DNA of 57,011 nucleotides, from sequence record MW602648.1, one strand, 5' to 3'. Made by a program: the position numbers and the translations under genes. The stretch is from Escherichia phage vB_EcoM_fHy-Eco03. Below, one piece after another: positions 1 to 57,011 of the stretch. How positions within the stretch are numbered: position 1 is the first letter of the stretch; the number at the start of each line of letters is the position of its first letter. The notes beneath the pieces are model-generated. The model saw nothing but the letters and a program-made list of their open reading frames with translations, was not told where the DNA came from and made no database searches.

Positions 1-45
1 GGCGCAAAAAGAAAAAAAGCCGGATTGCTTTTGAAATTATAGACA

Positions 46-74
46 TTTACACAAGTCTTAAACTATGTTACAAT
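46..74 (+). promoter_or_regulatory. Sigma70-like promoter (TTTACA-N17-TGtTACAAT) in terminal repeat
   Basis: TTTACA at 46..51, 17-bp spacer, TACAAT at 69..74 preceded by TG at 66..67; about 40 bp upstream of the ATG at 114. Duplicate at 53358..53386. Confidence 0.5.
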
Positions 75-113
75 AGTTATTATTTACAATGTTAAGCACA
101 ATAGGAATTCATC

Positions 114-311
114 ATGAGCTATACTGACCAACAAATTGACACAGCAGCGGTTTTATTGGCACAAGAGGTAGATTTATTGCATTCTTTGATGAATGCTAGT
201 CATGATAGAGCTGAAACTATCAAGAATCAGATACGGGAAATTTGGTCTCAGCAGGTCAGCAACGGTGTATCTTTGGACTTTTTGGTGTGCCGCCTGAGAG
301 GTCAACTGTAA
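114..311 (+). CDS. Hypothetical protein (65 aa)
   Basis: ATG ORF with AGGAA 6 nt upstream; stop overlaps the next start (TAATG). Confidence 0.5.
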   Translation: MSYTDQQIDTAAVLLAQEVDLLHSLMNASHDRAETIKNQIREIWSQQVSNGVSLDFLVCRLRGQL

Positions 312-736
312 TGGTAAACATAAGAAGCAAGGGCCAGAACTTTGAGCGTAAAATGTCGAAAATGTTCAATGAATCGTTCGGGTTATCTACTGAGAGAAAT
401 CTCCAGCAATCTATAAACGGTGGAGATGATTTGATGGGAGTCCCGTTCTTCAGCGTTGAGCTCAAGAAGCACAACACCAAAGCTATCGGGACTTGGTGGA
501 AGCAATGTGCGGAATCAGCACGGCGTCAAAGCAAGATGCCAGTGCTAATCTATGAGATGCCACGGCAAAAGCCCACTGTCGTGATGAGAATTGAGGACGT
601 CAGTCAAGCTTTGGCTGAGGCACCACTGTTGCCAGCGGCTAGTAACAGGCTCTTTGTGGGCTTGGTGGAATTAACATGGGAACAATTTTGCCGGGTCTAC
701 AACTTTTACGTTGCGCCCGGCGTCGAGGTTGCTTAG
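311..736 (+). CDS. Putative PD-(D/E)xK-family nuclease (141 aa)
   Basis: ATG at 311 overlaps the upstream stop. Motif GGDDLMGVPFFSVELKK (D...ELK) resembles the PD-(D/E)xK nuclease signature. Track ORF 242..736 is the same frame with an upstream start. Confidence 0.4.
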   Translation: MVNIRSKGQNFERKMSKMFNESFGLSTERNLQQSINGGDDLMGVPFFSVELKKHNTKAIGTWWKQCAESARRQSKMPVLIYEMPRQKPTVVMRIEDVSQALAEAPLLPAASNRLFVGLVELTWEQFCRVYNFYVAPGVEVA

Positions 737-774
737 GTTGATGCTTGCATCAACACCAGTCAACTGTAGTTGAC
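737..774. terminator. Two adjacent hairpins between convergent genes
   Basis: GTTGATG-cttg-CATCAAC (737..754) and GTCAAC-tgta-GTTGAC (759..774), between the + gene ending at 736 and the - gene ending at 777; no clear U-run. Confidence 0.3.
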
Positions 775-776
775 AC

Positions 777-962
777 TTAGTCTTGTTTCAACTCATCGCA
801 GATAACGCGTTGATTTTGAGCTGGTACAAACCCGAGTTCGAGCAAAGTGTAAGGACTATCGGCGACGCATTGTTCAATGGTAGTCCATTCAGTTTTGGAT
901 TCAATAATTTTGTAACTACAATCATGAGTAGCCACACATGTTGCCAGGATTAAGCCAATCAC
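777..962 (-). CDS. Hypothetical protein (61 aa, GTG start)
   Basis: GTG start overlaps the upstream stop (GTGA); GAAGGAG Shine-Dalgarno upstream. Confidence 0.45.
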   Translation of the reverse strand: MIGLILATCVATHDCSYKIIESKTEWTTIEQCVADSPYTLLELGFVPAQNQRVICDELKQD

Positions 963-1138
963 AAGTAATCTCCTTCAACCAGAAACTCAAACAATTGGTT
1001 GTAAACGTTGCAACCCTTAGCGAAAGAGCTTTCAGCAGGTTTACCATCGCGGACGATCATCATATATTCACCGCCATGAATATCCACCCAGTATTGCATG
1101 CCACCCTTGACAGGGTTACGTTGTAAGAATTTAAACAT
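959..1138 (-). CDS. Hypothetical protein (59 aa), absent from the ORF track
   Basis: Hand-translated: MFKFLQRNPVKGG...VEGDYL. AAGGAG 7 nt upstream of the ATG; start overlaps the upstream stop (TAATG) and stop overlaps the downstream GTG. Confidence 0.5.
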   Translation of the reverse strand: MFKFLQRNPVKGGMQYWVDIHGGEYMMIVRDGKPAESSFAKGCNVYNQLFEFLVEGDYL

Positions 1139-1383
1139 TATTTGCTCCTTACTCCAAGTTTATTCAATAACCACACTGTCATGTCAACCCAGGTTAACGG
1201 TACAGTTTTCGGGGGTTGATAAGACCAGCACTTTCCAGCTCTTTCCGCAATTTCTTCGCGCCTTGCCGCTTGGCGTAATACTGCATCGTCAGAAGTGCCG
1301 GCAGAAAAAATATCGGCAATACCAGATAAATCGCCTCGATGAACACGTCCAGCAAGTTCATGCAGTTGCTCCTCAGAAAACAT
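1138..1383 (-). CDS. Hypothetical protein (81 aa)
   Basis: ATG start overlaps the stop of the upstream small ORF (ATGTTTTCTGA); part of the coupled leftward array. Confidence 0.5.
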   Translation of the reverse strand: MFSEEQLHELAGRVHRGDLSGIADIFSAGTSDDAVLRQAARREEIAERAGKCWSYQPPKTVPLTWVDMTVWLLNKLGVRSK

Positions 1384-1492
1384 AAGACAACACCATTAGA
1401 ATGATGATAAAGACAGCAACGGCTTTCGCCATGCCACGAGATTCATTATACACCGGATTTTCAGTGGTGTACTCAACAACATGCTTTTTCAT
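1373..1492 (-). CDS. Small hydrophobic protein (39 aa), absent from the ORF track
   Basis: Hand-translated: MKKHVVEYTTENPVYNESRGMAKAVAVFIIILMVLSYVF. GGAGG Shine-Dalgarno upstream; hydrophobic C-terminal half suggests a membrane segment. Confidence 0.45.
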   Translation of the reverse strand: MKKHVVEYTTENPVYNESRGMAKAVAVFIIILMVLSYVF

Positions 1493-1549
1493 ACAACCTC
1501 CAGTGTGAGAAATATCAATTGATGGCACCCGCAGATGCCATCTCAGATA

Positions 1550-2122
1550 TTACTCGCCTTCAGTCTCAGATTTTTCTTCAGTCTGAGGTGCTGCGGCTTC
1601 GTAGACCGTCTTACCATCAGTGATTTTACCGGATTTAACATCGTTACGGTAATAACTCATGTAAGACTGTACAACACGTTTTGATTTAACATCATCTTCA
1701 GCCATTTCACAGGCTTTCATGGCATCCGCAAGAGCGAGTTTTGAATCGTCTTTGTCTGCCAAGTTGTAATCTTTGAAGACCGCGTAACAAGTATCTTTGG
1801 TACTCGGTCCTGAAGATTTACGAGTACAACCAGTTGAACCGGAACGACTAGCTTTCTTCACTTCAACATGCTCAACCTCAAGACTTTCAAGTGCCTTATA
1901 CAAAGCAGGCACCAGAACATCCTTGCTGTCTTTGTGGGTGACAGATGCTTCATCATCAAGACTTTTAATCATCTTGACCAGTTGAGCATTTTGGAACTCT
2001 TTGAGAGCGCCTTTCTCAACAACGATGCAACTCATCATGCCTTCCATTGACAGACCATCTTTGATGCCTTCAACAGAAAAAGCGGAAGTTAAGTAAACAT
2101 ACTGAGTGATAGAATTTTCCAT
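1550..2122 (-). CDS. Hypothetical early protein (190 aa)
   Basis: Long ORF with AAGAGGA Shine-Dalgarno upstream; largest ORF in the terminal repeat. Confidence 0.6.
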   Translation of the reverse strand: MENSITQYVYLTSAFSVEGIKDGLSMEGMMSCIVVEKGALKEFQNAQLVKMIKSLDDEASVTHKDSKDVLVPALYKALESLEVEHVEVKKASRSGSTGCTRKSSGPSTKDTCYAVFKDYNLADKDDSKLALADAMKACEMAEDDVKSKRVVQSYMSYYRNDVKSGKITDGKTVYEAAAPQTEEKSETEGE

Positions 2123-2252
2123 GATTTTGTCCTCTTGTTTGTGGTTGACATCATTATAATGTCATGACTTCAGTTGTTTGTACATCTCAAATCACACATT
2201 TTTGTGCAATTTTTATCATGCGGTACGAATTATACCGCATTGTAAAAATTAC

Positions 2253-2453
2253 TCAAGAAATAATTACCTCAGTAACTACTACAGTGTTAGCAGTCACTAA
2301 TGTCAAAACTTTACCAGCTTTTGACCTCACAGCTTTCAACCGTAATTGTGACTGTGTGTAATTATTCCACTCTTCATCACTGAGCACGGTCCTGGTAACT
2401 TCAGGTCGTTCATCTTTGCCAAGCTTCACTACTGTAACTTTGATTAATGGCAT
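2253..2453 (-). CDS. Hypothetical protein (66 aa)
   Basis: ORF packed 4 nt after the upstream gene. Confidence 0.45.
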   Translation of the reverse strand: MPLIKVTVVKLGKDERPEVTRTVLSDEEWNNYTQSQLRLKAVRSKAGKVLTLVTANTVVVTEVIIS

Positions 2454-2456
2454 TGC

Positions 2457-2684
2457 TTAAACCTCAAATTTTGATTCGTCATATTCAGGGTCAGTCACAT
2501 CACGAGTGACACAATTTTGGAGTGCAGTCCAGTATTTTTGGACTTCAGCACCCTCCATGTATAGTGTCCAACCGTGATAGTAACCCTCGAAACTATTCCA
2601 GGTCCGTTCCCAAATCTTTCCGTCTTCGAGCTTATACTCAGTTGGTCTTGAGTCAAACTCACGGATAGTTGTGAATGTTACCAT
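2457..2684 (-). CDS. Hypothetical protein (75 aa)
   Basis: ORF in the coupled leftward array. Confidence 0.45.
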   Translation of the reverse strand: MVTFTTIREFDSRPTEYKLEDGKIWERTWNSFEGYYHGWTLYMEGAEVQKYWTALQNCVTRDVTDPEYDESKFEV

Positions 2685-2753
2685 GCGTTGTTACGCCTCT
2701 GTTGAATAATTTCAATCATGAACTATCACAACTTTGATAGTTCATTGTTGAAA

Positions 2754-2933
2754 CTATTGTAACTTTGTACTAATTTGAATTGTCAATCTAAACTCTTCAA
2801 GTAAGTTATCAATGTTGGATTTATCTTCCACAGCGGTAGAAATTTGATCACTTACAATTTGAGCATTTGACTCAAGAAGTTCAATCAAATGTGTCAATTC
2901 GTCTGCTGTCAATGTCAATTCTTTCATCATCAT
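2754..2933 (-). CDS. Hypothetical acidic protein (59 aa), absent from the ORF track
   Basis: Hand-translated: MMMKELTLTADELTHLIELLESNAQIV... Start overlaps the stop of the upstream ORF (ATGATGA). Confidence 0.4.
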   Translation of the reverse strand: MMMKELTLTADELTHLIELLESNAQIVSDQISTAVEDKSNIDNLLEEFRLTIQISTKLQ

Positions 2934-3100
2934 TCTCCTGAGTTAAATTGTGTGTCAATTTCAATAACTTTGGAACGTACATATTCCAGACAGTCATCAT
3001 AATCGTATGAAGTGTAACTCGGCATTGGAGAATCCAACCCTTCGTTAACATTCCATTCACCTTCATTAACATCAAACCAGATGATTAATTGAGTATGCAT
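2930..3100 (-). CDS. Hypothetical protein (56 aa), absent from the ORF track
   Basis: Hand-translated: MHTQLIIWFDVNEGEWNVNEGLDSPMPSYTSYDYDDCLEYVRSKVIEIDTQFNSGE. AGGAGT Shine-Dalgarno 8 nt upstream of the ATG. Confidence 0.45.
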   Translation of the reverse strand: MHTQLIIWFDVNEGEWNVNEGLDSPMPSYTSYDYDDCLEYVRSKVIEIDTQFNSGE

Positions 3101-3270
3101 TGTTATTACTCCTGTGTTAAGTTGTTTCAGGTGAGACTACTAAACTACTAATAGTCTCTGGATGAAATAACTTCACAGAGAAACAAAACATGTACCAAAT
3201 TGTTAAAGAGCAAAAGACACCATTGACCATCTACCAGATGTGTCTGTTGACTGGTTAAGTACTAACTACA

Positions 3271-3462
3271 CTAAGTAACTACATGCATCCTCCTGAACCG
3301 TTTCTGTGTCAAGTTGTTCAACACATTCAATAAATACATTATGTCAAAGTCCCTGTTGGTTGTACACAATAGAAGTGCAAGTTTGTGCAAGCTTTTAGAA
3401 ATGATAATCATCTGCGGTTGATAGTGATTCTCGTATGCAATTGATATAGTAACGCTCGTCAC
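3271..3462 (-). CDS. Hypothetical protein (GTG start, uncertain)
   Basis: Track ORF; its 5' end overlaps repeat element A, so the start is uncertain. Confidence 0.3.
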   Translation of the reverse strand: MTSVTISIAYENHYQPQMIIISKSLHKLALLLCTTNRDFDIMYLLNVLNNLTQKRFRRMHVVT

Positions 3463-3545
3463 TACTCAGTGTGAAACAGTCGACGGGGGTAAACGTCACA
3501 CACCGGTGCTATATTAGTTCCCCGGCGCAATTTTTATAAAAAATA
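3440..3545. repeat. Imperfect direct repeat element A (about 100 bp)
   Basis: TTGATATAGTAACGCTCGTCACTACTCAGTGTGAAACAGTCGACGGGGGTAAACGTCACACACCGGTGCTATATTAGTTCCCCGGCGCAATTTTTAT aligns with element B 173 bp downstream. Confidence 0.6.
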
Positions 3546-3612
3546 CAATTTCGTTTGTAATCGTAGACATACGGTATAGTTGCGGCCCGGTACCGTCACG
3601 GTGAGTTGTGAT

Positions 3613-3720
3613 TACGATTGTAATGATAACGCACGTTACTATTCACTCTGAAGGGGTGCCGGGGGGTAATTGTCACCTAGGGGTGTTAATTTAAGCCCCG
3701 GCAAATTTTTTATTTTTTTC
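3613..3720. repeat. Imperfect direct repeat element B, spanning the terminal-repeat boundary
   Basis: TTGTAATGATAACGCACGTTACTATTCACTCTGAAGGGGTGCCGGGGGGTAATTGTCACCTAGGGGTGTTAATTTAAGCCCCGGCAAATTTTTTAT; the repeat boundary (3699/3700) falls inside it at CCCC|GGC. Confidence 0.6.
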
Positions 3721-3966
3721 GTCCTTTTTCATCTCAATCACTATCATTATGTGACAATCATCAGGTCACTGTACAATACCGTATACAATAAGCTTCACAA
3801 TCGCAATTGACTCTCCTCCATACAACAAAAGGCCCTCCAAAATTTTTTTATATCTTCCGTACCGAATATAGACACCTCTAAAAAGTGGTGTACTTTTCCA
3901 CCACTGCACGCTATCATTATTAGTAACTTCAACGGACTTCGGTCCTTCATATTGTGGGTTATATAA

Positions 3967-4461
3967 ATGGAAATTCAACAGCTTCTGCCATATCCGTACT
4001 ATATAGCTTGTGTCTTCAACCGAGCACAATACGATGAGCTTCGTGCTCAATTCAACTTACCAAGCTTTGGCTACTGGGAAGACCCAGAAGAAGAATGGCC
4101 AGTGGCTTCTGCATCATTCCTTGCACGCAAGGAACACCCTCGTAAACTGGGTATCATGTGCTTTTATGACAAGGATTTTGACATCTGCTCTGTAGCCCAC
4201 GAAGGTGTGCACATAATGTCTGACCTGATGCATCGCCTCGGCATTACCTACGACCCGTTAAACGACGAGCCGTATGCTTATCAGCTCGAGCAAATCATGT
4301 ACTTCGCACGGCATAAATACAACGAGCTTCACAGCGCTATTGAGCACGTTGAAAAGGCTGTTATTGACACAGGTAATCACCCTTTAGTGCTTGAACAGCC
4401 TCAAAATCAGCTCAATATGCTAAATTCGGCCCCTTCAACTGGCTTTCTGGACGGCAAATAA
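3967..4461 (+). CDS. Hypothetical protein with HExxH motif (164 aa)
   Basis: ORF containing HEGVH; first rightward gene after the terminal repeat. A metallopeptidase-like function is speculative. Confidence 0.4.
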   Translation: MEIQQLLPYPYYIACVFNRAQYDELRAQFNLPSFGYWEDPEEEWPVASASFLARKEHPRKLGIMCFYDKDFDICSVAHEGVHIMSDLMHRLGITYDPLNDEPYAYQLEQIMYFARHKYNELHSAIEHVEKAVIDTGNHPLVLEQPQNQLNMLNSAPSTGFLDGK

Positions 4462-4697
4462 TGACTGTAGTTGCACCTGTAAAACGCGAAGTCACTGTAC
4501 ACTACACAGTGCGCATAACTATACCGCGTATTAAAGACCAAGGGCTTCAGCGCGAAGTCATTGATACATGGGCCAAATTCTCCGTCCGGGCAGACCAGAA
4601 GCTTGACGAGGATAAAGCCAGGGCTATCCTGGAAGAGCGTTATATCAATAAACTGGGTGCAACCCACTTCAAATGGCTTAAATTTAAGGTAAAATGA
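4461..4697 (+). CDS. Hypothetical protein (78 aa)
   Basis: ORF coupled to the flanking genes. Confidence 0.4.
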   Translation: MTVVAPVKREVTVHYTVRITIPRIKDQGLQREVIDTWAKFSVRADQKLDEDKARAILEERYINKLGATHFKWLKFKVK

Positions 4698-5368
4698 TGA
4701 TTAATATCATGTTTGCTATGGGCAAAAACGGAGAATTCGGCCGTTCGCTGGAACTCCATAAATCGATTGTTGCCCAGTCTACTGACGAAGAGCTTCGCGC
4801 GCTTCCTAAAAATGGTCTCCCTTGGGTTTGTCGACCTGACATGCTCTTTTTCAGGACTATGACTAATGGTATTGCTTCCGATACAGGCTATAACGCATTT
4901 GAGCAGCTCCGCGGTCAATTTCCCAGCCAGCAGGTAAGCTCGGTAATCAATAACGCAGCCGGAGAGACATCCCAACACAACGTAATATTGGCAGGACGCA
5001 AAACCTGGTTGCAGATGAGCTTACCGCCTTCTCGCTATCGCACCTTTTTGCCCGTCAGCAGACAAGTATTCAAGGATAACGCTTTCTTGACGCTTGCTGA
5101 TATGTGCAAACACTGTGAAGACGCCGGAAATGACGTCTGGATTGTGGGTGGCAAGGAATTGATTATGTCAGCGCTGGTCGAGCACTCGCTGGGTGACCTC
5201 CGTGTTGACAACATGTTCATCAGTACAATAGCCAATGCGGGTCCGAGTGACATCCTACTGGACCGAGAAAAAATAATGGCGTACATAGATAGTGACTTCG
5301 CGTATAATGATGAATATGCTGAAAACAACGAAGTACTCATCCAACGATTTAGAGGCAAACACAAATGA
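4694..5368 (+). CDS. Dihydrofolate reductase-like protein
   Basis: DHFR-like motifs recalled from E. coli FolA and T4 Frd: LPW...FF..T, ILAGRKTW...LP..R, VWIVGGKELI. Carries insertions; not aligned. Confidence 0.5.
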   Translation: MMINIMFAMGKNGEFGRSLELHKSIVAQSTDEELRALPKNGLPWVCRPDMLFFRTMTNGIASDTGYNAFEQLRGQFPSQQVSSVINNAAGETSQHNVILAGRKTWLQMSLPPSRYRTFLPVSRQVFKDNAFLTLADMCKHCEDAGNDVWIVGGKELIMSALVEHSLGDLRVDNMFISTIANAGPSDILLDREKIMAYIDSDFAYNDEYAENNEVLIQRFRGKHK

Positions 5369-5871
5369 ACATCATAGTTGAGGGACCTGACAATGCTGGT
5401 AAATCTACACTTATTAAGTTCCTTGAATCTAATTTGCGCCGCAGTGTTATTCATAATACTGTTGACAAGGATTCGACATCGGTTCTGGGTAAACAAGCTC
5501 AAGAATTATCGCTTGAAGGTAACATTATTTATGACCGCAGCGCTGTTATATCTGAGTATATCTACTGCCTGGTTCTTCAACGTGCGCCTGTAGTCCCTTT
5601 TAATATATCTCATGTAGCAGACTTATGCGATAATGCTATTGTCGTGTTCTGTCTGCCGCCGTTAGATAAGGTTTTGGCCACAACTAAAGACGAAATGCCT
5701 GGTGTGGTCGAAAATCTTGAAAAGCTATATAACCAGTATGACAACTTGATTGATGAGTTAGTTATGATGGGTAAACAGTTCTTTGTATATGACTGGACCA
5801 TTGAAGAAGATGGTGCAGAAGCAGCACTAGAATACATCAATGAACGTAACGATAAGGAGTGGACTAAATGA
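5365..5871 (+). CDS. P-loop deoxynucleoside monophosphate kinase (thymidylate-kinase-like)
   Basis: N-terminal Walker A IVEGPDNAGKST, as in dNMP and thymidylate kinases; size about 168 aa. Confidence 0.5.
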   Translation: MNIIVEGPDNAGKSTLIKFLESNLRRSVIHNTVDKDSTSVLGKQAQELSLEGNIIYDRSAVISEYIYCLVLQRAPVVPFNISHVADLCDNAIVVFCLPPLDKVLATTKDEMPGVVENLEKLYNQYDNLIDELVMMGKQFFVYDWTIEEDGAEAALEYINERNDKEWTK

Positions 5872-6590
5872 CTAATAAAGTAGTTGTGCAAAAGGTTGTA
5901 GGTGAGATTTCTATCCGTTGTGAAGCCTCATCCGACCGCCGCGATGTTAGCATGCAAGACTTGCTGAATATCGCAAATATGGGTACAGGTAACGAAGATA
6001 CAGTGACAGGGCGTGAAGGCGTCAACGTATCTATTACTATGTCTGGACCTGATGCACCTGCTGAACCGCTGTTCACACCAGTAGAAGAGCCTCGTCCACG
6101 TGGTATCAGCTATGGTGCAATCAAAAAAGCTGATGACTTACGACGTGAGCAGGAAATTGAAAAGCTTGCGGTAGAGCGTCGTACAGAAGCAGTAAACATT
6201 TTCCGTCGTCGTTTATACGATGCAATGCACGGTTACGAGATGAATCCTGACGGCTTCAGAGCTGCATTGGAAAATGTTATCTGTTCTGCAGCTGACACTT
6301 ATCGTAGCATGCTTACGTCTGCCGATAAAGACAGAGCTGAACGCGACTTGATGAAAACAAACCTCGGTAAACTGAATACTGAGAACATGGAGTTGCAGCG
6401 GCAGGTAGATGATGCTGTTCGTGCTATGCAAAAACAGGCTGAAGACTTCAACAGACAAGCTGATGTTCATGCACAAACTGTTGATAACATCCTTGCAACG
6501 CGTGTCGCAACAGAAAAAGAGCTTGAAGAAGCTAACCGTAAAATCAAGCGCATGAAAGATTATGCCGTACGTTTGAATAGTATTTGCTAA
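5868..6590 (+). CDS. Hypothetical protein (240 aa)
   Basis: ORF; C-terminal half looks coiled-coil. Confidence 0.45.
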   Translation: MTNKVVVQKVVGEISIRCEASSDRRDVSMQDLLNIANMGTGNEDTVTGREGVNVSITMSGPDAPAEPLFTPVEEPRPRGISYGAIKKADDLRREQEIEKLAVERRTEAVNIFRRRLYDAMHGYEMNPDGFRAALENVICSAADTYRSMLTSADKDRAERDLMKTNLGKLNTENMELQRQVDDAVRAMQKQAEDFNRQADVHAQTVDNILATRVATEKELEEANRKIKRMKDYAVRLNSIC

Positions 6591-6880
6591 TGGACTTATT
6601 CGACTTAGTTGATAACCCACAAGTAGGACAGTCGGCTGAGAAGAAGCCCTTTAACTGGGAAGAGTTCAAAGCTGGCAAACCTGCTATATCTCGCTCAGGT
6701 GAGATAGCTTACTTTGGTGGTGAATACACACATCCCTTGGCAAGTAAGGACCGTTTTATAGCTATCATGACTGTTCCGGACCATGCTATAGTCAAATATG
6801 GTAAAGAAACAATGCCGTACGTGATTGATAATCGTGGTTACTTTGAAGGAATGGCTCCTTTGCTGGTAGAAATGGCATAA
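6584..6880 (+). CDS. Hypothetical protein (98 aa)
   Basis: ORF. Confidence 0.4.
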   Translation: MLMDLFDLVDNPQVGQSAEKKPFNWEEFKAGKPAISRSGEIAYFGGEYTHPLASKDRFIAIMTVPDHAIVKYGKETMPYVIDNRGYFEGMAPLLVEMA

Positions 6881-7016
6881 AACCGGATAAAAATAAGAGT
6901 GTCTAATCACTTCTTCTATATAAGGCGAGTACTTATAAGGATTTAGGCTGTAGACACTCTATCTCACCCTTTTAGACACTCCCATCTTTCACTTCTGCCT
7001 TATTCCTTATATAGCA

Positions 7017-7045
7017 TTTACATTTCCTCAAGTCCTCGTTATAAT
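7017..7045 (+). promoter_or_regulatory. Sigma70-like promoter (TTTACA-N17-TATAAT) upstream of the packaging/head operon
   Basis: TTTACA 7017..7022, 17-bp spacer, TATAAT 7040..7045; ATG of the first structural gene at 7076. Confidence 0.5.
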
Positions 7046-7075
7046 CCGGCATACCGGACCAGCGAGGATTTTTTC

Positions 7076-7399
7076 ATGGCACGAAAACCACAAAAGACAC
7101 GCGATGCCACAGCAGAACTGCTGGCTAGCATGAATCGTATTCAGCTCGACCCGCTTGAAGTTATTGCACGTGCCATCAAACTGGCTGAAGCTGACAGTGA
7201 TTATAAGACTATGATTGACGGTTCACTCGGCATTATGCCGTATATGTACCCTAAATTAAAAGAGTCTGTTGTTAAAGCTGATATTGACCAGACCATTTCT
7301 GGCGGCGGTGTTAACCTTAACATTACAGTCGGCGGTAAGAAAATAGTCGGCGAAGAACCAGAAGAAGAACCTGAGGACGAGGATAATAATGAATCTTGA
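7076..7399 (+). CDS. Putative terminase small subunit
   Basis: 107-aa ORF immediately upstream of, and overlapping, the large terminase; acidic C-terminus. Called by position only. Confidence 0.4.
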   Translation: MARKPQKTRDATAELLASMNRIQLDPLEVIARAIKLAEADSDYKTMIDGSLGIMPYMYPKLKESVVKADIDQTISGGGVNLNITVGGKKIVGEEPEEEPEDEDNNES

Positions 7400-8840
7400 T
7401 TTTGACCTGCACGACAGGCAAGGTGAAGCCCTGCTGTCCCAGGCCACCGAGATTCTTTATGGTGGTGCAGCAGGCGGGGGCAAATCCCACTTGATGCGCA
7501 TTATGGCTATCATTCTTTGCTGTATGATACCTCGTTTACAGATTTACTTGTTTCGCCGTAACTTTAATGACCTGACAGCTAACCATATGGTTGGTCCGTC
7601 AGGTTTTCCTGCATTGCTTGACCATATGGTTAAAGCTGGTAAATGCAAGATTAACTACTCCAGTAACGTGATTAAGTTCTGGAATGGTTCGCACATTAAC
7701 TTGTGTCACCTACAATACGAGAAAGATATATACACCTACCAGGGTGCTGAGATTCACGTTCTGTTAATGGATGAGCTTACTCACTTTACAGAAACGATGT
7801 ATCGATTCCTCCGTAACCGTGTTCGTTTAGGTGCGCTAAAGATTCCAAAGGACTTCTTCCGGCCGCTACCACTCATCTTTTGTGGGTCAAACCCCGGTGG
7901 TATCGGGCACAACTGGGTTAAGCGTACTTTCGTAACAGCTGCACCTCCTATGCACATGGTTAAACAACCTAAGCGTGAAGGTGGTATGATTCGCCAGTAC
8001 ATTCCGGCAAAAATGTCTGATAACCCAACCCTGATGGAAAACGACCCGGACTACGGTGACCGACTCGAAGGTCTGGGTGACCCGGCACTGGTTGCTGCAA
8101 TGAAAGAAGGCGACTGGGATATTGTTGCTGGTGGTGCGCTGGATGACGTGTGGAGTAACAAGTCAGTTATACCACGAATGAAAGTTCCTAAAGGCTGGAC
8201 AATTGAACGTTCAATGGACTGGGGCTCAACGCATCCATTCTCTATTGGTTGGTGGGCCATTTCAAATGGTGCTCCTCTGGTAGATGAGAAGACTGGCGAA
8301 GAGTATCACCTTCCAAACGGCTCATTAATCCGTATAGCTGAATGGTACGGGTGCAAGGAAAACGAAGCTAACACCGGTTTGAAATTGTCTGCAGGTGAAG
8401 TAGCTGACGGTATTCTTGAGATTGAAGAAAACTTGCTACTTGGCGGTTGGATTCATGACAAGCCTTGGCCTGGCCCGGCAGACGGACAGATTTATGCCGT
8501 TAAAGAGCGTGACGTAGAGACCATCGCTAAAAAGATGGAAGACAAAGGTGTGCACTGGGTGCGTGCCGACAAGTCACAGGGCTCAAGAATAAATGGCCTG
8601 GAGCTATTCCGTCAGCGACTGAAAAATGTTAAGATGGATAACTATGAAGAACCAGGCATTTACTTTATGGAAAACTGTACAGCTGCCATAAACACATTGC
8701 CAGTTATTCCGCGTGATAAAAACAACAGCGAAGACGTTGACACACATTCTGAAGACCACGTATATGACGATTGTAGGTACATGGTTCTGCGAGGTGTGAA
8801 TCGTTACGCTACATCATTGAACGTTAAGATGGGACGGTAA
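7389..8840 (+). CDS. Terminase large subunit
   Basis: Walker A YGGAAGGGKSH and Walker B VLLMDELTHF; 483 aa; followed by the portal gene. Confidence 0.85.
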   Translation: MNLDFDLHDRQGEALLSQATEILYGGAAGGGKSHLMRIMAIILCCMIPRLQIYLFRRNFNDLTANHMVGPSGFPALLDHMVKAGKCKINYSSNVIKFWNGSHINLCHLQYEKDIYTYQGAEIHVLLMDELTHFTETMYRFLRNRVRLGALKIPKDFFRPLPLIFCGSNPGGIGHNWVKRTFVTAAPPMHMVKQPKREGGMIRQYIPAKMSDNPTLMENDPDYGDRLEGLGDPALVAAMKEGDWDIVAGGALDDVWSNKSVIPRMKVPKGWTIERSMDWGSTHPFSIGWWAISNGAPLVDEKTGEEYHLPNGSLIRIAEWYGCKENEANTGLKLSAGEVADGILEIEENLLLGGWIHDKPWPGPADGQIYAVKERDVETIAKKMEDKGVHWVRADKSQGSRINGLELFRQRLKNVKMDNYEEPGIYFMENCTAAINTLPVIPRDKNNSEDVDTHSEDHVYDDCRYMVLRGVNRYATSLNVKMGR

Positions 8841-8841
8841 A

Positions 8842-10389
8842 ATGACAATTAGTCCAAGCACTCCCAATGTAGCATATCAGCGTCCTGAGCTTGTCAAGAA
8901 TGCTGGTAAGTATACACTAATTAAGGACTGCATCGAAGGTCAGGAAGCGATTAAGCAGAAAGGTGATATTTATCTGCCGCGTCCTGACCCGACGAACTGC
9001 ACGGAAGAAAACCTTGCACGATACGAGTCGTATAAACGTCGTGCAGTGTTCTACAACATTATTGCACGTACGTTGTCTGGTATGACAGGCCTGGTATTCC
9101 AACAGGAACCAGATATGTTAATGCCTGACGATATGAGTGTACTGAAAGTTAACATCGATGGTGCAGGTGTTGGCGCTGTACAACAGATGCGTAAAACCTT
9201 CAAAACTGTTCTGGCATTCGGTCGAGCTGGTATTCTGACTGACTTCCCGCCGGCTAAAGAAGACGGTTCAGGTTTTACACGTGCCGAAGTAATGAACGGT
9301 GAAGTGCAACCCACAATCACGATGTTCATGCCTTGGCAGGTTATTAACTGGCGCCAGGAATACCGTGAAGGTAAAGTAACACTGACCCAGGTTGTTATCT
9401 GTGAACAGATTCCAGGCGCGACAGATGGCTTCCAGCAGGATTATACTCCTGTATGGCGTCAACTGTACCTGGATGATGAAGGCAATTGCCGTCAGACAAT
9501 CTGGATTAACGAAGGTGACAAAAACGCCAAGGACACATACGGTGGTGCGCTGTACGTTCGCCAGCAAGACTACCAGATGTCTGACTCCAAAGGTCAGCCG
9601 CTGAAGTTCATCCCGTTCACCTTTGTGGGGTCAGAAACAAACAACCCGGATATTGACCCGGCGCCAATGTACGACCTGGCAGTCCTGAACATTGCGCACT
9701 ACCGTAACTCAGCAGACTACGAAGAATCATGTTTCGTAACTGGTCAGCCTACTGTCTGGGCGTCTGGCCTTACTGAAGCGTGGATTAAAGACGTGTTAGG
9801 TGGTCAGGTTCGTCTCGGTTCTTACGGTGGTATTCCGTTGCCGCCAAACGCAGCCGTTGGCATGATTCAGACTAACCCTAACACTCAACCATTCGAAGCT
9901 ATGAAGCAGAAAGAAGCACAGATGATTGCAATCGGTGCTCGTCTGATTCGCGAGAATGGTAGTGTTGAACGACGTGAAGTTGAAATTAAGAACGAAGCAG
10001 CATCTGAAGCATCTTTGATTGTTACAGTTGCTCAGAACGTTGAAGCTGCTTACCGTAAAGCACTTGAGTGGTGTGGTTTGTTCTACGGTCACAGCAAAGA
10101 AAGCATTACGCTGTCGCTGAGTTACAACTTCATCTATAGTCAGATGACTTATCAGGAACGCCAACAGCTGGTTAACGAATGGCTTAGCGGTGCAATTTCG
10201 TTTACTGAATTGCGTACTAACCTTAAACAGGCAGGTATTGCACGACAGACTAACGAAGAAGCCAAGTCAGAAATTGATAATGAAATGGCTGAACGCGATG
10301 CCAGAGAAGTCGCCAAACAAGCTGAACTGGCTAAGCAAAACGAGCCGTCAAATAACACCAATACTGACCCGGAAAAAAATTCCGAATAA
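8842..10389 (+). CDS. Portal protein
   Basis: 515-aa ORF directly after the large terminase; acidic C-terminal tail; conserved gene order. Confidence 0.65.
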   Translation: MTISPSTPNVAYQRPELVKNAGKYTLIKDCIEGQEAIKQKGDIYLPRPDPTNCTEENLARYESYKRRAVFYNIIARTLSGMTGLVFQQEPDMLMPDDMSVLKVNIDGAGVGAVQQMRKTFKTVLAFGRAGILTDFPPAKEDGSGFTRAEVMNGEVQPTITMFMPWQVINWRQEYREGKVTLTQVVICEQIPGATDGFQQDYTPVWRQLYLDDEGNCRQTIWINEGDKNAKDTYGGALYVRQQDYQMSDSKGQPLKFIPFTFVGSETNNPDIDPAPMYDLAVLNIAHYRNSADYEESCFVTGQPTVWASGLTEAWIKDVLGGQVRLGSYGGIPLPPNAAVGMIQTNPNTQPFEAMKQKEAQMIAIGARLIRENGSVERREVEIKNEAASEASLIVTVAQNVEAAYRKALEWCGLFYGHSKESITLSLSYNFIYSQMTYQERQQLVNEWLSGAISFTELRTNLKQAGIARQTNEEAKSEIDNEMAERDAREVAKQAELAKQNEPSNNTNTDPEKNSE

Positions 10390-10393
10390 AGTA

Positions 10394-10422
10394 TTTACAT
10401 TCTGTTCCACTGGTTATATAAT
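10394..10422 (+). promoter_or_regulatory. Sigma70-like promoter (TTTACA-N17-TATAAT) upstream of scaffold and capsid genes
   Basis: TTTACA 10394..10399, 17-bp spacer, TATAAT 10417..10422; followed by a long GC-rich inverted repeat at 10435..10498. Confidence 0.45.
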
Positions 10423-10565
10423 CTGGAACGTTGACCGCGCAAAAGGCCGGCCACTCGAGTCTGCAGGGCTCAGTGGATTACAGGGGCCGGCTGCGCGGTT
10501 GACGCCAACCCTGTTTAGAGCCCAGTTGAGCGGATTGAGCCCCTCTCATATAGGATTGAAAAATT

Positions 10566-11282
10566 ATGGCACTGAAAACGATTGTAGAATCACTCGACGA
10601 TATTGATGAAAGCTTTCACGGTCTGTATGTAAAAGACGACAGCGCGGGAGTTTACAAACTCGACGTTGAGCCGGATGAGCGCACAGCTAAAGAGCTGGAA
10701 GAACTGCGCAAAGAGAAGCAGCGTATGGAAGCCCATACCAAAAAGCTTCTTGAAGAAAAGAAAAAAGAAGCCGAGCGTGCTCGCCTTGCTGAAGAAGAGC
10801 GTGCGCGTCGTGAACGTGATGTTGAGTCGCTTGAGCGCTCCATCAAAGAAAAACACCAGGCTGAACTGGAAAATTATTCAGCGCGTACTGCTGCACTACA
10901 GGCGCAGCTGGAAGCGCAGATGGTTGATAACCTGGCGCTGAACCTGGCAAACCAACTCAGTGACACCCCTGCACTGATTATGCCACACATCAAGGCCCGA
11001 CTGCGCGCTCAGGAAATTGATGGTCGCTGGCGTACCAGTGTTGTTGATGTCATGGGTAACCCTACGGCTACAACACCTGATGAGTTAGTGGAACAAATGC
11101 GTGGTGACAAGCAGTTTGCTCCACTTGTACGTGGAACCCGTGCTGGCGGTGGCGGTGCTAACGGCGGCAATGCTAACCCTGGTGGGGAAGGCGGCGGTGG
11201 ACACGAACAGCCTAAATTCAATGGTGATGACCGTGTGGCACGTGCTCGTGCTAAAATCCAAAATACCAACTGGAATAAATAA
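10566..11282 (+). CDS. Scaffolding protein
   Basis: 238 aa, charged coiled-coil segment (KELEELRKEKQRMEAHTKKLLEEKKKEAERARLAEEERARRER), Gly-rich C-terminus; sits between portal and major capsid genes. Confidence 0.55.
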   Translation: MALKTIVESLDDIDESFHGLYVKDDSAGVYKLDVEPDERTAKELEELRKEKQRMEAHTKKLLEEKKKEAERARLAEEERARRERDVESLERSIKEKHQAELENYSARTAALQAQLEAQMVDNLALNLANQLSDTPALIMPHIKARLRAQEIDGRWRTSVVDVMGNPTATTPDELVEQMRGDKQFAPLVRGTRAGGGGANGGNANPGGEGGGGHEQPKFNGDDRVARARAKIQNTNWNK

Positions 11283-11284
11283 TC

Positions 11285-12253
11285 ATGACTTTATACGTAT
11301 TTAACGAACAAGTACGGTCCACCGCCACCGAACTGGTTGACCAGGACGTCCAGAAATTCAACGAAGCTTCAGCCGGTACCCTTATCCTGGGTAACCAGTA
11401 TGTAATCGGCGATTACGTTGAGCAGGCAATGTGGCAGCTGGTTGACGGCATCGCACAGCGCCGTAACGCATACGGCGGTACTACTGCTGTTGACGCCCAG
11501 ACGCTCGGCCAGATTCTGGACCGCTCTGTTAAAATCGACGGCCGTGTTGGTCCTCTGAACATCACCGGCACCATGATGCGTCGTATCGGTGCAGGTGACA
11601 CTGAACCTGCAGCTGTTGTTGCTGCGCAGGCTTCTGCTGCAATGTTCCAGGACTACCTGAACACCACCGCTGCTTGTCTGGTAGCTGCTATCGGCGGTAA
11701 CGCTAAAGTGGTTAAAGACGTTTCCGGCGAAACTGGTGATGCTGCTAACATCAGCATGCAGGGTCTGAACAAAGCTAACGCCCTGATGGGTGACCGCTCT
11801 CAGCAGATTCGTGCGTACATCATGCACTCTATGGCGTTCCACTCACTGGTTGACCAGGCGATTAACAACGCCGAGCGTCTGTTCTCCATCGGTGACCTGA
11901 CCGTGTACCGCGACTTCCTGGGTCGTCGTTACGTCGTCTCCGATATTCCTGCACTTGTGGGCGAAGAAGGCGCATACAAAACTCTGGGTCTGACTCCGTC
12001 AGCTGCTATCGTTCAGGTCGGCGGTCTGTACGATATGGTTACCTCCGAAAAAACCGGTGGTGAAAACATCCTGCGTCAGATGCAGGGTGAATACGACTTC
12101 AACGTGTCTCTGAAAGGTTACAGCTGGGTCGGTCAGAAAACTGGTCAGTCTCCGACTGATGCTGAGCTGGCTGCTAATGCTTCCTGGCAGAAAGTTGCTA
12201 CCTCTGACAAAGACACCGCGGGCGTTATGCTGCTGGCTAAGTCTGTAATCTAA
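11285..12253 (+). CDS. Major capsid protein
   Basis: 322-aa ORF after the scaffold gene; codon usage typical of a highly expressed gene; followed by a strong terminator. Confidence 0.65.
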   Translation: MTLYVFNEQVRSTATELVDQDVQKFNEASAGTLILGNQYVIGDYVEQAMWQLVDGIAQRRNAYGGTTAVDAQTLGQILDRSVKIDGRVGPLNITGTMMRRIGAGDTEPAAVVAAQASAAMFQDYLNTTAACLVAAIGGNAKVVKDVSGETGDAANISMQGLNKANALMGDRSQQIRAYIMHSMAFHSLVDQAINNAERLFSIGDLTVYRDFLGRRYVVSDIPALVGEEGAYKTLGLTPSAAIVQVGGLYDMVTSEKTGGENILRQMQGEYDFNVSLKGYSWVGQKTGQSPTDAELAANASWQKVATSDKDTAGVMLLAKSVI

Positions 12254-12272
12254 CGGTTACACTATCCAAACA

Positions 12273-12304
12273 AAAGCTGCATCTGACGAGATGCAGCTTT
12301 TTTA
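12273..12304 (+). terminator. Rho-independent terminator after the major capsid gene
   Basis: Perfect 11-bp stem AAAGCTGCATC / GATGCAGCTTT with a 6-nt loop, followed by a T-run. Confidence 0.8.
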
Positions 12305-12325
12305 TACAAAAAGAAAGGGTGCATT

Positions 12326-12694
12326 ATGGGTGGCGCAAGAATCAAACCAGAACCTTCACACATTCGCGGAATATGTATTACAGAAGGTTGTATTAACCCT
12401 CAAGTACGCAGGGATAAAAATAATTATAGAGCACATTGTGCTTCTTGCCACAACAAACGTCATAACATAGGTCCATCGCGATTTAAATATAGAAAGTTTA
12501 AAAAAGATGTTTGTGAAGAATGCGGATTTGTACCAGTACATCCATGTCAGTTAGATGTTGACCACGTAGATGGTAACCATAAAAACGATGACCCTTCTAA
12601 TTTGCGTACTCTTTGCGCTAACTGCCATAGACTCAAAACATACCTTAACAGGGACTGTGTCTCTAACTCTTCAGGTTTACTTGTACAAAATTAG
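12326..12694 (+). CDS. HNH endonuclease
   Basis: Cys-rich N-terminus (CASCHNKRH) and HNH core DVDHVDGNHKNDDPSNLRTLCANCH; free-standing gene inside the structural operon. Confidence 0.7.
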   Translation: MGGARIKPEPSHIRGICITEGCINPQVRRDKNNYRAHCASCHNKRHNIGPSRFKYRKFKKDVCEECGFVPVHPCQLDVDHVDGNHKNDDPSNLRTLCANCHRLKTYLNRDCVSNSSGLLVQN

Positions 12695-12729
12695 AGTGTA
12701 TAATCGGACTAAACAGCTGGAGACAGACT

Positions 12730-13224
12730 ATGGCTTTTGAACTCATTGTTGAAGACGGTAGCATTGTGCCAGGTGCCAACAGCTACGCTAGTAAAGAGCA
12801 GATTGATGACTTCCTGGAAAACGAAGGCATTGTACCACCCACAAACGTTTATTACATGGCTTCCAAAGCTGCTTACCGACTCGACGGTAAATACTCATGG
12901 CTCGGTCGCAAGGTAAGCAAGATTCAGCCTATGCAATGGCCTCGTACTGGACTTGGTCCTTGCAATATCGATATTGCGATGAATGTTATTCCGCCGCAGC
13001 TAATCCGAGCTCAACTGTACTTCCTTGCTGATATGCTTAGCAACGAAACAGAAGAAGGTGTGCGCGGTGACCAGGCTTTGCGTCGTAAGAAAGTTGGTAA
13101 CCTGGAGATTGAATTCTTCGATTCAAAATCTGGTGTAACTGGTAGCTCTAGCGACTGGATTACAGATGCGCGAGAGCTGGTTGCTGATTTAATCGGCGCA
13201 ATGTTCAAAACTCGTCGGGTGTAG
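12730..13224 (+). CDS. Putative head-tail adaptor protein
   Basis: 164-aa ORF after the capsid gene. Called by position and size. Confidence 0.4.
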   Translation: MAFELIVEDGSIVPGANSYASKEQIDDFLENEGIVPPTNVYYMASKAAYRLDGKYSWLGRKVSKIQPMQWPRTGLGPCNIDIAMNVIPPQLIRAQLYFLADMLSNETEEGVRGDQALRRKKVGNLEIEFFDSKSGVTGSSSDWITDARELVADLIGAMFKTRRV

Positions 13225-13225
13225 T

Positions 13226-13693
13226 ATGTACAAGATTCGCTTTGAGCGTCGCAATAAGGAGAAGTTCGACTTTACTTATCGTGCTTACAAATCCTTTAAC
13301 GGTCAGGGCGTATCTGTTGGTATACATCCTGACAAGAATAAACGGAAAGAAGGCGGCATAACAAACACCCAAGTTGCTATTATTCACGAGTACGGTGATA
13401 AGCATAACCCTGAACGTAGCTTTGTACGTCGTACACTTGCAAGACGCGCACCCGCGCGCCTCAAGATTAATGATATGTTTCGGTCAGGTGTTCCTGATGT
13501 ATTGAGCGGTAAGACGACAGCTCGCCAGCTTAATGCAGATATAGGGCAGATGATGGTTAGCGAAATTCGTAAGACCATAGATTCTGATGTTCCGCCTCCT
13601 AATAAACCTTCTACCGTTAAGCGTAAAGGTCACGGACTTACTCTTCGTGAGACCTGGCAGATGTATAACGCTATTGACTATAAGGTAAAGTAA
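13226..13693 (+). CDS. Putative head closure or neck protein
   Basis: 155-aa ORF in the neck module. Called by position and size. Confidence 0.4.
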   Translation: MYKIRFERRNKEKFDFTYRAYKSFNGQGVSVGIHPDKNKRKEGGITNTQVAIIHEYGDKHNPERSFVRRTLARRAPARLKINDMFRSGVPDVLSGKTTARQLNADIGQMMVSEIRKTIDSDVPPPNKPSTVKRKGHGLTLRETWQMYNAIDYKVK

Positions 13694-13694
13694 C

Positions 13695-14096
13695 ATGGGC
13701 CTGTTGAAGATTACTTCATTGCTGAAGAGTAAGACCTTTGTAAAAGATGTACCTGTTCTTATTCGTAAGCAAGGACGAGAAGCTAATGGCGACCTGATTG
13801 ATAACTACGACCAGACAACCTACAAGGCTAACGTCCAACCTGGTGCAGCTACTAACGCACCAAACCTGCTGCCAAAAGATGAGGGTGAACGTGAGCAACC
13901 TCGCATATCTGTTTACTCATTATCTCCGCTTAAACTCGGTGACTTTGTAATGTACACCGACGAAGGCGAAACTACTGGCGAATGGTATCGAGTATTCCGT
14001 ATTGAACCTTGGAGTCGTCATGGACACTATTACGTTACTGCAGTTCGACATATTGGACCTCAGGGAGCTCGTTCGCCGGCTTTTACAATTACCTGA
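13695..14096 (+). CDS. Putative neck or tail-completion protein
   Basis: 133-aa ORF. Called by position. Confidence 0.35.
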   Translation: MGLLKITSLLKSKTFVKDVPVLIRKQGREANGDLIDNYDQTTYKANVQPGAATNAPNLLPKDEGEREQPRISVYSLSPLKLGDFVMYTDEGETTGEWYRVFRIEPWSRHGHYYVTAVRHIGPQGARSPAFTIT

Positions 14097-14553
14097 TGGC
14101 GCGTGTATTATTGGCGAAGAGTCTGGTACAGTTGATGGTCAGCCGTTTGTATTCCTGAAGGAGATGGACGATGGTGACTTTGGTCCACCTCGTACAGTAC
14201 AGAACGACGACGATACAGAAACTGTAACACAACCAAAAATTGTAGATGTTGATATTGAAGCTGTTGGTCCCAAAGCTTCTGTACTTATGAGAAAGCTGCA
14301 TGTACTGTTAAAGAGTTCACCAGCTAAAGAATGGTGTAGAACACATCATTTCAGCATCAACCGTGTTAAGCGTCCATTCAACGTTGGTGGTTTAATGGGT
14401 GCTGGTTTTGAACAACGTTACCGTCTTACGGCTGAAGTAACGTACGTACACAAGGTTAAAATCACGCAGGCTTATATTCGTGACGTGGATATTACTGTGT
14501 ACAATGATAAGCACAAAGAAGACGTCAGACACATATCAGTTAAAACGGAGTAA
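14002..14553 (+). CDS. Putative tail-completion protein (start uncertain)
   Basis: ORF overlaps the upstream gene; the true start is probably internal or non-ATG. Confidence 0.35.
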   Translation: MNLGVVMDTITLLQFDILDLRELVRRLLQLPDGACIIGEESGTVDGQPFVFLKEMDDGDFGPPRTVQNDDDTETVTQPKIVDVDIEAVGPKASVLMRKLHVLLKSSPAKEWCRTHHFSINRVKRPFNVGGLMGAGFEQRYRLTAEVTYVHKVKITQAYIRDVDITVYNDKHKEDVRHISVKTE

Positions 14554-14555
14554 TC

Positions 14556-15176
14556 ATGGCCACTGGTGATGAAGAGATTCAAGCGCAGCTAGAGAAGTTA
14601 ACAACTGCCGTGCAGATTGTCCATGACTTCGGACAGTCAAGTGCGGAATCAATTGACAACCCTGAAGGCGGAGTAATCCGTACGATTGAGGGTATCAACA
14701 AGGCAATTGACGATGCCCTACCTAACTATGCAGATGCTGGAGCGGCAGCTACAGCTGCGAAGAATGCACGTGACGAAGCTAAGCAAGCACAAGCAGCAGC
14801 AGAAGCGGCTGCAGCAAATGCAGGTGGCGTTGTTGCGTCAGCAATCTATAAAGTGAAAACGTATCCCGGCGCTGCTACCATAGCGATTACACCTATGGAT
14901 GCAACTATCCACAAGGTAAACCTGAACCGCGCCAACACGACTCTTTCTGTGGGTTCTACGTCTGATGCAGCTGGTATGGCCCGTCAGATTACCCTGCAGT
15001 TGATTCAGCAAACAGGGTCAAGTAAAGTAACGTGGCCAAGCAACATTAAGTGGTCTCGTCAGCGAGTACCTGTGCTGTCGTTCACGACTGGTTATTCTGA
15101 CTTTGTAACGCTTGTGACAACTGACGCTGGCGCTACCTGGATTGGCTTCTTTAATGACGGATGGGTAAATGCATAA
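14556..15176 (+). CDS. Hypothetical virion protein (206 aa)
   Basis: Ala-rich segment; in the structural operon. Confidence 0.35.
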   Translation: MATGDEEIQAQLEKLTTAVQIVHDFGQSSAESIDNPEGGVIRTIEGINKAIDDALPNYADAGAAATAAKNARDEAKQAQAAAEAAAANAGGVVASAIYKVKTYPGAATIAITPMDATIHKVNLNRANTTLSVGSTSDAAGMARQITLQLIQQTGSSKVTWPSNIKWSRQRVPVLSFTTGYSDFVTLVTTDAGATWIGFFNDGWVNA

Positions 15177-18132
15177 CTTACTCCTGGAAGATGGTACTGA
15201 CCGCAGAGCTAACGTAAAGAGCCTGCTTGAAGGTCACCACCACTTTCTTGCCAATAACACTGGCAAGACAGACGATGCCCAGAAGCAACACTATGTCTTC
15301 AACCCGGAAGGCATAGTGTCAAACAACCGCCATTTTATTGCGCAGACTATGATGGAATATCAACCTAACGGTGATGCACCATCTGAAAGCCAGTCGCTGC
15401 TTATTCTTGGTGAGTTGCATGCTTACATGGCAACTAAAAAACCTGAGTACCTGCAAATGGCCGTAAAGTACTTTGACGCTTATGTCAAGTATTATTACGA
15501 GGGTGACCCGATTCCTGAGACACCTAAACGCTGGATTGCTAACTGGCTTTGCAACGGCAAAGAGCCAGTGCTGGCTAATTTTCCTATCAACCCTAACCAA
15601 CCCACACAAGGCGGATATAAATGCGTTCCGCTGAAGTTTGTGAATGGTAAGGCGCAGATTCCGCAGGGCGCTCCGCTCTGGGGTGAGTACCTGGACGTTG
15701 CTACCTGGGCACACCGCGGTCACATGGCATGGCCAGCTATTAACGGCGATGTACGAGCTATTAAAGATGCTATCAACTGGGACGACATCTATAATAACTA
15801 TCGTATCACAACTATGCCTGCTGAACCGTGGAGTCAGACTGCCTGGGTCGACTGGCAGCGCTATCTTGGTAAACCGTCGTACACAGTTGACTGGTATACG
15901 GATGACCCTAACCAACAGCTGGTAGAATACCTGGTAGCCTGGACCAACAATAAGATTGGCGTTAAGCCCGGCGAAAACGACTCTTTGTGGGGTGGTGACA
16001 TACTGGAGACAGGTCTGCCTGATTCACGCCGTGGCGAGATTCAGCTTCGCGACCATACTGTCAACGGTGTTTACCTGATGAACTACGCTGTGAAGCTGCC
16101 AGTAGAGCACGGCGGTTATATGCTGCAGCGTAACGAAGTATGGCACAACCGTCCCGTTAACGTACCGCTTTACGGTGATAAGCAACGTGGTAATGCTGCT
16201 GACGCCGAGCTCTGGTTCTGTGACGCTTGCTATATGCTATGGCGTGTAACTGGAGAACAACGTTACTATAACGCATGGCAGGCTGTGTTATTTACTCTGG
16301 AAGAATATCTTGATATTGACAGTCAAGACCAATTCTTCCGTAAAAGTTCACAGGCTTCGTCACCGTTTACTGACGGCATCTCTTACGACTGGGCTTATCC
16401 GGAAGAAGCTCGTGCTACTTATTCGCGCGACGCTGACGGCTACATTAACCTGCGACAAAATACTGCAGGCGCTCAATCATCGTTAGAGCAACAATCTGTT
16501 TGGTTCAAAGTCAAACCAACGGCTAAAATCAGAACTGAAGCAGGCGGCAAGGACGACGCAGGCGGTAACATCAACGTTAAGGTTGAAATGTACATGAACC
16601 GCGAGAAGGTTGATGTAGATGAAAACATTGTTGACTTTGTTGCACAGTTGCCACCGCTTGCGGCTACTCCGGCTAATTACTATATTGCGCTTAGTGATTT
16701 CGTTGCTGCTCAAAAGTCTGATGGTTCTGACTATATTCTTGCTGATTTACGGTCTGTTACTAACTATGGTAACTGCGTTATTACACAAGAATACAGAACT
16801 GATATTCTGGATGGGCGTCGCGGTAATACGATTAAGTTTAATATTCCAGACAGTGCCTCAGGGGGTATTGTCGGGTTCTGGTTACTTGATACAGGCGTGT
16901 CACCACTTACGTTGCTGACCTATACATCCAGCGGTAACTTGCTGCTTAAAGTTACTGATAACGAAAACTGGCGCTGGGAGTTAACTCTGCCTGCATCTGC
17001 TGGATGGACTACTAAGGCAATCAACCGTGGTGACTTCGTACTGTCGTCATGGCAAGAAAACACCGGCACTAAACCATCTTCACCTACCTGGACCGCTATT
17101 AACCAGTTCCAGTTGGTGTTACCTGATGACGCAAATGCAGGTGTTAACTTCAGTTACTACTGCGTTAATGATGTTCCGCCACGCTTTAACTGGGATGTGT
17201 CTTACACAATCCGTTATCGCCTGACGTTCAGTGCTAACTCAACTTATACCGTTAAGCTGGGTGACTGTACTGTTATTGGATACGAGCCTAACAACCTGGC
17301 CTATACGCCGGGTGTTGTACCGTTCTCCAACATCTATAACACTGAGTCTCAGCAGTTTGATGGCTGGCACGGTATGCCTTACCCAGGTTATCAGTATCCG
17401 TTTATCTTTACCCACGATGATTCTGCGCTAGGTGCATCGCGTATGAATAACATGGTCGACTTCTTATACGACTCTCAGCAGTGGTACTACAGACGATTCG
17501 GTCAGCTAGGTCCAGGTGCTTCTGCTTATATCTGGAACCGTTGGGATAACTTTAAATACGGTGTTGCTGATACCTTTACCATGTATCACTGGGGCAACGG
17601 TTCAGCCTGGTCAGGTTATCAGCCTCGTGCTTACTTCGGTGCAGCTCGTGCCTGGTATGAGCTGGTTAACCGTGGTAAGACTCCACCAGCACATCTGGTT
17701 GCTTACGTAAACAACTGGACTACTTGGTTGCTCAAGTTTATGCAGAATTCAGGCGGTGTGTCACCGACTAACTTCCCGCAGGAAGGTACGCCGCTGCCGG
17801 ACCCTACTGATTTCACCGGACACATGTGCGGTCTGTGGTTAGCAGGTGCCGCTATGACCGCCCTTTGTGGGTCAGCAGTAAGTCAACAAGCTGAGCAACT
17901 CATGGAGCTGTTGGTCAATGAACTGGAAACTCATTACGATATAACCGGAGTACCAGGTCACGTAATGGATGGTGGATGGTCACCAGCGTTGCGTCTGAGT
18001 ACTGGTAGCGGGCCAGAAAATAACGGCATGTACTTTGGCTTTTACTCTGGTGAAATTCTACGTGGTCTGGGTCTGTATCTGTTGTATCAACAAAAAGGGC
18101 CAAAAGGCGATATTTACGATATGAGCAAGTAA
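15169..18132 (+). CDS. Large structural-module protein of unknown function (987 aa)
   Basis: Largest ORF in the genome, between neck and tail-sheath genes; Trp/Tyr-rich; no motif recognised. Confidence 0.55.
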   Translation: MHNLLLEDGTDRRANVKSLLEGHHHFLANNTGKTDDAQKQHYVFNPEGIVSNNRHFIAQTMMEYQPNGDAPSESQSLLILGELHAYMATKKPEYLQMAVKYFDAYVKYYYEGDPIPETPKRWIANWLCNGKEPVLANFPINPNQPTQGGYKCVPLKFVNGKAQIPQGAPLWGEYLDVATWAHRGHMAWPAINGDVRAIKDAINWDDIYNNYRITTMPAEPWSQTAWVDWQRYLGKPSYTVDWYTDDPNQQLVEYLVAWTNNKIGVKPGENDSLWGGDILETGLPDSRRGEIQLRDHTVNGVYLMNYAVKLPVEHGGYMLQRNEVWHNRPVNVPLYGDKQRGNAADAELWFCDACYMLWRVTGEQRYYNAWQAVLFTLEEYLDIDSQDQFFRKSSQASSPFTDGISYDWAYPEEARATYSRDADGYINLRQNTAGAQSSLEQQSVWFKVKPTAKIRTEAGGKDDAGGNINVKVEMYMNREKVDVDENIVDFVAQLPPLAATPANYYIALSDFVAAQKSDGSDYILADLRSVTNYGNCVITQEYRTDILDGRRGNTIKFNIPDSASGGIVGFWLLDTGVSPLTLLTYTSSGNLLLKVTDNENWRWELTLPASAGWTTKAINRGDFVLSSWQENTGTKPSSPTWTAINQFQLVLPDDANAGVNFSYYCVNDVPPRFNWDVSYTIRYRLTFSANSTYTVKLGDCTVIGYEPNNLAYTPGVVPFSNIYNTESQQFDGWHGMPYPGYQYPFIFTHDDSALGASRMNNMVDFLYDSQQWYYRRFGQLGPGASAYIWNRWDNFKYGVADTFTMYHWGNGSAWSGYQPRAYFGAARAWYELVNRGKTPPAHLVAYVNNWTTWLLKFMQNSGGVSPTNFPQEGTPLPDPTDFTGHMCGLWLAGAAMTALCGSAVSQQAEQLMELLVNELETHYDITGVPGHVMDGGWSPALRLSTGSGPENNGMYFGFYSGEILRGLGLYLLYQQKGPKGDIYDMSK

Positions 18133-18137
18133 TCGTA

Positions 18138-18166
18138 TTTACTTAACCAAAAGTGCCTGCTATAAT
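18138..18166 (+). promoter_or_regulatory. Candidate promoter with extended -10 (TTTACT-N17-TGcTATAAT), overlapping a hairpin
   Basis: TATAAT 18161..18166 lies in the loop of a perfect 8-bp hairpin GTGCCTGC / GCAGGCAC (18153..18177). Confidence 0.35.
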
Positions 18167-18198
18167 ACTGCAGGCACGCAACCATGTTGGAGATAATC

Positions 18199-18630
18199 AT
18201 GGCAGAAGAAGCAAAGCTGAATGGTACAGCTATTGAAGTACCATATCCCGTACCAAAGGACCCGGTTCCTGACTACCGTCAAGAGTCGCCTGTTATTCAG
18301 GACGGTCCGGCACGTGGTAAAATCAATGTGGACTACCAGGGCAAATACGTTCCTGACGTTATCCATGTTGACGGCGTTACTGTTACGCCAAAAAGCAAAA
18401 CTCTGACCGTTGGTGATACCTACCAAATTGAGTCTGTCGTCACACCTGACGATGCTACTGATAAGTCAGTGACTTATAGCTCAAGCAACGACAATGTGAC
18501 TGTTGACTCAAAAGGTAAGTGCACCGCTGCTAAAGCTGGTACCGCTACCGTTACAGTTAAAACCAACGACGGCGGCAAAACTGCAACTGTTGCGTTCACT
18601 GTTAACGAGCCTGCAGATTCAGTTTTTTAA
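18199..18630 (+). CDS. Ig-like (Big_2-type) domain protein
   Basis: One copy of the Ig-like repeat VTPDDATDKSVTYSSSNDNVTVDSKGK...TATVTVKTNDGG; GGAG Shine-Dalgarno 6 nt before the ATG at 18199. Confidence 0.5.
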   Translation: MAEEAKLNGTAIEVPYPVPKDPVPDYRQESPVIQDGPARGKINVDYQGKYVPDVIHVDGVTVTPKSKTLTVGDTYQIESVVTPDDATDKSVTYSSSNDNVTVDSKGKCTAAKAGTATVTVKTNDGGKTATVAFTVNEPADSVF

Positions 18631-18660
18631 TACTCTAGGGCTTCGGCCCCATTTCGTTAG

Positions 18661-20787
18661 GTGCTAACAATGGGCTTACCTTTAAAAGAAATAGTTAACG
18701 TCCAGATTGGCGTTAGCAGCGGTGGTCCAGGCATACCTGAAGATGTACCAGTCAGAGGTATTGGCCTGTCCAAATACTTTTGGGAAATGCGTGTCAATGC
18801 AACTGACAGGCTATACCCAATGTTCAACCCAACAAACTCGCTAGACCGCAAAGTTTACTGGACCGAAGATTCAGACGGTAAAATAGTTACTGTTGATGAT
18901 GACGGTAGGGTGACAGGTCGTGGAATCGGTCAGGCTTACGTTACGTGTGTTACGGAAGACGGTGCTTATCGCGCTACCTGTTTGTATAATATACTGCGCG
19001 CTCTTATACTTGTTACGAGCATTGAATTAGATGCGTATGCAAAGACTATTGAAGAGGGCCAGTCATTTCAGCTTAACGCTACGGTGTTACCTGAGAATGC
19101 AGATGATAAAACTCTTCGCTGGGCTTCAGACAATCCTGACGTGGCTACTGTAAGTAACTCAGGTTTGGTAATAGCGCTTAAAGCAGGTACAGCTAATATA
19201 ACTGCTACCAACAACGTTGTTTCAAATCCCTGTATTGTAACTGTTACACCGCCAGTTATTCACGTCACAGGCATTACGCTTGACGAGAATTCAATAAACC
19301 ATGTTAAAGGCGATACCAAGCAGCTTGAAGCATACGTAGTACCCACAAACGCGACTAACAAAGCTGTTAGCTGGTCTTCCAGCGATACCAGCATTGCTAC
19401 GGTAGATGATACCGGGTTGGTAACATGTGTTGATGTAGGTACTGCCACAATTACCGCTAAGACGGTAGATGGCGGCTATGACGCTACATGCTCAGTTAAA
19501 GTTATACCGGCTATCGTTCGTGTAACAGGTGTTACACTCGACCAGGATGGTCCTCTCGACCTTGAGATTAATGACACGCAACAACTGTCTGCTACTGTTA
19601 CGCCTGACGACGCTACCGACAAGACTGTTGTATGGGACACAACTGACGCCAATGTTCTTATTGTGTCTGCTGAAGGCCTTGTCACCTGTGTTGGTGAAGG
19701 TATAGCAAGCATTACCGTTACTACCAATGACGGCGGCTTCACAGACAGTGTTGAGATTAAAGTTACTAATCCTAACATTGCTGTAACGGGTGTTGCATGG
19801 GCTACTAACTCTCCGACTAAAGTAAGTATCGGCCATCAGGTGCAAACCAAAATTGTTATAACACCCGACAACGCAACCAATAAAAAAGTAAGTTACAATA
19901 GCTCAAACCCAGACGCTGTTACTGTTGACACTAACGGAGTTATATATGGTCAATCTCCTGGAACTTCGACTATTACAGTTACAACAGACGACGGTGGACT
20001 TGAGGCTTCATTTGTAGCGGCTTGCACGGAGGTGGCTGTTATTACACCAGATGGTCTTGGTGGTATTCCAATTGGTGGTACTCAGCAGTTCACTTATACT
20101 GTTAGCCCGTCTGACGCTGAGCTGACTAATATTCGTTATGAGTCTGCTGACCCAGCTATTGCAACTGTTGATTCGTCTGGCGTTGTAACTGGTGTTGCTA
20201 GCGGCGGATGTAACATCTGGATTTACGCAACTAGTAATGGCGCTGACATTAGTGCAGCTACTTGGGCACAAATTTCTGAGAAGGTACAGGTATACCCTCA
20301 GTATGCCGAATGGCTTGTGGGTAACACCAAACAGCTTGATGTTGAGATTTATCCGTCTGACTCTAAGAGCGTTACCGTTACTTATGAATCGTCAGATGAC
20401 ACTATCATTAGTGTAGATGCAAATGGCTTGATGACTGCTAAGTCTGAAGGTTCAGCAACTATTACTGCTAACGTTGTGATGAACGGTGTTGCTGCTTCTG
20501 GTACAACATCTCCTTACGTGTCTGAGCTTTCTGTTACTACTGATTCACTGCCTGCACTTATTGTTGGCAACACGCAGCAACTGGTTGTAACTGTTAGACC
20601 TGAATACGCTAAGACAGACCCAGACTATAACATTCAGTATACAACTACAGACGATACTGTCGCTACTGTAAGTAATACCGGTGTTATTACTGGCGTTGGT
20701 AGTGGTGGATGTCGTATCGGCGCCACAGTAACTGTGAGAAATGCTACATCGTCGGACAGCTCTTATCAGTCCGTCAATGCGGCATAA
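18661..20787 (+). CDS. Multi-Ig-like (Big_2-type) domain protein, fiber or decoration candidate
   Basis: 708 aa with about 8 tandem divergent copies of the motif V.P..ATDK.V.W.SS.......VD..G.VT....GTATIT..T.DGG. Confidence 0.6.
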   Translation: MLTMGLPLKEIVNVQIGVSSGGPGIPEDVPVRGIGLSKYFWEMRVNATDRLYPMFNPTNSLDRKVYWTEDSDGKIVTVDDDGRVTGRGIGQAYVTCVTEDGAYRATCLYNILRALILVTSIELDAYAKTIEEGQSFQLNATVLPENADDKTLRWASDNPDVATVSNSGLVIALKAGTANITATNNVVSNPCIVTVTPPVIHVTGITLDENSINHVKGDTKQLEAYVVPTNATNKAVSWSSSDTSIATVDDTGLVTCVDVGTATITAKTVDGGYDATCSVKVIPAIVRVTGVTLDQDGPLDLEINDTQQLSATVTPDDATDKTVVWDTTDANVLIVSAEGLVTCVGEGIASITVTTNDGGFTDSVEIKVTNPNIAVTGVAWATNSPTKVSIGHQVQTKIVITPDNATNKKVSYNSSNPDAVTVDTNGVIYGQSPGTSTITVTTDDGGLEASFVAACTEVAVITPDGLGGIPIGGTQQFTYTVSPSDAELTNIRYESADPAIATVDSSGVVTGVASGGCNIWIYATSNGADISAATWAQISEKVQVYPQYAEWLVGNTKQLDVEIYPSDSKSVTVTYESSDDTIISVDANGLMTAKSEGSATITANVVMNGVAASGTTSPYVSELSVTTDSLPALIVGNTQQLVVTVRPEYAKTDPDYNIQYTTTDDTVATVSNTGVITGVGSGGCRIGATVTVRNATSSDSSYQSVNAA

Positions 20788-20849
20788 AAATTAATTAACT
20801 AATTACTGGCCATTTACTTGTTTAAGTTTACCGGGTATAATGGCCAGGA

Positions 20850-22007
20850 ATGTCCACAAGAGGATGGCCCGAAATGACGTTAAGTGTAAATAATGTTGTT
20901 AACGTCCAGCTCAATAACATCGCGACTGGCATCCGGAAAGGCGACTTCGGTAAGCTGGCATTTCTGACTCAGGATGCTGGTACCGCTTTCCCGGACACCT
21001 CAACGCCGAAGTATGTTGAGATTGGTACTATTGACGACGTGAAAGATTTATGGGGTACTGGTTCTGTAGTTTACCAGGCTGCTCAGGTATTCTTTGCACA
21101 GTCGCCTAAACCGAAGTCGTTTGTTGTTGGCTTTTGGGATAGCGAAGGTACTCTTACCGATGCTATTGCCAACCTGAACGACATTTATCCGAACTGGTAT
21201 GTTATGCGCCCGCTGCCGCCTACTGGTGTACTGACAGAAGCTCAAATCATTGAGCTGTCCACAGCCGTAGCGGCGTATGACAAAAAACGTTGTTCCTATA
21301 CAACGTCTGTTGCCACGCATATCGAAGCAGGTGATACTAACCCGCTGAAAGATTTGGCCGGTAAAGCTTTCAACAACATGTGGCTACAGTACGATAAGCA
21401 GAACCAGAGGTATGCTGACGTGTCCGCAATGGCGCGTGCTCTGTCTGTAAACTTCTCTGGTAACCGTACTACGATTACTATGAAGTTCAAACAAGAGCCA
21501 GGTATCTCGCCTAACGATAACTTGACGCTGACTGAAGCGAACAAGTGTAAGGCGCTTGGTATTAACTATTACACATATTACAGCACTTTTGCAATGATTG
21601 CGGAAGGTACTGTATTCGGTACTGACCAGCGTTTCTGGGATGAAATTCACGGGCTCGACTGGTTCTGTAATGCCGTGCAGACTTATGTCTTCAATGCGTT
21701 GGCGCAGTCTCCGACTAAAGTTCCTCAGACCAACAAAGGTAATGAGAAGCTGGTTGGTGCAGCAGCTGTTGCGTGTCAAGAAGCTGTCGATAACGGTTTT
21801 ATCGCGCCAGGCGTTTGGTACGGCGACGAGTTCGGTGAGCTTGCTTATGGCGACCGTCTGGAAACTGGTTTCTACATCTACATGCCGGATGTTGATACTC
21901 AGGACCAGGTAGACCGCGAAGCGCGTAAAGCAACTGTTATGCAGATTGCTATCAAACTGGCCGGCGCTATTCACTCTGCCGATATTATTATCAACTTTAC
22001 TCGCTAA
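20850..22007 (+). CDS. Putative tail sheath protein
   Basis: 385-aa ORF directly upstream of the tube, chaperone and tape-measure genes. Confidence 0.5.
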   Translation: MSTRGWPEMTLSVNNVVNVQLNNIATGIRKGDFGKLAFLTQDAGTAFPDTSTPKYVEIGTIDDVKDLWGTGSVVYQAAQVFFAQSPKPKSFVVGFWDSEGTLTDAIANLNDIYPNWYVMRPLPPTGVLTEAQIIELSTAVAAYDKKRCSYTTSVATHIEAGDTNPLKDLAGKAFNNMWLQYDKQNQRYADVSAMARALSVNFSGNRTTITMKFKQEPGISPNDNLTLTEANKCKALGINYYTYYSTFAMIAEGTVFGTDQRFWDEIHGLDWFCNAVQTYVFNALAQSPTKVPQTNKGNEKLVGAAAVACQEAVDNGFIAPGVWYGDEFGELAYGDRLETGFYIYMPDVDTQDQVDREARKATVMQIAIKLAGAIHSADIIINFTR

Positions 22008-22018
22008 GGAGTTAATCA

Positions 22019-22450
22019 ATGATTATCGATTCTTCCGAATGCGTGTTAAGCCTGAATAGTGTTCAGCTCAGTGACTGGGCTGACGGCACAGATGTTATCA
22101 ACGTTGAATGGGTTGACCCTGCGTCAACCTACCTCGCTGGTGCTGACGGCAAAGGTATTCAGATTCTTAACCCGTCGAAAGCGGTGCGTCTGACTGTTAA
22201 GGTTAAATCAAGCGGTCCTGACGCCAAGTACCTGAACGACCAGTACAACCTCCAGCGCAATAACATTCGTGGGTTTACCCCGTTTGTTCTGCAAGCCAAA
22301 GACCTGTTGAACCAGGATTTGGCCTGGGGTAAGAAAGGCTACTTTACCGACGGTACTCCTTGGACCCGTGGTAACGGCCATAACCCGGCGCAGTTCTCCA
22401 TCGTCTTCCATGACGGCGGTATGACACTGACTGAAGGCTTTGACAACTAA
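22019..22450 (+). CDS. Putative tail tube protein
   Basis: 143-aa ORF between the sheath and chaperone genes. Confidence 0.5.
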   Translation: MIIDSSECVLSLNSVQLSDWADGTDVINVEWVDPASTYLAGADGKGIQILNPSKAVRLTVKVKSSGPDAKYLNDQYNLQRNNIRGFTPFVLQAKDLLNQDLAWGKKGYFTDGTPWTRGNGHNPAQFSIVFHDGGMTLTEGFDN

Positions 22451-22468
22451 TAACAGGTAGATAGAAAT

Positions 22469-22927
22469 ATGAGTGAGCCCTCTACTTTTGAAATTGTTTC
22501 TGATGATGGTACAGGTACCGTTATCGAGTATCGCATGACACTCGCAAATGCTCTGCAATCCTGGGGTGCGCTTAAAAAAGCCGGTAAACTCCTTAAAGGT
22601 ATTGGTAGTGCCGATATTGTTGGTGCCGAAAATAAAATCGATAAGTCCAAAGCTATCTTGGCACTTGTCGAAGCGCTGCTTGAAAACGCGTCTTCTCCTG
22701 AGTTTACTGAAATTGAAAAGCTGATTTTTAACAACACCATTGTAGTTGAAAACGGTGACGCTAAGAAGCTACCCACAATTCAGGACCGCCACTTTAATGC
22801 TAACCGCTCGCACATTCTCCCTGTGCTGCAGAAAGGTTTAGTGTTCCAGTTCGGTGGTTTTTTCTCAGGGAATGGCCTGTCAGGAATAGCGGGTCTGGCC
22901 ATTCTCGCGACGTCAGGGAAAAGCTAA
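22469..22927 (+). CDS. Tail assembly chaperone (0-frame product)
   Basis: 152-aa ORF immediately upstream of the tape measure gene; contains the slippery heptamer T_TTT_TTC at 22858..22864. Confidence 0.6.
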   Translation: MSEPSTFEIVSDDGTGTVIEYRMTLANALQSWGALKKAGKLLKGIGSADIVGAENKIDKSKAILALVEALLENASSPEFTEIEKLIFNNTIVVENGDAKKLPTIQDRHFNANRSHILPVLQKGLVFQFGGFFSGNGLSGIAGLAILATSGKS

Positions 22928-23097
22928 AGCAGGACCTTGAACAAGGTACTGACTGGTTTATATGGCTGCCAATCCTCGAGGGTAAAGTTACCCTCGGGGA
23001 GTTAAAGCGCGACTATACTCTAGACGACTTATGCGACCTGCATTTTGCCATGTTCGACTTCGAGGAGCTAAAAGACAATGGCGACAATAATCGATAG
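22858..23097 (+). other. Programmed -1 frameshift site and extension of the tail chaperone
   Basis: 0-frame codons GGT TTT TTC give heptamer T TTT TTC (22858..22864). The -1 frame is open from there to TAG at 23095..23097 (...REKLKQDLEQGTDWFIWLPILEGKVTLGELKRDYTLDDLCDLHFAMFDFEELKDNGDNNR), overlapping the tape-measure start. Confidence 0.6.
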
Positions 23098-24769
23098 CTT
23101 CTTGGTAACGCTGGACAGTAAGGCAGACACTTCTGGTTTCGATTTATTCGAATCTCTCTCTAAGCGACTTGTCGTTACTCTTGGTGATGTTATTAACATT
23201 GCGGAGCGTGGCGCCAAAGCGCTTGGGGACCTTTTCAAGCCAGCTCTCGAAGCAGACGTTATAGCTGCTAAGATTCAAGGCTTCGGCTACGACGTACAAG
23301 ACACCTGGCAAAAGCTTTTGGATATGTCCATTAAAATGGGCACACCATTCCAGGAAGCACTTGACGGCTTTACCAAGCTGAAAGCCTACGGCGTAGAACC
23401 ACTCAATGAGTCTCTTAACGCCGGTCTACAAACTCTTAAAACGATTACTGCCGCTACTGGTGGTGACCTTAGACGAAGCATTGTTGCGTTCGGTCAGGCC
23501 ATGGCGATGGGCTCATTACAGGGCCAGGAAAAGAACCAGTTCATCAACGCCGGTGTTGACATCTGGGGTGCGTTAAAGCGTTACACTGGTAAGCAGCTCG
23601 GTGAGCTTCAGGATATGATGCGGCAGAAACAAATCACCGCAGATATTCTGTCAAAAGCTCTTCAAAAAGAAGCTGAACGACTTGCACCAATTGCTAACAA
23701 GGTTGCGCATACCTTAAAGGCTCAGCTTACTAACTTGCAGACAATCTGGTATAACGCCAGGGCAAGCTTTGCTAAAACGCGTTTGTGGCAGGAGTTAACC
23801 AATGGCGCTATTGTCATGGTTAAGACTCTTACTGATGCTCTGAACAATAAAACCATTCAAAATGCTTTCCAGCGTTTTGATGATTTAGTATTTAATACGA
23901 TACAAAATATTAAGCAGTTGTACACTGCGGTAACTGACAACTTCCCGGCGATGGTAGCCATAGGTTCCCTCGCTTTGTGGGCATTTATTCCTGTGCTCAC
24001 TAAATGGGTAACAGCAATTATAACCCAGATGGCGCGTCTTGCTGTTGCGCTGGCTACTAACCCAGTGTATCTAATGGTTGCCGCTATTGCTGCACTAGTA
24101 GCTGTACTCATTGATTTAGATGATGCTGCTGCAGGTCGTGAAACCGTTGTTAAATGGTCGAAAGATGCAGTAGACGGCTGGAAGCTCGTCAAGCAGTACA
24201 TCGTTATTATTGCTGATGCTATCAAGTCCATTTTTGATGGAAGAGCATGGGATGCTTTGTCAAACTGGTGGGACAGATTTATGGTCAAAGTTAAAGCTGG
24301 TATTGATAGCATAAAACTTTGGCTAACAGAAGCTATCTCCAAGCTGCCCGGTGGTAAGTATCTGATACGAGCTATCGGTGGCGATAACATGTTTGACTAT
24401 ACCGACCGCAAGCTTGCAGAAGCGCGTAACAGACTTGCTACTCAGGGAGGAAGTGACCAGAACGGTCCAAGTCTGCTGGATAACCTGTGGAGCTTTGGTT
24501 CACGGTTCAACCCTATCTGGGGTGACCTGTCAGCTGGCGGCCAAGGTATGAACGCAGCACTGGCGCAAGCTGCTGCCAACAGGGCCAATAGCCATGGCGG
24601 CGGTACGACTATCATTAACAATGATAACTCAGCTGTTGTTAACGCAACTGTTACTGAGGCACAAGATGCTAAGGCGACGGGCAAAGAGATTACGCAACAA
24701 GTTAAAGACCACCAGGCGGCGGCTAATGCTGTTGCCCAGTCAAATGCTAAAACGGCGGTTAAACAATGA
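23078..24769 (+). CDS. Tail tape measure protein
   Basis: 563 aa, alpha-helical and Ala/Gln-rich with a central hydrophobic segment; follows the chaperone frameshift pair. Confidence 0.7.
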   Translation: MATIIDSFLVTLDSKADTSGFDLFESLSKRLVVTLGDVINIAERGAKALGDLFKPALEADVIAAKIQGFGYDVQDTWQKLLDMSIKMGTPFQEALDGFTKLKAYGVEPLNESLNAGLQTLKTITAATGGDLRRSIVAFGQAMAMGSLQGQEKNQFINAGVDIWGALKRYTGKQLGELQDMMRQKQITADILSKALQKEAERLAPIANKVAHTLKAQLTNLQTIWYNARASFAKTRLWQELTNGAIVMVKTLTDALNNKTIQNAFQRFDDLVFNTIQNIKQLYTAVTDNFPAMVAIGSLALWAFIPVLTKWVTAIITQMARLAVALATNPVYLMVAAIAALVAVLIDLDDAAAGRETVVKWSKDAVDGWKLVKQYIVIIADAIKSIFDGRAWDALSNWWDRFMVKVKAGIDSIKLWLTEAISKLPGGKYLIRAIGGDNMFDYTDRKLAEARNRLATQGGSDQNGPSLLDNLWSFGSRFNPIWGDLSAGGQGMNAALAQAAANRANSHGGGTTIINNDNSAVVNATVTEAQDAKATGKEITQQVKDHQAAANAVAQSNAKTAVKQ

Positions 24770-25665
24770 GTGATATTCTTGCAGGTGCGCTTGATACTGC
24801 TCAAGGTTATTATGACGATGCAAAGAACCGTCTCTTCGGGGACGGTACTACCACTCTGCGCTTCCGCAACTGCGGAGGCGTTGTACTGGACGCAGTTACC
24901 AGCGAGGACCATGAGTCTGAGTTGACGATTGCAGACAATACATTAGAGACCGGTGCAAAGGCTTCTGACCACGCAGCACTCGAGCCGAAAGTAATTAGTG
25001 TAACCGGCACTGTAGTCGGTTACGATAATACGTCCGTACAAGAGGACTTTATCTCGGATATTACAGGTCTGAGAAGTACAGACTTCCTTGATAACCTTGG
25101 GCTGCCATCTGCGATGTCTACTGTAATAGATAAGACTCGAGATATGGTAGTTAATAAGTTAGCTACCTTTATAGACTGGGGCGCACTAGACGCTGCTATA
25201 TCTTCGTCCTTAGTTCCCTGGTTGCCGGACTTTAGTATCGCCGAGGAATTGAAGACCTCGGATAACATGCGTATTGAACAGATGTACCGTAACTTCCTCG
25301 ACTTCCAAAAGAATGTCGTATTCTGTACGGTTGACACGGGCATCTTCCAGTATGAAAACATGTTGCTTCAGTCTGTACGTGTAAGACAACAAAAAGATGG
25401 TTCTGCCGAATTTACTTTGCGATTCCGTGAAGTTATCGAAGTACCAATCACAGTTACAAACGCTGTTGCTTCTAAGTCGACAGGTCGACCAGGTAACAAC
25501 GGTACGAAGAAGAGTGGTCGTGCAGCCAGCCAGGGTGATGCAACAAAGAACAAGAACATTAACAACGCAACGTCTATCAAAGACAAAAAGGTCAATGACA
25601 ACCGCGGCGTAGGTGTTACACTTGGTGATATGCTGGGTGTTAACTTGAGAGGTTTCTTCGGATGA
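24766..25665 (+). CDS. Tail/baseplate assembly protein
   Basis: 299-aa ORF after the tape measure gene. Confidence 0.35.
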   Translation: MSDILAGALDTAQGYYDDAKNRLFGDGTTTLRFRNCGGVVLDAVTSEDHESELTIADNTLETGAKASDHAALEPKVISVTGTVVGYDNTSVQEDFISDITGLRSTDFLDNLGLPSAMSTVIDKTRDMVVNKLATFIDWGALDAAISSSLVPWLPDFSIAEELKTSDNMRIEQMYRNFLDFQKNVVFCTVDTGIFQYENMLLQSVRVRQQKDGSAEFTLRFREVIEVPITVTNAVASKSTGRPGNNGTKKSGRAASQGDATKNKNINNATSIKDKKVNDNRGVGVTLGDMLGVNLRGFFG

Positions 25666-26054
25666 TTTTTACAACAACTTCATTCTTAGACCTGGCCAAT
25701 GAGGATGCCAGCGGTCTGTATGACCTGGCTCCTACTACTGACCCACGACAGAGCATCTCGATCGCTGTCGGCGGTTACTCGTATCAGGTTGACCTTGTGT
25801 ATAATACTGTTGCCGAGTTGTGGATGGCTACAGTAACCGACGTGTCAAAATCAACTGTACTTTGTTCCAGCTTCGCATTACAATATGGACGTTTAGCCAT
25901 GGGTAACTGGAATACTCGCGTAGCGCTTGCCGTCGTTGATTATTCAGCTAACCGTATTGGCCCATTGACGCTTAATGACATGGGGAGCCGATGCAGTGTC
26001 TACATTATCGACAAGTCAGCCTACCCGGCAGTTTGGCCGAGCCTTACGTCTTGA
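25662..26054 (+). CDS. Tail protein (130 aa)
   Basis: ORF in the baseplate module. Confidence 0.35.
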   Translation: MIFTTTSFLDLANEDASGLYDLAPTTDPRQSISIAVGGYSYQVDLVYNTVAELWMATVTDVSKSTVLCSSFALQYGRLAMGNWNTRVALAVVDYSANRIGPLTLNDMGSRCSVYIIDKSAYPAVWPSLTS

Positions 26055-26943
26055 GGTCGGCAACGACTCCGAAGGCATTATAATTGAAAACCTTCGCGTT
26101 ACCTTTGATATTCAGAAGGGTAACGCGAAGCATCCCAATAAGGCTACCATAACCGTATTCAACTTGAAAGAGTCGAACCGTTATAAACTGGCAACCAAGG
26201 TTTGGGATTACGTCCGTCTCTCTGTGGGTTATGGCCTTAACAATATTACCTATCACCGAATCTTTGAAGGCAATATTTCCCGTGTAAACGACCAACGTAA
26301 TGGACTGGACATCCAGACTGTTTTGGAGTGTGGTGACGGGCGAACTGCCTTTACACAAAGCTTTGTATCTTCAACTATGGCTAAAGGTGCAACATACGAT
26401 GATGTTATCGATGAGTGCCTCGGCCAGATGGAAGGTATCGAAGAAGGTTATATCTGTGTAGACAAAGATACTCCTTTCACTCGCGCACGTACCCTGTACG
26501 GACAGGCCTCTCATATACTGGACGGTGTTGCCAAAGCTAATAATGCAACATGGTCAATACAGGATAATAAGCTTACCATCATCCCAAACGATTCCGTTAC
26601 GGATGCTGATGCTATTATCCTGTCCGCTTCTACTGGTATGGTAGGCGCACCTAAAGGCACAGACAAAGGACTGGAGGTGTCAGCTAACCTGAACCCTGAA
26701 TTTGCTATCGGCGGTTTCATCCAGGTAGATTCTATGTTTACACAGTACAACGGACAGTATAAAATTGACACCGTAAGATTCCGGGGAGACAACCATCCCA
26801 AAGGACCCTGGCTGGCAGACTTGACGCTTCTCGGCGGAGAGTTCGCCAAAAAGCTACGTCGTACTAAGAAGCCCAAGAAGCCACGTAAACCTGTTGAGTA
26901 TATCTATTCCACAGACGTAGGTGACACAGGTGTGAGAGGATAA
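25975..26943 (+). CDS. Putative baseplate hub protein (start uncertain)
   Basis: 322-aa ORF; position matches the P2 gpD / Mu gp44 slot; basic C-terminal tail. Confidence 0.4.
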   Translation: MTWGADAVSTLSTSQPTRQFGRALRLEVGNDSEGIIIENLRVTFDIQKGNAKHPNKATITVFNLKESNRYKLATKVWDYVRLSVGYGLNNITYHRIFEGNISRVNDQRNGLDIQTVLECGDGRTAFTQSFVSSTMAKGATYDDVIDECLGQMEGIEEGYICVDKDTPFTRARTLYGQASHILDGVAKANNATWSIQDNKLTIIPNDSVTDADAIILSASTGMVGAPKGTDKGLEVSANLNPEFAIGGFIQVDSMFTQYNGQYKIDTVRFRGDNHPKGPWLADLTLLGGEFAKKLRRTKKPKKPRKPVEYIYSTDVGDTGVRG

Positions 26944-26944
26944 G

Positions 26945-27586
26945 ATGGAAGCTGACTTTAATAATGCTTCGCTTGACGATACCATCGAGATGGCGCTGTT
27001 CGCTGCCTTAATAGGTAAGCGCCATTGTCTTCCTGGTCGTGTCGCGTCCTTTGATAGTGTCTCGCAAACAATTGTTGCCGAACCTATGATAAGCGCGGAG
27101 ACGGAAGATGGACAGCGTGTTCCTTTACCACCAGTTGCTGATGTTCCTTTATTTCAGCTTGGCGGTGGTTCATTCGTCATTACTTTAGAACCGAAAGCTG
27201 GCGACCCTTGTTTGCTTCTTGTTTCTGACCGTGCCATTGATGCTTGGTATGAGACAGGAGAGAACAGGGTGCCAGCTGACTTCCGACAGAACGACCTGTC
27301 TGACTGCTTTGCTCTTGTGGGCTTCAGACCTAAACCGCTGGCTATAACAAACTGGATGGAAGGTGTGACAATTCGTAAGGTTGACGGGTCACAGTATATC
27401 AATATCAACAACGCCGGTAAAGTATCTATAAAGGCAACGTCTGTTGATTTGCTTGACACACCAACTTTAACTGCGCCAAACACTAGCGCTACTTTTAAAG
27501 AAGCGACTATTGGCGGTATTAAGTTTGGTACCCACAAACACAAAGAGAACGGCGACGGTGGTGGTATTACTGACGGCCCGCAATAA
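26945..27586 (+). CDS. Putative baseplate spike protein (gpV-like)
   Basis: 213-aa ORF; N-terminal GRV..FD..S motif and position are consistent with gpV-like spike proteins. Confidence 0.45.
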   Translation: MEADFNNASLDDTIEMALFAALIGKRHCLPGRVASFDSVSQTIVAEPMISAETEDGQRVPLPPVADVPLFQLGGGSFVITLEPKAGDPCLLLVSDRAIDAWYETGENRVPADFRQNDLSDCFALVGFRPKPLAITNWMEGVTIRKVDGSQYININNAGKVSIKATSVDLLDTPTLTAPNTSATFKEATIGGIKFGTHKHKENGDGGGITDGPQ

Positions 27587-27594
27587 GGTGAGTT

Positions 27595-27954
27595 ATGAGA
27601 ACCAGACGACTTGATTCAAACTGGGATTGGACCTTTGGACGTGGCCGTGAAGACTATGCCGAAGATACCGAATCCATCGAACAGCGCATCAAACAAATTT
27701 TACAGTGCTTTACTAACGACTGGGTTCATGACCTGGAGTATGGCACTAACTGGTTCGGTCTTATGGATAAGCCTGTTAAATGGGCAGACCTTGAGACTGC
27801 GATTAAAACTGCGATACTCGCAGAATACGGTGTACAGTCGATTGATAGCTTTGAGCTTAACTTCGACCCTGATACACGTAAAGCGGTATATACTGTTGAG
27901 GTTAACGATGTATACCACAACAAAACAAAAATTTCTGACACTGTTGCGGGGTAG
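27595..27954 (+). CDS. Putative baseplate wedge protein (gpW / gp25-like)
   Basis: 119-aa ORF between spike-like and J-like genes; size and position typical. Confidence 0.45.
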   Translation: MRTRRLDSNWDWTFGRGREDYAEDTESIEQRIKQILQCFTNDWVHDLEYGTNWFGLMDKPVKWADLETAIKTAILAEYGVQSIDSFELNFDPDTRKAVYTVEVNDVYHNKTKISDTVAG

Positions 27955-27956
27955 TC

Positions 27957-29114
27957 ATGGGCTCAATTACTAATACAGGCTATGAACCCGTTGCACTTGC
28001 TGACTGGATTTCACGCTTCGAAACTTTGTTCCGTCGTGTGTACGGTTCTGATATTGACTTGTCTGCTAAGTCTGCAGATGGTCAGATGGTTGGTATTCTT
28101 GCGCAGATGTTTGCCGACCAGGACGAGCAAGTTGCAACTGGCTTTGCCATGCTGGACCCTAACCAGGCTTCTGGTACATGGGTTGACCAGTTCCTTGCTT
28201 ACTTGGCGCTGCGTCGTAAGTCAGCACAAACAACTCAGCTGACGATCGTTAAGATTGAAGGTATGCGCGATACTGTTATTCGTCCGCCTTATGTCGTTGT
28301 TTCTAAGTCTGGTGTTAAGTTCCAGCTTAACTCAACTGTTGCTATCGGCGATGATGGCTATGTGCAAACCAGCTTCAGCTCAGTAGAGCAAGGCCAGTTC
28401 AAAGTACTTGCTGGTGACGAGCTGACTCCTGAGACAGTTGTGCTCGGTGTAACTAAAGTAACTAACATGCAGGTATCGTCTGGTGGTTCTGGCGTCGAGC
28501 TTGACGCAGAAGCTATTGATCGTGCATTTGATTCTTACGGTATTACATCTCAGAATACTGTTGATGGTACTGTTGCAGCTATTCGCCAGATGGATGACGT
28601 TATTGCGTGTAACGGTTACGAGAACGAGGACGATGCAACTGACGCTAACGGTCAGGCACCGCATAGTCAGTGGATTATTGTCGACGGTGGAACACCTGCT
28701 AATATCGCTAAAGAGATTATGACTCGTAAGGCGCCAGGTGTTAAGCAAATTGGTGCGCAGACTTATGGCTGGACCGATGCATCTGGCACAGAACGAATTG
28801 CTAAATGGGACCAGCCTACTTATGTTGAACCATACATGAGTATTGTTGTTGCCCGTAAAGAGTTGTTTACCGATGTGTCTGAAGATTTTATCCGCCGCAC
28901 TATAGCATCAAAAATCTTTAACATCGGCGAAGAAGTATCTGCGTTTGAGCTTGGCAGACTGCTGCAAGAAAACCAGAACTTCTATATTAAGCAATTCTTG
29001 ATTGGCCGCACAGCTGAAACAACTACCGAGACGATTCTAAACATCGGTATTAAAGAGCGTGCGATTGTTAACACCGACAGAATCTCTATAGCGGTGGTGA
29101 ATACTAATGGCTAA
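27957..29114 (+). CDS. Putative baseplate J-like protein
   Basis: 385-aa ORF following the gp25-like gene. Confidence 0.5.
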   Translation: MGSITNTGYEPVALADWISRFETLFRRVYGSDIDLSAKSADGQMVGILAQMFADQDEQVATGFAMLDPNQASGTWVDQFLAYLALRRKSAQTTQLTIVKIEGMRDTVIRPPYVVVSKSGVKFQLNSTVAIGDDGYVQTSFSSVEQGQFKVLAGDELTPETVVLGVTKVTNMQVSSGGSGVELDAEAIDRAFDSYGITSQNTVDGTVAAIRQMDDVIACNGYENEDDATDANGQAPHSQWIIVDGGTPANIAKEIMTRKAPGVKQIGAQTYGWTDASGTERIAKWDQPTYVEPYMSIVVARKELFTDVSEDFIRRTIASKIFNIGEEVSAFELGRLLQENQNFYIKQFLIGRTAETTTETILNIGIKERAIVNTDRISIAVVNTNG

Positions 29115-29757
29115 CTATCGTAAACTGTTAATTCAGCAATACGCTCAGCAGCCAAAAGCCCTGGCAACAATCCATGGTTTCGACGATGCTATCCAGGAGA
29201 TTTGGGATGGTATGGTCGCAGTAACAAACAGCCTCAATATTGACTTGGCTTACGGTAAAGCGCTAGATAATGTTGCGGCACGGGTAGGCGCTAGTCGGTA
29301 TATTAAGAAAGGTGTTGAGCGTACTTTCTTCGGCTTTAATAACCTGGATACCACGGCAGGTTTCGGCGGTTCGTCTGGTTATCGTGGTGGTGTATTCTAC
29401 AGATACGGAGTGTCAACATTCGACCCGTTAACACTGGACGATACAGACTTACGCACATACATCAAGATGAAAATCTGGAAGAACATGCAGCAAGCTAACT
29501 TCCCGTACTTGATTGCGTTCTTAACCGAGTTCTTTGGCGAGAACAACTTTATTGTTACTGACAATGAAGATATGACGGTTAATATTGAAATTTATGGGAC
29601 ACTAACGCCGATTAAGCAAGTGTTGATTGTTAACTATGATATTCTGCCGCGTGCGTCAGGAGTCAAGTACAATCTCAATACGTCAATCACACCGACTGAC
29701 AGCCTTTATCGCTATGTCACAGTTAACTTACCAGCACAGGTGAATGTATATGGCTAA
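29107..29757 (+). CDS. Putative baseplate/tail protein (gpI-like)
   Basis: 216-aa ORF after the J-like gene. Confidence 0.4.
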   Translation: MANYRKLLIQQYAQQPKALATIHGFDDAIQEIWDGMVAVTNSLNIDLAYGKALDNVAARVGASRYIKKGVERTFFGFNNLDTTAGFGGSSGYRGGVFYRYGVSTFDPLTLDDTDLRTYIKMKIWKNMQQANFPYLIAFLTEFFGENNFIVTDNEDMTVNIEIYGTLTPIKQVLIVNYDILPRASGVKYNLNTSITPTDSLYRYVTVNLPAQVNVYG

Positions 29758-31099
29758 CGTACAAACTCGCCCGGACAATACTATCTTTGCGGAAAGCGCA
29801 TTGACGGGTGAAGTAACTGAATTCCAGAACCTTGCTCGTGGTTGGGGTTCTACCCTTACATATTCAGCGGGTATTCCGCCTATGGAGTGGTTTAACTTCA
29901 TCGGCCAGCGTTCTGATAAGGGTATTCACTATATCCTGCAGCAGGGTGTGGACCAGTGGAATGCCACTGAGACCTACCCTGTTGGGGCACTTGTTAAAGT
30001 TCTTGCCGATAACTGCCTTTATAAGGCGCTTACTCAGAACCTTAACAAAGAACCAAAAGCTAACGGTAACGACTGGGTTAAAGTTCTGGACGTTACAGCC
30101 GCATCTGCTGCTGCACGTCAGGTAGGTCGTAACACTGGTAATGTTGTACAGATTGGTGCATTTGGTATTGGTTCTACAGCTGAACAGATTACCAATGCTG
30201 ATTCACCAACTCAGTCTGGTTTTTACGGTTTACCAGCTACGGGTGCAGGTAACCCTGTATCTGGTCAGGCATCTGAGATTATCCATATTCAATATGATGC
30301 TAACAACGCTACTCAGTACGCTAAAGGTATCAATAAGCGTACCATCTATACTCGTGACCAAGTAAACGGTACTTGGACCGCATGGGAAGGTCAGTATGGC
30401 CCGAGCAACAAACCAACTGCGCAAGAGCTTGGCATCAACCAGGACTTTATACCGATGGATGGCTCTGAGTCAATCCGTGGTAACCTCGGTACTGTGGGCT
30501 GGGTTCATATTGCTCGCACTACGTCCGACCTATTGCGCGCTGCTAATAGCAGCGGTGTTGGTGTTGCCGAAATTGTTGGTAACGTTGCTGGAGGACTGGC
30601 CGTACAGCACCGACTGACATCTGTGTCGGTAGCAGCAAACTCTCATACAGCTTTCCTGGGTATGTGGGGTTCCGTTGCAATGACCAGCATTAAGCAGGTA
30701 CTGCAATCCAATGGTTCAACAAGATTTGACCTGGATGTATGCCGTCCTGGTTCAGTAGCTGACCGCCGTGTTACTGGTGCACAACTGGATGGTGCTAATA
30801 GCCGATTCACCACAACAAACGGCTTTACTTTGCAGGAAAACGGTGTTAGAGTATATTCACCTAACAACCCACAACCTGTGGATGTTTCCTGGGCCGTTCG
30901 TCGGGTTCGTCTTGGCAGTGAAGTTCGTAACAACCGTAACGGCAGTGAGTCGTTTGTACTCCGCATGCCAGCCGGTCACATGGCAACTGGTTTTGATATT
31001 CACTCTAAAGGCGGTCGTGAGGATGAGTTCAATGCCGTATTCTCTCGCCCAATTCAGATGAACATTAACGATGTATGGTATACGGTGGACCAACTATGA
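29744..31099 (+). CDS. Putative tail fiber protein
   Basis: 451-aa ORF after the baseplate genes; Gly/Asn/Thr-rich. Confidence 0.45.
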   Translation: MYMANVQTRPDNTIFAESALTGEVTEFQNLARGWGSTLTYSAGIPPMEWFNFIGQRSDKGIHYILQQGVDQWNATETYPVGALVKVLADNCLYKALTQNLNKEPKANGNDWVKVLDVTAASAAARQVGRNTGNVVQIGAFGIGSTAEQITNADSPTQSGFYGLPATGAGNPVSGQASEIIHIQYDANNATQYAKGINKRTIYTRDQVNGTWTAWEGQYGPSNKPTAQELGINQDFIPMDGSESIRGNLGTVGWVHIARTTSDLLRAANSSGVGVAEIVGNVAGGLAVQHRLTSVSVAANSHTAFLGMWGSVAMTSIKQVLQSNGSTRFDLDVCRPGSVADRRVTGAQLDGANSRFTTTNGFTLQENGVRVYSPNNPQPVDVSWAVRRVRLGSEVRNNRNGSESFVLRMPAGHMATGFDIHSKGGREDEFNAVFSRPIQMNINDVWYTVDQL

Positions 31100-31629
31100 T
31101 TATCTTTGAAAACTTTACTAAAGCTGTTCCGGTTACGCCGGAACAGTTAAAACTCTCTGAGCTGGGAGTTCAGTTCACTGTTGACAATACAGGCCGTTGC
31201 TGGTATGATATTGTTAATGAGCTCAACAAAGAAAATAAGGACGATTACAAAGTTCTTATCGATAATGACCGCCGTGTTGTAAGCTGGAGCAAAGATGCTT
31301 CTTCTATATTCCCGGTAGACCAGTCTGTTGTTGTTACTAGCAAACTGCCCGCAGGTCTTGCCAACAACAACGGCATGTGGAAGTTTGATGCTTCAGCTAA
31401 AGCATTCGTGCCTGACAGCTCGGCAGAAGAGAATTCAGCAATACGCTGGAAAGCCGCTGAACTTGCTGCTGTCAGCATTGAGATTGATACTCTCAAAGAT
31501 GCAGTAGAAGTGGACGAAGCAACTGAATCTGAAATTGAACGATTAGCTGCTCTTAAAAAGTATCGTATCGAGCTCAACCGCTATGATACTTCAGGCGGTG
31601 GAACAGGTAAACGCCCAGTTAAACCGTAA
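31075..31629 (+). CDS. Putative tail fiber assembly protein
   Basis: 184-aa ORF directly after the fiber gene. Confidence 0.35.
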   Translation: MVYGGPTMIIFENFTKAVPVTPEQLKLSELGVQFTVDNTGRCWYDIVNELNKENKDDYKVLIDNDRRVVSWSKDASSIFPVDQSVVVTSKLPAGLANNNGMWKFDASAKAFVPDSSAEENSAIRWKAAELAAVSIEIDTLKDAVEVDEATESEIERLAALKKYRIELNRYDTSGGGTGKRPVKP

Positions 31630-31636
31630 CTTATAC

Positions 31637-31670
31637 GCCTGCTCAATTTTTAGAGCAGGCTTATTTATTT
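31637..31670 (+). terminator. Rho-independent terminator after the tail genes
   Basis: Stem GCCTGCTC (31637..31644) / GAGCAGGC (31653..31660), then TTATTTATTT. Confidence 0.7.
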
Positions 31671-31692
31671 ACGGTACTAGATGTGCTATAAT
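31664..31692 (+). promoter_or_regulatory. Candidate promoter with extended -10 (TTTATT-N17-TGcTATAAT) for the lysis cassette
   Basis: TATAAT 31687..31692 preceded by TG at 31684..31685; TTTATT at 31664..31669; GGAG Shine-Dalgarno and ATG at 31727 downstream. Confidence 0.4.
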
Positions 31693-31726
31693 CCAGTCTT
31701 GGGCAACACTAAACTGGAGCAACACG

Positions 31727-31972
31727 ATGTTGAACAACTTATCGGAAAAGTTCCCGTTGATTGGGCAGATTATCGCTTGGATAACTGCCACAGTCAGTAC
31801 ATTGTCCTTGAGCGATTACGGAACTCTGGTAGGTATTTTTTCTTCTTTAGTAATGTTAATAGTTGTAACTTATAACCAAACCAAACGAACCAAGCTGCTT
31901 GCAGAATCATTGCAGCGCAGGTCCGAAATTATAGGGAACATCCACAATGAGTCTCAAATCAACAGCGACTAA
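31727..31972 (+). CDS. Putative holin or pinholin
   Basis: 81 aa from the internal ATG with GGAG Shine-Dalgarno; two hydrophobic segments (IGQIIAWITATVSTL and LVGIFSSLVMLIVV); immediately upstream of the endolysin. Confidence 0.5.
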   Translation: MLNNLSEKFPLIGQIIAWITATVSTLSLSDYGTLVGIFSSLVMLIVVTYNQTKRTKLLAESLQRRSEIIGNIHNESQINSD

Positions 31973-32510
31973 AGCTGGTGGTATAACTTGTTCAGTTATG
32001 GGCATCATTGCTTTGGTGGTATCTTCGACTAGCACACACGTCAGAACAAACCAGGAAGGCTTGGAGATAATTGGTAACGCTGAAGGATGTATGCGCAATC
32101 CTTACGTGTGTCCTACCGGTTATCTTACCGTTGGCATCGGAAGTCGTATCTATGAGAATGAACCCGCGGTGCGTCGCCCTGGACTAACTGACCAAGAGAT
32201 TGCAGACCGATGGGTTAAGAATATCCAGGAAGCTGAGAAATGCGTCAATGACTGGTTTCATGGTAAGGATATGAATGATAACCAGTTCAGTGCCATGACC
32301 TCAATGGTGTTCAACCACGGTTGCACCAAGCTCCGCAAGAACAAGGATGGTTCACCAACTAAAATTTATACTGCAGCTCGTTACCAGAACTGGACTGAGA
32401 TGTGTAATCGCATTACTGACTGGGATATGGGCGGTAAGTATAGAGGCTTGACAATACGCAAGCAAAAGGAAAAAGCGCTATGTCTAAAACCAGTGCCATC
32501 ATCGCGTTAA
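31947..32510 (+). CDS. SAR endolysin (lysozyme-like)
   Basis: N-terminal hydrophobic signal-anchor-like segment GGITCSVMGIIALVVSS, then lysozyme-like core EGCMRNPYVCPTGYLTVGIGS. Confidence 0.7.
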   Translation: MSLKSTATKAGGITCSVMGIIALVVSSTSTHVRTNQEGLEIIGNAEGCMRNPYVCPTGYLTVGIGSRIYENEPAVRRPGLTDQEIADRWVKNIQEAEKCVNDWFHGKDMNDNQFSAMTSMVFNHGCTKLRKNKDGSPTKIYTAARYQNWTEMCNRITDWDMGGKYRGLTIRKQKEKALCLKPVPSSR

Positions 32511-32830
32511 TAATGGGGCTGACAATAGTCTGCCTCTCTTTGTGGGTTAAGAGTCTCAAAACTGATATTGTCAATCGTGACCATACAATTGAAGCGCAAG
32601 TTAAGACAATTGCGGAGAAAGATAAAGCCAACAAAGATTTATCCACTGCTAATACTGTTCTGAGTAATCAGGTTGCCGCTGAAAGGCAGGCATCTGCTGA
32701 TAGAGCAGCTAAAATCAAAGAGCTTGAAGACAAGCTCAAAGATAAAAAGGGGAAGTATGAAAATGCAACGAAGAATGACCAGTGTGCTAATACTAATGCC
32801 CCTGACGCTGTTCTTGACCTCATGCAGTAA
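32480..32830 (+). CDS. Inner-membrane spanin (Rz-like)
   Basis: N-terminal transmembrane segment IIALIMGLTIVCLSLW followed by a coiled-coil region; directly after the endolysin. Confidence 0.55.
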   Translation: MSKTSAIIALIMGLTIVCLSLWVKSLKTDIVNRDHTIEAQVKTIAEKDKANKDLSTANTVLSNQVAAERQASADRAAKIKELEDKLKDKKGKYENATKNDQCANTNAPDAVLDLMQ

Positions 32831-33029
32831 AAAGCCCGAGTATATCTATGTTGACAGGGTTGTCAAACAATATCCTCCACAGGCTTATTTAGTCAAGTGT
32901 GATAAACCCACAATAAAAGGGAAGACGTGGAAAGCGATTGGTGAGCTGGCTATAGAACGTGGTAATGCTTTAGACGATTGTGCTGATAAGGTTGACAGCA
33001 TAATCAAGTGGAGTGAAGGGGCCAATTAA
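32757..33029 (+). CDS. Outer-membrane lipoprotein spanin (Rz1-like)
   Basis: Signal peptide with lipobox LTLFLTSC; AGGGGA Shine-Dalgarno before the ATG at 32757; overlaps the 3' end of the i-spanin gene in another frame. Confidence 0.55.
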   Translation: MKMQRRMTSVLILMPLTLFLTSCSKKPEYIYVDRVVKQYPPQAYLVKCDKPTIKGKTWKAIGELAIERGNALDDCADKVDSIIKWSEGAN

Positions 33030-33044
33030 GGCCCCTTTATTTTA
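33018..33044 (+). terminator. Terminator at the end of the rightward late operon
   Basis: GGGGCC-aattaa-GGCCCC then TTTATTTTA; lies between the convergent late and replication operons. Confidence 0.7.
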
Positions 33045-33320
33045 TACCTTCAGGAAGCCAGGAAACAGCTCGCCACGAAGCATGGCGCCTTTCAGTACCC
33101 AGATTTGGTCTTTAGCCTGGGCATGCGCATTCTCTTGTGCAACTTGCTTGCCGATTTCTGCATTGAATTCTGCAGGGTCAACACAGCCTGAAGTACCGAC
33201 ACCCATCTGGAAGCCTTCCAGTGTTGCCACACATACCGTTACAGTTGTGTTTGGCACTTGCCAGAAATGATATTCCAGCTTGTCTGCCAGGGCGTTTACT
33301 TCTTTGTAATCTACTTTCAT
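33042..33320 (-). CDS. Hypothetical protein (92 aa)
   Basis: Last gene of the leftward operon. Confidence 0.4.
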   Translation of the reverse strand: MKVDYKEVNALADKLEYHFWQVPNTTVTVCVATLEGFQMGVGTSGCVDPAEFNAEIGKQVAQENAHAQAKDQIWVLKGAMLRGELFPGFLKV

Positions 33321-33544
33321 TAGCGCTTTCCTTTCTTTTCGTTAAGCTGTGCGCATGAAGCACACAACACTGTGCCAGGTAACAGCTGGCGGCGTTTTTC
33401 TTCGATGTCGTCACCGCACTGATAACATTCCAGCGGGCTTACACCTGTATAACGAACACGATTAGATACAGCTGCGTCACGGGCAATTTGCTCAACGTCC
33501 GAAGCCATATCACTTACATCTGATGTGCGTGTAGATTCAATCAT
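33320..33544 (-). CDS. DksA/TraR-like C4 zinc-finger protein
   Basis: 74 aa with CYQC...(17 aa)...CASC, a four-Cys pattern typical of the TraR/DksA family. Confidence 0.5.
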   Translation of the reverse strand: MIESTRTSDVSDMASDVEQIARDAAVSNRVRYTGVSPLECYQCGDDIEEKRRQLLPGTVLCASCAQLNEKKGKR

Positions 33545-33688
33545 ATTTCTTAGCCAAGTAAGGAATTACAATTTTTACATAAATCATACCGAGAGCAAAC
33601 GCGGTAAATCCTTTGGCCCATACTGGCAGAATATTTTCAACTAAAAACATGCAGCAAACAAGAAATAAAACATCCAGGGTAAACTTTC

Positions 33689-33964
33689 TCATTTGCATTC
33701 TTCCTCGCAGTAAATAGTTTCAAGTTCATCGCACAGCCTTTGAGTCCAGGTGTCTTCTTCACCTCGTATCTCAAAACAAAGGGCTGCTATATCATAGCCG
33801 TCAATATTACTTTTGTAAAGCTTTTTTGCGACCTCTTCCGGTTCTTCGCTGAAAATCCGCATAAACCAGTCTAAAGGGCAGGTGCATTCTGAGGTGTCTA
33901 GAACCTCCTGAGCACGTAGCTTAAGCGTTTCATCTACTGGGTACTCTAAACCTATATTAGACAC
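33689..33964 (-). CDS. Hypothetical protein (91 aa)
   Basis: ORF. Confidence 0.4.
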   Translation of the reverse strand: MSNIGLEYPVDETLKLRAQEVLDTSECTCPLDWFMRIFSEEPEEVAKKLYKSNIDGYDIAALCFEIRGEEDTWTQRLCDELETIYCEEECK

Positions 33965-33985
33965 TTAATAGACTCCTTAATTATT

Positions 33986-35953
33986 TTAATGGGCCTCATC
34001 CCAGTTATTTCCTATCTGAGCATCTGTCAGAACTGGTACGCGAAGCGGTAACACTGTTTCCATAACCCGAACAAAGTCTTTAAATCCTGACTTGGCGCTG
34101 TCAGTGTCCGGAATAGAGAAGTTTAATTCATCGTGCACGGTTAAACGAGGTACACCAATCTCGTCAAAGTAACCGTCCTCATAACCTTTCAGCATCGCAG
34201 CTTTCATCTGGTCTGCAGAAGAACCCTGCAGGACTCGGTTGATAGCTTTGTGGGTATCGGCTAGTTTAATATTGTAGCCGTACTCTTCTCGCGCTTTATC
34301 CAGCGGTAAAGGCATCTTACCAAATCCACCACGTTTTGGTACCCATTTATCAAACCAGGTTTTGCGCCCCATAAAGGTTTCAACATAACCCTGCGAGTAG
34401 CATAGCTCCTCATAGTATTTCATTGTCGCACCAATGAACGGGGCACCTTTGTGGTATGCTTCAAGTATTGGTTTAGCTTCGTCTGGAGTCATTGCCAGCT
34501 TACGGGCCAAAGCATTCAGCATCATGCCATAGAGCAAACCAAAGTTAATTGTCTTAGCCGGTTTACGCTCTATAATGTGACCTGAGGCTTCCTTGATAAT
34601 GTCGACCATAACATTGTGGTAATCTGCTTCCGGGTTAGCCGCGAAAATTGCTCGTAACTCATCAGCGCCTGGGCCGATTGCAAAATGCGCCATGAATCGA
34701 TATTCAATTTGGGCGTAGTCGGCGGAAGCCCATTTGTGTCCGTAGTCCGGTACGAAACAAGAACGAACGAGTGGTCCCAATATTTTGTGTCGAGACGGTA
34801 TATTCTGCAGATTAGGGTCAGATGAGCTAAACCGACCACTAACGGTGCCACCGTCATCACCGCGCATTTGATGGAATTGACCGTGAAGGAAGCCATTGTT
34901 ATTTAACCCCAGTATGTAACCACGAATAAACGTGGATTGTATTTTCTCAAAAGACTTAATCTCCGTAACTAACTGAGCGAACGGATGATGTAAGCCTGCC
35001 AGGAAGTCAGCACCAAAGGAAGGGTTACCTTTCTCTGTCTTGCCGTATTCCAGACCTAAATGGTCAAAAGCTAACGCCAGGTCACTGCCTGAGTTAACGT
35101 TTATGCTAAAGCCAAGTTGAGAACGAATCTCCTGATGCATTTTGGCAATTTCTTGGTCCAGCCTGTCATCAGCTTTCTTGGCAGCATCAAGGTCAACTCG
35201 TACACCTGCAAGACGCATCTTAATCATCAGCGGAATCAGCTTTGTCTCCATCATGAAGACGTCCATCAGCTTCCACTTATTAAGTTGCGCCCATTGTTTT
35301 TTCAGTACGTGGATTGGCAAGTCAGCATCTGACTCAGCGTAATAACCCACAAGACGAGGTGGTGTTTTGTAGATGTAGCCACGTGCCTCTCCGTTAGGTT
35401 TACAACCATATGCTTCTGCAATCCATTCGTACATTTCCGACGAGTCTTTACCTTCGCCTACATACTTTTGGCCCAGTCCTTCAAGTGCGACCCTTGCACC
35501 CGGATTGAGAAGAGCTTCGGCAAATTGAACGTCAAACGTGAGCCCTTGTACTTCAACCCCTTCTGCCTTAAGCCAGCCCAAATCGTATGTAATGTTAGCA
35601 CCGACTTTAACTTGCCCCGGTCTGCCGAGCTCACGCTTGAGCCATCCCAATACTTCATAAGCTGGCAGATTATCCTCTGCGCCGAGCTCATGTCTGATGG
35701 GATAGTAAGCCTTGAACCCGTTGTCAGTAGCGATACTAACTCCAACGATGTGACCTTCCCCTCTCGCCCAACCAGGACCAGCTGTGAGGAGGCCAGGGTC
35801 CCATGTCTCACAGTCAAGGCCAATAATCTTTGCCGATGATAAATCCGGGTAATGCGCGCGCGGCCGCCATCCAGTATCTCTGACGTAAGGGATAGGCCTG
35901 TGAATCGGTTTAACATTCTTAGCTCCTTCAAACTCGTCAAAAAGAAAACTCAT
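33986..35953 (-). CDS. DNA polymerase, family A, with 3'-5' exonuclease domain
   Basis: Exo I motif IIGLDCETWD; motif A DYAQIEYRFMAH; motif B RKPAKTINFGLLYGM; motif C VHDE. Confidence 0.9.
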   Translation of the reverse strand: MSFLFDEFEGAKNVKPIHRPIPYVRDTGWRPRAHYPDLSSAKIIGLDCETWDPGLLTAGPGWARGEGHIVGVSIATDNGFKAYYPIRHELGAEDNLPAYEVLGWLKRELGRPGQVKVGANITYDLGWLKAEGVEVQGLTFDVQFAEALLNPGARVALEGLGQKYVGEGKDSSEMYEWIAEAYGCKPNGEARGYIYKTPPRLVGYYAESDADLPIHVLKKQWAQLNKWKLMDVFMMETKLIPLMIKMRLAGVRVDLDAAKKADDRLDQEIAKMHQEIRSQLGFSINVNSGSDLALAFDHLGLEYGKTEKGNPSFGADFLAGLHHPFAQLVTEIKSFEKIQSTFIRGYILGLNNNGFLHGQFHQMRGDDGGTVSGRFSSSDPNLQNIPSRHKILGPLVRSCFVPDYGHKWASADYAQIEYRFMAHFAIGPGADELRAIFAANPEADYHNVMVDIIKEASGHIIERKPAKTINFGLLYGMMLNALARKLAMTPDEAKPILEAYHKGAPFIGATMKYYEELCYSQGYVETFMGRKTWFDKWVPKRGGFGKMPLPLDKAREEYGYNIKLADTHKAINRVLQGSSADQMKAAMLKGYEDGYFDEIGVPRLTVHDELNFSIPDTDSAKSGFKDFVRVMETVLPLRVPVLTDAQIGNNWDEAH

Positions 35954-35954
35954 C

Positions 35955-36947
35955 TTAATCCCTCATCAGCGACAAGATTACAGTACGCGCCTCATTCCAC
36001 ATCTTCAGCGTCCTGCTTCCTATACCGATGTTGGTCATGCCTTTAGATAACTTACTCATGTGGCTAATTGATACATTAAACGGTAGTGGAAACTTAGTTG
36101 ATTCAAACTTAATGTCAACTGTCATTTTAGGAATTAGCTTATCTGGTAAAGAAGAGCGGGCGTTACTCTCATCCAGTATCTCCAGAATAGCCTGACCTTC
36201 GTCATACCCTGTTAACTGTTCAAGCGTTTCATTAAGCTCTTTGGTGTATTCAAACTCTTTGTGCTCAATGGTAAAGAAGTTGTTTATATCAGGCCACTTA
36301 TCCGCAAGAGTAGGTGCATCCATACTCAAGCCATCTTCAAACCCGAAGTAGAGTTTGTCACGGAAGTAGGCGATACTTGTGGGCTCAGACTTCAGCTTAA
36401 CCAAAGTCTGCAGCATTGGTTTTGTGATTGCACACTCAAACTCAAAGTCAACGTTGAGGCGCTCACGAATCATATATTTACCGTCTGAGGCAAACGCATA
36501 ACCATTGCGTAAAAGTAAAGTTGTTGCCCATGCTTTTGGCGCCTGGTCTGGCACCCATTTGGCTAACGCAATAAGTGTAGGAAGTAACTGACCATGTGTT
36601 GAGTACCAGTTATTAATTTTGTGGTGGTCAGGTATTGGTTCGTTGAGAAGCTGCATGCGAGTCTTCAGACGGCCTGCAGTTATTGTTAGGTTACCTGCTG
36701 CTGTAATATTAAATACAATCTCTTCAGACTTGGCAGCATTAACGGCTTTACGGAATGATTCAGCATCAACCTGAAAGTCTTCAACACCTTCTACAGGTTT
36801 CCACAGTAAGACGTTTTTGTAGTAAGAATACATAACCCCGTCTATAACCCAAATCTTTGACATCAATCCCGAGTCTTCGTATTTGATAGGACGAACAGAT
36901 TGCACATCTGCCTGCATCTGTTTTGTATTAACTGTGAATTTGCCCAT
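35955..36947 (-). CDS. Hypothetical replication-associated protein (330 aa)
   Basis: ORF immediately upstream of the DNA polymerase. Weak flap-endonuclease-like patterns (WVIDG, IGIGSRT) are not convincing. Confidence 0.4.
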   Translation of the reverse strand: MGKFTVNTKQMQADVQSVRPIKYEDSGLMSKIWVIDGVMYSYYKNVLLWKPVEGVEDFQVDAESFRKAVNAAKSEEIVFNITAAGNLTITAGRLKTRMQLLNEPIPDHHKINNWYSTHGQLLPTLIALAKWVPDQAPKAWATTLLLRNGYAFASDGKYMIRERLNVDFEFECAITKPMLQTLVKLKSEPTSIAYFRDKLYFGFEDGLSMDAPTLADKWPDINNFFTIEHKEFEYTKELNETLEQLTGYDEGQAILEILDESNARSSLPDKLIPKMTVDIKFESTKFPLPFNVSISHMSKLSKGMTNIGIGSRTLKMWNEARTVILSLMRD

Positions 36948-36982
36948 ATAATAAAAGGGACCCGAAGGCCCCTCTCCTGAAG

Positions 36983-37912
36983 TTAAACGGCCATTTGAAC
37001 TTTGATGTTAGCCTGTGGCTTATACTCATCAATCATATCTTGCACATCGGCAACCTGGAAGTCTGTCAACGGAACGTCTTCAATTGACTTGATAGACGGA
37101 CGGTTATCAGATGCAGGGTCATGGCAATCATGGTCTTTGAACAGACGTTTGCGGAACTGTTCAACTGCGTCGAGTGAGTTATTATACAGGTGGTAATCAC
37201 CCAAAGTAAACAACAAATCACCTGGGCGTTTACCTGTCTGAGCGGCCAGCATGATGAGCAGCAACTGGTGCAGCAGAATGTCATGAGGCAGACCCAGCAG
37301 AACATCAGCAGAACGCATATGGAACATCAGGTCCAGCTCGTTCTTTTCGTTTACAAAACACTGGAAGCCATGATAGCAAGGCGGCAGTGCCATATCTGCA
37401 AACTCTTCAGGGTTCCATGCCGTTACATACATACGGCGGTCAGCAGGATTAGTCTTCAGCGTTTCAATCAAACGCTCCAGCTGAGTTGTATACTCAGGAA
37501 CCTGATAACCAACAGGGTCACCGTACGTTTGGCCTTCAACCTTTACGCCGCAGATAAAGGGTTTAACCCATTGGGCGCCATACACTGGTCCCAAATCCCG
37601 ATTGTCAGGAGTTCCCCATTTGGCATTGGCAGCTTGCAGATTAGCTTCCCACCAATTGCATCCATGCCGTTTAAGTTCATCCACGTTAGTAATTCCGTTA
37701 ATGAAGCAGTAAAGCTCAGCAGCCACGGCCTTAATATTAACGGGCTTGAATAGCGGCACCATGAGCTTATTGTGGGTAAACTTAAGTCGAGCGCTAAAAC
37801 CGAAGCTGCGCTTAGTACCAACACCAGTACGATCGTTACTGCTCTCTCCCCCGGCTGTGAGCTCATTGAATAGGGTCTCCATCACATCGTCAACAGTATT
37901 AAAGGTGCGCAT
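36983..37912 (-). CDS. Thymidylate synthase-family enzyme, probably cytosine-specific (dCMP hydroxymethylase or methyltransferase candidate)
   Basis: Hand-aligned to E. coli ThyA from memory: NDRTG, DLGPVYG.QW, catalytic PPC (ALPPCYH), R-S-x-D, GD.HLY and C-terminal ...MAV. The residue matching ThyA Asn177 (PFNIAS) is Asp (PHDILL). ATG at 37912 overlaps the MazG stop. Confidence 0.8.
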   Translation of the reverse strand: MRTFNTVDDVMETLFNELTAGGESSNDRTGVGTKRSFGFSARLKFTHNKLMVPLFKPVNIKAVAAELYCFINGITNVDELKRHGCNWWEANLQAANAKWGTPDNRDLGPVYGAQWVKPFICGVKVEGQTYGDPVGYQVPEYTTQLERLIETLKTNPADRRMYVTAWNPEEFADMALPPCYHGFQCFVNEKNELDLMFHMRSADVLLGLPHDILLHQLLLIMLAAQTGKRPGDLLFTLGDYHLYNNSLDAVEQFRKRLFKDHDCHDPASDNRPSIKSIEDVPLTDFQVADVQDMIDEYKPQANIKVQMAV

Positions 37913-38514
37913 TATACATCCATCTCCATTTGTCCGCCTTTGGTCTGGTGCCACTCGACCACTTTATGAATGTCAGGTGCTGTCCAGCCTTCTGGCTTAA
38001 CGATGTCCTGACATGATTTGTGTTTGCTATCGCTTGCATCAGGTTTAGCACGTTCTTTCGCCATGTTGGCTTTTTGTACTTCGTCCCATGCTTCATCGAA
38101 TGGCCAGTTGTTATTAGCACACCATACGAAGATGTGATTAACCAGGCTTGCAAGGTGCTTGCAGTGAGTTGCTTCATCGTCAGTAAAATAGGCACGAAGC
38201 TCTTTTGCATTGAAGCGGTTCATGAATGAACATGGCTCAATGCCAGGCTGTACAGGATAATCGAAGTCATTGGTAAACCAGTGAACTTCATCGTACAGAT
38301 ACAGTGTACCAACAGCGATATAAACTGTATCAACCAGTGCATCCAGGAATTTACCCTTGTCATTTTCGTCCAAAGCTTCCTGGATTTCGTCTAGCTCTTC
38401 TACCAGACGGTCGTAGCGAAGTTTGAATTCTGGTTTACCACCCATGCTAAGTGGCTTGAGGTCAAACTTATTATGGAAAGCGATAACATCGCTTGCAGCT
38501 TTACTGAAATGCAT
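37912..38514 (-). CDS. MazG-like nucleoside triphosphate pyrophosphohydrolase
   Basis: All-alpha NTP-PPase motif EELDEIQEA...D; coupled to the thymidylate-synthase-family gene. Confidence 0.55.
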   Translation of the reverse strand: MHFSKAASDVIAFHNKFDLKPLSMGGKPEFKLRYDRLVEELDEIQEALDENDKGKFLDALVDTVYIAVGTLYLYDEVHWFTNDFDYPVQPGIEPCSFMNRFNAKELRAYFTDDEATHCKHLASLVNHIFVWCANNNWPFDEAWDEVQKANMAKERAKPDASDSKHKSCQDIVKPEGWTAPDIHKVVEWHQTKGGQMEMDV

Positions 38515-38899
38515 TGCGGAACTCCTCGTTCATCATGTTGATATACTTGCGCTTAAGACTTAAACTTTTAATATTGCTTTCAATCATATTGCGGCGGCGT
38601 TCACGCTCTTCAGTAGTACCCACAAGAGGGTGGACGAAGAGGCCTGAACGGTTGATTGATTTTACGTATGGCATTTTGAATTTAATCTCAGCCACTGCCT
38701 TATCGAACTTGGCCGATACTTCGCGGGTAAAGAATACGGAGTTGAGCTCTTGTTCTACGATACGGGTATGGTGAACAACTTCTTCAAACAGGGAAGATGG
38801 CAGATAGTCAGGGTTTGTGCCGTGCGTAAAGATGAGTTGACCTTCCAGACGCAGTTTCCAGATGCGGTATAATGATTCGGATAATCTTTGGATATTCAT
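38501..38899 (-). CDS. Hypothetical protein (132 aa)
   Basis: ORF overlapping the MazG start. Confidence 0.4.
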   Translation of the reverse strand: MNIQRLSESLYRIWKLRLEGQLIFTHGTNPDYLPSSLFEEVVHHTRIVEQELNSVFFTREVSAKFDKAVAEIKFKMPYVKSINRSGLFVHPLVGTTEERERRRNMIESNIKSLSLKRKYINMMNEEFRNAFQ

Positions 38900-38960
38900 G
38901 CTTCGCTCCTCAAAAAGATAACTTATTATACTACACCACTCTCTATCAGTAAAGCACTTT

Positions 38961-39000
38961 TTTATAAAAAGAAAAAGGACCTGTGGTCAGCAGGTCCTTT
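38961..39000 (-). terminator. Rho-independent terminator (minus strand)
   Basis: 10-bp stem AAAGGACCTG / CAGGTCCTTT (38974..38983 / 38991..39000) followed on the minus strand by UUUUUCUUUUU. Confidence 0.7.
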
Positions 39001-39487
39001 TGGATGTCAACGTAACAAGGATGGTGTTGCATGATGTCCCGAAGCGCGAGCTGAAGACACTTGAGTTGACTCTAACGGGAAAGGAGAGCATTCACACTGT
39101 GAGTTGCCGAAAAACCCGAAAGAGCCAACTAAACTGTTTTCAGTGACCGCCCTTCAAGCAGATTCCAACCGGTGGTCCATGGTAGCGAAGCACGTTTTGC
39201 CGGTCATACAGAACGCCTGAATCCAACAGGCAAGGGCATTTACCTAATCTCGGTCAGCGAGCAGACTCGAACTGCATTAAGTGTGACGCTTCAGCGCCTG
39301 AGTTATTGTGGATAACCTGCCATCCCGCGAGGATGTCAAAAAGGAAATGCCAAAGCGCCACACTTAATGCTACATTCAACTGAGCACCCTCACAAAACCA
39401 ACGCACCAGGCATGATGAAAAGGAGATGTAAAGTAAGGATACTCATTGAATGCACCTCCGAAGAGGTGCGTTCGTGATCAGCGCCGA
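39001..39487 (-). ncRNA. Candidate structured noncoding RNA or cis-element (ORF-free region)
   Basis: About 490 bp with no ORF of 60 aa or more in any frame and only trivial short ORFs; bounded by a UUCG-tetraloop hairpin (39452..39469) and the terminator at 38961..39000; lies inside a densely coded leftward operon. Confidence 0.3.
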
Positions 39488-39964
39488 TTATTCTGCGTAG
39501 GTGTTTTCACCGTCAGTATCGGTAGAACCAGCGGCCAACTTAGCAGCTTCAGCTTTAGCAGCTTCTGCTTTCTGGCGAGCTTTTTCAGCACGCTCTTCAG
39601 CTTTTTTGATTTGCTCAGCAGCTTTCTGCTCAGCTTTTTCAGCTTTGATGCGTGCACGCTCTTCAGCTTTACGCTGTTTTTCAGCAGCTTTAGCAGCATC
39701 GCGTTCTGCTTTAGCTGTATCAACGCGCTTAGCCAGAACCTTACCAGTGGCTTTACGCCAGTAGGTCAGCTGAGAAGAAACGGTACCGCGCGACATTTCG
39801 GTCTCTTTGGTTACGACGTCCATCACATCGGAGCTTGACTTACCAGCTTCGTGAGCTTTGTCAGCCATGTCCCAAACGTAACGTGCACCAGTACCAGCTG
39901 CCGGGTACAGAACACCGTTTACTTCTTCTTTACCAGTTGCAAAAGTCAGTTTAGATTCGCTCAT
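39488..39964 (-). CDS. Lys/Ala/Glu-rich low-complexity protein (158 aa)
   Basis: C-terminal half is a charged A/K/E repeat (AKAERDAAKAAEKQRKAEERARIKAEKAEQKAAEQIKKAEERAEKARQKAEAAKAEAAK). Confidence 0.5.
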   Translation of the reverse strand: MSESKLTFATGKEEVNGVLYPAAGTGARYVWDMADKAHEAGKSSSDVMDVVTKETEMSRGTVSSQLTYWRKATGKVLAKRVDTAKAERDAAKAAEKQRKAEERARIKAEKAEQKAAEQIKKAEERAEKARQKAEAAKAEAAKLAAGSTDTDGENTYAE

Positions 39965-40074
39965 TTTAAATTCCTCTATTAGTCCGCAGGGCTATTAATT
40001 CGTCATCACGAGAGTAAGTATATAGCACTATAAGATTTATGTACACACCTTTTTTAAACTTTTTTCATACGCGT

Positions 40075-40296
40075 CTAAAAAGGCACTTTATAGTCAAAAG
40101 ATTTACATCCGGTTGCCTGAATGCTTGCCGGTGGCATCTTACCACCAGCCAGTGCACATCCGGCGTTTGTAAAATGAACACACTGCACACAGCTCATGTC
40201 ATGCAGGATATTAATAAGTTGCCGGCGTTCTTCCGACGACAGCATCTTAACACGTTCAACTACTGCTTCAAACTGTTCTCGGTTGCCCAAAGCCAT
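40075..40296 (-). CDS. Hypothetical small Cys-containing protein (73 aa)
   Basis: ORF between the helicase and the low-complexity gene; overlaps the helicase 3' end. Confidence 0.3.
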   Translation of the reverse strand: MALGNREQFEAVVERVKMLSSEERRQLINILHDMSCVQCVHFTNAGCALAGGKMPPASIQATGCKSFDYKVPF

Positions 40297-41941
40297 TCCC
40301 CCAGTCGTAGTTCATGATTTGTGGGTGAGGTCGCTTAATCCAAACCTTAATGGCTTTAGGTATTGCAAGCTCACCTTTACGGCGTATAAATTCGTCGCAA
40401 GTCTCTGGCGGTTGAGTACCTGCTGCATTCTTCCACCAGATGTCTGCTAATGTCTTAGAGTTACCATACGCTTCAACGTTAACCCAGGTCGTAAAAATCT
40501 CCATGTTAGAATAGTATATAACCTTGATGCTGTCAGGTCGCCCTGCTTTCTGGAATAAAGCATAGTTTACAAGAGTTACTTCTTTGTCTTCAACTCTTAA
40601 CTTGCCGTCAGTCATTACATCTTCATTAGATGCCTCGCCAGCGATAGCCGGACCATTAGTTTTGAATAAAAACTCATGCCCGCAAAGTCTGTTCTCTTCA
40701 GGCTTACTACCTTTTGCTGGATGCTTACAGAACTTAGCTGCAAATCCACTTACCTGATGGCACACAGGGCATTCTTTACCACCCGGGTTACTTCGCTTAA
40801 TACCACCTTTTTTCTTTTTACCGACTCGTGGCGGTATAGCAGGGTCATCAATTGGGCCTAAGTTAATTGTGTTGCTGGTAAAGTCCATAACTAAACAGTT
40901 TTCTTTGCCAGGTGCAACACGTAAACCACGGCCCAGAATCTGTACCCACAAAGCGACTGAATCTGACGGACGCAATATAACAAGCAGGTCAATCTCTGGA
41001 TAGTCAAAACCTGTTGTCAATACGTTTACGTTGACACAAACACGATACACACCTGCTTTATAATCAGCAAGTGCTTGCTCACGTTCTTTCTTGCCGAGGC
41101 CGCCGTGAATAACTACAGCTGACCAGCCTCTTATCTCAAACTCGGCTGCTATATTATACGCATGCTCAACACTTACGGCAAATGCTAACACATGCTTTCT
41201 GTCGTGACCATAAGCCATTACTTCGCGTATTGCTGCCGATGTTATATCTGCCTGGTCTGCAGCTTGTTCAAGCTCTGACTGTATGTAATCACCCATCCTT
41301 GTACCAACATTACTTGTGTCAATCTTAGTTGCCACTTTCTTGTTGACAAGACGAGACAAGAAGCCTTCGTTAACCAGTCGGCTAAATGAATCCGGAGTTG
41401 TCAGGTCATAACAGATGTCGGTAAAGATACCACAATCCAGTAAGTGACCGCCTGCAAGACGGTATGGCGTTGCAGTTAACCCGCTGACCTTCAGCTTAGG
41501 ATTAACTTCTTTAAAGTGCGCAATAACACGACGATAAGTTGTTTCAGATTTCTCAGGAACAAGATGGGCTTCGTCGATAAAGATAAGATTGAACTTACCG
41601 GCTTCTTCCAGGTTGTTTACAATAGACTGAATAGAAGCTACAACGATTCTGCCGCTAAAGTCTTTACGACCTACGCCAGACGAATAGATTGATAATGGTG
41701 CATGTGGCCAGTGTCGAACAATTGCTTTAGCATCTTGCTCAACCAGCTCTTTGACGTGTGTCAGAATAAGAATACGCTGACGAGGATATTGGGTAAGAAT
41801 ATCCTTCATCAACATACCAAGCACAGGTGACTTACCTGAACCGGTAGGCATAACTATTAATGGGTTGCCGCTATAAGAGTTGAAGTAACTCCACCAGGCA
41901 GCTACTGCTTCTTGTTGATACCAGCGAGCTTCAAAAGCCAT
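40268..41941 (-). CDS. SF2 DEAD/DEAH-box DNA helicase
   Basis: Motif I MPTGSGKS, motif II FIDEAHLV, motif VI ILGRGLR; C-terminal Cys cluster CPVCHQ...CKHP suggests a zinc ribbon. Confidence 0.8.
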   Translation of the reverse strand: MAFEARWYQQEAVAAWWSYFNSYSGNPLIVMPTGSGKSPVLGMLMKDILTQYPRQRILILTHVKELVEQDAKAIVRHWPHAPLSIYSSGVGRKDFSGRIVVASIQSIVNNLEEAGKFNLIFIDEAHLVPEKSETTYRRVIAHFKEVNPKLKVSGLTATPYRLAGGHLLDCGIFTDICYDLTTPDSFSRLVNEGFLSRLVNKKVATKIDTSNVGTRMGDYIQSELEQAADQADITSAAIREVMAYGHDRKHVLAFAVSVEHAYNIAAEFEIRGWSAVVIHGGLGKKEREQALADYKAGVYRVCVNVNVLTTGFDYPEIDLLVILRPSDSVALWVQILGRGLRVAPGKENCLVMDFTSNTINLGPIDDPAIPPRVGKKKKGGIKRSNPGGKECPVCHQVSGFAAKFCKHPAKGSKPEENRLCGHEFLFKTNGPAIAGEASNEDVMTDGKLRVEDKEVTLVNYALFQKAGRPDSIKVIYYSNMEIFTTWVNVEAYGNSKTLADIWWKNAAGTQPPETCDEFIRRKGELAIPKAIKVWIKRPHPQIMNYDWGNGFGQPRTV

Positions 41942-42004
41942 TGTTAACCTCTCTTCGTTTCTATGTGTCTATTATATCACTTCCATGTGATAAGGTACAC
42001 TCCT

Positions 42005-42877
42005 TTATAAAGAGAAGGCTACTGCTGGTCCATCATCCTTTCGTGGGTATACATCAGCCATTGTGTAATCCCCACAAGCTGCCATCTGAGTTGCGATGGT
42101 TTCGAGATTGTGTTCATGCTTGGTGCAGTACCACACCTTGCCGCTTACAGGTTTACTGTAGGCACAGGTACGGCAATTCCTGTCTGGTGCCGCTCCCTTG
42201 TTGCAGATGTGTGTAAACTCACACATACGGCATTCCCACCACAGCGGTGATTCACTGATGCGCGGCATATCCAAACCAGACTCTGCTTCAATAACACTCT
42301 TAGCCCGGTCAAGTATAATGTCTGCAGACAGATTATCACGGTGTACAATCTCTATGTACAGCTCATCCGTGTTCTTATTGATTGCCATGTACACACACTT
42401 ATTCAGATTGAGTAAGTGCATATATACTTGCATCTGGTCATAGTGCACGGGCTTACACTCTTTTACCTTATGCTTAGCAAACTCCTTAAACGATTTGTCT
42501 CCATGAGTTTTAAACTCCAACAGGAACCATTCATCGTCTATCTTCGCCACACCATCGCATGACCCTGAGAAGATACCGTTAAACGCTGACACTCGCCATT
42601 GTTTATTGGTCTTAGGGTTTACAGGATAAAGCTCCTGCGCAATTGGTTTAAGCCATTCGAGGAACCGTACTTCTTCCCGTGAACCTCGGTCAAACAATCG
42701 AAGCTGCTTGGCATTAAACTTTTCTTTGTACGACCAGTGCAGCACATGCCACAAATAACGATAGCACTTATTACCAATTTGTGACGCACCCAGGTGACCA
42801 CGTCGCTCCTCCTTCTCATGGGCTTCAACAATCTTAACATCAATTCGCTTCTTCAGCGTTTCGGCCGTAATACTCAT
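42005..42877 (-). CDS. Cas4/RecB-like PD-(D/E)xK exonuclease with Cys cluster
   Basis: One N-terminal Cys (KCYRYLWH) plus C-terminal CRMCEFTHIC...CRTC, the Cas4-type arrangement. Start placed at the internal ATG (42877) with AGGGG Shine-Dalgarno; the track ORF extends to 42925. Confidence 0.45.
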   Translation of the reverse strand: MSITAETLKKRIDVKIVEAHEKEERRGHLGASQIGNKCYRYLWHVLHWSYKEKFNAKQLRLFDRGSREEVRFLEWLKPIAQELYPVNPKTNKQWRVSAFNGIFSGSCDGVAKIDDEWFLLEFKTHGDKSFKEFAKHKVKECKPVHYDQMQVYMHLLNLNKCVYMAINKNTDELYIEIVHRDNLSADIILDRAKSVIEAESGLDMPRISESPLWWECRMCEFTHICNKGAAPDRNCRTCAYSKPVSGKVWYCTKHEHNLETIATQMAACGDYTMADVYPRKDDGPAVAFSL

Positions 42878-43388
42878 TATAGCCCCTGTTAGCAAACTGA
42901 CCATGCATTTGAATACGCATTTCATCCAGCCAGTTTATTAGTTTAGTCCTGTTGTCTTCTGTCGCCAACATTGTCTTGGTCTTGCGTTTGCCGTCCTTAG
43001 TAATGCTGGCAACATAATATGGTTTACCTTTTAGTGTTACTCTTGATAACCCTTTTACACCAGATGTGTTATTAAGATATATATTTGTGTTGCAACGGTT
43101 ATCGCTACGTGTTGCTGCTCTGACATATTTATTGTCCTCTCGCGTTAGACTCGGATGGTCAACTTCCGGTGGTTCATACCCAAACTGCATGAAGTAGATT
43201 ACACGATGTACAAGGCACTGTCTCCCTTTAATGCGCACTGTTTTGTAACCGTCTTTACGTAAAGAACCGGCTTCCGTGCCGGCTTTAACTTTATTATTGG
43301 CCCTGTTAATCTTGTTCATTAACCGGCCATCTTCAACATAGAACAGCTCTGACAACTCAGCTTGTGTAGCCGGAATCGGCACAAACAT
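42840..43388 (-). CDS. HNH homing endonuclease
   Basis: GYKTVRIKGRQCLVHRVIY...EVDH...NRCNT pattern typical of phage HNH homing endonucleases; overlaps the neighbouring genes. Confidence 0.55.
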   Translation of the reverse strand: MFVPIPATQAELSELFYVEDGRLMNKINRANNKVKAGTEAGSLRKDGYKTVRIKGRQCLVHRVIYFMQFGYEPPEVDHPSLTREDNKYVRAATRSDNRCNTNIYLNNTSGVKGLSRVTLKGKPYYVASITKDGKRKTKTMLATEDNRTKLINWLDEMRIQMHGQFANRGYNEYYGRNAEEAN

Positions 43389-43806
43389 ATTCTACTCCTG
43401 AATCAGTTAAAAAAGCCTTTGCCTCGAGCATAGATGCATGCCATTTTGAGGCAGAATAAGCGTCTAGAGAGCTAGTCACTAGCCTTATAATAGGTATATT
43501 CGCCTTAAGCATTTTAGAGCACTCTAGGCATGGCGGATATGTGACATAAACGGTCACACCTTCTGTCAGTTGTGCCTTTAAATTAGCCATACAATTAACT
43601 TCTGCATGGATTGTATACACATTCTTCAGTTCCGCTGGGATAACCGACAAGCCATCCAGCTGACGAGGGAATCCATTGTAGCCTGTTGACAGTATGCGAT
43701 TGTCTTGTGATACTATAACACATCCAACTTTACGCTTATCATCTTTGGACCAGCTACCTATAAGGTGAGCCAGCTCCATAAATCGGCTATCCCAAAGGTT
43801 CTGCAT
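43357..43806 (-). CDS. dCMP deaminase
   Basis: Zinc-binding motifs HAE (IHAEVNCMA) and PCxxC (PPCLECSKM); AGGAG Shine-Dalgarno before the ATG at 43806. Confidence 0.8.
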   Translation of the reverse strand: MQNLWDSRFMELAHLIGSWSKDDKRKVGCVIVSQDNRILSTGYNGFPRQLDGLSVIPAELKNVYTIHAEVNCMANLKAQLTEGVTVYVTYPPCLECSKMLKANIPIIRLVTSSLDAYSASKWHASMLEAKAFLTDSGVEYVCADSGYTS

Positions 43807-43824
43807 GTTAAAGCTCCTGCGCAC

Positions 43825-43847
43825 AAAAAGGGTAGCCGAAGCTACCC
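43825..43847 (-). terminator. Intrinsic terminator hairpin (minus strand)
   Basis: GGGTAGC-cgaa-GCTACCC followed on the minus strand by a U-run (plus-strand AAAAA at 43825..43829). Confidence 0.6.
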
Positions 43848-43865
43848 TTTTATTAATCTACGGAA

Positions 43866-44393
43866 TTACTGGTTCCAAGGAGCGTCAGCGTCGTCTTCTT
43901 CACCAGGAGCAGCACCTGCAGAAGCAGCACCAGCTACAGCGTTAGCTGCAGTTTGAGTGTTGCTCGCGACGTTGCCAGTCACAGGAGCAGTTGCGGCAGC
44001 AGCAGATTTGTATTCACGCACATCGTTTGATGGGTCATATTCACCGGTCTTGTCGACTTTGATACCGACCTTACCAGCTACGATGCGGTTTTCCAGCATA
44101 TCAGTGGACTTCAGTTCCACGATACCTACAGCACGGCACAGCGTAGACAGTTTGCGATGGCCGATTTCAACAGCCTGGGCGTTCGGGTTCGAATAGGTAA
44201 TCATATCGAACACAGTGCGGTTATTAAACTCGCCACCCTGTACTTTCAACTGCAGTGACAGATAAGAACCGGTACCTGCTTTAGTAGGCTTCAGCTCTAC
44301 CTGTTCAATCATCAAATCGTACCAGCCTTTAGGAATCGGGTCAAAAGACTGTTGCGGTTCGACGTTTGCACTGTTGAATTGTAACTCTGCCAT
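43866..44393 (-). CDS. Putative ssDNA-binding protein
   Basis: 175 aa with a disordered Ala/Gly-rich region and acidic C-terminus (GEEDDADAPWNQ); adjacent to the Sak4-like ATPase gene. Confidence 0.35.
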   Translation of the reverse strand: MAELQFNSANVEPQQSFDPIPKGWYDLMIEQVELKPTKAGTGSYLSLQLKVQGGEFNNRTVFDMITYSNPNAQAVEIGHRKLSTLCRAVGIVELKSTDMLENRIVAGKVGIKVDKTGEYDPSNDVREYKSAAAATAPVTGNVASNTQTAANAVAGAASAGAAPGEEDDADAPWNQ

Positions 44394-44494
44394 TTTATGG
44401 TTTCCTTAGTTTAGTTTATTTGTTTAACGCATCGGAGCTACGTTCGGCTCGTGAGAAAGATTATACGCCACTTTTATTCATGGCGTAAACACTT

Positions 44495-45388
44495 TTATTC
44501 TTCGGTTTTATCTTCCGATACGGCTTCTTCCTGTCGTTGCTTGGCCAGCCACGCCGCATGCTTCTCTTTGTGGGCATCCGAACCGATTTTGGTTACAGTC
44601 ATAAGAGGGTCAGCAGACAGCTCATGTGCATCCATACCATTTAACAGCAGATACGTATCAGATTCCGTGTGATAGTACCACAGTTTCTGAGGATGTAAAC
44701 CCTGTAGCTTGGAGTAAATCCAACCCAGGTCTGCTGGCTCATGCTTATCCAGTGTACGACCTGGTGCATTACGGCACTTAGCATCCCATTGGAAGTCTGG
44801 CTGAGTCTGCACGTAGCGTGCTGAGTTACCGTCGTTGTCAGGTGCACTCATACGCATAGCAAGTACAGCATCCACAAGGTATGGCAGTTGCTTAGGAAGT
44901 TGTTGACCTGGCATAAGAGGAGAGTACAGCATTGCGCCGCTGACCTCATCTTTATTCTTCTCCAGCTTACAGATGTAAGCGATACTGAAAGGCAGGTCAC
45001 GGAACTGGCGCATGATATACATCATTTTATCTGCTACAGCACCGTAAGCCTGTCGCTTGTCGTTTACCTGAGTCTTCTCATACTCAAGGCATACTTCTGC
45101 AACGTCAGATAAAGAATCAAAAACAAGGTGCTTGTACTTCTTGGCACCTGGATTCTCTGTCAGCCATTTGTACAGGTCTAGAATATCCTGGAAGGTTTTA
45201 ATCTTCGTGGTATCAATGTCTGCATCTGCAATTGACATCAACCCGCCTTCCGCATCTACAATCAAAGTGCTTTCACGCGGAAGAGTACGGGCCATGCTTG
45301 TTTTACCTACGCCAGACTGACCATAGATAACGACCTTAGGCAGCTTGTTCTCAGCTGCCTCTTTAGTTGAACGGATTTCTACTGCCAT
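44495..45388 (-). CDS. Sak4-like RecA-fold ATPase (recombination)
   Basis: N-terminal Walker A VVIYGQSGVGKTS; Walker B-like HLVFDSL; size about 297 aa. Confidence 0.5.
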   Translation of the reverse strand: MAVEIRSTKEAAENKLPKVVIYGQSGVGKTSMARTLPRESTLIVDAEGGLMSIADADIDTTKIKTFQDILDLYKWLTENPGAKKYKHLVFDSLSDVAEVCLEYEKTQVNDKRQAYGAVADKMMYIMRQFRDLPFSIAYICKLEKNKDEVSGAMLYSPLMPGQQLPKQLPYLVDAVLAMRMSAPDNDGNSARYVQTQPDFQWDAKCRNAPGRTLDKHEPADLGWIYSKLQGLHPQKLWYYHTESDTYLLLNGMDAHELSADPLMTVTKIGSDAHKEKHAAWLAKQRQEEAVSEDKTEE

Positions 45389-45619
45389 TTAATACCCCTC
45401 TGTTAACATCTCTTCGTCACAGTACATGTTATAAAGCGCGTGTTCCGCTTCGTCCAGTGTGGCAAACTCTTCGCCGCAGATAACAAAACGAGATACATCA
45501 TCTTCGTCAGGATACTGCTCTTCAATCTGCCAGGTGCCACGTAAGCCGTAACACCAGAAGTCGCTGTCGTCGCCGGCTTTAAGTTTACGGGTTTGTTTGA
45601 ATTGATTGAACGTATACAT
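45389..45619 (-). CDS. Hypothetical protein (76 aa)
   Basis: ORF coupled to the Sak4-like gene. Confidence 0.4.
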   Translation of the reverse strand: MYTFNQFKQTRKLKAGDDSDFWCYGLRGTWQIEEQYPDEDDVSRFVICGEEFATLDEAEHALYNMYCDEEMLTEGY

Positions 45620-45676
45620 GATGCTCTCCTTGAGTTGATAAAAGTATTATACCCCTTTTAAGAGGTAATGTACACT

Positions 45677-46111
45677 TTATTTATACACTTCAATGGTACA
45701 CAAGTCGTGGTAGTGTCCCATTGCATGTAGTAACCGTCGCAGGTTACAAAGTGCTTGCTCAGGAGTGAATGCTTCAACCCACAAAGGGACCATGAGGCCG
45801 CACACAGCACCTTGGTCAGGTAGCTTGACACGGTAAAGATAGGTGTTAGTGTAAACACGGGTTACACTCATGACGTTCAGCATAGCATGAAGCTTAATAT
45901 CCTGTTGCTTCCAGAACTCATGGAACTCTTTGCTATTTACAATAGCACGGAACAAATGCTCTTTACTGGCAATAGCAGTTGCACGAATAAGAAAACGACA
46001 ACCAAAGAATTCGTCGACGTTAATGGTTTCAACAGCAAAGACAGGTGCATCAGTAGATGAACATTTATGCAGGTAGATAACAGACTTGGTGGCTTCCATA
46101 ATATTCTCCAC
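45677..46111 (-). CDS. Hypothetical protein (144 aa)
   Basis: ORF. Confidence 0.4.
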   Translation of the reverse strand: MENIMEATKSVIYLHKCSSTDAPVFAVETINVDEFFGCRFLIRATAIASKEHLFRAIVNSKEFHEFWKQQDIKLHAMLNVMSVTRVYTNTYLYRVKLPDQGAVCGLMVPLWVEAFTPEQALCNLRRLLHAMGHYHDLCTIEVYK

Positions 46112-46147
46112 AGTGTTAGAAAGCGGGACCGAAGTCCCGCACAGTTA

Positions 46148-47212
46148 TTACAGCAGTGATTTAAGCTGGTCGATAGATTTCAACAGCATTGCGATTTCAG
46201 GGTCACGCTCTGCCATCATGCGAAGCATGTCACCACGCATCATTTCCTGCACACGTTTGTCGAGTGCAGCTTCAGCAGCTTTCAGGTTCTCTTCGGCCTG
46301 CTGACGCGCACGATACATACCCAGGTCAACTACAGACACCAGCCATTTCAGGTCATAGTGAGTTGGGTTGTGGTCAAGCACATTAACTACTTCAACAACC
46401 TTAGTACCACACAGCTCTGGGTACATTTTATTTTCAACACGCACAACCGCTTCATCGCCGATGTTAACCTGACCACGATACTTGTAAGTATACAGCTTGC
46501 CGCCATCTTCAAACTGTACCTGCACATAACGGATTGGCTCTTCCTGCACGATAGCTGCAGCAGTCATAACACGACGCTCCAGTGCATTGAAGTCCAGAAC
46601 CAGCGCTTTAGGTTGTTCTTTCTTACCGTAAGCAGCTTGCATCTTCGCTGCAAGATACTGCTCGGAGTAAGTTACTTTGATGTTGCGCTTAAACGCCTGG
46701 CAACCATAAACCATCCAGCTACCAGTTTCATCAACGCAGTAGATTTGGTTAGAAGGTGCAGAAGCGCTTGCGCCATCTTTGGTTTTGGAAACGCGATACA
46801 GTTTGCCATATTCCAGGTTTACCTTAGGCTGTACAGCCTGCGCCCATTCAAGGTTTTCCTTAACGAACGGCTGGAAACGTTCACGGCTAAAGTTATGCTT
46901 CAGACCATGGTCGTCGATAACCCAGATGTTGTCGTGCTGACCGCCGAAAGAACCGAGGTTAGCATATACTTTACCCTGAGTCAGCAGTGAAGTGCTACCT
47001 TCATCAACACAGATAACGAAGTTGATTGCGTCATGAGCTTTACCGTTTTTGTCGAATACTTGTGCCATGGTCTTATTTCCTTGTTTAGTGACAGATACAA
47101 TACTTGTTTTGTGGGTACCAGGTGCTAAGCGCTCACCATCTTTTGCGTCAACCTTAATTTTAACTCGCAGGCCGCGACCGAGCATTTGAATCAATTCCAT
47201 TAAGAACCTCAT
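46148..47212 (-). CDS. Hypothetical protein (354 aa)
   Basis: ORF with coiled-coil-like C-terminus. Confidence 0.5.
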   Translation of the reverse strand: MRFLMELIQMLGRGLRVKIKVDAKDGERLAPGTHKTSIVSVTKQGNKTMAQVFDKNGKAHDAINFVICVDEGSTSLLTQGKVYANLGSFGGQHDNIWVIDDHGLKHNFSRERFQPFVKENLEWAQAVQPKVNLEYGKLYRVSKTKDGASASAPSNQIYCVDETGSWMVYGCQAFKRNIKVTYSEQYLAAKMQAAYGKKEQPKALVLDFNALERRVMTAAAIVQEEPIRYVQVQFEDGGKLYTYKYRGQVNIGDEAVVRVENKMYPELCGTKVVEVVNVLDHNPTHYDLKWLVSVVDLGMYRARQQAEENLKAAEAALDKRVQEMMRGDMLRMMAERDPEIAMLLKSIDQLKSLL

Positions 47213-47272
47213 TGCTTAACCGTTAAATACATTATGTCGCTAGACAGTGATGATGTACACTATTATTTTAAT

Positions 47273-47572
47273 TTATTTTAGTGCCCCTTCGCATATAGCA
47301 TGACACAACGCATGCCACGGTTTATCAAAGTCTTCTACTAAGAAGCATTCACCATTAGCAACAATGTCTACATCATTAACCTGTAGAGTCATACCAGCTT
47401 TGAACAAGATGTCAAATGCCTGTTCCTTGTTCTTGTACGGGTTATATATCTGATGGAAGCCACTCCCACAAAGAAGGCAAGGTTTTCCCTCCAGCTGATA
47501 CGCTTTAGAGTGTTTAACCACAACACCGGCTATCTTAGCCAGCTTCTCCAGCTTCTCGAAGTTCTCACTCAT
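47273..47572 (-). CDS. Hypothetical protein (99 aa)
   Basis: ORF. Confidence 0.4.
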   Translation of the reverse strand: MSENFEKLEKLAKIAGVVVKHSKAYQLEGKPCLLCGSGFHQIYNPYKNKEQAFDILFKAGMTLQVNDVDIVANGECFLVEDFDKPWHALCHAICEGALK

Positions 47573-47874
47573 GGCAGTTCTACCTGTACAGTTACTTGAC
47601 GCGGGTCAAACACATCTACCGATTTATTTTCGTTAACACGAATGAAGGCTACACCGTATATACGTGCTTTCTCTTCAGCCAGCATTAACGGAGCCAGCTT
47701 GTGTTCCAGCTCTACAGGAATGTCTGTAAGAGATGCCGTCTCAGGCATATCAAGCATCTTCATTACAGTACGTAATAAGCCAAGGTGATGGCGATACTTA
47801 TCTTCCTGACTGTACTTCTTGTTGACCGCTTTCATTCTTTTCAGACTCATTGTTAGACTCCTCAGTAATTGCAT
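47569..47874 (-). CDS. Hypothetical protein (101 aa)
   Basis: ORF coupled to the downstream gene (ATGA overlap). Confidence 0.4.
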   Translation of the reverse strand: MQLLRSLTMSLKRMKAVNKKYSQEDKYRHHLGLLRTVMKMLDMPETASLTDIPVELEHKLAPLMLAEEKARIYGVAFIRVNENKSVDVFDPRQVTVQVELP

Positions 47875-48166
47875 CCATCAAATCCCTGAATGTACCGTAC
47901 AACCATTGGTATGGTTGCGGCCATTTCAGGGCGTTGAGCATTACGATGGTTGTTAGTTTACGTTTGTACTTCTTCTCCGCAATAGCTTTCTTAAGAAGAT
48001 TACGGGCTATTGTATTCTTCTTAGGTTTGTTAAAGATTGCTGGCAGCATGATGTCTGTCAACATCGTCTTTATTTCTTCCAGGTCTTCAAGCAGCTCTTC
48101 AGGAGACGTCCTTTCAAAGAACGCCTCCCATCGAGCGGCGTTTTTACTCGTCGCCATTATCTTCAA
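47798..48166 (-). CDS. Hypothetical protein (start uncertain)
   Basis: ORF overlapping the downstream gene by about 77 nt. Confidence 0.3.
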   Translation of the reverse strand: MKIMATSKNAARWEAFFERTSPEELLEDLEEIKTMLTDIMLPAIFNKPKKNTIARNLLKKAIAEKKYKRKLTTIVMLNALKWPQPYQWLYGTFRDLMDAITEESNNESEKNESGQQEVQSGR

Positions 48167-48593
48167 TAGGTGTGAACGTTACAACAGGAATCCCCGGGCT
48201 TACTTTAACGATTGGTTCTACAATCGCCAGTTGCTCAGGCGTTAAGTTACGATAACCAGTAAGGCTAAGCTCGTATTTGGTTTTGAATACTTTTGCCCTT
48301 ACAACAGGAGGCAGCTTCTTCATTACTTCAGGCACCAGCTTCTGGTCAAGTGAACGGTTAACCTTCTGGTCAACCTTCAGCTTACCAGGTACACCATTGA
48401 CTGCATACTCAATAGTCTGTGTACCTTCTTTACCAGTCTGGATTGCCATGTCAGCTTCCAGACGCGCTTTGATTGTACGACGCAATGTTTCTGCGTCGGC
48501 TTTTGCTTTAGCCATCCAGGTGTTAACATTGGTGAGCTGAGTTAACAGCTCTTCAGTTGAACACTCTTCAATCGGCTTTTTGTTTATCAGCAT
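48144..48593 (-). CDS. Hypothetical protein (149 aa)
   Basis: ORF. Confidence 0.4.
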   Translation of the reverse strand: MLINKKPIEECSTEELLTQLTNVNTWMAKAKADAETLRRTIKARLEADMAIQTGKEGTQTIEYAVNGVPGKLKVDQKVNRSLDQKLVPEVMKKLPPVVRAKVFKTKYELSLTGYRNLTPEQLAIVEPIVKVSPGIPVVTFTPIEDNGDE

Positions 48594-48876
48594 TCTTCAG
48601 GTCCTCATCTGGAAGGAAGTTCCCTACAACATTGTACTGGAACAGGTATTGGTTGAACAAATCGCGAAATGCCTGGATTGCATCCGCTCTACTGATAGTC
48701 ATTATACCATCATTAGTGTAGACGTGTAAAACCTTTTTATTTCCGTCTTCAAATTCGATACGCACAACATCCTGCATATCCACAAGATGGATGGTACCTG
48801 CCCATTGCTGTTCACCCGGTTCAGCTTGATACGCAAATTTCATATTATCTCCAGCGTGCATGGTCGTCACAAACAT
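48568..48876 (-). CDS. Hypothetical protein (102 aa)
   Basis: ORF. Confidence 0.4.
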   Translation of the reverse strand: MFVTTMHAGDNMKFAYQAEPGEQQWAGTIHLVDMQDVVRIEFEDGNKKVLHVYTNDGIMTISRADAIQAFRDLFNQYLFQYNVVGNFLPDEDLKNADKQKAD

Positions 48877-49084
48877 AAAGCCAATCTGTTACCATAATTG
48901 GGTAACCACCTGTGGGGTTGCCTTTGCCATCGTATGTTGTGTGCCAAGTCATTCGTTGACGTGACTCATTAGTACGTTGGCAATTGTGCTTCTTCATATC
49001 CAGGTAATCCCAGCGTAAATAAACGATTAACCCGATTACGAAGAGCACAACAACAACAAATGTTACTGTGCCCTGATGTTTCAT
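48845..49084 (-). CDS. Hypothetical membrane protein (79 aa)
   Basis: N-terminal hydrophobic segment VTFVVVVLFVIGLIVYL. Confidence 0.4.
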   Translation of the reverse strand: MKHQGTVTFVVVVLFVIGLIVYLRWDYLDMKKHNCQRTNESRQRMTWHTTYDGKGNPTGGYPIMVTDWLYVCDDHARWR

Positions 49085-49174
49085 ATTATCTCGCTACAAA
49101 GTAAGCTGCCATACCCCATACCAGGGCACAATATACAATACAAGTTACTGCCATCCAACCGCGAGTAGAAAGTT

Positions 49175-49534
49175 TCACAGGCCTAACACCTCTTTGATTG
49201 ATTCCATCATTTCGTAGTCACGACAAGCATCTTTGCGGTCCTCCGGTAGAGGAGAGCATTCTTCAATTTCCTTCGCAAACTCAATCTCTTTGTCAAGTAA
49301 GCCCTTCAGGAAACGCATTGCCGCTTGATGTTTCTGTTCAACAGTAACAATACTTACTTCTTCACAATGACCAAGTGCATTATCACCAACCACGTATTGG
49401 AAGAAGCTCTGTGAACTGGACTTACTCGCCTGGTCTATTGTAGGTACAATATCAAACAGGAGTGTACTGCCTAGCTGACCTTTCTTGGCCCGCAGATAAC
49501 CGTTTGGCATCTTGTATACAAACATTGTTTTCAT
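49175..49534 (-). CDS. Hypothetical protein (119 aa)
   Basis: ORF. Confidence 0.4.
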   Translation of the reverse strand: MKTMFVYKMPNGYLRAKKGQLGSTLLFDIVPTIDQASKSSSQSFFQYVVGDNALGHCEEVSIVTVEQKHQAAMRFLKGLLDKEIEFAKEIEECSPLPEDRKDACRDYEMMESIKEVLGL

Positions 49535-49986
49535 TTGTTCAGGTCCAACCAGTTAGTATAATCACGAATGAACTGCGGCCATTCACTTGTGGGATGAAGA
49601 GTAATGTTAATGCCCGGTGCCAGTACAAAACCAGACTTGTTGGCATCGGCATAAAGTATTTTATCGAACGGGAACACGTTGCCCTGTTCATCTTTGAAAT
49701 ACGATACACAATGCTCAAGACCAATGGCCAACTGAGTCAACATATCAAGTTCATACTCGTTGTGTTCACGAGTAAAAGTGATTGCCGTGTTCTCACCTTC
49801 GGTAATAGTGTCGAGAGTCAACCAACCTTTAATCGGAATACCTGCCGCATCACGTTCAATAGTAATGTCCTTGATACTGGACGAACTAAACGTCATACGG
49901 GTTACAAACTGGTCGTCTTCTTTTTTAACCCGACGAGTAACGATTGAATGGAACATTGATTGTGTCTCCTTGTTGAATTTACACAT
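49531..49986 (-). CDS. Hypothetical protein, first gene of the leftward operon (151 aa)
   Basis: AAGGAG Shine-Dalgarno upstream; divergent from the rightward gene at 50114. Confidence 0.45.
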   Translation of the reverse strand: MCKFNKETQSMFHSIVTRRVKKEDDQFVTRMTFSSSSIKDITIERDAAGIPIKGWLTLDTITEGENTAITFTREHNEYELDMLTQLAIGLEHCVSYFKDEQGNVFPFDKILYADANKSGFVLAPGINITLHPTSEWPQFIRDYTNWLDLNK

Positions 49987-50052
49987 CTATTATGCATATA
50001 AAGGAAGGAGAAGTAAATAGCTCTTTTAAGTATTAAATACATTAAGTAGCTA

Positions 50053-50082
50053 TGTACATCAATGACGCCCTGACTATATAAT
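50053..50082 (+). promoter_or_regulatory. Candidate promoter in the divergent control region
   Basis: TATAAT at 50077..50082 with a weak -35 (TGTACA, 18-bp spacer); AAGGAGG and ATG at 50114 downstream. Region 49987..50113 separates divergent operons. Confidence 0.3.
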
Positions 50083-50113
50083 AGATGCTCACTTACAAAG
50101 GAGGCATCATGCG

Positions 50114-50443
50114 ATGATTAAGGCGAAGCTGTTAAAACATATTAGAGGCGGTATCAAACTGCTCAGCGATGGTAATGAGTATCAGCTGAAGCAGCGAGGC
50201 ATTACCAAGGTAGCAGCACTGATGGGAGAGCTGCCGACTCGGTTTTTTACTAAGGCACCTTTGTCACTTATTCCAGCAGCCGAATATTACAAGGACCCAG
50301 AAGCAGCACGTAACAAAATCAAGGAAGCACTCGACCAGTTGGTAGTAGAAGGTTACTTAACGGAACGTAACCACTCTGAAAAATCCGTATACTACAAACC
50401 GACTGACAAGGTAACAAACAATGTCGATGACACCGCAGAATAA
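50114..50443 (+). CDS. Hypothetical protein (109 aa)
   Basis: ORF with AAGGAGG Shine-Dalgarno. Confidence 0.45.
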   Translation: MIKAKLLKHIRGGIKLLSDGNEYQLKQRGITKVAALMGELPTRFFTKAPLSLIPAAEYYKDPEAARNKIKEALDQLVVEGYLTERNHSEKSVYYKPTDKVTNNVDDTAE

Positions 50444-52952
50444 TATTCTCGGTCTGAAATACTTTAAGCCTGAAGGTATTCCACAAGTCTTCAAAGATAT
50501 GAGACGTTGGGGTATTTTTGAGCTGACGTATGAAGACGATAAGCTAGAGGTTCAGGCCAAACCTAAAAAGCCTGCAAGAGCCCCATCCGGGAAATCATAC
50601 AGCACATCCAATGAAGCAGACTGGTTAACCTTTGACGAAGCACTTAATCGTTGTATTCGTAACCGTGAAGCTAAATTGAAAGCTGTGCAGGGTCATATCA
50701 CTTATATCCCGGCTTTGATTGTTCCCCGTAACTGGTACTTTGTCGACCTGGACAACCACGAAGACAACCCAGATATAGAGGCAACCCACAAAGCGATTAT
50801 TGAAGGGACTCGCGGCGCTTACGTAGAAACATCCGTATCTGGTAGAGGCCAGCATATTGCTGTACCTATGCCCTGGACTGTTGCAACGTCCAAAGAGAAA
50901 GATGAGCAGCTGGATATTAAAATCCAGAAGCCTGATATGTTCCTGGTAATGACAGGCAACGTAATCAGCAAGGAATACGCTGACCCGCTTCCAATGAAGC
51001 AATGGCATCAAACTATAGAACAATTCTTTATTGATGCTAACGTACCTGATATTGACGTGTCCTTTGAACAGGACCCAGACCGTGGTGCTGAACACGATAA
51101 AGAGATTTACGAATCGCTGGCAGATAACACTCGCTGGGCGCTTGAGCATTACCTCAACGAGGAAGCTCCTCCGGGTGTTGGTGTAAGTAACGACGGCTCA
51201 GAACGCTTAAGCCGTATATTAAAGGACTTGCTTCGCGCATCCCGCAATTACGAAGTTACTCACCGCATCTTTATGGCGAGTAAAGCTGCAGCATATGAAT
51301 GTCGACGTGCTAACAGAATGTCTTTATCAATCGATAAGTATCACGATTGGTTCGGGCGTGTTGGTAAGACGGTTCTTAAAGAACTCCAACGGGATGGCCT
51401 GTTTGTCAAAACTGAGTTTAAGCTTGACATTAATAAAGAGCTGATGAAACACAGTGGAGTTTCACTCGCTGAAAATGTTAGCTTCAAACCTAAGGATGAG
51501 ATTTCGTCCTCTGACTACTTTGTAAATACTGCACCGTCAGGCTTCAAGCGTTTGATTATGGAGATTCAAAACAATATTGCTCCAGCCAACCGTGTTAACG
51601 ATTATGCCATTGGCATTGCTCTTAACATTCTCAGTAACTGTGCTGGACGAAAGTATGTGTGCCCTGTAGATGGTCACGCTAACTTCCTGGCGACTAATAT
51701 TATTCTTGTGGGTACGTCCTCCATTGGTAAGTCCAATTATACTGAATTGTTCCCTCAGATTCAGGCAAATGTAGCCGAGAATTCGCCATTGAGTTTTGCA
51801 CGTATACCAAGAGAGCAGACGTTTGCAACTCGCCAGTTTGCTGAGCTTATGTCAAACCCGAGCTATCATTCAGTCCAGTTGTTCTATCCCGAGTTTGGGC
51901 AAGCACTCGGTTCTGGTTTACGCATGAATCCTAATAACCCGGATAACTTCCAACGTGCTATTATGGATGCTTCAACCAAGCGTAAAGTTGGCGGTATTCT
52001 TACAGGGATTAAGCGAGCTAATGCTGAGAATGATGTTAAGACTGTTAAAGAACCGTGCTATTCTATTTTAGGTGATTCAACTCTCGAATACATTCTTAAG
52101 TACACACATAAAGATGACTTCTCATCAGGCTTTTTGCCCCGCTTCCTGTTCATTCCGAACTACGAGCGAGCGGACTTCCAGAAACCTGAGAAAGTGGGCA
52201 GACGCAAAGAGATTACACGCGTTAAGTTCAGCGAAGAGCTAGTCAGCTGGCTTGAGGCAATTGCGTTTACCAGTATTATCCCGGGCAACGGTATGCTTAA
52301 GCCTGACCCTATTCCTGTATACGATGAATCAGACGACGATGACATCCTGTATGAGTATCAGTGCAAGATTATTGATATGCGCCGTTACTATAGGGATAAC
52401 GAGATAGCTTCTGCATTCATTGGCCGTATGGGTGAATATGTTTTCAACATTGCTGCATTGATTGGCTTACTCGATAACTGGGACAATCCTGTAATGACAC
52501 GTAACAACATCGAATGGGCTTACCGTTATGTATTACGGTGTATCACTTCGTGGGTTAATGAAGTAAGTAATGTTGTAGCTCCGCCTACTACCGATGCTGA
52601 AGTAGTTGACGGTATCCTCAAAGTCTACAGGGACCTTTTGGCACTGTATAACGACAAAGGATGGGAAGGCGTCAAACAAGGCTATCCTGAGAAGGTTACC
52701 CGCAATTTCAGAGAAGAACATCTCAAGATGAACGGGTTGCCAATCTATGCTATTCGCCAATCATTAAGCTGGTTTAAGAACAATTACGGCTTCAATATTG
52801 TTGCGAATAATAAGGCAATTGACGGCATGCTGCAGGACATGATTGAACAGGATTATCTTGCAATTCAAATGCTAACTGCCCACAAGGGGAAGCCTGGCAA
52901 GGTCTTTTGTCTTACCGAACGAGGATATGAGATAGCGAAGAAGCTTAAGTAA
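50421..52952 (+). CDS. Primase-polymerase (prim-pol) fused to a P-loop helicase-like domain
   Basis: N-terminal prim-pol motifs YFVDLDNHED (DxD) and SVSGRGQHIAV (sGxGxH); C-terminal Walker A ILVGTSSIGKS; 843 aa. Confidence 0.55.
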   Translation: MSMTPQNNILGLKYFKPEGIPQVFKDMRRWGIFELTYEDDKLEVQAKPKKPARAPSGKSYSTSNEADWLTFDEALNRCIRNREAKLKAVQGHITYIPALIVPRNWYFVDLDNHEDNPDIEATHKAIIEGTRGAYVETSVSGRGQHIAVPMPWTVATSKEKDEQLDIKIQKPDMFLVMTGNVISKEYADPLPMKQWHQTIEQFFIDANVPDIDVSFEQDPDRGAEHDKEIYESLADNTRWALEHYLNEEAPPGVGVSNDGSERLSRILKDLLRASRNYEVTHRIFMASKAAAYECRRANRMSLSIDKYHDWFGRVGKTVLKELQRDGLFVKTEFKLDINKELMKHSGVSLAENVSFKPKDEISSSDYFVNTAPSGFKRLIMEIQNNIAPANRVNDYAIGIALNILSNCAGRKYVCPVDGHANFLATNIILVGTSSIGKSNYTELFPQIQANVAENSPLSFARIPREQTFATRQFAELMSNPSYHSVQLFYPEFGQALGSGLRMNPNNPDNFQRAIMDASTKRKVGGILTGIKRANAENDVKTVKEPCYSILGDSTLEYILKYTHKDDFSSGFLPRFLFIPNYERADFQKPEKVGRRKEITRVKFSEELVSWLEAIAFTSIIPGNGMLKPDPIPVYDESDDDDILYEYQCKIIDMRRYYRDNEIASAFIGRMGEYVFNIAALIGLLDNWDNPVMTRNNIEWAYRYVLRCITSWVNEVSNVVAPPTTDAEVVDGILKVYRDLLALYNDKGWEGVKQGYPEKVTRNFREEHLKMNGLPIYAIRQSLSWFKNNYGFNIVANNKAIDGMLQDMIEQDYLAIQMLTAHKGKPGKVFCLTERGYEIAKKLK

Positions 52953-52965
52953 AGAGTAAGTAAAT

Positions 52966-53009
52966 CAAGGACTTATGCTGTAGACGTTATAGCTAAGTCC
53001 TTGTTTTTT
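52966..53009 (+). terminator. Rho-independent terminator after the primase gene
   Basis: 10-bp stem CAAGGACTTA (52966..52975) / TAAGTCCTTG (52994..53003) followed by TTTTTT. Confidence 0.7.
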
Positions 53010-53185
53010 ATACTGTTTCCCAAAAACTGATTAACGTTTATACTATAGTCTTTATATAAACACTAAACTACTGATTTTATTACTCTTTTTTACCCGTATA
53101 AATATAAGCTCTCCTTTAAATAAATAAGGGGGGAAAAAGAAAATACGGTCCCGGAAAAAGAGAGTTATTATTATTATTTATTTAT

Positions 53186-53203
53186 TATATATATATATAT
53201 ATT
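53186..53203. repeat. (TA)n dinucleotide microsatellite in an AT-rich low-complexity spacer
   Basis: TATATATATATATATATT within the AT-rich noncoding region 53040..53312, preceded by ATTATTATTATTTATTTATT. Confidence 0.8.
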
Positions 53204-53357
53204 TATATAAAAGATAGAGAGTATTTAAAACAAGTACTTAGGCATCCTTATTCATGTAATCCGGTTATATGTATTATATAATTATCAGATTGGATAAGAA
53301 AAAGTTATTGCCGGCGCAAAAAGAAAAAAAGCCGGATTGCTTTTGAAATTATAGACA

Positions 53358-53386
53358 TTTACACAAGTCTTAAACTATGTTACAAT
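53358..53386 (+). promoter_or_regulatory. Copy of the terminal-repeat promoter (TTTACA-N17-TGtTACAAT)
   Basis: Duplicate of 46..74. Confidence 0.5.
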
Positions 53387-53425
53387 AGTTATTATTTACA
53401 ATGTTAAGCACAATAGGAATTCATC

Positions 53426-53623
53426 ATGAGCTATACTGACCAACAAATTGACACAGCAGCGGTTTTATTGGCACAAGAGGTAGATTTATTGCATTCTTTG
53501 ATGAATGCTAGTCATGATAGAGCTGAAACTATCAAGAATCAGATACGGGAAATTTGGTCTCAGCAGGTCAGCAACGGTGTATCTTTGGACTTTTTGGTGT
53601 GCCGCCTGAGAGGTCAACTGTAA
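53426..53623 (+). CDS. Hypothetical protein (duplicate of 114..311)
   Basis: Identical copy in the right terminal repeat. Confidence 0.5.
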   Translation: MSYTDQQIDTAAVLLAQEVDLLHSLMNASHDRAETIKNQIREIWSQQVSNGVSLDFLVCRLRGQL

Positions 53624-54048
53624 TGGTAAACATAAGAAGCAAGGGCCAGAACTTTGAGCGTAAAATGTCGAAAATGTTCAATGAATCGTTCGGGTTATCT
53701 ACTGAGAGAAATCTCCAGCAATCTATAAACGGTGGAGATGATTTGATGGGAGTCCCGTTCTTCAGCGTTGAGCTCAAGAAGCACAACACCAAAGCTATCG
53801 GGACTTGGTGGAAGCAATGTGCGGAATCAGCACGGCGTCAAAGCAAGATGCCAGTGCTAATCTATGAGATGCCACGGCAAAAGCCCACTGTCGTGATGAG
53901 AATTGAGGACGTCAGTCAAGCTTTGGCTGAGGCACCACTGTTGCCAGCGGCTAGTAACAGGCTCTTTGTGGGCTTGGTGGAATTAACATGGGAACAATTT
54001 TGCCGGGTCTACAACTTTTACGTTGCGCCCGGCGTCGAGGTTGCTTAG
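53623..54048 (+). CDS. Putative PD-(D/E)xK-family nuclease (duplicate of 311..736)
   Basis: Identical copy in the right terminal repeat. Confidence 0.4.
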   Translation: MVNIRSKGQNFERKMSKMFNESFGLSTERNLQQSINGGDDLMGVPFFSVELKKHNTKAIGTWWKQCAESARRQSKMPVLIYEMPRQKPTVVMRIEDVSQALAEAPLLPAASNRLFVGLVELTWEQFCRVYNFYVAPGVEVA

Positions 54049-54088
54049 GTTGATGCTTGCATCAACACCAGTCAACTGTAGTTGACAC

Positions 54089-54274
54089 TTAGTCTTGTTT
54101 CAACTCATCGCAGATAACGCGTTGATTTTGAGCTGGTACAAACCCGAGTTCGAGCAAAGTGTAAGGACTATCGGCGACGCATTGTTCAATGGTAGTCCAT
54201 TCAGTTTTGGATTCAATAATTTTGTAACTACAATCATGAGTAGCCACACATGTTGCCAGGATTAAGCCAATCAC
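54089..54274 (-). CDS. Hypothetical protein (duplicate of 777..962)
   Basis: Identical copy in the right terminal repeat. Confidence 0.45.
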   Translation of the reverse strand: MIGLILATCVATHDCSYKIIESKTEWTTIEQCVADSPYTLLELGFVPAQNQRVICDELKQD

Positions 54275-54450
54275 AAGTAATCTCCTTCAACCAGAAACTC
54301 AAACAATTGGTTGTAAACGTTGCAACCCTTAGCGAAAGAGCTTTCAGCAGGTTTACCATCGCGGACGATCATCATATATTCACCGCCATGAATATCCACC
54401 CAGTATTGCATGCCACCCTTGACAGGGTTACGTTGTAAGAATTTAAACAT
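54271..54450 (-). CDS. Hypothetical protein (duplicate of 959..1138)
   Basis: Identical copy in the right terminal repeat. Confidence 0.5.
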   Translation of the reverse strand: MFKFLQRNPVKGGMQYWVDIHGGEYMMIVRDGKPAESSFAKGCNVYNQLFEFLVEGDYL

Positions 54451-54695
54451 TATTTGCTCCTTACTCCAAGTTTATTCAATAACCACACTGTCATGTCAAC
54501 CCAGGTTAACGGTACAGTTTTCGGGGGTTGATAAGACCAGCACTTTCCAGCTCTTTCCGCAATTTCTTCGCGCCTTGCCGCTTGGCGTAATACTGCATCG
54601 TCAGAAGTGCCGGCAGAAAAAATATCGGCAATACCAGATAAATCGCCTCGATGAACACGTCCAGCAAGTTCATGCAGTTGCTCCTCAGAAAACAT
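54450..54695 (-). CDS. Hypothetical protein (duplicate of 1138..1383)
   Basis: Identical copy in the right terminal repeat. Confidence 0.5.
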   Translation of the reverse strand: MFSEEQLHELAGRVHRGDLSGIADIFSAGTSDDAVLRQAARREEIAERAGKCWSYQPPKTVPLTWVDMTVWLLNKLGVRSK

Positions 54696-54804
54696 AAGAC
54701 AACACCATTAGAATGATGATAAAGACAGCAACGGCTTTCGCCATGCCACGAGATTCATTATACACCGGATTTTCAGTGGTGTACTCAACAACATGCTTTT
54801 TCAT
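54685..54804 (-). CDS. Small hydrophobic protein (duplicate of 1373..1492)
   Basis: Identical copy in the right terminal repeat. Confidence 0.45.
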   Translation of the reverse strand: MKKHVVEYTTENPVYNESRGMAKAVAVFIIILMVLSYVF

Positions 54805-54861
54805 ACAACCTCCAGTGTGAGAAATATCAATTGATGGCACCCGCAGATGCCATCTCAGATA

Positions 54862-55434
54862 TTACTCGCCTTCAGTCTCAGATTTTTCTTCAGTCTGAGG
54901 TGCTGCGGCTTCGTAGACCGTCTTACCATCAGTGATTTTACCGGATTTAACATCGTTACGGTAATAACTCATGTAAGACTGTACAACACGTTTTGATTTA
55001 ACATCATCTTCAGCCATTTCACAGGCTTTCATGGCATCCGCAAGAGCGAGTTTTGAATCGTCTTTGTCTGCCAAGTTGTAATCTTTGAAGACCGCGTAAC
55101 AAGTATCTTTGGTACTCGGTCCTGAAGATTTACGAGTACAACCAGTTGAACCGGAACGACTAGCTTTCTTCACTTCAACATGCTCAACCTCAAGACTTTC
55201 AAGTGCCTTATACAAAGCAGGCACCAGAACATCCTTGCTGTCTTTGTGGGTGACAGATGCTTCATCATCAAGACTTTTAATCATCTTGACCAGTTGAGCA
55301 TTTTGGAACTCTTTGAGAGCGCCTTTCTCAACAACGATGCAACTCATCATGCCTTCCATTGACAGACCATCTTTGATGCCTTCAACAGAAAAAGCGGAAG
55401 TTAAGTAAACATACTGAGTGATAGAATTTTCCAT
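54862..55434 (-). CDS. Hypothetical early protein (duplicate of 1550..2122)
   Basis: Identical copy in the right terminal repeat. Confidence 0.6.
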   Translation of the reverse strand: MENSITQYVYLTSAFSVEGIKDGLSMEGMMSCIVVEKGALKEFQNAQLVKMIKSLDDEASVTHKDSKDVLVPALYKALESLEVEHVEVKKASRSGSTGCTRKSSGPSTKDTCYAVFKDYNLADKDDSKLALADAMKACEMAEDDVKSKRVVQSYMSYYRNDVKSGKITDGKTVYEAAAPQTEEKSETEGE

Positions 55435-55564
55435 GATTTTGTCCTCTTGTTTGTGGTTGACATCATTATAATGTCATGACTTCAGTTGTTTGTACATCTC
55501 AAATCACACATTTTTGTGCAATTTTTATCATGCGGTACGAATTATACCGCATTGTAAAAATTAC

Positions 55565-55765
55565 TCAAGAAATAATTACCTCAGTAACTACTACAGTGTT
55601 AGCAGTCACTAATGTCAAAACTTTACCAGCTTTTGACCTCACAGCTTTCAACCGTAATTGTGACTGTGTGTAATTATTCCACTCTTCATCACTGAGCACG
55701 GTCCTGGTAACTTCAGGTCGTTCATCTTTGCCAAGCTTCACTACTGTAACTTTGATTAATGGCAT
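55565..55765 (-). CDS. Hypothetical protein (duplicate of 2253..2453)
   Basis: Identical copy in the right terminal repeat. Confidence 0.45.
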   Translation of the reverse strand: MPLIKVTVVKLGKDERPEVTRTVLSDEEWNNYTQSQLRLKAVRSKAGKVLTLVTANTVVVTEVIIS

Positions 55766-55768
55766 TGC

Positions 55769-55996
55769 TTAAACCTCAAATTTTGATTCGTCATATTCAG
55801 GGTCAGTCACATCACGAGTGACACAATTTTGGAGTGCAGTCCAGTATTTTTGGACTTCAGCACCCTCCATGTATAGTGTCCAACCGTGATAGTAACCCTC
55901 GAAACTATTCCAGGTCCGTTCCCAAATCTTTCCGTCTTCGAGCTTATACTCAGTTGGTCTTGAGTCAAACTCACGGATAGTTGTGAATGTTACCAT
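55769..55996 (-). CDS. Hypothetical protein (duplicate of 2457..2684)
   Basis: Identical copy in the right terminal repeat. Confidence 0.45.
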   Translation of the reverse strand: MVTFTTIREFDSRPTEYKLEDGKIWERTWNSFEGYYHGWTLYMEGAEVQKYWTALQNCVTRDVTDPEYDESKFEV

Positions 55997-56065
55997 GCGT
56001 TGTTACGCCTCTGTTGAATAATTTCAATCATGAACTATCACAACTTTGATAGTTCATTGTTGAAA

Positions 56066-56245
56066 CTATTGTAACTTTGTACTAATTTGAATTGTCAATC
56101 TAAACTCTTCAAGTAAGTTATCAATGTTGGATTTATCTTCCACAGCGGTAGAAATTTGATCACTTACAATTTGAGCATTTGACTCAAGAAGTTCAATCAA
56201 ATGTGTCAATTCGTCTGCTGTCAATGTCAATTCTTTCATCATCAT
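56066..56245 (-). CDS. Hypothetical protein (duplicate of 2754..2933)
   Basis: Identical copy in the right terminal repeat. Confidence 0.4.
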   Translation of the reverse strand: MMMKELTLTADELTHLIELLESNAQIVSDQISTAVEDKSNIDNLLEEFRLTIQISTKLQ

Positions 56246-56412
56246 TCTCCTGAGTTAAATTGTGTGTCAATTTCAATAACTTTGGAACGTACATATTCCA
56301 GACAGTCATCATAATCGTATGAAGTGTAACTCGGCATTGGAGAATCCAACCCTTCGTTAACATTCCATTCACCTTCATTAACATCAAACCAGATGATTAA
56401 TTGAGTATGCAT
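56242..56412 (-). CDS. Hypothetical protein (duplicate of 2930..3100)
   Basis: Identical copy in the right terminal repeat. Confidence 0.45.
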   Translation of the reverse strand: MHTQLIIWFDVNEGEWNVNEGLDSPMPSYTSYDYDDCLEYVRSKVIEIDTQFNSGE

Positions 56413-56582
56413 TGTTATTACTCCTGTGTTAAGTTGTTTCAGGTGAGACTACTAAACTACTAATAGTCTCTGGATGAAATAACTTCACAGAGAAACAAAA
56501 CATGTACCAAATTGTTAAAGAGCAAAAGACACCATTGACCATCTACCAGATGTGTCTGTTGACTGGTTAAGTACTAACTACA

Positions 56583-56774
56583 CTAAGTAACTACATGCAT
56601 CCTCCTGAACCGTTTCTGTGTCAAGTTGTTCAACACATTCAATAAATACATTATGTCAAAGTCCCTGTTGGTTGTACACAATAGAAGTGCAAGTTTGTGC
56701 AAGCTTTTAGAAATGATAATCATCTGCGGTTGATAGTGATTCTCGTATGCAATTGATATAGTAACGCTCGTCAC
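56583..56774 (-). CDS. Hypothetical protein (duplicate of 3271..3462)
   Basis: Identical copy in the right terminal repeat. Confidence 0.3.
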   Translation of the reverse strand: MTSVTISIAYENHYQPQMIIISKSLHKLALLLCTTNRDFDIMYLLNVLNNLTQKRFRRMHVVT

Positions 56775-57011
56775 TACTCAGTGTGAAACAGTCGACGGGG
56801 GTAAACGTCACACACCGGTGCTATATTAGTTCCCCGGCGCAATTTTTATAAAAAATACAATTTCGTTTGTAATCGTAGACATACGGTATAGTTGCGGCCC
56901 GGTACCGTCACGGTGAGTTGTGATTACGATTGTAATGATAACGCACGTTACTATTCACTCTGAAGGGGTGCCGGGGGGTAATTGTCACCTAGGGGTGTTA
57001 ATTTAAGCCCC

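Follow-up and report, generated by a model that had tools for sequence, protein, structure and literature searches.

The DHFR/kinase block and its genomic setting

Two overlapping plus-strand open reading frames at positions 4694-5871 of the Escherichia phage vB_EcoM_fHy-Eco03 sequence (MW602648.1), analyzed here as a window of 57,011 nucleotides, encode a dihydrofolate reductase (DHFR; ORF A, 4694-5368, 224 aa) and a compact P-loop kinase (ORF B, 5365-5871, 168 aa). The stop codon of ORF A overlaps the start codon of ORF B as ATGA, and both frames, their coupling and all motifs quoted for them in an earlier, sequence-only reading of the window were found as described there. According to the ORF coordinates, the two genes are part of a block of six closely packed ORFs on the same strand (3967-6880, +) whose junctions overlap by 1-7 nt; the other four ORFs match PHROGs of unknown function. 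This block is the counterpart of 'cluster A' of phage S144 (PMC7432712), with the terminase and structural genes following shortly downstream. Promoter and terminator scans of the region stayed at chance level and lent no support to the early operon assumed in the sequence-only reading. The top sigma-70-like site of the region (7017-7045, +; TTTACA, 17 nt spacer, TATAAT, 11 of 12 matches) is located downstream of the DHFR/kinase block, ahead of a small ORF and the terminase genes, suggesting that the DHFR/kinase block and the terminase block are separate transcription units.

The window is a Rosemountvirus-type myophage genome. Its nearest record is Salmonella phage KE25, with ~92% identity around the DHFR/kinase region. 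The sequence of bases 1-3699 recurs unchanged at 53313-57011, so that the unit genome comprises 53,312 bp. The duplicated 3,699-base ends represent a long direct terminal repeat or else stem from a wrapped assembly. The physical genome ends of S144 map to the gap immediately upstream of the DHFR cluster (PMC7432712), and this position fits a terminal repeat that stops ~270 bp ahead of the ORF starting at 3967.

ORF A is identified as a dihydrofolate reductase by profile and residue evidence, and NADPH-dependent activity is predicted. The DHFR family match that the sequence-only reading had made decisive for its assignment turned out to be significant: ORF A scores 30.7 bits against Pfam DHFR_1 (PF00186; gathering cut-off 25) and matches PHROG 316 (E 7e-23), and PF00186 is present in all 18 of 18 ORF A homologues. 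Compared to the PDB, the family profile has Plasmodium falciparum DHFR-TS as top match (E 1e-5), where LPWkC..DMlfFR stands opposite LPWKCNSLDMKYFR, including the catalytic Asp (D49 of ORF A, aligned with Asp54). When ORF A is aligned with FolA of E. coli and with the phage AXL1 DHFR, the FolA residues W22, D27, F31, T35, G43, T46, P53, R57, G95 and G96 are invariant. ORF A hence has the catalytic acid (E. coli Asp27), the substrate-binding residues W22, F31 and R57, and both NADPH-binding motifs, GxxT (G43-T46) and GG (G95-G96), which read AGRKTW and IVGG. Relative to FolA the protein carries two large insertions, at about residues 11-38 and 58-94, and the second coincides with the site of the Plasmodium DHFR's own insert. 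The AlphaFold model of ORF A is poor (pLDDT 50.4), the underlying alignment being shallow with 14 sequences; no fold search was therefore made, and the identity rests on the profile and the residues. AXL1 gp61, a functional enzyme, is a precedent for DHFR activity in a phage (PMC9206674).

There is an old claim that the DHFR of phage T4 is a baseplate component, and the virion DHFR of S144 recalls it. The orthologue of ORF A in S144, gp03 (putative DHFR), was detected by ESI-MS/MS in purified virions with three unique peptides and 25% coverage (PMC7432712). The two large insertions could serve a role in the virion, or the detection in S144 virions could be due to carry-over.

The structure model of ORF B is confident (pLDDT 90.5). 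Structure comparison places its fold nearest to thymidylate kinases (Tmk) among characterized enzymes; a PDB sequence search with ORF B gave no significant match, so that only the structure comparison was informative. The ORF B family has the P-loop in its Tmk form, EGxDxxGK[ST] with an invariant Asp9, and keeps the DR motif, so that ORF B combines a Tmk fold with the P-loop and DR(Y/H) motif. In human TMPK, the P-loop Asp contacts the 3'-OH. Further conserved residues of the family are S63, E64, Y67, C96, P98 and Y125. While ORF B is like canonical Tmk in these features, it stays below the curated cut-offs (Pfam PF02223, 17.0 bits versus 27; TIGR00041, 18.6 versus 83.25) and also below those for dNKs. 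The nucleotide kinase assignment made in the sequence-only reading stands for the fold and fails at the curated Tmk families. With 168 aa compared to ~205-215 aa in canonical Tmk, ORF B is small, and its segment between P-loop and DR motif is ~40 residues shorter. The family has no conserved arginine in P-loop or lid (G or N occupies position 10 of the P-loop), and among 151 family representatives no basic residue is conserved at positions 100-113.

The family comprises 2,701 cluster representatives at E <= 1e-10 (50% identity clusters). S144 possesses an orthologous kinase (70% identity, TM 0.94 versus ORF B), while identity to YorR of the Bacillus subtilis SPbeta prophage (PDB 2axp/3kb2) is 17%. 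ORF B can be likened to the 'nucleotide kinase' genes beside TS homologues, RB69 gp45, DLP3 gp78 and RL38J1 gp214; neither these nor YorR have an assigned substrate. A parallel with the broad-specificity dNMP kinase of T4 had also been drawn. It is borne out for a dNMP-kinase-like fold, but ORF B, with its thymidylate-kinase/YorR-like fold, has no homology to T4 gp1 (PDB 1dek/1del). From the structure model and the family alignment we consider ORF B a minimal thymidylate-kinase-fold dNMP kinase rather than a canonical Tmk, and a candidate for phosphorylation of 5-methyl-dCMP and possibly of dTMP.

The ThyA-family gene and other minus-strand genes

A ThyA-family gene lies on the opposite strand (36983-37912, -), ~31 kb from the DHFR/kinase pair (~32 kb and opposite strand in the sequence-only reading). 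A second gene of this family was not found in the window. Its product scores 202 bits against Pfam Thymidylat_synt. In the HMMER alignment to solved thymidylate synthase (TS) structures it reads PPCYH versus PPCHC and GLPHD versus GVPFN, and ends with the tail IKVQMAV. The protein thus differs from the canonical TS scaffold by Asn177->Asp and His147->Tyr, while E58, R126/R127, L143, C146, D169, Y209 and the C-terminal tail of TS are kept; its ThyA fold combines the nucleophile Cys146 with Asp at 177. Position 143 was taken as Cys-3 in the raw sequences, since MAFFT misplaced position 143 of T4 gp42. BP63 (Rosemountvirus) and ZCSE2 (Loughboroughvirus) share this signature, and the substitution is fixed across the lineage.

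Positions 177 and 147 are the best separators of cytosine-modified and unmodified viral contigs (PMC8670742), and N177D turns the TS of E. coli and of Lactobacillus casei into dCMP methylases (cited in PMC8670742). For the product, a bulky hydrophobic residue at 143 keeps water out and leads to a methyl group, whereas Asp or Glu at this position leads to hydroxymethyl; D169N is the mark of 5-hydroxy-dCMP synthases (PMC13326640). In the window protein both methyl-product features, the hydrophobic L143 (DMALPPC) and D169 (RSAD), are present. In vivo, 5mdC was made by five of seven deaminase-adjacent N177D homologues and by the Xp12 TS when T4 gp1 was co-expressed (bioRxiv 10.1101/2024.12.05.627091). 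By the rules of these three studies, N177D together with the retained L143, D169 and tail reads as a 5-methyl-dCMP synthase. We therefore predict that 36983-37912 encodes a dCMP methyltransferase that makes 5-methyl-dCMP and, as this reaction entails, dihydrofolate. The earlier argument that a DHFR implies a folate-oxidizing methyl transfer holds in the light of this signature. The methyl-product rules are imperfect, since the AXL1 TS has N143 and lacks the tail, yet the TS of its close relative Xp12 made 5mdC. Despite Asp177, the window protein passes the TS equivalog TIGR03284 (160.5 bits versus 108.35), which explains its routine naming as TS. Pipelines will systematically name likely dCMP methylases of this kind 'thymidylate synthase'.

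Adjoining the ThyA homologue is a gene for a MazG/PRA-PH-type nucleotide pyrophosphohydrolase (37912-38514, -; Pfam PRA-PH E 2.5e-9; PHROG 671, labelled 'nucleotide pyrophosphohydrolase', E 1e-24), homologous to AXL1 gp64. In contigs with modified cytosine, the PRA-PH domain is typically found next to deaminase and TS (bioRxiv 10.1101/2024.12.05.627091). The protein is a candidate dCTPase that would supply dCMP and deplete dCTP. A dCMP-deaminase-family protein (43357-43824, -; Pfam dCMP_cyt_deam_1 72.8 bits; PHROG 174 E 5e-38) shares 38% identity with AXL1 gp62 and may provide dUMP or convert 5-methyl-dC nucleotides to dT nucleotides. The same strand encodes a family A DNA polymerase (33986-35953, -; Pfam DNA_pol_A 229 bits) with a 3'-5' exonuclease domain. 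The ORF scan, which covered the replication and early regions, revealed neither a DNA methyltransferase nor a glycosyltransferase, and both are likewise missing from the KE25 pipeline annotation.

The ORF at 42840-43388 (-), which was first taken as the deaminase, is an HNH endonuclease (PHROG 99, E 7e-37); the deaminase is the next ORF. The HNH ORF adjoins the deaminase gene and is without counterpart in the KE25 annotation. The deaminase itself is only 53% identical to that of KE25, whereas the other pathway genes compared reach 89-99%. It looks as if the deaminase was swapped in with the homing endonuclease.

Kinase homologues and their ThyA-family partners

Homologues of the ORF B kinase are found in very different phages. 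Gordonia phage GTE2, Serratia phage Opt-155 and Pseudomonas phage PMBT14 share the gene order kinase, MazG/dUTPase-like pyrophosphohydrolase, hypothetical protein, divergent TS homologue, deaminase and DNA polymerase. The TS homologues of these cassette phages were missed by tblastn with the window TS and recovered by an iterative HMM search. Searching IMG/VR with the kinase profile yielded 80 phylogenetically non-independent loci. In 68 of them a full-length ThyA-family ORF is located no more than 10 kb from the kinase gene, and a deaminase was also found in 66 of the 80. An Asp177-type TS is included in 62 of the 68 loci, and only six have a canonical Asn177 TS alone. One class of partner TS, a large uncharacterized clade with ~53 ORFs including those of the three reference phages, carries E58H, R127Q, L143R, H147T/S, N177D and Y209F. 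The others show T4-like hydroxymethylase signatures (nine), are canonical TS (seven), or belong to the type of the window. As the partner classes vary, the kinase family seems to accompany makers of 5-substituted pyrimidine dNMPs generally. The co-occurrence fits a kinase role on 5-substituted dNMPs, without fixing the substrate of ORF B. The Rosemount/Loughborough lineage, in which the TS scaffold is retained in full, is the only one with a DHFR gene within 10 kb of the kinase.

Kinases with Asp177-type partners have Glu at residue 64, those with canonical TS partners Gly. Since the Gly64 cases form one related lineage, in which a sibling locus with Asp177 (L038) also has Gly, this is a weak hint at best that the residue determines specificity.

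A candidate route to 5-methylcytosine and its alternatives

Phage ZCSE2 is 99% identical to S144, for which a modification of the DNA has been reported. Nine enzymes were tried on S144 DNA; SspI and PacI, which have A/T-only sites, cut, and the seven with G or C in the site did not (PMC7432712). A cytosine modification was deduced by the authors, who did not find the responsible gene and annotated TS, DHFR and Tmk as a dTTP pathway (PMC7432712). The nine-enzyme pattern does not tell which cytosine modification is present, and in the papers searched on Rosemountvirus and Loughboroughvirus we found no identification of the modified base.

The A/T-only pattern is common to S144 and AXL1, whose DNA is completely cut only by enzymes with A/T-only sites (PMC9206674). 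AXL1 belongs with PaMx74 to the Xp12 group (Pamexvirus-Bosavirus), where 5-methylcytosine (5mC) fully replaces C by means of a TS-homologue dCMP methylase. A DHFR is encoded by eight of eight members of this group and is functional in AXL1, where DHFR, deaminase, TS homologue and pyrophosphohydrolase are contiguous, and Pol I, a helicase and a Cas4 nuclease are also present (PMC9206674). The Xp12 group and the window have in common a DHFR, a dCMP-deaminase-family protein, an Asp177 TS homologue, a MazG-like pyrophosphohydrolase, Pol A, a helicase and a Cas4-like nuclease. The proteins of the window and AXL1 are only 25-38% identical, and the four contiguous genes of AXL1 contrast with a DHFR/kinase pair ~31 kb from the TS. 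The AXL1 TS has N143 and P147 and no tail, whereas that of the window has L143, H147Y, the tail and a near-canonical scaffold. In the 50 kb of AXL1 examined there is no member of the ORF B kinase family. Moreover, the window phage is an enterobacterial myovirus, while the Xp12 group are siphoviruses of Xanthomonas or Pseudomonas. The low identity, the TS differences and the absence of the kinase from the AXL1 region examined indicate a distant or convergent version of the Xp12 design with dispersed genes.

We consider it rather probable that the DHFR, ORF B and three minus-strand genes constitute such a dispersed Xp12-like pathway, which would put 5mC in the place of C before replication. The MazG-like pyrophosphohydrolase would hydrolyze dCTP to dCMP, and the Asp177 ThyA homologue would use dCMP and methylene-tetrahydrofolate to form 5-methyl-dCMP and dihydrofolate. 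The phage DHFR would reduce dihydrofolate to tetrahydrofolate, so that the folate pool would not be exhausted. ORF B would phosphorylate 5-methyl-dCMP (possibly also dTMP) to the diphosphate, host NDP kinase would provide the triphosphate, and the phage Pol A would incorporate the modified dNTP. The deaminase may turn part of the 5-methyl-dC pool into dT nucleotides. The interpretation put forward in the sequence-only reading, in which the DHFR and kinase genes complete a modification pathway, appears to be supported by several independent lines of inference. The gene identities are known already, being annotated in relatives. The probable link to a cytosine methylation pathway is new for this phage group, while this kind of pathway is known elsewhere; the placement of the 'thymidylate kinase' in a large uncharacterized family tied to putative base-modifying TS homologues is new as well.

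T4 follows a shared logic with a dCTPase (gene 56), a ThyA-family enzyme for C5 modification of dCMP (gene 42), a kinase (gene 1), a deaminase (cd) and a DHFR (frd). Unlike the window TS, the gene 42 enzyme has Asp143, lacks the TS tail and forms a hydroxymethyl product. T4 has in addition a bona fide TS (td), and this is what its DHFR serves, whereas only one ThyA-family gene was found in the window. Phages with an ordinary TS, such as T4, likewise carry a DHFR, so that the DHFR alone does not discriminate between pathways.

The same genes might instead serve an ordinary thymidylate supply, where the deaminase gives dUMP, TS gives dTMP, DHFR recycles folate, ORF B acts as dTMP kinase that boosts dTTP, and the S144 modification stems from another gene. 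Relatives are annotated in this way and the S144 authors propose the same pathway (PMC7432712), in line with the TIGR03284 match of the TS homologue and with a kinase fold closest to thymidylate kinases. The kinase family also stands beside a canonical Asn177 TS in six related loci, which speaks against the methylation pathway in that ORF B may be a plain dTMP kinase; and since AXL1 lacks the family in the region examined, a 5mC pathway does not need this kinase. We nevertheless judge thymidylate supply unlikely. The exchange of Asn177 for Asp gives a dCMP methylase in both E. coli and L. casei TS (cited in PMC8670742), Asp177 is fixed across the Rosemount/Loughborough lineage without a second ThyA-family gene being found in the window, and among the scanned ORFs no DNA methyltransferase was detected that could account for the resistance of S144 DNA at G/C-containing sites.

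Cytosine could also be modified other than by methylation, with 5-hydroxymethyl-dC or another C5 adduct as product, a kinase acting like T4 gp1 on hm-dCMP and a DHFR unrelated to the modification (folate supply, trimethoprim tolerance or virion component). Most TS partners of the kinase family indeed lack the TS tail and have hydroxymethylase-like or unassigned signatures, the effect of His147->Tyr leaves room for a non-methyl product, and the detection of the S144 DHFR in virions hints at another role of this enzyme. We regard such an adduct as improbable, because the window TS retains D169 and also has both L143 and the C-terminal tail, by which water is shut out and hydride transfer made possible, because no glycosyltransferase or other transferase was detected among the scanned ORFs or in the KE25 annotation, and because it is specifically in this lineage that a DHFR adjoins the kinase. 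It is very unlikely that ORF B is not a dNMP kinase at all, but a deoxynucleoside salvage kinase or one that phosphorylates DNA or some other substrate, even if some homologues in Gordonia phages are annotated 'polynucleotide kinase'. dNKs use a Glu between P-loop and DR motif as catalytic base, and no conserved Glu exists there in the ORF B family; the P-loop has the thymidylate-kinase form with invariant Asp, and the constant genomic partner is an enzyme predicted to produce 5-substituted dNMPs.

Beyond the 5mC pathway itself, the YorR-like mini-Tmk family might be a dedicated 5-substituted-pyrimidine dNMP kinase for ThyA-homologue DNA modification outside the T4 group, combined with a DHFR that doubles as virion protein; we put this forward tentatively, as less likely than not. 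In published in vivo assays the kinase step was covered by T4 gp1 or by the RB69 and DLP3 homologues (bioRxiv 10.1101/2024.12.05.627091).

Should the 5mC pathway be correct, it would give the genetic explanation for the S144 cytosine modification left open in 2020 and would extend to BP63, ZCSE2, KE25 and the phage of the window, which all share the TS signature. Rosemountvirus and Loughboroughvirus phages are under development for biocontrol of Salmonella and E. coli. Full 5mC DNA would affect their host range, as ordinary restriction would be evaded and sensitivity to methyl-dependent restriction gained, and would also affect restriction mapping and sequencing. The phage DHFR may in addition raise trimethoprim tolerance of infected cells, as for AXL1 (PMC9206674). 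A large uncharacterized kinase family, finally, appears to travel with base-modifying TS homologues.

Two further observations concern the ThyA-family partners of the kinase. The E58H/R127Q/L143R clade without TS tail (L002:33637-34503, L003:34347-35216, L004:34252-35094 and ~50 IMG/VR loci within L010-L084) is invariably part of a cassette that also comprises the kinase, a hypothetical protein of ~270 aa (PHROG 13667 or 34294), a deaminase and Pol A. Among solved structures, the CMP hydroxymethylase MilA is nearest to it, and we found no published product for this clade. The second observation is the ThyA-family protein at L038:3952-4749, which carries N177D and H147P on a canonical TS scaffold with tail and is otherwise identical to its siblings. 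These siblings (L044, L053, L054, L059, L063 and L064), located like L038 on closely related metagenome contigs of 32-35 kb, retain Asn177 and His147, and from these sequences L038 looks like a recent natural switch in TS specificity.

Follow-up and report, generated by a model that had tools for sequence, protein, structure and literature searches.

Rho-dependent transcript ends in E. coli have been described by Dar and Sorek (2018) as carrying a stable stem-loop without a U-tract, with the rut site located immediately 3' of it (PMC6061677), and the main criteria of RhoTermPredict are a C/G ratio above 1 within 78 nt and, after it, a hairpin within 150 nt (PMC6407284). In phage T4, genes e, soc, 49 and I-TevI have a late promoter that is located inside a hairpin, and this hairpin masks the ribosome-binding site on the longer early transcripts (PMC3014915). 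Here, we have compared with these systems the 195-nt gap between two operons of Escherichia phage vB_EcoM_fHy-Eco03 (sequence record MW602648.1), the whole stretch of 57,011 nt that was analysed being referred to as “the window”. We read the gap mostly as an operon boundary of a familiar kind, built around a strong promoter of ordinary type, and not as an array of repressor sites, and we put at slightly better than even, i.e. roughly 55%, the probability that it is a “stop here, start again” module of several elements, working chiefly at the level of the + strand RNA.

The window is the genome of a Rosemountvirus-like phage. Upstream of the gap, with the same orientation, lies a tightly packed nucleotide-metabolism operon (Ku/Gam-like, DHFR, thymidylate kinase and other genes), and downstream of it lie terS, terL and the portal gene. 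The sequence-only reading had presented the gap as a switch region with repeated operator-like sites; the regulatory boundary between two transcription units is supported, and three equivalent operator sites are not. The features to which we refer below are the following:

6590..6880, + strand: last gene of the upstream operon (96 aa), from the ORF list, with its stop codon at 6878-6880
6879..6905, + strand: conserved block directly after the stop codon (AAAACCGGATAAA...G.GTCTA), ending in the inverted 9-mer copy
6897-6905, - strand: site 1, the inverted 9-mer copy GAGTGTCTA, within the 6879..6905 block
6896..6960, + strand: hairpin H1, without a U-tract, whose 10-bp basal stem (6896-6905/6951-6960) pairs site 1 with site 2
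6954..7031, + strand: C-rich, G-poor, pyrimidine-rich tract of extreme composition, a candidate rut site
6973..6981, + strand: site 3, the third 9-mer copy or proximal TAGAC box, its TAGAC core invariant in all relatives
6984..7003 (borders ambiguous), + strand: insertion of ~20 nt, found only in the lineage of the window, KE25, KM and L088 (gap columns 112-130 of alignment A5)
7017..7045, + strand: P_terS, a sigma-70-type promoter with -35 TTTACA (7017-7022), a 17-nt spacer and -10 TATAAT (7040-7045)
7030..7074, + strand: hairpin H2, with an outer stem of 11 bp (7030-7040/7061-7071) and a U-tract at 7069-7074
7076..7399, + strand: terS-like gene (107 aa), from the ORF list, overlapping the start of terL
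7389-8840: terL, matching Pfam Terminase_6N

Orthologues of the 96-aa gene are annotated in KE25, S144, SOI901 and swi3; its product matches phrog_29999 (function unknown) and has no Pfam match, its AlphaFold model is beta-rich and of low confidence (pLDDT 62), and no DNA-binding signature was found in it by Pfam, by phrog or in that low-confidence model. The terS-like protein matches phrog_38712 and has no significant match among solved structures; its orthologue in S144 is annotated as a putative small terminase, by position. Our comparison comprises 16 relatives, which represent about nine lineages of one clade, and it is restricted to these because the upstream regions of the more distant relatives (L015-L019, TerL identity of 61% or less) are unrelated. 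A scan of positions 6500-7400 against Rfam (E up to 1) returned no known RNA family. By eye, no convincing match to the sites of IHF, LexA, DnaA, MetJ or CRP was found in the region.

In the block that follows the stop codon, GGAT.AA and G.GTCTA are invariant in 16/16 sequences (alignments A2 and A5). The three 9-mers that had been noticed at the outset are present: TAGACACTC occurs directly at 6951-6959 (site 2) and at 6973-6981, the latter copy having been placed at 6974-6982, and it occurs inverted, as GAGTGTCTA, at site 1; the description of the sequence is confirmed as a whole, with coordinates that were off by 1-5 nt. There are no further exact copies in the 57 kb, and a genome-wide search has found eight copies with one mismatch elsewhere against 12.2 expected, i.e. 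the level of chance; neither TAGACACTC nor its TAGAC core is enriched genome-wide or associated with other promoters. The core itself is under-represented (49 occurrences of TAGAC/GTCTA against ~112 expected), a cluster of it at 33869-33969 lies within a coding region, and the arrangement TAGAC-N15-18-TAGAC is unique in the genome. Three copies of a 9-mer on either strand within 100 nt were obtained in 5/300 genomes simulated with a Markov-1 model, so that the triplet is unlikely to be due to chance, a result that is not overwhelming alone and that becomes solid because the repeats are conserved in the relatives.

The conservation is unequal among the copies. The GTCTA core of site 1 and the proximal TAGAC are invariant in all 16 sequences, while the middle TAGAC box is degenerate (TAGCC, TATAC or TATGC) in four lineages. 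GTCTA and the proximal TAGAC are 71-72 nt apart in every lineage, and the proximal box lies 24/25, 34 or 44 nt from the -35, depending on the lineage; the invariance of the two cores at their fixed distance and the steps of 24, 34 and 44 nt are left unaccounted for by the module that we propose. Site 3 can pair with site 1 over 7/8 bp in all sequences, and is its partner in the minimum free energy fold in KM, L008 and L087. A second inverted pair, reported as the 13-mer CTTCTATATAAGG at 6911-6923 with its mirror downstream, exists as a perfect 10-nt pair of CTATATAAGG (6916-6925) and CCTTATATAG (7005-7014), the 13-mer being located at 6913-6925; this pair is lineage-specific and not a conserved site, since its CCTTATATAG arm, which adjoins the ~20-nt insertion, occurs only in the window and KE25, and is replaced by CCTTGTCTGC already in KM (93.5% identical) and by ACTCATCCGC in L088.

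Hairpin H1 begins 15 nt after the stop codon and, beyond its basal stem, contains an apical stem of TATAAG (6919-6924) with CTTATA (6932-6937). Its minimum free energy is -23.9 kcal/mol, with a z-score of -4.2 against mononucleotide shuffles and only -1.6 against dinucleotide shuffles, which makes it modestly unusual by itself. L088, the closest divergent relative, carries GGGTG/CACCC for GAGTG/CACTC, i.e. a compensatory change from A-U to G-C at the paired positions 6898 (A to G) and 6958 (T to C); these are the only differences between L088 and the window within H1, whereas the next 54 columns differ at 18 (33%). The third 9-mer copy of L088 has diverged separately, to TAGACACTT, so that the 9-mers do not behave as equivalent operators: sites 1 and 2 have changed complementarily and site 3 on its own. 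Paired changes of this kind are, as far as sequences can tell, the signature of a hairpin stem and not of a protein site. In other lineages (S-type), the same 5' element pairs with a CGCCTT partner, in the stem AAGGCG:CGCCUU, and between S144 and SE4 the pairing GGCG:CGCC is replaced by GGUG:CACC, a compensatory change from C-G to U-A. The variants of H1 include many G.U pairs across lineages, which would amount to C.A mismatches if the opposite strand folded and therefore point to the + strand RNA. H1 is not convincing in L008 and L087 (z of about -0.2 to -0.5), and a formal covariation analysis of the 16-sequence alignment gave counts no higher than those of column shuffles for H1 (both types), for the pairing of sites 1 and 3 and for H2, because most of the paired columns are invariant; the structural case, as read from the alignments, rests on a few compensatory events.

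The tract at 6954-7031, which begins within the 3' arm of H1, contains 33.3% C and 3.8% G (C/G of 8.7), ranking first among the 53,235 windows of 78 nt genome-wide, and is also the most pyrimidine-rich window of the genome. Its composition is kept in 16/16 relatives (C 25-35%, G 8-15%), while its sequence diverges fast. The gap agrees with the main RhoTermPredict criteria, with C/G above 1 in 78 nt followed by a hairpin; by our own count, the tract contains a chain of five C residues, not six, at a regular spacing of 11-13 nt. We infer from the composition that the tract is a rut site that would load the host Rho. In its order of stop codon, stable hairpin without a U-run, unstructured tract with an extreme excess of C over G and hairpin pause site, the gap is like the Rho-dependent ends of E. 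coli; it differs from them in that the operon which ends here is that of a phage and the 3' part of the tract holds a promoter, and in that H1 is weak in two lineages.

The promoter P_terS had been proposed at 7017..7045, and this assignment is borne out: it matches the consensus at 11 of 12 positions and ties for the best in the first 20 kb. TTTAC[AT] at the -35 and TCGTTATAATCC are invariant in 16/16 sequences, with a spacer of 17 bp throughout, and the homologous site in S144 is annotated as a predicted promoter. At the usual distance of 7 nt from the -10, transcription is predicted to start at ~7051-7053. The same promoter consensus precedes other late genes of the window. To our knowledge, the Rosemountvirus and Loughboroughvirus phages do not have an RNA polymerase of their own; no transcriptome of this phage group was found among the papers examined. 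P_terS, being near-consensus, has no obvious means to delay late expression. Two further promoters, judged by eye, have been discarded: one in the conserved block after the stop codon (TATAAA), which has no -35, and an antisense one with TAGACA as its -35, which has no usable -10.

The hairpin of TCCTCG (7033-7038) and CGAGGA (7063-7068), followed by T6 (7069-7074) and straddling the -10 of P_terS, is as it had been described, and all 16 relatives examined retain both the promoter and the hairpin that overlaps its -10. H2 also has an inner stem of TCCGG (7045-7049) with CCGGA (7054-7058), closed by the loop CATA, and its free energy is -21 kcal/mol in the window and -14 to -26 kcal/mol across lineages; the -10 is located in an internal loop, and the expected start, 7 nt further 3', in the apical loop in every lineage. 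What had been missed is that the 3' arm of H2 is the Shine-Dalgarno sequence GAGGA (7064-7068) of the ATG at 7076. The predicted probability that this sequence is unpaired is 0.00 for read-through RNA in the window and does not exceed 0.23 in any of the eight lineages that were folded, against 0.4-0.6 in the RNA from the predicted start site. The core pairs of H2 are never broken, and the five pairs that vary do so by G.U wobble only.

With its GC-rich stem followed by U6, H2 has the look of an intrinsic terminator, and it has this only within the present sublineage; a simple terminator scan did not call it, and, different from an intrinsic terminator, the internal loop of its stem holds the -10 hexamer. 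The U-tract is found only in the group of the window, KM, L088, L008, L087, L014, L086, SOI901 and L091, while S144, SE4, swi3, SE13, yarpen, LSE7621 and Sz keep the hairpin with CAATATCC or CGATACCC instead; since the U-tract is missing in S144, SE4 and the BP63-like phages, intrinsic termination is not the conserved role of H2. H2 also has a likeness to the design of T4 gene e: a stable hairpin has the Shine-Dalgarno sequence as one of its arms, the -10 is located inside the hairpin, the predicted start is in the loop and gives a transcript without the 5' arm, and translation would occur only from the gene's own promoter, which is a prediction here. The differences are a host sigma-70 consensus promoter in place of the T4 gp55 late promoter (TATAAATA), a terminase subunit gene of an unrelated 53-kb myovirus, and the U-tract that the hairpin adds in part of the family.

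The late promoters at 7017, 18138 and 20813 share GC-rich hairpin arms that flank an AT-rich TATAAT centre. At 18138, the arms are GTGCCTGC/GCAGGCAC in the window, GCGCCAGC/GCTGGCGC in S144 and AGCCAG/CTGGCT in SOI901, i.e. they have changed in a compensatory manner, and at 20813, S144 and swi3 carry G.U variants of the arms. The hairpins at these other late promoters do not include the Shine-Dalgarno sequence, so that translational masking cannot be the general reason for the layout, and the masking at terS may be a local extra and not the purpose of the design. That the structure acts in DNA, the arms being extruded as a hairpin or cruciform by which the -10 is exposed or hidden and the promoters become sensitive to supercoiling or replication, would suit the GC-rich arms around the -10 at three late promoters, kept by compensatory changes, and the two hairpins of three that do not touch a Shine-Dalgarno sequence; we nevertheless judge it very unlikely, given that several variants pair only as G.U, a mismatch in DNA, that the loops are long (9 to ~29 nt) and that the DNA in the virion is a linear molecule with terminal repeats, and we know of no precedent for sigma-70 promoters driven by the extrusion of the DNA that flanks the -10.

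The sequence-only reading had taken the 9-mers for a repeated operator motif, bound by a regulator, and in a wider form this reading would have the TAGAC boxes bind a phage or host protein that bends or loops the stretch of ~70 bp upstream of P_terS and modulates this promoter at the transition from early to late transcription. It would be consistent with the invariance of GTCTA and the proximal TAGAC within a stretch that diverges fast, with the constant distance between these cores in spite of nearby indels, with the steps of about one helical turn that separate the proximal box from the -35, with the 21-22 bp spacing of the direct boxes and with the lack of compensatory changes inside the 5-bp cores, which would be unusual for a plain RNA stem. 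Repeated short boxes where two operons meet, whose spacing is conserved and which appear to be in helical phase with a promoter, are also what the phi29 p4 sites (A2b/A2c/A3) and the lambda operators present; here, however, none of the boxes reaches into the core promoter, universality is limited to the two 5-bp cores, the longer repeats covary in the manner of a stem and the motif is not reused in the genome. The identity of the extended 9-mers tracks pairing and not a common consensus, as L088 illustrates, four lineages have a degenerate middle box, no other promoter of the genome carries the motif, and none of the neighbouring proteins, the 96-aa protein included, matches a DNA-binding family. 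In the window, the nearest box begins 44 bp 5' of the -35, and boxes at -79 and beyond from a near-consensus promoter fit neither a classical repressor nor an activator that the promoter would need; the 10-bp phasing rests on about two indel events, for which we estimate a chance of ~0.1. We therefore regard a protein-bound array as unlikely. The GUCUA of site 1 has three mutually exclusive partners downstream, namely CGCCUU or site 2, either of which gives H1, and, where the C-rich tract begins, the proximal UAGAC, and it is conceivable, if quite unlikely, that the choice of partner is an RNA switch that gates the access of Rho, or that a phage protein loops the DNA between GTCTA and TAGAC in order to time the promoter; the switch, if true, would set the amount of upstream transcription that reads into the terminase and late genes, and the looping protein, if true, would time an otherwise constitutive promoter.

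Two functions in DNA packaging and replication have to be weighed against the same repeats, and we consider both extremely unlikely. The array is located directly 5' of the terS-like gene, and its layout of one inverted and two direct repeats with a spacer presumably resembles that of lambda cosB (R3-I1-R2-R1) upstream of Nu1, so that the repeats could be binding sites of TerS, of the cosB type or of the pac type. The genome ends are elsewhere, however: restriction mapping of S144 has located them between clusters E and A and has ruled out that they are cohesive (PMC7432712), and the window has an exact terminal redundancy of 3,699 nt, whose right border (3699) is in the E-A cluster gap, 3.2 kb from the repeats. 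On these two grounds we have rejected a cos or pac site; no IHF-like site was found by eye either, and the compensatory changes speak in favour of a stem. In the phage collection, almost nothing matches the first 400 nt of the window. The direct repeats with their inverted copy might instead be iterons beside a promoter that primes or activates replication. The direct repeats recur with a period of 21-22 bp, as iterons typically do, the region is 61% AT against 54.7% in the genome, and the cumulative GC-skew minimum, at 5053, is less than 2 kb away; set against this, there are just two direct copies, one of them degenerate in four lineages, the annotation of S144 contains no recognisable initiator gene, and the strong strand-specific excess of C over G and the compensatory changes are better explained by RNA. 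The trough of the skew extends broadly, from ~50 kb to 5 kb, and we have rejected the origin because the skew is not centred on the region.

The “stop here, start again” module would then operate as follows. Transcripts of the upstream operon, presumably early ones, would pass the stop codon and fold H1, with the inverted 9-mer and the first direct 9-mer at its base; the C-rich tract 3' of H1 would load the host Rho on the untranslated RNA, while H1 would halt 3'-exonucleases and set the mature 3' end. P_terS would restart transcription for terS, terL, the portal gene and beyond. On any read-through RNA, H2 would bury the Shine-Dalgarno sequence of terS and, where it is followed by U6, as in this sublineage, it would also end transcription intrinsically; the RNA from P_terS would start in the loop of H2, and its ribosome-binding site would be open because it lacks the 5' arm. 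The net effect would be that terminase is made solely from the transcripts of its own promoter.

The mechanisms that are combined in this gap are of known kinds, none of them new in kind, and for this reason the value of the analysis lies in annotation and in the guidance of experiments. Phages of Rosemountvirus and Loughboroughvirus are under development against Salmonella and E. coli, and the late genes of this group lie behind near-consensus host promoters. The occurrence of a promoter inside a hairpin at several late promoters suggests, from the alignments, a general layout rule for the family. For the first late operon, a testable scheme is now available, in which transcription ends in the manner of Rho behind a hairpin that protects the RNA, begins anew at the embedded promoter, and leaves the ribosome-binding site of terminase masked on any RNA that reads through; if true, it would explain how terminase is kept off the early transcripts without a dedicated regulator.

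The window holds one 53,312-nt phage genome and an exact 3,699-nt terminal redundancy (1-3699 = 53313-57011). Its relatives include the Salmonella phages KE25 and KE26 (Rosemountvirus), with 95% identity over terL, as well as Loughboroughvirus (S144, ZCSE2, SE4), Erwinia phage SOI901 and BP63-like phages, e.g. swi3. The gap that we have studied is non-coding, 195 nt long, and separates two gene units, in a gene order that is identical in all relatives:

up to 6880 (end of the last gene), + strand: upstream operon, tightly packed (Ku/Gam-like, DHFR, thymidylate kinase, two unknowns)
7076-7399, + strand: terS-like gene (107 aa), followed by terL and portal

The sequence-only reading had described the gap as an operator-like switch region; its observation stands, while its interpretation is partly supported, and the most plausible view of the region is that of a compound operon boundary. 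In the model that we favour, a hairpin (H1, 6896-6960), in a protective role, and a rut-like tract (Rho utilisation site) would end the upstream operon; a near-consensus promoter embedded in the boundary would serve the terminase/late operon; and a second hairpin (H2, 7030-7071) would keep the ribosome-binding site of terS masked on read-through transcripts and, in the window's sublineage, probably also terminate them. We assign this composite a probability of about 0.55.

All the elements first noticed exist, with coordinates displaced by 1-5 nt: TAGACACTC at 6951-6959 (site 2) and 6973-6981 (site 3, the proximal TAGAC box), with its complement at 6897-6905 (site 1) and no further exact copy in the window; a perfect 10-nt inverted pair (6916-6925/7005-7014); the promoter TTTACA-17-TATAAT (7017-7045); and the last hairpin, where 7033-7038 pairs with 7063-7068, followed by T6. 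What had been overlooked is that the 3' arm of this hairpin is the terS Shine-Dalgarno sequence (SD), GAGGA. Of 300 genomes simulated, just 5 produced three copies of a 9-mer within 100 nt; the phage genome has a second such case at 39540-39690 (AAAGCTGAA / GCTGAAAAA; minus-strand AGCTTT/TTCAGC repeats), apparently a repetitive coding stretch, probably for an Ala/Lys/Glu-rich coiled coil. Genome-wide, TAGAC/GTCTA is more than 2-fold under-represented (49 observed, ~112 expected from base composition).

The homologous gap has been aligned (A2, A5) from 16 sequences of about nine lineages, taken from GenBank phages, IMG/VR, metagenome contigs and Logan assemblies; upstream of terL in more distant terL relatives, the regions are unrelated to it. 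Invariant are GGAT.AA...G.GTCTA, directly 3' of the stop codon, TACTTA, the proximal TAGAC, CCGGA, CGAGGA (the SD) and the promoter blocks TTTAC.T and TCGTTATAATCC. Four lineages have a degenerate middle TAGAC box. The downstream CCTTATATAG and an adjoining insertion of ~20 nt occur only in the window's sublineage, and CCTTATATAG itself is already absent from phage KM (93.5% identical). In Salmonella phage SPHG1 (MW413353.1, a 47-kb record), the proximal TAGACA box joins the terL start codon directly (1590-1615), the promoter, H2 and the entire terS gene being missing, which reflects either a genuine deletion or an error of assembly.

In the predicted fold of the window, H1 is a 65-nt RNA hairpin, the base of which consists of 10 bp between sites 1 and 2. 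The closest divergent relative, L088, differs from the window at 23 positions in 208 nt; only two of these lie within H1, 6898 and 6958, and they are partners of one base pair (A-U to G-C), while 18 positions differ in the 54 columns directly 3' of the hairpin. Identity among the three 9-mers is thus not maintained, the third copy being TAGACACTT in L088. A different partner, CGCCUU, located 40 nt downstream, pairs with this 5' element in S144, SE4, swi3, SOI901 and two further relatives (L014, L086), with a compensatory change (GGUG:CACC) in the stem of SE4; no convincing H1 was found in L008 and L087. Covariation counts over the whole H1 alignment do not exceed those of shuffles, because most columns are invariant. 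The G.U variants, which are frequent, favour the + strand RNA.

Directly 3' of H1, the stretch 6954-7031 (C 33.3%, G 3.8%) ranks first among 53,235 windows of the genome in its excess of C over G, and it is also the most pyrimidine-rich; its primary sequence is fast-evolving, with the composition kept in every lineage. Rho-dependent transcript ends of E. coli carry a stable stem-loop without a U-tract, with a rut site immediately after it (PMC6061677), an architecture that H1, which has no U-tract, and the C-rich tract appear to share. The tract followed by a hairpin agrees with the main RhoTermPredict criteria (PMC6407284), and only partly with that of regular C spacing.

The terS promoter is invariant in all relatives, has been predicted independently at the homologous site of S144, and its consensus, TTTAC[AT]-17-TATAAT, also occurs upstream of several other late genes. 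H2, which surrounds the -10 box, is stable in every lineage (-14 to -26 kcal/mol); its core pairing is intact throughout, and variation in five pairs is by wobble only, including the inner CCGG/CTGG in L088. The terS SD is predicted to be fully paired in read-through RNA and 40-60% unpaired in RNA from the expected start, which would lie at ~7051-7053, in the apical loop of H2. The predicted arrangement is that of the T4 genes e, soc, 49 and I-TevI (PMC3014915). The U-tract after H2 is confined to the window's half of the family, and termination is thus probably an added role there.

That the boxes are bound by a DNA-binding protein, as had been proposed, now seems the less likely reading. Some features fall outside the compound-boundary model: the GTCTA core and the proximal TAGAC core show no variation and keep a distance of 71-72 nt in all lineages, and the proximal box precedes the -35 by 24/25, 34 or 44 nt according to lineage. 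This constant spacing with 10-bp steps would suit such a protein, but none of the neighbouring proteins matches a DNA-binding family, and the 96-aa product of the last upstream gene gave a poor structural model. Sites 1 and 3 are complementary enough to pair in all sequences, which would also allow an alternative RNA helix.

No Rfam family matches the region. An iteron origin is unlikely, with only two direct repeats, partly degenerate, and a GC skew that is not centred on the region. A lambda cosB-like terminase site is also unlikely: S144 has non-cohesive ends, which map between its clusters E and A (PMC7432712), and the right border of the window's redundancy (3699) lies in the same E/A gap, 3.2 kb from the repeats.

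Similar motifs stand at both borders of the redundancy (left, at 1, ...TTGCC followed by GGCGCAAAAA; right, at 3699/3700, ...AGCCCC followed by GGCAAATTTT), and a third resembling copy, CCCCGGCGCAATTTTT, lies near 3522; the redundancy could represent a genuine direct terminal repeat of the long, T5-like type, with the small minus-strand genes. Within it, AATTGACA occurs three times in ~70 nt (2891-2960), and these copies may represent clustered -35 boxes (TTGACA) of early promoters. Window 1-400, at its start, matches hardly anything in the phage collection at the nucleotide level, despite the terL identity to KE25; the region of small early genes is hypervariable.

Returning to the compound boundary, comparable arrangements accompany other late promoters. 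At 18138 (18138-18185), an 8-bp inverted repeat flanks the -10, its arms changing in a compensatory manner from GTGCCTGC/GCAGGCAC in the window to GCGCCAGC/GCTGGCGC in S144 and swi3 and AGCCAG/CTGGCT in SOI901; at 20813 (20800-20850), the whole promoter lies within the 7-bp arms CTGGCCA/TGGCCAG, which in S144 and swi3 show G.U variants; and in the gap 3' of the major capsid gene, relatives have a classical terminator that directly adjoins the next promoter. A further late promoter (10394-10435) has the repeat GTTCCA/TGGAAC, which is not kept in SOI901 or S144. Upstream of the promoter at 12676, the adjacent ORF contains an HNH-endonuclease-like motif (H-V-D-G-N-H-K-N-D-D-P-S-N-L-R-T-L-C-A-N-C-H, ~12560-12640), a position that in S144, swi3 and SOI901 is occupied by a classical terminator hairpin directly adjoining the promoter; an inserted homing endonuclease gene may be present in the window.

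Every mechanism in the compound boundary is already of a known kind. The paired repeats at 18138 and 20813, together with the capsid-gap terminator, indicate that close packing of promoters with RNA 3'-end structures is routine in this family, and, since the other late-promoter hairpins contain no SD, the masking of the terS SD could be a refinement of that locus.

Follow-up and report, generated by a model that had tools for sequence, protein, structure and literature searches.

A conserved structured RNA in the leader of the scaffold and major capsid genes of Rosemountvirus-like phages

Promoter, genes and limits of the transcription unit

The stretch of DNA studied here (hereafter, the window) comprises 57,011 nt from vB_EcoM_fHy-Eco03, a Rosemountvirus-like myovirus. 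The portal gene (8842–10389, plus strand, Pfam DUF4055) is separated from the scaffold gene by a gap of 176 bp, from the end of the portal ORF at 10389 to the scaffold ATG at 10566, and this gap holds a promoter and a leader that precedes the genes of the two most abundant virion-assembly proteins. Phages of Rosemountvirus and Loughboroughvirus are under development for the biocontrol of Salmonella, E. coli, and Cronobacter. The locus is composed of the following elements.

10394–10422, plus strand: sigma-70-type promoter, TTTACA (10394–10399), 17-nt spacer, TATAAT (10417–10422)
10566–11282, plus strand: scaffold gene (ORF), served by the leader
11285–12253, plus strand: major capsid gene (Pfam Gp13-like, E = 1e-105), served by the leader
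12276–12303, plus strand: predicted intrinsic terminator closing the unit, GCUGCAUC-UGACGA-GAUGCAGC followed by U6, –19.5 kcal/mol

The promoter matches the consensus in 11 of 12 positions. It had been described, as TTTACA-N17-TATAAT within the 176-bp gap, in an earlier note on this DNA made from the sequence alone, and a check against the sequence shows the gap, the promoter, and all coordinates given there to be correct. Both the –35 and the –10 boxes are retained in 12 out of 12 relatives, while the spacer sequence varies. A promoter at the equivalent site has been predicted in phage S144 (PMC7432712), and in the literature on these phages this prediction is all that we found for the site. 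The transcription start is predicted at 10428–10430. Only 4 nt, without a terminator, separate the portal stop from the –35 box; hence, upstream transcripts are expected to read through and would carry the leader hairpin described below internally.

The earlier note also placed the –10 box in the loop of a small hairpin. The underlying repeat, GTTCCA (10404–10409) and TGGAAC (10424–10429), is indeed present, but relatives of the BP63 and S144 types, and even SOI901, lack the hairpin around the –10 box, so that it is not conserved and is most likely due to chance.

At the other end of the unit, the terminator at 12276–12303 was read from the sequence, and is not listed in the consensus scan of the whole window. 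A further conserved near-consensus promoter, for the next genes, is located 3' of it. The promoter, the leader, the scaffold and capsid genes, and the terminator are thus predicted to form a discrete unit of ~1.9 kb.

Two observations concern the region past the capsid gene. The terminator loop UGACGA is kept in the window (12276–12303), in phage KE25 (L001, ~3870–3905), and in the metagenomic relative L015 (~4340–4375), with entirely different stems (GCUGCAUC in the window, GGGCAAGC in KE25, and CCCCGGC in L015), that is, with stem covariation around a conserved loop. Between the capsid terminator and the next promoter, the window has an ORF for a 122-aa protein with an HNH endonuclease domain (12326–12694, plus strand, Pfam PF01844, E = 1.8e-8). 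This segment of ~370 bp appears to be an insertion of a homing endonuclease, since neither the close relative KE25 nor L015 has it.

In total, 19 near-consensus sigma-70 promoters were observed on both strands of the window, mostly with TTTACA or TTTACT as the –35 box. A long structured leader is found only at the scaffold promoter, the other near-consensus promoters examined having short leaders; several of the latter are located ~20–35 nt 5' of a start codon. This suggests that many short units are transcribed from promoters of their own, which leads one to ask how late timing arises.

Fold of the leader RNA

The leader contains a structured RNA of 125 nt (10430–10554, plus strand), which extends from about the predicted start to the ribosome-binding site and consists of two domains, a 74-nt imperfect hairpin (10430–10503, helices P1, P2, and P3) and a small second domain (helices P4a, P4b, and P5). 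Its parts are listed below; models A and B are two alternative folds of the inner part of the hairpin.

10430–10440, plus strand: 5' strand of P1, GUUGACCGCGC, paired with 10493–10503; starts 7 nt past the –10 box
10493–10503, plus strand: 3' strand of P1, GCGCGGUUGAC, paired with 10430–10440
10446–10452 and 10485–10491, plus strand: P2, GCCGGCC with GGCCGGC, 7 pairs
10458–10464 and 10473–10479, plus strand: P3, hairpin top in model B, AGUCUGC with GUGGAUU, 5–7 bp (inner part 10460–10464/10473–10477, UCUGC/GUGGA)
10465–10472, plus strand: apical loop in model B, 8 nt, AGGGCUCA (A-GGGCUCA)
10451–10455/10472–10476 and 10457–10459/10469–10471, plus strand: model A, alternative inner fold, CCACU/AGUGG and GAG/CUC
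10466–10472, plus strand: 5' strand of the likely pseudoknot, GGGCUCA, in the apical loop
10510–10554, plus strand: second domain (P4a, P4b, P5), after a short linker
10510–10514 and 10550–10554, plus strand: P4a, CCUGU with AUAGG, 5 pairs, two with double changes
10517–10520 and 10543–10546, plus strand: P4b, AGAG with CUCU, 4 pairs, two with double changes
within 10521–10533, plus strand: P5, small hairpin; its sequence differs between lineages, and a hairpin may be drawn in each
10536–10542, plus strand: 3' strand of the likely pseudoknot, UGAGCCC, in the conserved single-stranded junction from P5 to P4b

The long GC-rich inverted repeat reported in the earlier note at 10435–10498 is present, and as RNA it extends to the complete hairpin of 10430–10503. 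RNA folding, proposed there as a check, yields –42.6 kcal/mol for this hairpin (z = –5.7), and none of 200 shuffled sequences is as stable, whereas the opposite strand yields –31.4 kcal/mol (z = –2.7). The base of the hairpin is formed by GUUGAC (10430–10435) pairing with GUUGAC (10498–10503), including two G·U pairs; the two GTTGAC copies, then, had been correctly noticed, but they are the base of an RNA stem and not a flanking direct repeat. Out of the 11 pairs of P1, six have changes on both sides, and 98.5% of cells are paired. One position of P2 is occupied by three types of pair, G-C, G·U, and A-U, each in four sequences. P1 and P2 are separated by an internal loop, and P2 and P3, by an irregular segment. 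Altogether, at least 20 bp (about two turns) of coaxial double-stranded RNA are present, with 11 bp in P1, 7 bp in P2, 5–7 bp in P3, and extra pairs of the minimum-free-energy fold.

The covariation fits both inner folds. In every sequence tested, the minimum free energy is that of model B, which is 3–8 kcal/mol better than model A and leaves the whole apical loop free.

The earlier note covered only the first half of the element: the conserved part runs 50 nt further, to 10554, and contains a complement of the hairpin loop. P5 and P4b are separated by a 9-nt junction that ends with UGAGCCC (10536–10542), and the complementarity of this strand to the apical loop, GGGYUCA/UGARCCC, is 7 out of 7 in all 12 sequences. 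The loop–junction duplex amounts to –13.2 kcal/mol, and a perfect 7-nt complement of the loop in the downstream 62 nt is found in 0.5% of shuffles. In the L015 clade the Y/R pair changes on both sides, from C-G to U-A. As this covariation is a single event on one branch, we consider the formation of the loop–junction pseudoknot likely and short of proven. In the segments UCUGYAGGGYUCA and UGARCCCCU, all lineages are identical except for the Y/R positions.

The 3' strand of the pseudoknot ends 9 nt before the Shine-Dalgarno sequence AGGA (10552–10555), which in the window is overlapped by the 3' strand of P4a. Such an overlap of P4a with the ribosome-binding site is seen only in the window-type, BP63-type, and L016 sequences. 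The L015 clade has a separate Shine-Dalgarno sequence just 3' of P4a, and so simple sequestration is not universal.

The alignment comprised 12 distinct leaders from about five lineages; it was fitted by hand and padded with N, as MAFFT alone misplaced the second domain. Pair counts from this alignment are biased towards the structure to which it was fitted, standard pairs constituting 98.0–99.1% of 432–492 pair cells. Double-sided changes are observed at 13–14 pairs, compared to 1–3 in slid-register controls with the 3' partners moved by 1–3 columns, and these counts, strong as they are, do not represent independent events, since the sequences fall into few lineages. The observed covariation was reached in none of 500 column shuffles.

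The strand is indicated by three types of data. Out of 492 pair cells, 57 are G·U on the plus strand; these would become A·C mismatches on the minus strand, or in the opposite arm of a cruciform, which points to RNA of the plus strand. The plus strand folds 6–12 kcal/mol better than the minus strand in five lineages. The covariance model of the leader, R1, scores 78–102 bits on the plus strand and at most 26 bits on the minus strand. Given these G·U pairs, folding energies, and covariance-model scores, the element is an RNA with the same orientation as the structural genes. In the window, the R1 match spans 10430–10554 and is the single copy in 57 kb.

The DNA of the hairpin contains FseI (GGCCGGCC), XhoI (CTCGAG), and PstI (CTGCAG) sites within 22 bp (10445–10466). 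A cloning linker at this position was considered and rejected, as the same or nearly the same sequence is present in wild relatives and metagenomes.

Conservation and distribution

The gap is present in about 60 GenBank phages, belonging to Rosemountvirus and Loughboroughvirus and including Erwinia phage SOI901. It is 84% identical to the BP63/ZCSE2 types, compared to ~80% for the flanking 1.2 kb. Metagenomic relatives (L015–L018, L115, and L116), with scaffold proteins 53–58% identical, have a gap of 175–220 nt with the same element; leader DNA identity in these relatives is 62–71%, on par with the neighboring genes (59–73%). The comparison with relatives proposed in the earlier note thus shows the element to be kept, in 12 distinct versions from about five lineages. 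Free variation is seen in the promoter spacer, in the 6–7 nt past the –10 box, and in several junctions, as opposed to the –35 and –10 boxes, the helical segments, the apical loop, and one strand of a junction, which are retained.

The base of P1 is found 6–7 nt past the –10 box in all 12 sequences, the intervening nucleotides not being conserved. With this spacing, pairing would begin no more than ~2 nt from the expected start, and the predicted unpaired 5' tail, counted from the predicted start site, would be 0–2 nt.

Beyond this group, scans of IMG/VR with exact or degenerate core patterns yielded only five close relatives. A metagenome scan with the core pattern yielded 91 stretches (L020–L110), of which only one, the intermediate relative L036, carries the element, the rest being chance matches without flanking stems. 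Pattern scans of GTDB genomes and protein-guided scans of viral and genome contigs also retrieved close relatives only. In phages with distant scaffold homologs (at most 39% identity; L111–L114, Stenotrophomonas Bhz54, and Cronobacter phiES15), a MuF-like head-morphogenesis gene is located between the portal and scaffold genes, the capsid genes are Gp13-like, and only 35–75 nt precede the scaffold gene; no match to R1 was found in these gaps. As these homologs have no model match, the element, as far as sequence comparison goes, is clade-specific.

The leader is not protein-coding. In six-frame translations of 16 leaders no frame is open in all lineages, the leaders of L015–L018 and L115 have stops in all six frames, and lineage indels are not multiples of three. 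The short “hypothetical protein” CDSs annotated here in KE25 and SOI901 have no conserved frame, and we do not consider them credible.

Scans of the window, L015, and L016 leaders against Rfam 15 (E ≤ 10) yielded no family at the gathering threshold, be it a riboswitch, a ribozyme, a phage RNA such as phi29 pRNA, or an sRNA. Sub-threshold matches were long-hairpin miRNA precursors with 13–29 bits against thresholds of 57–100, along with other matches due to chance, and were inconsistent between the three leaders. The leader is a real, conserved, previously uncatalogued structured RNA, of the kind of structured 5' UTR control elements and outside any defined family.

Several records deserve mention. 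The contig L017 has an extra 106-aa ORF with no assigned function (1962–2282) between the portal gene and the promoter, with the promoter–leader spacing unchanged. JAEWER010000021.1 (L119), labeled as a MAG of a “Bacillota bacterium,” and PP583539.1, labeled as “Listeria phage 220426122051,” carry the scaffold gene and the leader with ~80% identity; the labels are probably binning or host-label errors.

Possible functions

Of the options raised in the earlier note, an RNA 5' stem-loop controlling the capsid mRNA is the one favored by the covarying stem, its G·U pairs, and its start 6–7 nt past the –10 box. We regard it as somewhat more probable than not that the element is a cis-acting 5' leader whose paired 5' end protects the scaffold/capsid mRNA and whose pseudoknotted second domain sets the accessibility of the ribosome-binding site. 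The strong host-type promoter would give rise to a ~1.9-kb message for the scaffold and major capsid proteins, headed by the structured leader, which begins no more than about 2 nt from the predicted start, and ending at the terminator past the capsid gene. The P1-P2-P3 hairpin, by pairing the extreme 5' end, would hinder 5'-end-dependent decay (RppH, RNase E), and the mRNA encoding the two head proteins of highest abundance would be long-lived. The apical loop would dock via the 7-bp pseudoknot on the junction strand of the second domain, and, as the closing helix of this domain abuts or overlaps the ribosome-binding site, the fold may set the level of scaffold translation, in either direction.

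The capsid leader of T7 gene 10 is a known 5'-terminal stabilizer stem-loop. Stem-loops at the 5' end stabilize E. coli mRNAs (Emory, Bouvet and Belasco, 1992; Bouvet and Belasco, 1992; Arnold et al., 1998; all as cited in PMC3997798). Among known systems, the leader would function most like the stabilizers of the ompA and papA 5' UTRs: a very highly expressed message would begin directly with a hairpin and have little or no unpaired tail; the latter is the feature that blocks RppH/RNase E 5'-end-dependent decay (references in PMC3997798). At the same time, its hairpin is larger than those of the ompA type (74 nt vs. about 20–30 nt), and it has in addition an invariant apical loop, a second conserved domain, and the likely loop–junction pseudoknot. 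A plain stabilizer hairpin would not need an invariant loop and junction, and so more specific recognition must occur; the invariant parts argue for more than a passive hairpin, and a switch operated by a ligand or a protein remains a candidate.

In the rep mRNAs of IncI-alpha and IncB plasmids, a hairpin loop pairs with a stretch a few nucleotides 5' of the ribosome-binding site, and this pairing controls the initiation of translation. The leader would combine a stabilizer with a pseudoknot of this type, its hairpin loop being able to pair with a stretch immediately 5' of the Shine-Dalgarno sequence (7 out of 7 nt in each of 12 sequences). The complementary stretch comprises 7 nt here vs. 4–8 nt of different sequence in the plasmids, and there is no sequence homology. 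As for antisense or leader-peptide control of the IncI-alpha/IncB type, we observe no conserved ORF in the leader and no near-consensus minus-strand promoter within or beside it.

Among the other explanations, the hairpin could be an RNase III processing site, another option raised in the earlier note, with the host enzyme cutting the imperfect P1-P2-P3 helix of ~25–30 bp and thereby splitting portal read-through from the scaffold/capsid message, or remodeling the leader so that translation is changed. Phage substrates of RNase III are exemplified by R1.1 and other R-sites of T7 and by the leader of lambda N. The leader is similar to these sites in being a long coaxial helix interrupted by internal loops in a leader or intergenic region at highly expressed genes; moreover, with only 4 nt and no terminator between the portal stop and the promoter, the hairpin would be internal in upstream transcripts, and the weak Rfam matches are of the long-hairpin (miRNA precursor) type. 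However, unlike T7 R-sites and the lambda N leader, the element begins exactly at the predicted primary 5' end, and the 6–7-nt distance from the –10 box to P1, fixed in all lineages, points to a role at such an end, whereas processing by RNase III would not call for it. The additional parts, that is, the invariant apical loop, the junction complementary to it, and the second domain, are not needed for recognition by RNase III, and we consider this explanation unlikely. The switch mentioned above has, in our view, a similarly small chance of being correct. In this case, the invariant loop and junction would bind a small molecule or a phage protein, e.g., free scaffold or portal protein acting autogenously, and the RNA would shift between model A, where the pseudoknot strand is partly buried, and docked model B, with scaffold/capsid translation going up or down. 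Covarying stems combined with invariant nucleotides in a loop and a junction are typical for RNAs binding ligands or proteins, and either of the two mutually exclusive inner folds agrees with the covariation. In phage P22, production of the scaffolding protein is subject to post-transcriptional autoregulation (Casjens and Adams, 1985; Wyckoff and Casjens, 1985; both as cited in PMC5529062), which provides a precedent for linking it to the state of assembly. P22 is unrelated to the phages studied here, though, and by this analogy binding of a protein to the leader is only a candidate idea. We know of no RNA operator defined for the autoregulation of P22 scaffolding. Against the switch, the Rfam scans yielded no match to known riboswitches, and the ligand or protein partner is hypothetical; besides, model A is less stable by 3–8 kcal/mol in all sequences, and bistability is not evident from energies alone. 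If the leader does bind a ligand or an assembly protein, it would be a regulatory RNA of a new class, acting either as a sensor similar to riboswitches or as an operator for free scaffold or portal protein, and tying head-protein synthesis to a cellular signal or to the procapsid state via toggling of the pseudoknot near the ribosome-binding site; we put this forward as a speculative and rather improbable extension.

Action at the level of transcription, by promoter-proximal RNA modifying the polymerase (processive antitermination, as with HK022 put), or by pausing or attenuation, seems very unlikely. The leader is a two-domain RNA just 3' of a promoter, a position and shape that would fit a put-type element, the phage relies on the host RNA polymerase, and a terminator is located 1.8 kb downstream; but the hairpin has no U-tract and so is not an attenuator, and the only downstream terminator (12276–12303) is followed by its own conserved promoter for the next genes, which makes read-through unneeded. 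Even less probable is a free-standing RNA released from the leader, which could act in trans as a small RNA or take part in assembly or packaging. In its favor are the compactness, stability, and strong conservation of the fold, its location between the portal and scaffold genes, and an obligate interaction of the portal with mRNA that has been hypothesized for P22 assembly (PMC5529062). Yet there is no terminator or obvious processing signal before the scaffold ORF, no complementary target at up to three mismatches and no second copy were found elsewhere in the genome, and the Rfam scans yielded no match to phi29 pRNA or sRNA families. The least probable of all is an element acting as DNA, such as an operator (also suggested in the earlier note), a cruciform, or a packaging or replication site. 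It would explain a GC-rich inverted repeat adjoining a promoter, and several GenBank records of relatives stop just upstream. On the other side, the 57 of 492 cells with G·U pairs on the plus strand would be mismatches in DNA or on the minus strand, the R1 scores disfavor an operator in the same way (78–102 vs. at most 26 bits), and neither the second domain nor the complement of the loop would be meaningful in DNA. A genome terminus or pac site at the leader was rejected: positions 1–3699 of the window are repeated exactly, in direct orientation, at 53313–57011, in agreement with the 3699-bp direct terminal repeats described as the genome ends of fHy-Eco03 (PMC8145870), and the termini of S144 map elsewhere.

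Returning to the cis-acting leader, it makes the post-transcriptional control of capsid assembly genes directly accessible to experiment in a phage dependent on the host RNA polymerase alone, and it might find use as a compact 5' UTR module where strong and stable expression in enterobacteria is wanted.

Two further observations concern the genomes themselves. An unknown DNA modification that blocks many restriction enzymes has been described for fHy-Eco03 (PMC8145870). Thirteen records of Salmonella phages (emiel, birk, ciri, and others; MT074434–MT074446, with NC_048864 corresponding to L009) stop 2 nt 5' of the promoter region; this point appears to be an arbitrary linearization and not a physical end.

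Follow-up and report, generated by a model that had tools for sequence, protein, structure and literature searches.

Genes and signals at the capsid-adaptor junction

The window, i.e. the whole 57,011-nucleotide stretch of Escherichia phage vB_EcoM_fHy-Eco03 (MW602648.1) that was analyzed, carries on its plus strand a small HNH endonuclease gene, g23 (12326..12694; 122 aa with an ATG start), which is recognized by Pfam, by a family alignment and in the published annotation. It is lodged between the major capsid gene on the left (11285..12253, plus strand; a Gp13-like protein of the Pfam family PF20036, E=1.3e-105) and the gene for the head-tail adaptor Ad1 on the right (12730..13224, plus strand; PF20557, E=2.6e-35, with an Ad1 annotation in relatives), in agreement with the original prediction of an HNH gene between these two structural genes. 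g23 is an ORF of its own in the intergenic region and neither neighboring gene is interrupted by it. A scan of positions 11000-14000 against Rfam recovered no match, indicating that there is no group I intron around g23. The GC content over g23 is 36.5-38.5%, as against 50-57% in the capsid gene, and its composition is thus foreign to its surroundings.

The phage belongs to the genus Rosemountvirus, with a genome of 57,011 bp and direct terminal repeats of 3,699 bp as defined by PhageTerm, and its DNA is refractory to the majority of restriction enzymes, which hints at a base modification of unknown kind (PMC8145870). The repeats are present in the window as an exact 3,699-bp direct repeat (1..3699 and 53313..57011).

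The capsid gene is followed by a terminator hairpin (12272..12303, plus strand) with a 13-bp stem, a GACG loop and a U6 tail; its sequence is AAAAGCUGCAUCU-GACG-AGAUGCAGCUUUU at 12272..12301, after which come two further U residues. The strong terminator that had been predicted ahead of the HNH gene is borne out by a folding energy of -19.5 kcal/mol (z=-6.8 relative to shuffles) and by covariation: among 8 distinct alleles from relatives compensatory changes are seen at 8 of the 12 stem pairs with 99% of the cells paired, and none of 500 shuffles did as well. Together, the energy and the covariation identify the hairpin at 12272..12301 as a real terminator-type structure. Position 12273, previously taken as the start of the HNH feature, is the start of this hairpin, and the gene itself begins only at 12326. 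The loop sequence UGACGA (12284..12289) is unchanged across all 8 alleles while the stem pairs covary; such an invariant loop on a freely varying stem may point to a sequence-specific role beyond termination, for instance in protein binding or processing. The hexamer TGACGA occurs 43 times in the window as against about 25 expected, a count for a lone 6-mer to which no reading is attached. The stem in the window differs from those of the nearest HNH-less relatives by compensatory changes; stems vary among the HNH-less alleles as well, and a link between the type of stem and the presence of the HNH gene is therefore drawn from two independent stem types only.

Downstream of the terminator lies a segment of 372 nt that is missing from HNH-less relatives (12304..12675, plus strand, as delimited by alignment with the empty sites of phages KM, SOI901 and BP63; see below) and which comprises a 22-nt leader and most of the HNH ORF. 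The leader has a ribosome-binding site (AAAGGG, 12314-12319) placed 6 nt from the ATG and is too short to hold a promoter of its own, implying that transcripts of g23 would all have to originate further upstream and pass the capsid terminator by read-through. The likely source of such transcripts is a sigma-70-like promoter upstream of the scaffold and capsid genes (TTTACA-17-TATAAT, 10394..10422, plus strand; 11 of 12 matches in a consensus scan). A second promoter, that of the head-tail adaptor operon (TTTACT-17-TATAAT, 12676..12704, plus strand; 10 of 12 matches in the scan), has a counterpart annotated at the corresponding position of the BP63 RefSeq entry. It covers the last 19 nt of g23, whose stop codon (TAG, 12692-12694) falls within the promoter spacer.

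Sequence profile analysis of the g23 protein recovered a significant hit to the Pfam HNH family PF01844 in residues 63-105 (E=1.8e-8, 34.8 bits; the curated gathering cut-off is 21.4 bits), along with hits to several PHROG families labeled as HNH endonucleases. In an alignment of g23 with 52 homologs the catalytic residues D77, D79, H80, N92 and H101 are invariant across all 53 members, as are the zinc-binding cysteines C63, C66, C97 and C100. The HNH motif thus occupies the C-terminal part of the protein (C63, C66, D77, D79, H80, N92, C97, C100 and H101), and the profile match, the catalytic and metal-binding residues and the CxxC...CxxC zinc-binding signature place it in the HNH (beta-beta-alpha-Me) superfamily. 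A confident AlphaFold2 model made from the family alignment (pLDDT 83) has the corresponding core of two strands and a helix (residues 76-80, 93-97 and 98-108). The N-terminal half contains a second cluster of conserved cysteines (C17, C22, C38 and C41), with the family pattern KPEP..RG.C...C......YR..C..CH, that defines a putative small zinc finger. Beyond this, a Foldseek search of the model against the PDB returned only generic HNH cores with E-values of at least 0.018 (the Gme nicking enzyme, Cap5 and McrA), sequence searches of the PDB with the single protein and the family profile returned only marginal matches (DotN, McrA and ZRANB3; best E-values 0.001-0.08), and a search of NCBIfam returned only sub-threshold matches (ZorE and IscB). 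By its conserved residues and the substitution rates presented below, g23 is an intact gene for an HNH nuclease, and one on which purifying selection acts strongly.

The genome paper of fHy-Eco03 lists g23 in its Supplementary Table S2 with the same boundaries (12326..12694, 122 aa) as an HNH protein whose best HHpred hit is the HNH endonuclease of Geobacillus virus E2 (GVE2; 5H0M), and reports that Gp23 was not particle-associated in the mass spectrometry of virions (PMC8145870). In the same work g23 lowered the yield of transformants in one cloning screen (ratio 0.27), and g23 and g64, a second HNH gene considered below, showed 'some toxicity' in the cloning screens with moderate growth inhibition at most upon induction (PMC8145870). 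As both genes had already been annotated there as HNH endonucleases (PMC8145870), what is added here is the comparison bearing on their mobility.

Empty sites and allele exchange among relatives

Within the phage collection, Salmonella phage vB_SE1_KM (hereinafter KM) comes closest to fHy-Eco03; its capsid and adaptor proteins are respectively 99.7% and 100% identical to those encoded in the window. In KM the two genes are separated by a spacer of just 104 nt that is devoid of an HNH gene and reads ...AAAAGGGCAAGCTGACGAGCTTGCCCTTTTTA/TTTACTTGTACAAAATTAGAGTGTATAAT..., the slash marking the point of insertion. The 372-nt insert of the window sits exactly between the terminator T-tract with the A that follows it and the -35 element TTTAC, and the break points of the blastn alignment are 12290 and 12676 in the window, corresponding to 6274 and 6288 in KM. 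Within about 250 nt on each side the two phages differ only by base 12264, five compensated stem positions, the length of the T-tract and the insert itself. The sequence of the adaptor promoter is the same in the empty site and is left intact by the insertion; since window and KM agree from TTTAC onward, the last five full codons of g23 and its stop codon are resident promoter DNA. The insertion is hence precise, with a terminator and a promoter that both still look functional. Other stretches of the window that align poorly or not at all with KM at the nucleotide level are 18256..18637 and 19694..20616, in a structural/tail region between the KM 'tail protein' and 'major tail protein' genes, and 50457..53324 in the primase region.

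The left junction (12304..12331, which includes the start codon of g23) bears a weak resemblance to the adaptor promoter (TACAAAA...GTGCATTATGG versus TACAAAATTAGAGTGTATAATCG), and the same is true of positions about 1031..1060 of the ZCSE2 locus. In these two cases 61-178 of 2000 shuffles score equally, and the junction in BEC1-17 has no such likeness. A similarity that is marginally above shuffles suggests, as a lead only, that the adaptor promoter may have been duplicated at insertion.

Empty spacers of 104-105 nt are also present in KE25, the Erwinia phage SOI901, BP63, JEP7, KE24, SE4 and relatives from IMG/VR. In KM and KE25/26 the flanking genes are essentially identical to those of fHy-Eco03 and both of its HNH genes are absent, so that conservation of these genes in all relatives, which would have spoken against mobility, is clearly not what is observed. 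By tblastn only 5 of the 61 related records proved to have a full-length copy of g23 at this site with at least 60% identity, namely two of ZCSE2 and one each of SA173, Kpn_R1 and BEC1-17, with proteins 68% identical to that of the window; a further carrier, 99.5% identical in nucleotide sequence, is present in a sequencing-run assembly. A search of IMG/VR with the capsid protein yielded 5 loci, and the sampling of alleles is mostly from GenBank phage records. The comparison of gene order with HNH-less relatives, proposed along with the original prediction, thereby supports mobility, and the sporadic presence of g23 at a precise empty site is what characterizes a free-standing homing endonuclease gene.

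The closest counterparts of g23, ZCSE2 gp02 (Loughboroughvirus) and the copies in SA173, Kpn_R1 and BEC1-17, share with it the family (68% aa identity), the insertion point, the orientation and an ORF end inside the promoter. They differ from it in being only 65-68% identical in nucleotide sequence, in being preceded by another terminator stem and in having their stop codon in the -10 hexamer, whereas that of g23 is in the spacer. The SA173 copy is C-terminally shorter (119 aa versus 124 aa). The ZCSE2 paper merely lists its HNH gene, and the copies of this group are annotated by similarity (PMC7232530); the literature search found no published study on HNH genes in Rosemountvirus.

Comparisons within this group reveal that the HNH gene has a history distinct from its surroundings. 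Between ZCSE2 and Kpn_R1 there are only 4 mismatches in the 978-nt capsid gene as against 30 in 280 nt inside the HNH gene, and SA173 presents a similar picture. The interior of the gene (1074..1353 of the ZCSE2 locus) is about 11% diverged from Kpn_R1 and SA173, almost entirely by synonymous changes, between flanks that are about 99.5% identical, and the corresponding dS is 0.41-0.64 in the HNH gene, at a dN/dS of 0.04-0.07, versus 0.017-0.08 in the flanks. Among HNH alleles dN/dS is 0.04-0.08 (about 0.05) with dS of up to 1.15. This combination of a high dS and a low dN/dS between otherwise near-identical phages indicates that diverged functional alleles are being swapped in.

A case of such an exchange is provided by BEC1-17, which over 2.4 kb from the capsid to the neck gene sides with BP63 at nearly all sites that are informative between BP63 and ZCSE2. 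The exception is one contiguous ZCSE2-like patch, which takes in the terminator stem, the HNH gene and roughly the initial 20 nt of the promoter spacer. Accordingly, the capsid gene of BEC1-17 is 97.8% identical to that of BP63, and its HNH gene is 82% identical to that of ZCSE2 at the nucleotide level. In a different slot, Erwinia phage RF1 (PV942687) has an unannotated HNH gene of the same family (3001..3341 of the locus; 68.8% identical) directly after another terminator and upstream of a dCMP deaminase gene, where the record annotates an ORF on the opposite strand instead. The equivalent slot in the window (about 43825..43865) is an empty terminator-to-gene junction. The BEC1-17 mosaic, the divergence of the HNH alleles and the RF1 slot are together the pattern of lateral movement with co-conversion, and the cassette has clearly been transferred between phage lineages, taking along some tens of flanking bases. 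Flanks this short could equally be left by ordinary homologous recombination when phages co-infect a cell, with no help from a nuclease.

A second HNH gene and the wider family of g23

The window encodes a second free-standing HNH protein, g64 (42840..43388, minus strand; 182 aa), which belongs to the phrog_99 'HNH endonuclease' family (E=6.6e-37) and is of the I-HmuI/HNH_3-like type; its best HHpred hit in the published annotation (43388..42840) is I-HmuI, 1U3E (PMC8145870). It is situated between two metabolic genes, overlapping a dCMP deaminase gene at its 3' end and a Cas4-like exonuclease gene at its 5' end, just as had been predicted. g64 resembles I-HmuI in its family and differs from it in being free-standing rather than intron-encoded; its identity to phage records does not exceed 41%. 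The two HNH proteins of fHy-Eco03 are unrelated and g23 is not of the I-HmuI type.

At the g64 locus the alignments with related records split or end at the gene in all 25 matches listed of 54 related records, so that each of these 25 lacks g64, and coverage of the g64 query stays below 80% in all 54. The best tblastn identity is 41%, and the top phage matches, from JenK1-like and T5-like phages, carry a homing endonuclease annotation. Between KM and the window the adjacent dCMP deaminase (43357..43824) is strongly diverged and the exonuclease gene is nearly identical, so that the deaminase together with g64 (42840..43865, minus strand) looks like a replaced module. These observations are consistent with g64 being a second, independent insertion accompanied by a local recombination scar. 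The prediction that these are free-standing homing-type HNH genes marking spots of recombination hence gains support from the empty site in KM and KE25/26, the patch in BEC1-17 and the diverged deaminase beside g64.

More distant members of the g23 family occur in T3-like, Kuravirus and Stenotrophomonas phages, where they are part of replication or early regions. The contexts of the family were surveyed in 80 IMG/VR loci encoding relatives of g23. Major head proteins, belonging to six PHROG families, make up 9 of the 57 non-redundant large upstream neighbors, and the others are primases, ribonucleotide reductase, exonucleases and, for one large group of loci, an HslV-like peptidase. The members that follow a capsid gene come from loci L017, L019, L022, L031, L044, L054, L059 and L076, and those in L018 and L029 are one gene further off. 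A strong hairpin separates the capsid or capsid-like gene from the HNH gene in five of the capsid-following contexts, and the order capsid-HNH also recurs in an unrelated phage of the Mu-portal type. The family thus has an excess of positions just behind a capsid gene, as in the case of segD of phage T4. The 82 downstream neighbors include just one large terminase and three Ad1 adaptors, and no terminase is present among the upstream families listed; the family is therefore not terminase-linked.

Two broader generalizations were considered and rejected. A terminator directly upstream is not universal in the family, being present in the Rosemountvirus group, RF1 and the five capsid contexts and absent in the T3-like, Kuravirus and Stenotrophomonas phages. 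An identity of the family with T7 gene 3.8, suggested by a member from a T3-like Klebsiella phage in that slot, fails as the two have only the HNH motif in common.

Probable homing and alternative roles of g23

That phages harbor homing endonucleases as free-standing genes in the gaps between other genes is textbook knowledge. The above-described observations make it probable that g23 is another such gene, i.e. a free-standing HNH endonuclease of the homing type, carried as a selfish and laterally mobile cassette in a neutral gap between two transcription units. In T4 the free-standing endonucleases occupy intergenic gaps between conserved genes; segD lies between capsid gene 23 and gene 24 with terminators on its flanks, and mobE relies on upstream promoters and is followed at its 3' end by a promoter that precedes the adjacent gene (PMC2988022). 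g23 is reminiscent of the Mob family, and of MobE in particular, in being a separate intergenic ORF between essential genes with a sporadic distribution and, presumably, in its dependence on an upstream promoter and read-through. It is similarly reminiscent of segD in its terminator-associated slot right after the major capsid gene. It differs from the Mob enzymes in being much smaller and in having an N-terminal Cys-rich finger in place of their DNA-binding regions, and a sequence relationship with them is detectable in the HNH motif only. SegD is a GIY-YIG enzyme encoded antisense, whereas g23 is an HNH enzyme co-oriented with its neighbors.

By this analogy, transcripts that start at the 10394..10422 promoter and read through the capsid terminator would result in a low and late expression of g23. 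In a mixed infection Gp23 might then nick or cut the genome of an HNH-less partner close to the empty site ...CCCTTTTTA/TTTACTTG..., and recombinational repair off the HNH-carrying genome would copy in the cassette along with short co-converted flanks. The carrier genome could be protected because its site is split by the insert, because its terminator stem differs, or both; given how few differences there are between window and KM near the site, self-protection would have to come from the split site or the stem variant. Whatever in this scheme goes beyond the comparative facts is modeled on the T4 free-standing endonucleases (PMC2988022). Counting against the homing reading is the length of the protein, as 122 aa is small for a homing enzyme specific for a long site and is the size of non-specific packaging-type HNH proteins.

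An alternative is that g23 is a nuclease of competition or exclusion without self-mobility, which damages co-infecting HNH-less relatives or other competing DNA, its patchy distribution being due to ordinary recombination and selection. The low dN/dS of about 0.05 implies that the protein is useful to something, and both the swapping of divergent alleles between near-identical phages and the mild toxicity of g23 cloned in E. coli (PMC8145870) could be understood in such terms. Precedents exist in the marker exclusion documented for T4 free-standing endonucleases (PMC2988022) and for HNH enzymes of lactococcal phages (PMC12724721). However, a precise cassette-like insertion with short donor-type flanks is a prediction of homing, and exclusion and homing would in any case be two outcomes of one cleavage-and-repair event that are inseparable in sequence data. 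Exclusion as the sole function is accordingly considered unlikely.

Some HNH proteins serve in packaging: HK97 gp74 and the GVE2 HNH protein work with the terminase. The original prediction had allowed for such a terminase cofactor, which would aid in cutting concatemeric DNA during head filling and thereby account for the position of g23 among the head genes. Like HK97 gp74 and the GVE2 protein (PDB 5H0M), g23 is small and has a zinc-bound HNH core; the published best HHpred hit is to that very GVE2 structure (PMC8145870), the gene is in the head module, and its relatives stand directly behind major capsid genes in 9 of the 57 contexts. Yet a plain sequence search finds no close PDB entry, and g23 is missing from KM, KE25/26 and most of the 61 relatives despite near-identical terminase, portal and capsid genes, making it dispensable in those phages. 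It also stands four genes away from the terminase (the order being terminase large subunit, portal, scaffold, capsid and HNH), and the single terminase among the 82 downstream neighbors, with none in the upstream families listed, extends this separation to the family. Moreover, the phage has 3,699-bp direct terminal repeats instead of cos ends according to PhageTerm, and Gp23 went undetected in virions (PMC8145870). The features typical of an HK97 gp74-type protein, namely terminase adjacency, conservation in relatives and cos ends, are thus all lacking, and the proposal of a packaging cofactor is very hard to sustain.

It is just as improbable that g23 is an inactive relic, left over from an old insertion, in decay, simply carried along and on its way out of most lineages, for although it is rare among relatives, sits without a promoter of its own behind a strong terminator and has a C-terminally shortened copy in SA173, its catalytic and zinc-binding residues are all intact, its dN/dS stays at 0.04-0.08 over a dS of up to 1.15, the exact restoration of the empty site by deletion in many lineages is implausible, and BEC1-17 displays a gain by transfer.

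A bolder proposal is that this family of small zinc-finger HNH proteins is specialized for the gap after major-capsid-gene terminators, where it would recognize the terminator/promoter boundary through its structure or T-tract context instead of a sequence specific to one gene, or has been co-opted to tune late transcription from capsid to neck genes. In the phages compared here, the cassette moves together with a terminator-stem variant of its own and terminates within the following promoter. The proposal is regarded as a long shot; if true, a homing endonuclease with such boundary recognition or tuning of late transcription would select its targets in an unusual way.

Thus, in conclusion g23 appears to be an ordinary free-standing HNH gene of the homing type in a genome that was already annotated. 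The value of the comparison lies in the natural pair of filled and empty sites provided by fHy-Eco03 and KM or KE25, which, with flanks that are about 98% identical, would make an easy test system for homing in a group of phages under development for therapy. The comparison also furnishes a narrow prediction for the target, which should involve the terminator stem, base 12264 or the insertion point. More generally, the capsid-adaptor and deaminase-exonuclease junctions are hot spots of recombination, and caution would be in order at both when these phages are compared or engineered.

Follow-up and report, generated by a model that had tools for sequence, protein, structure and literature searches.

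A conserved and apparently exchanged cassette of a putative adaptor, a predicted toroid-fold protein and two Big_2 proteins in a Rosemountvirus-like myophage

The closest described counterparts of the locus presented here are gp140/gp141 of phage phi92, together with PVP-SE1 gp051/gp050, rV5 gp43/gp42 and Bas50_0025/0026 (PHROG 2871). Latka 2017 (PMC5380687) counts phi92 gp141 among the receptor-binding proteins of glycosidase type; the phi92 cryo-EM study of 2026 does not place it. Both gp42 and gp43 were detected in rV5 virions (PMC3606486), the two being equated with toroid and adaptor by gene order and the 222-aa length of gp43 alone. Two broader groups of phage proteins also invite comparison: branched or modular tailspikes (CBA120 TSP1-4; the T7 gp17 N-terminal domain; P2 gpI-gpH), which likewise keep the virion anchor separate from the glycan-targeting head, and Ig-like phage domains (lambda gpV C-terminus, T4 Hoc, Bas63 Hex-Dec), which have tandem Big_2 domains and a variable domain number in common with our locus.

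We analysed a 57,011-nucleotide stretch of Escherichia phage vB_EcoM_fHy-Eco03 (MW602648.1), hereafter the window. Its 987-aa protein shows full-length homology to the phi92 gp141 group and has the same upstream partner, but the window pair sits in the neck operon, between tail terminator and sheath, instead of a baseplate cluster; the N-terminus of its adaptor is different and helical, and two Big_2 proteins follow the pair. Unlike the modular tailspikes, the window head is predicted to be an alpha/alpha toroid and not a beta-helix, and anchor and head are separate polypeptides with a dedicated conserved docking domain. Set against lambda gpV, T4 Hoc and Bas63 Hex-Dec, the Ig-like proteins of the window have no recognisable capsid- or tube-binding domain, and eight domains are gathered in one free-standing protein. 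The features discussed below are as follows.

12676..12704, plus strand: promoter-like TTTACT-N17-TATAAT preceding the head-tail adaptor gene; a BP63 promoter is annotated at the equivalent place
14002..14553, plus strand: tail-terminator gene (Pfam Phage_tail_terminator_9), left flank of the block
14556..15176, plus strand: 206-aa gene (adaptor), its stop overlapping the start of the 987-aa gene
14700..20800, no strand: approximate extent of the mosaic cassette, from the identity drop against vB_SE1_KM
15169..18132, plus strand: 987-aa gene (toroid protein), predicted (alpha/alpha)6-barrel glycosidase-like, phi92 gp141 / PHROG 2871 family
18138..18166, plus strand: promoter-like, TG-extended form of the motif, separating the 987-aa gene from the Ig genes; BP63 promoter annotated equivalently
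18199..18630 (ORF from 18184), plus strand: small Ig gene, 143 aa with one Big_2 domain; GGAG ribosome-binding site before ATG 18199
18670..20787 (alternative GTG start 18661), plus strand: Ig array gene, 705 aa with eight Big_2 domains
20813..20841, plus strand: promoter-like, the motif again, before the sheath gene at the right end of the block; S144 promoter annotated equivalently
20850..22007, plus strand: DUF3383 sheath gene, right flank of the block

The open reading frames at 15169..18132, 18184/18199..18630 and 18661..20787 are real and lie between the tail-terminator and DUF3383 sheath genes, as the initial annotation had them; the 206-aa gene was left out there. That annotation also called the region an insertion, a description we do not retain: the same four genes are syntenic in BP63 (gp28-31), vB_SE1_KM and S144 (ORF16-19), so that the block is conserved across two genera and is a standard part of the genus, with nothing unusual about its presence. 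The Ig array most likely starts at ATG 18670 and not at 18661, giving 705 aa, because the resulting MGLPLKE... start is as in BP63 and KM and has AGGTG upstream. The 206-aa and 987-aa genes are translationally coupled through their overlapping stop and start. The window contains four exact copies of TTTACT-N17-TATAAT where shuffles lead one to expect 0.00; these promoter-like sites bracket the two Ig genes. The unit predicted from the site at 12676..12704 comprises the neck genes with the 206-aa and 987-aa genes; given the site at 18138..18166, the two Ig genes would form a transcription unit of their own.

The 987-aa protein had been described as having no recognisable motif, which holds for sequence profiles (the whole protein has no Pfam match) but not for the predicted fold, which is clearly recognisable. 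Its AF2 model (pLDDT 89.1, pTM 0.85) is an (alpha/alpha)6 glycosidase-like barrel with two beta-sandwich inserts, in place of the beta-helix, depolymerase or lectin folds that had been suggested; the right-handed parallel beta-helix of tailspike depolymerases is not present in the model. The inserts are located as follows.

15523..16173 (residues ~119-335), plus strand: first beta-domain insert of the barrel, from model secondary structure; 49% mean identity to distant homologs
16345..17277 (residues ~393-703), plus strand: second insert, beta-sandwich CBM-like domains with Foldseek matches to CBM11 and CBM22; least conserved part

Family membership is secured by full-length homology: the protein matches PHROG 2871 with E = 0 and 1369 bits, and is 42% identical to phi92 gp141 over residues 12-979, 44% to the ISAO8 protein and 29% to Bas50_0026. 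Homologs were found in 536 phage records, 520 of them covering at least 80% of the query. Relatives are annotated as tail or lateral-tail-fibre proteins, Bas50_0026 as a 'lateral tail fiber protein with glycosidase domains', and the ISAO8 homolog, which occupies the T7 tail-fibre slot, as a 'glycosyl hydrolase'. The family includes 311 homologs at 45-50% identity, with members from Pseudomonas, Acinetobacter and Brenneria. Compared with distant homologs, the barrel averages 54-56% identity and insert 2 averages 35-37%, and invariant residues (among them D69, E73, D345, E347, D384, D793, E962 and many Trp/Tyr) occupy 64 of 459 barrel positions versus 16 of the 311 in insert 2, which is a candidate specificity module. 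A separate candidate, the 'gp38' of Rosemountvirus SD286 (2026 paper), proved to be an unrelated 123-aa DUF7173 protein from the replication module.

The barrel is predicted to resemble clan GH-M type (alpha/alpha)6 hydrolases (GH8 BcsZ and CelA; CPF_2247; GH48) as well as GH76, GH88 and GH105, and two by-eye motifs point towards GH8. The family sequences 'TTEGQSL' (E73) and 'NAADAExWF' (D345) resemble 'TTSEGQSY' and 'SASDGDVWM' of Escherichia coli BcsZ in the same order, and both stand at the N-termini of predicted barrel helices two and four, taken as the GH8-equivalent helices; 'TTSEGQSY' we take to be the GH8 catalytic-acid motif. Profile comparison does not bear this out. Against those enzymes, which are secreted or periplasmic where the toroid is a virion component, there is no significant sequence or profile similarity, and the barrel is interrupted by beta inserts of ~220 and ~310 aa. 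PDB phmmer and profile searches with the protein and its alignment returned nothing even at E = 10; Pfam on insert-free constructs gave only a sub-threshold GH127 match; and hhalign of the family profile against BcsZ, whole or with inserts removed, reached a probability of 0.1-0.2% in a register that differs from the by-eye match. The protein thus shares the clan GH-M fold and not its sequence profile; we do not assign GH8 membership or GH8 catalytic residues, and treat the motif likeness as a lead only. It is unlikely, though worth weighing, that the barrel is without hydrolase activity, whether lost or never acquired, and acts as a rigid glycan-binding or structural head: no catalytic motif can be aligned with statistical support and non-hydrolases share the fold, but the acidic and aromatic barrel residues are very strongly conserved across hosts, and the GH8-like motifs, for what such a lead is worth, also speak for an enzyme. 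Activity, substrate and oligomeric state we infer.

The 206-aa protein consists of an N-terminal helical (coiled-coil-like) segment of ~95 aa and a C-terminal beta-sandwich (~residues 100-206), in a model built on a shallow alignment of 17 close relatives. Over its C-terminal 85-118 residues it shares 36-48% identity (E 1e-16 to 1e-31) with the product of the gene just upstream of the toroid gene in phi92 (gp140), Bas50 (0025), ISAO8, a siphophage, an SU10-like podophage and an HP1-like prophage. In the window and in seven separate contexts (BP63, phi92, Bas50, ISAO8 and the loci L004, L010 and L011), a small docking-domain gene lies directly upstream of the toroid gene, with E of 1e-16 to 1e-64. 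Homologous adaptors begin with anchor domains that are already known, Phage_T7_tail for ISAO8 and Tail_spike_N for Bas50, and one P2-like prophage has its toroid fused straight to the baseplate protein gpI. The adaptor N-terminus of the window matched no other protein of the genome, the N-terminus of the baseplate fibre included, and the same was true of the Ig proteins. It is from gene pairing only that we infer physical contact between adaptor and toroid.

ESI-MS/MS of S144 virions detected gp16 (adaptor), gp17 (toroid, 25 peptides) and gp18 (small Ig, 80% coverage), while ORF19, the ortholog of the Ig array, is absent from the virion proteins detected (PMC7432712). The initial annotation's choice of collar or whisker fibres, decoration proteins or an adhesin therefore stands to the extent that these are virion-associated host-surface candidates, with three orthologs present in S144; for the Ig array, the missing ortholog weakens the reading as a decoration protein. 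The enzyme-like fold, moreover, belongs to a protein that is virion-borne in relatives, and not to a non-structural enzyme family, which that annotation had named as the outcome that would count against it.

Where on the virion the adaptor and toroid would sit is finely balanced, neck and baseplate being about equally likely. A collar or whisker at the head-tail connector, possibly including the Ig proteins and serving to capture glycans or to stabilise the head-tail joint, is a serious possibility that falls short of an even chance. The genes lie directly 3' of the tail terminator, translationally coupled and within the neck-gene transcription unit, but gene order is no proof of location. Podophage cassettes are adaptor-proximal, with a T7 gp17-type N-terminus in ISAO8 and, in L010, a position directly 3' of the SU10 adaptor gene; the GP4 gp77 fibre-tail adaptor domain is present in one homolog, and the neck collar of myophage Bas63 is built from structural relatives of that domain (PMC12609058); and the STEM description of ZCSE2 mentions a 'collar'. 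Against a neck position, homologs are found in the baseplate clusters of phi92, rV5/Bas50 and P2- and HP1-like elements, in micrographs of S144 the only fibres described are short, rigid and located on the distal tail, and nothing resembles known collar proteins. Nor does the analogy to T4 wac drawn in the initial annotation survive: there is no fibritin-like match in Pfam or PHROG, and neither sequence nor fold supports a relation.

The alternative, to which we give the same weight, is a lateral fibre hanging from the periphery of the baseplate beside the Mu-type fibre, as has been assumed for phi92 gp141. Homologs inside the baseplate/fibre clusters of phi92, Bas50 and HP1-/P2-like prophages argue for it, as do a siphophage homolog 3' of a gpJ-like tip protein, the direct toroid-gpI fusion, and the resemblance of the adaptor fold to tailspike/fibre N-terminal anchoring regions and to a T4 gp9-like baseplate protein. 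The window baseplate is nevertheless of a simple Mu/P2 type (J-like 27957..29114, DUF2612 29107..29757, one fibre gene) with no obvious second docking site; the adaptor N-terminus shares nothing with the fibre N-terminus, and the 206-aa and 987-aa genes lie 9 kb from the baseplate genes, in the neck operon.

Comparison with vB_SE1_KM, the closest relative and our reference for the extent of the cassette, reveals a mosaic. Nucleotide identity is 91-98% in the flanks and 64-82%, or unalignable, at ~14,700-20,800; at the protein level, flanking genes are 96-100% identical, against 81% for the 206-aa protein, 79% for the 987-aa protein, ~44% for the small Ig protein and 54% for the array. The left recombination breakpoint, near 14,700-15,000, falls inside the 206-aa adaptor gene, whose 5' part (93% to KM) is backbone-linked and whose 3' part travels with the 987-aa toroid gene in nucleotide comparison. 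Nucleotide identity to BP63 is lowest at 16800-17099, within the second insert of the 987-aa protein. The Ig array gene is chimeric: the 18600-18899 bin, at 82% nucleotide identity to vB_SE1_KM, is the most KM-like part of the cassette, and 19800-20700, the C-terminal half, is 93-97% identical to BP63. A breakpoint thus lies within the array, and the Ig genes have been exchanged with the toroid gene as one block. On these sequence comparisons the region appears as a conserved yet horizontally exchanged mosaic cassette of a Rosemountvirus-like myophage.

Both Ig-like proteins are as first proposed, a single-domain protein and an eight-domain Big_2 protein, by Pfam and, for the domain boundaries of the array, by our own HMM. 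Relative to the Pfam gathering cut-off of 22.8 bits for Big_2 (PF02368), the array ORF (708 aa from 18661) scores 331.8 bits in eight stretches (E 3.4e-101) and the small protein 55.3 bits in one (E 6.5e-15). The array begins with a conserved N-terminal peptide of ~29 aa, followed by domains at 30-115, 117-199, 201-285, 287-372, 374-462, 461-543, 542-628 and 619-704, the last two being 46.5% identical to phi92 gp152. In the small protein, a proline-rich N-terminus of 58 aa precedes the single Big_2 domain (residues 59-142), one fewer than in its BP63 and vB_SE1_KM orthologs. Between codon-aligned array domains, identity is only 34-54% for nucleotides and 16-43% for amino acids, with a period of 84-87 aa (252-261 nt). 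Tandem Repeats Finder on 18100-20900 found nothing at a score of at least 30, and repeated DNA is confined to patches of 14-41 nt at 258-261-nt spacing; the recombinogenic ~270-bp tandem repeats of the initial annotation are accordingly not detectable as DNA, the repetition lying at the level of protein domains. Its idea of domain shuffling fares better, relatives showing gains and losses of whole domains in addition to the breakpoint inside the array.

These domains could be an independent capsid or tail decoration, Hoc-like and adhering to mucus or surfaces, with no functional relation to the toroid, a reading we regard as rather doubtful. The Ig genes have their own promoter-like site, the small Ig protein has the highest peptide coverage in S144, suggestive of an abundant virion protein, domain number differs among relatives as in Hoc-like proteins (PMC12609058), and most PHROG matches fall on Ig domains that belong to major tail or head proteins. 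Yet Pfam and PHROG reveal no recognisable capsid-binding domain, the array ortholog went undetected in S144 virions, and the Ig genes recombine with the toroid gene as a single block. In addition, toroid and Big_2 array occur in one chain in five clusters of ~1,690-aa proteins; since some phages fuse the array to the toroid C-terminus in this way, we favour a functional link between the two.

Taken as a whole, the region is best explained, and we think probably so, as a two-part host-surface-interaction cassette: an accessory fibre of adaptor and toroid, plus Big_2 modules. The 206-aa and 987-aa proteins would form the two components of this fibre, the backbone-specific helical N-terminus of the adaptor anchoring it to the virion and the conserved C-terminal beta-sandwich docking the 987-aa protein. 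The latter is predicted most likely to bind, and probably to cleave or modify, a host surface polysaccharide. This may allow a primary adsorption that is reversible, and penetration of the glycan layer, ahead of receptor engagement by the Mu-type baseplate fibre (29744..31099), with the two Big_2 proteins as putative accessory Ig-like adhesion or spacer modules. It counts against this explanation that a receptor-binding protein specific for O-antigen or capsule would not usually be so strongly conserved among hosts that differ so much. A far-reaching extension, improbable when taken jointly, would make docking adaptor and toroid a universal plug-and-play receptor-binding cassette for myo-, sipho- and podoviruses, in which nothing but the adaptor N-terminus is swapped. 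On that view the toroid would represent a virion-borne glycoside hydrolase family, so far undescribed, whose substrate is a conserved glycan of the envelope; Rosemountvirus and Loughboroughvirus would carry a neck-mounted enzymatic collar of a new kind; and gp140/gp141 would be the as yet unassigned 'fiber II' of phi92.

The toroid family is very widespread: it occurs in 536 genomes of isolated phages, among them therapeutic-type phages of the rV5-like, phi92-like and Rosemountvirus groups. If the docking domain truly links a portable head that targets glycans to an anchor specific for the phage backbone, this would supply a simple annotation rule and a handle for host-range engineering, in which the cassette could be swapped at the natural breakpoint inside the adaptor gene. 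In practical terms, what the window gains is a better annotation: the region would be an ordinary feature, an accessory host-surface-binding kit of a known kind that is exchanged among phages.

All open reading frames of the initial annotation between the neck genes and the sheath gene are present. By Pfam, the block lies between a tail terminator (PF23961) and a sheath of DUF3383 type. It has one further member, a 206-aa gene omitted previously that ends just inside the 987-aa gene, overlapping its start, and forms part of one unit with it:

14556..15176, + strand, 206-aa protein (the adaptor, see below)
15169..18132, + strand, 987-aa protein (the toroid)
18199..18630, + strand, small Ig protein
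18670..20787, + strand, Ig array (705 aa; 708 aa if read from GTG 18661)

On alignment with the orthologues in BP63 (a Rosemountvirus relative) and Salmonella phage vB_SE1_KM (KM), the array most likely begins at ATG 18670 (MGLPLKE) rather than GTG 18661, and the start of the small Ig gene is placed at 18199, with a GGAG site in front. Upstream, a head-completion-like gene (13695–14096, +) and the tail-terminator ORF (14002–14553, +, TTG start) share 95 nt, read in different frames, comparable to the 77-nt overlap annotated in BP63. A 122-aa HNH endonuclease gene (12326–12694, +; Pfam HNH, 34.8 bits) separates the major capsid and head–tail adaptor genes; this stretch has no alignment in BP63 or KM and so looks like a mobile homing-endonuclease insertion, and ZCSE2 has an annotated HNH gene in the equivalent position. 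Positions 1–3699 of the window are identical to 53313–57011 (3,699 bp, 0 mismatches), meaning that it represents one 53,312-bp genome read beyond its start; the source assembly is therefore circular or circularly permuted.

The block had been proposed to be a 6-kb insertion. A megablast search with 13000–23000 matched 64 phage records. Almost all of these are Salmonella or Escherichia myophages of the Rosemountvirus type, ~52–54 kb in size (BP63, UPF_BP2 and birk among them), and KM is the closest. The four genes occupy the matching place in BP63 (gp28–gp31), KM and Loughboroughvirus S144 (ORF16–19) and thus belong to the ground plan of both genera, which speaks against an insertion. They are instead a mosaic cassette exchanged between phage lineages. 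The proteins encoded on either side (capsid, adaptor, neck, terminator, sheath and tube) share 96–100% identity with KM, and those of the block 81% (206-aa), 79% (987-aa), ~44% (small Ig, over much of its length not orthologous) and 54% (array). In 300-nt bins, nucleotide identity to KM is 91–98% up to ~14,700 and from ~21,000 on, and 64–82% or unalignable between; the left recombination breakpoint lies within the 206-aa gene. Identity to BP63 is ~60–80% throughout but rises to 93–97% at 19,800–20,700 only, indicating that the Ig-array gene is itself chimeric.

The expected eight or so Ig-like domains of the array were recovered as eight Big_2 stretches (Pfam, E 3.4e-101), bounded at residues 30–115, 117–199, 201–285, 287–372, 374–462, 461–543, 542–628 and 619–704 by an HMM made from the four clearest repeats. 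The small Ig protein has one Big_2 domain (E 6.5e-15). At the DNA level, the reported ~270-bp tandem array holds as a repetition of protein domains but not as a useful DNA repeat: Tandem Repeats Finder detects no tandem repeat in the region, recurring DNA is limited to 14–41-nt patches spaced 258–261 nt apart, and codon-aligned domains share 34–54% nucleotide and 16–43% amino-acid identity. A Big_2 domain present in the BP63 and KM small Ig proteins is missing here, and the KM array is shorter by ~84 residues. These whole-domain gains and losses, with the chimeric array gene, support the suggested domain shuffling, by phage–phage recombination and in-frame domain gain or loss, though with no recombinogenic internal DNA repeat behind it.

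The 987-aa protein matches PHROG 2871 ('tail protein', 1369 bits) and has 311 database homologues, with identity still at 45–50% in Pseudomonas, Acinetobacter and Brenneria. Previously described as lacking recognizable motifs, it indeed gives no Pfam match, either whole or as insert-free constructs, but its predicted fold is recognizable. A confident AlphaFold2 model (49 input sequences; pLDDT 89.1, pTM 0.85) places helices at 12–109, 344–381 and 744–976, interrupted by β-domains at ~119–335 and 393–703, the β-part matching CBM11 and CBM22 in Foldseek. As modelled, the protein is a complete glycosidase-type (α/α)6 barrel with two inserted β-modules. Against 44 distant homologues, the barrel retains 54–56% mean identity and 64 invariant positions, and the second insert 35–37% and 16, a pattern that fits a conserved core, for catalysis or binding, accompanied by a carbohydrate-binding module that can adapt more freely. 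No curated glycosidase family could be assigned by sequence, PDB sequence searches gave no match, and hhalign of the family against Escherichia coli BcsZ was not significant. By eye, the family consensus stretches TTEGQSL (invariant E73) and NAADAExWF (invariant D345, E347 and W349) resemble BcsZ TTSEGQSY and SASDGDVWM, which we take to be the GH8 catalytic-acid and signature motifs; they share the BcsZ order and are located where the presumed equivalent helices begin. We regard this resemblance as a lead, not a result.

Translated searches place the toroid in 536 phage records, including rV5-like Vequintavirus, phi92-like, SPN3US-like jumbo, Goslar, Erwinia M7-like and Vibrio phages and the T7-like Yersinia phage ISAO8. 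The BASEL phage Bas50 homologue is annotated 'lateral tail fiber protein with glycosidase domains', and that of ISAO8, in the tail-fibre slot, 'glycosyl hydrolase'. Phi92 gp141 (42% identity, full length) is listed as a glycosidase among five receptor-binding proteins (PMC5380687). The S144 authors noted a hydrolase HHpred signal for ORF17 and kept the name 'tail protein'; the BASEL authors described the Vequintavirinae fibre locus as largely conserved, with glycan-hydrolysing domains probably aimed at conserved glycans (PMC8594841). The literature we found shows no activity, substrate or virion position for the family.

The 206-aa protein has a full-length BP63 orthologue (54% identity). Outside Rosemountvirus relatives, in every separately encoded context examined, its last 85–118 residues match (36–48% identity, E 1e-16 to 1e-31) the C terminus of the protein directly upstream of the toroid gene:

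phi92 gp140, directly 5′ of the toroid gene
Bas50_0025, directly 5′ of the toroid gene
ISAO8 'tail fiber protein', directly 5′ of the toroid gene
siphophage contig, adaptor and toroid pair 3′ of a gpJ-like tip protein
SU10-like podophage contig, pair 3′ of the SU10 adaptor gene
HP1-like Pseudomonas prophage, pair between gpI and a fibre gene

The N termini of these adaptors are mutually unrelated and, where recognizable, are known virion-anchoring domains: Phage_T7_tail (ISAO8) and Tail_spike_N (Bas50). One P2-like prophage encodes the toroid as a direct fusion with the baseplate protein gpI. The pairing suggests that the 206-aa protein and toroid physically bind each other. The anchor half of the 206-aa protein would keep to the phage backbone and its docking half move with the toroid gene, in agreement with the breakpoint inside its gene. 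On the SU10-like contig, directly 3′ of the adaptor-domain and SU10 adaptor genes, the toroid homologue (6691–11364) carries a C-terminal fusion to a non-contractile tail sheath protein (Pfam NCTSP_N and TIM-barrel_NCTSP), suggesting that a toroid can be incorporated in a podophage tail sheath.

The window contains four exact copies of TTTACT-N17-TATAAT (0.00 expected). This motif is probably the phage's own σ70-type promoter consensus, with promoters annotated at equivalent places in BP63 and S144:

12676–12704, + strand, intergenic, 5′ of the head–tail adaptor gene
18138–18166, + strand, intergenic, 5′ of the small Ig gene
20813–20841, + strand, intergenic, 5′ of the sheath gene
38925–38953, − strand, fourth copy

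By these positions, the adaptor and toroid genes share a unit with the neck genes, and the two Ig genes make up one of their own. Proteins in five database clusters (~1,690 aa) combine a toroid with a Big_2 array on a single chain, which occupies the side-fibre position in at least one siphophage; such fusions argue for a functional link between Ig proteins and toroid. The last two array domains share 46.5% identity with phi92 gp152 (21321–21929 of the phi92 sequence examined). Among S144 virion proteins, coverage was highest for the small Ig protein (80%), and the array (ORF19) is not in the detected-protein list.

Two mounting sites for the adaptor–toroid complex are about equally likely. 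Gene position and the operon shared with neck genes point to the neck, as do placement close to adaptor genes in podophages and one homologue bearing a GP4 gp77 fibre–tail adaptor domain, relatives of which build the Bas63 neck collar. Homologue gene context in phi92, rV5-like, P2-like and HP1-like elements points to the baseplate, as do S144 micrographs, which mention distal fibres only. The adaptor N terminus has no match in the rest of the genome. Downstream of the tape-measure gene, a 299-aa protein (24766–25665, +) labelled 'tail fiber protein' or endolysin by PHROG matches Pfam Dit_like (77.9 bits) and is probably a tube-initiator or distal-tail-type protein, so automatic 'tail fiber' labels are unreliable in this phage group.

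Phi92 gp140 and gp141 (4239–7588 of the phi92 sequence examined) are the adaptor and toroid homologues. The 2026 whole-virion cryo-EM study of phi92 left 'fiber II' without an assigned protein and nowhere mentions gp141 (PMC13450770), making the gp140–gp141 complex a candidate for fiber II.

The block is thus real, correctly located and a standard module of these phages, already loosely annotated and no unusual insertion. To this our analysis adds a predicted fold for the 987-aa protein, exact boundaries for the mosaic, its transcription structure, the reading of the nucleotide 'repeat' as a protein-domain repeat only, and an adaptor–toroid pairing conserved across tail types.
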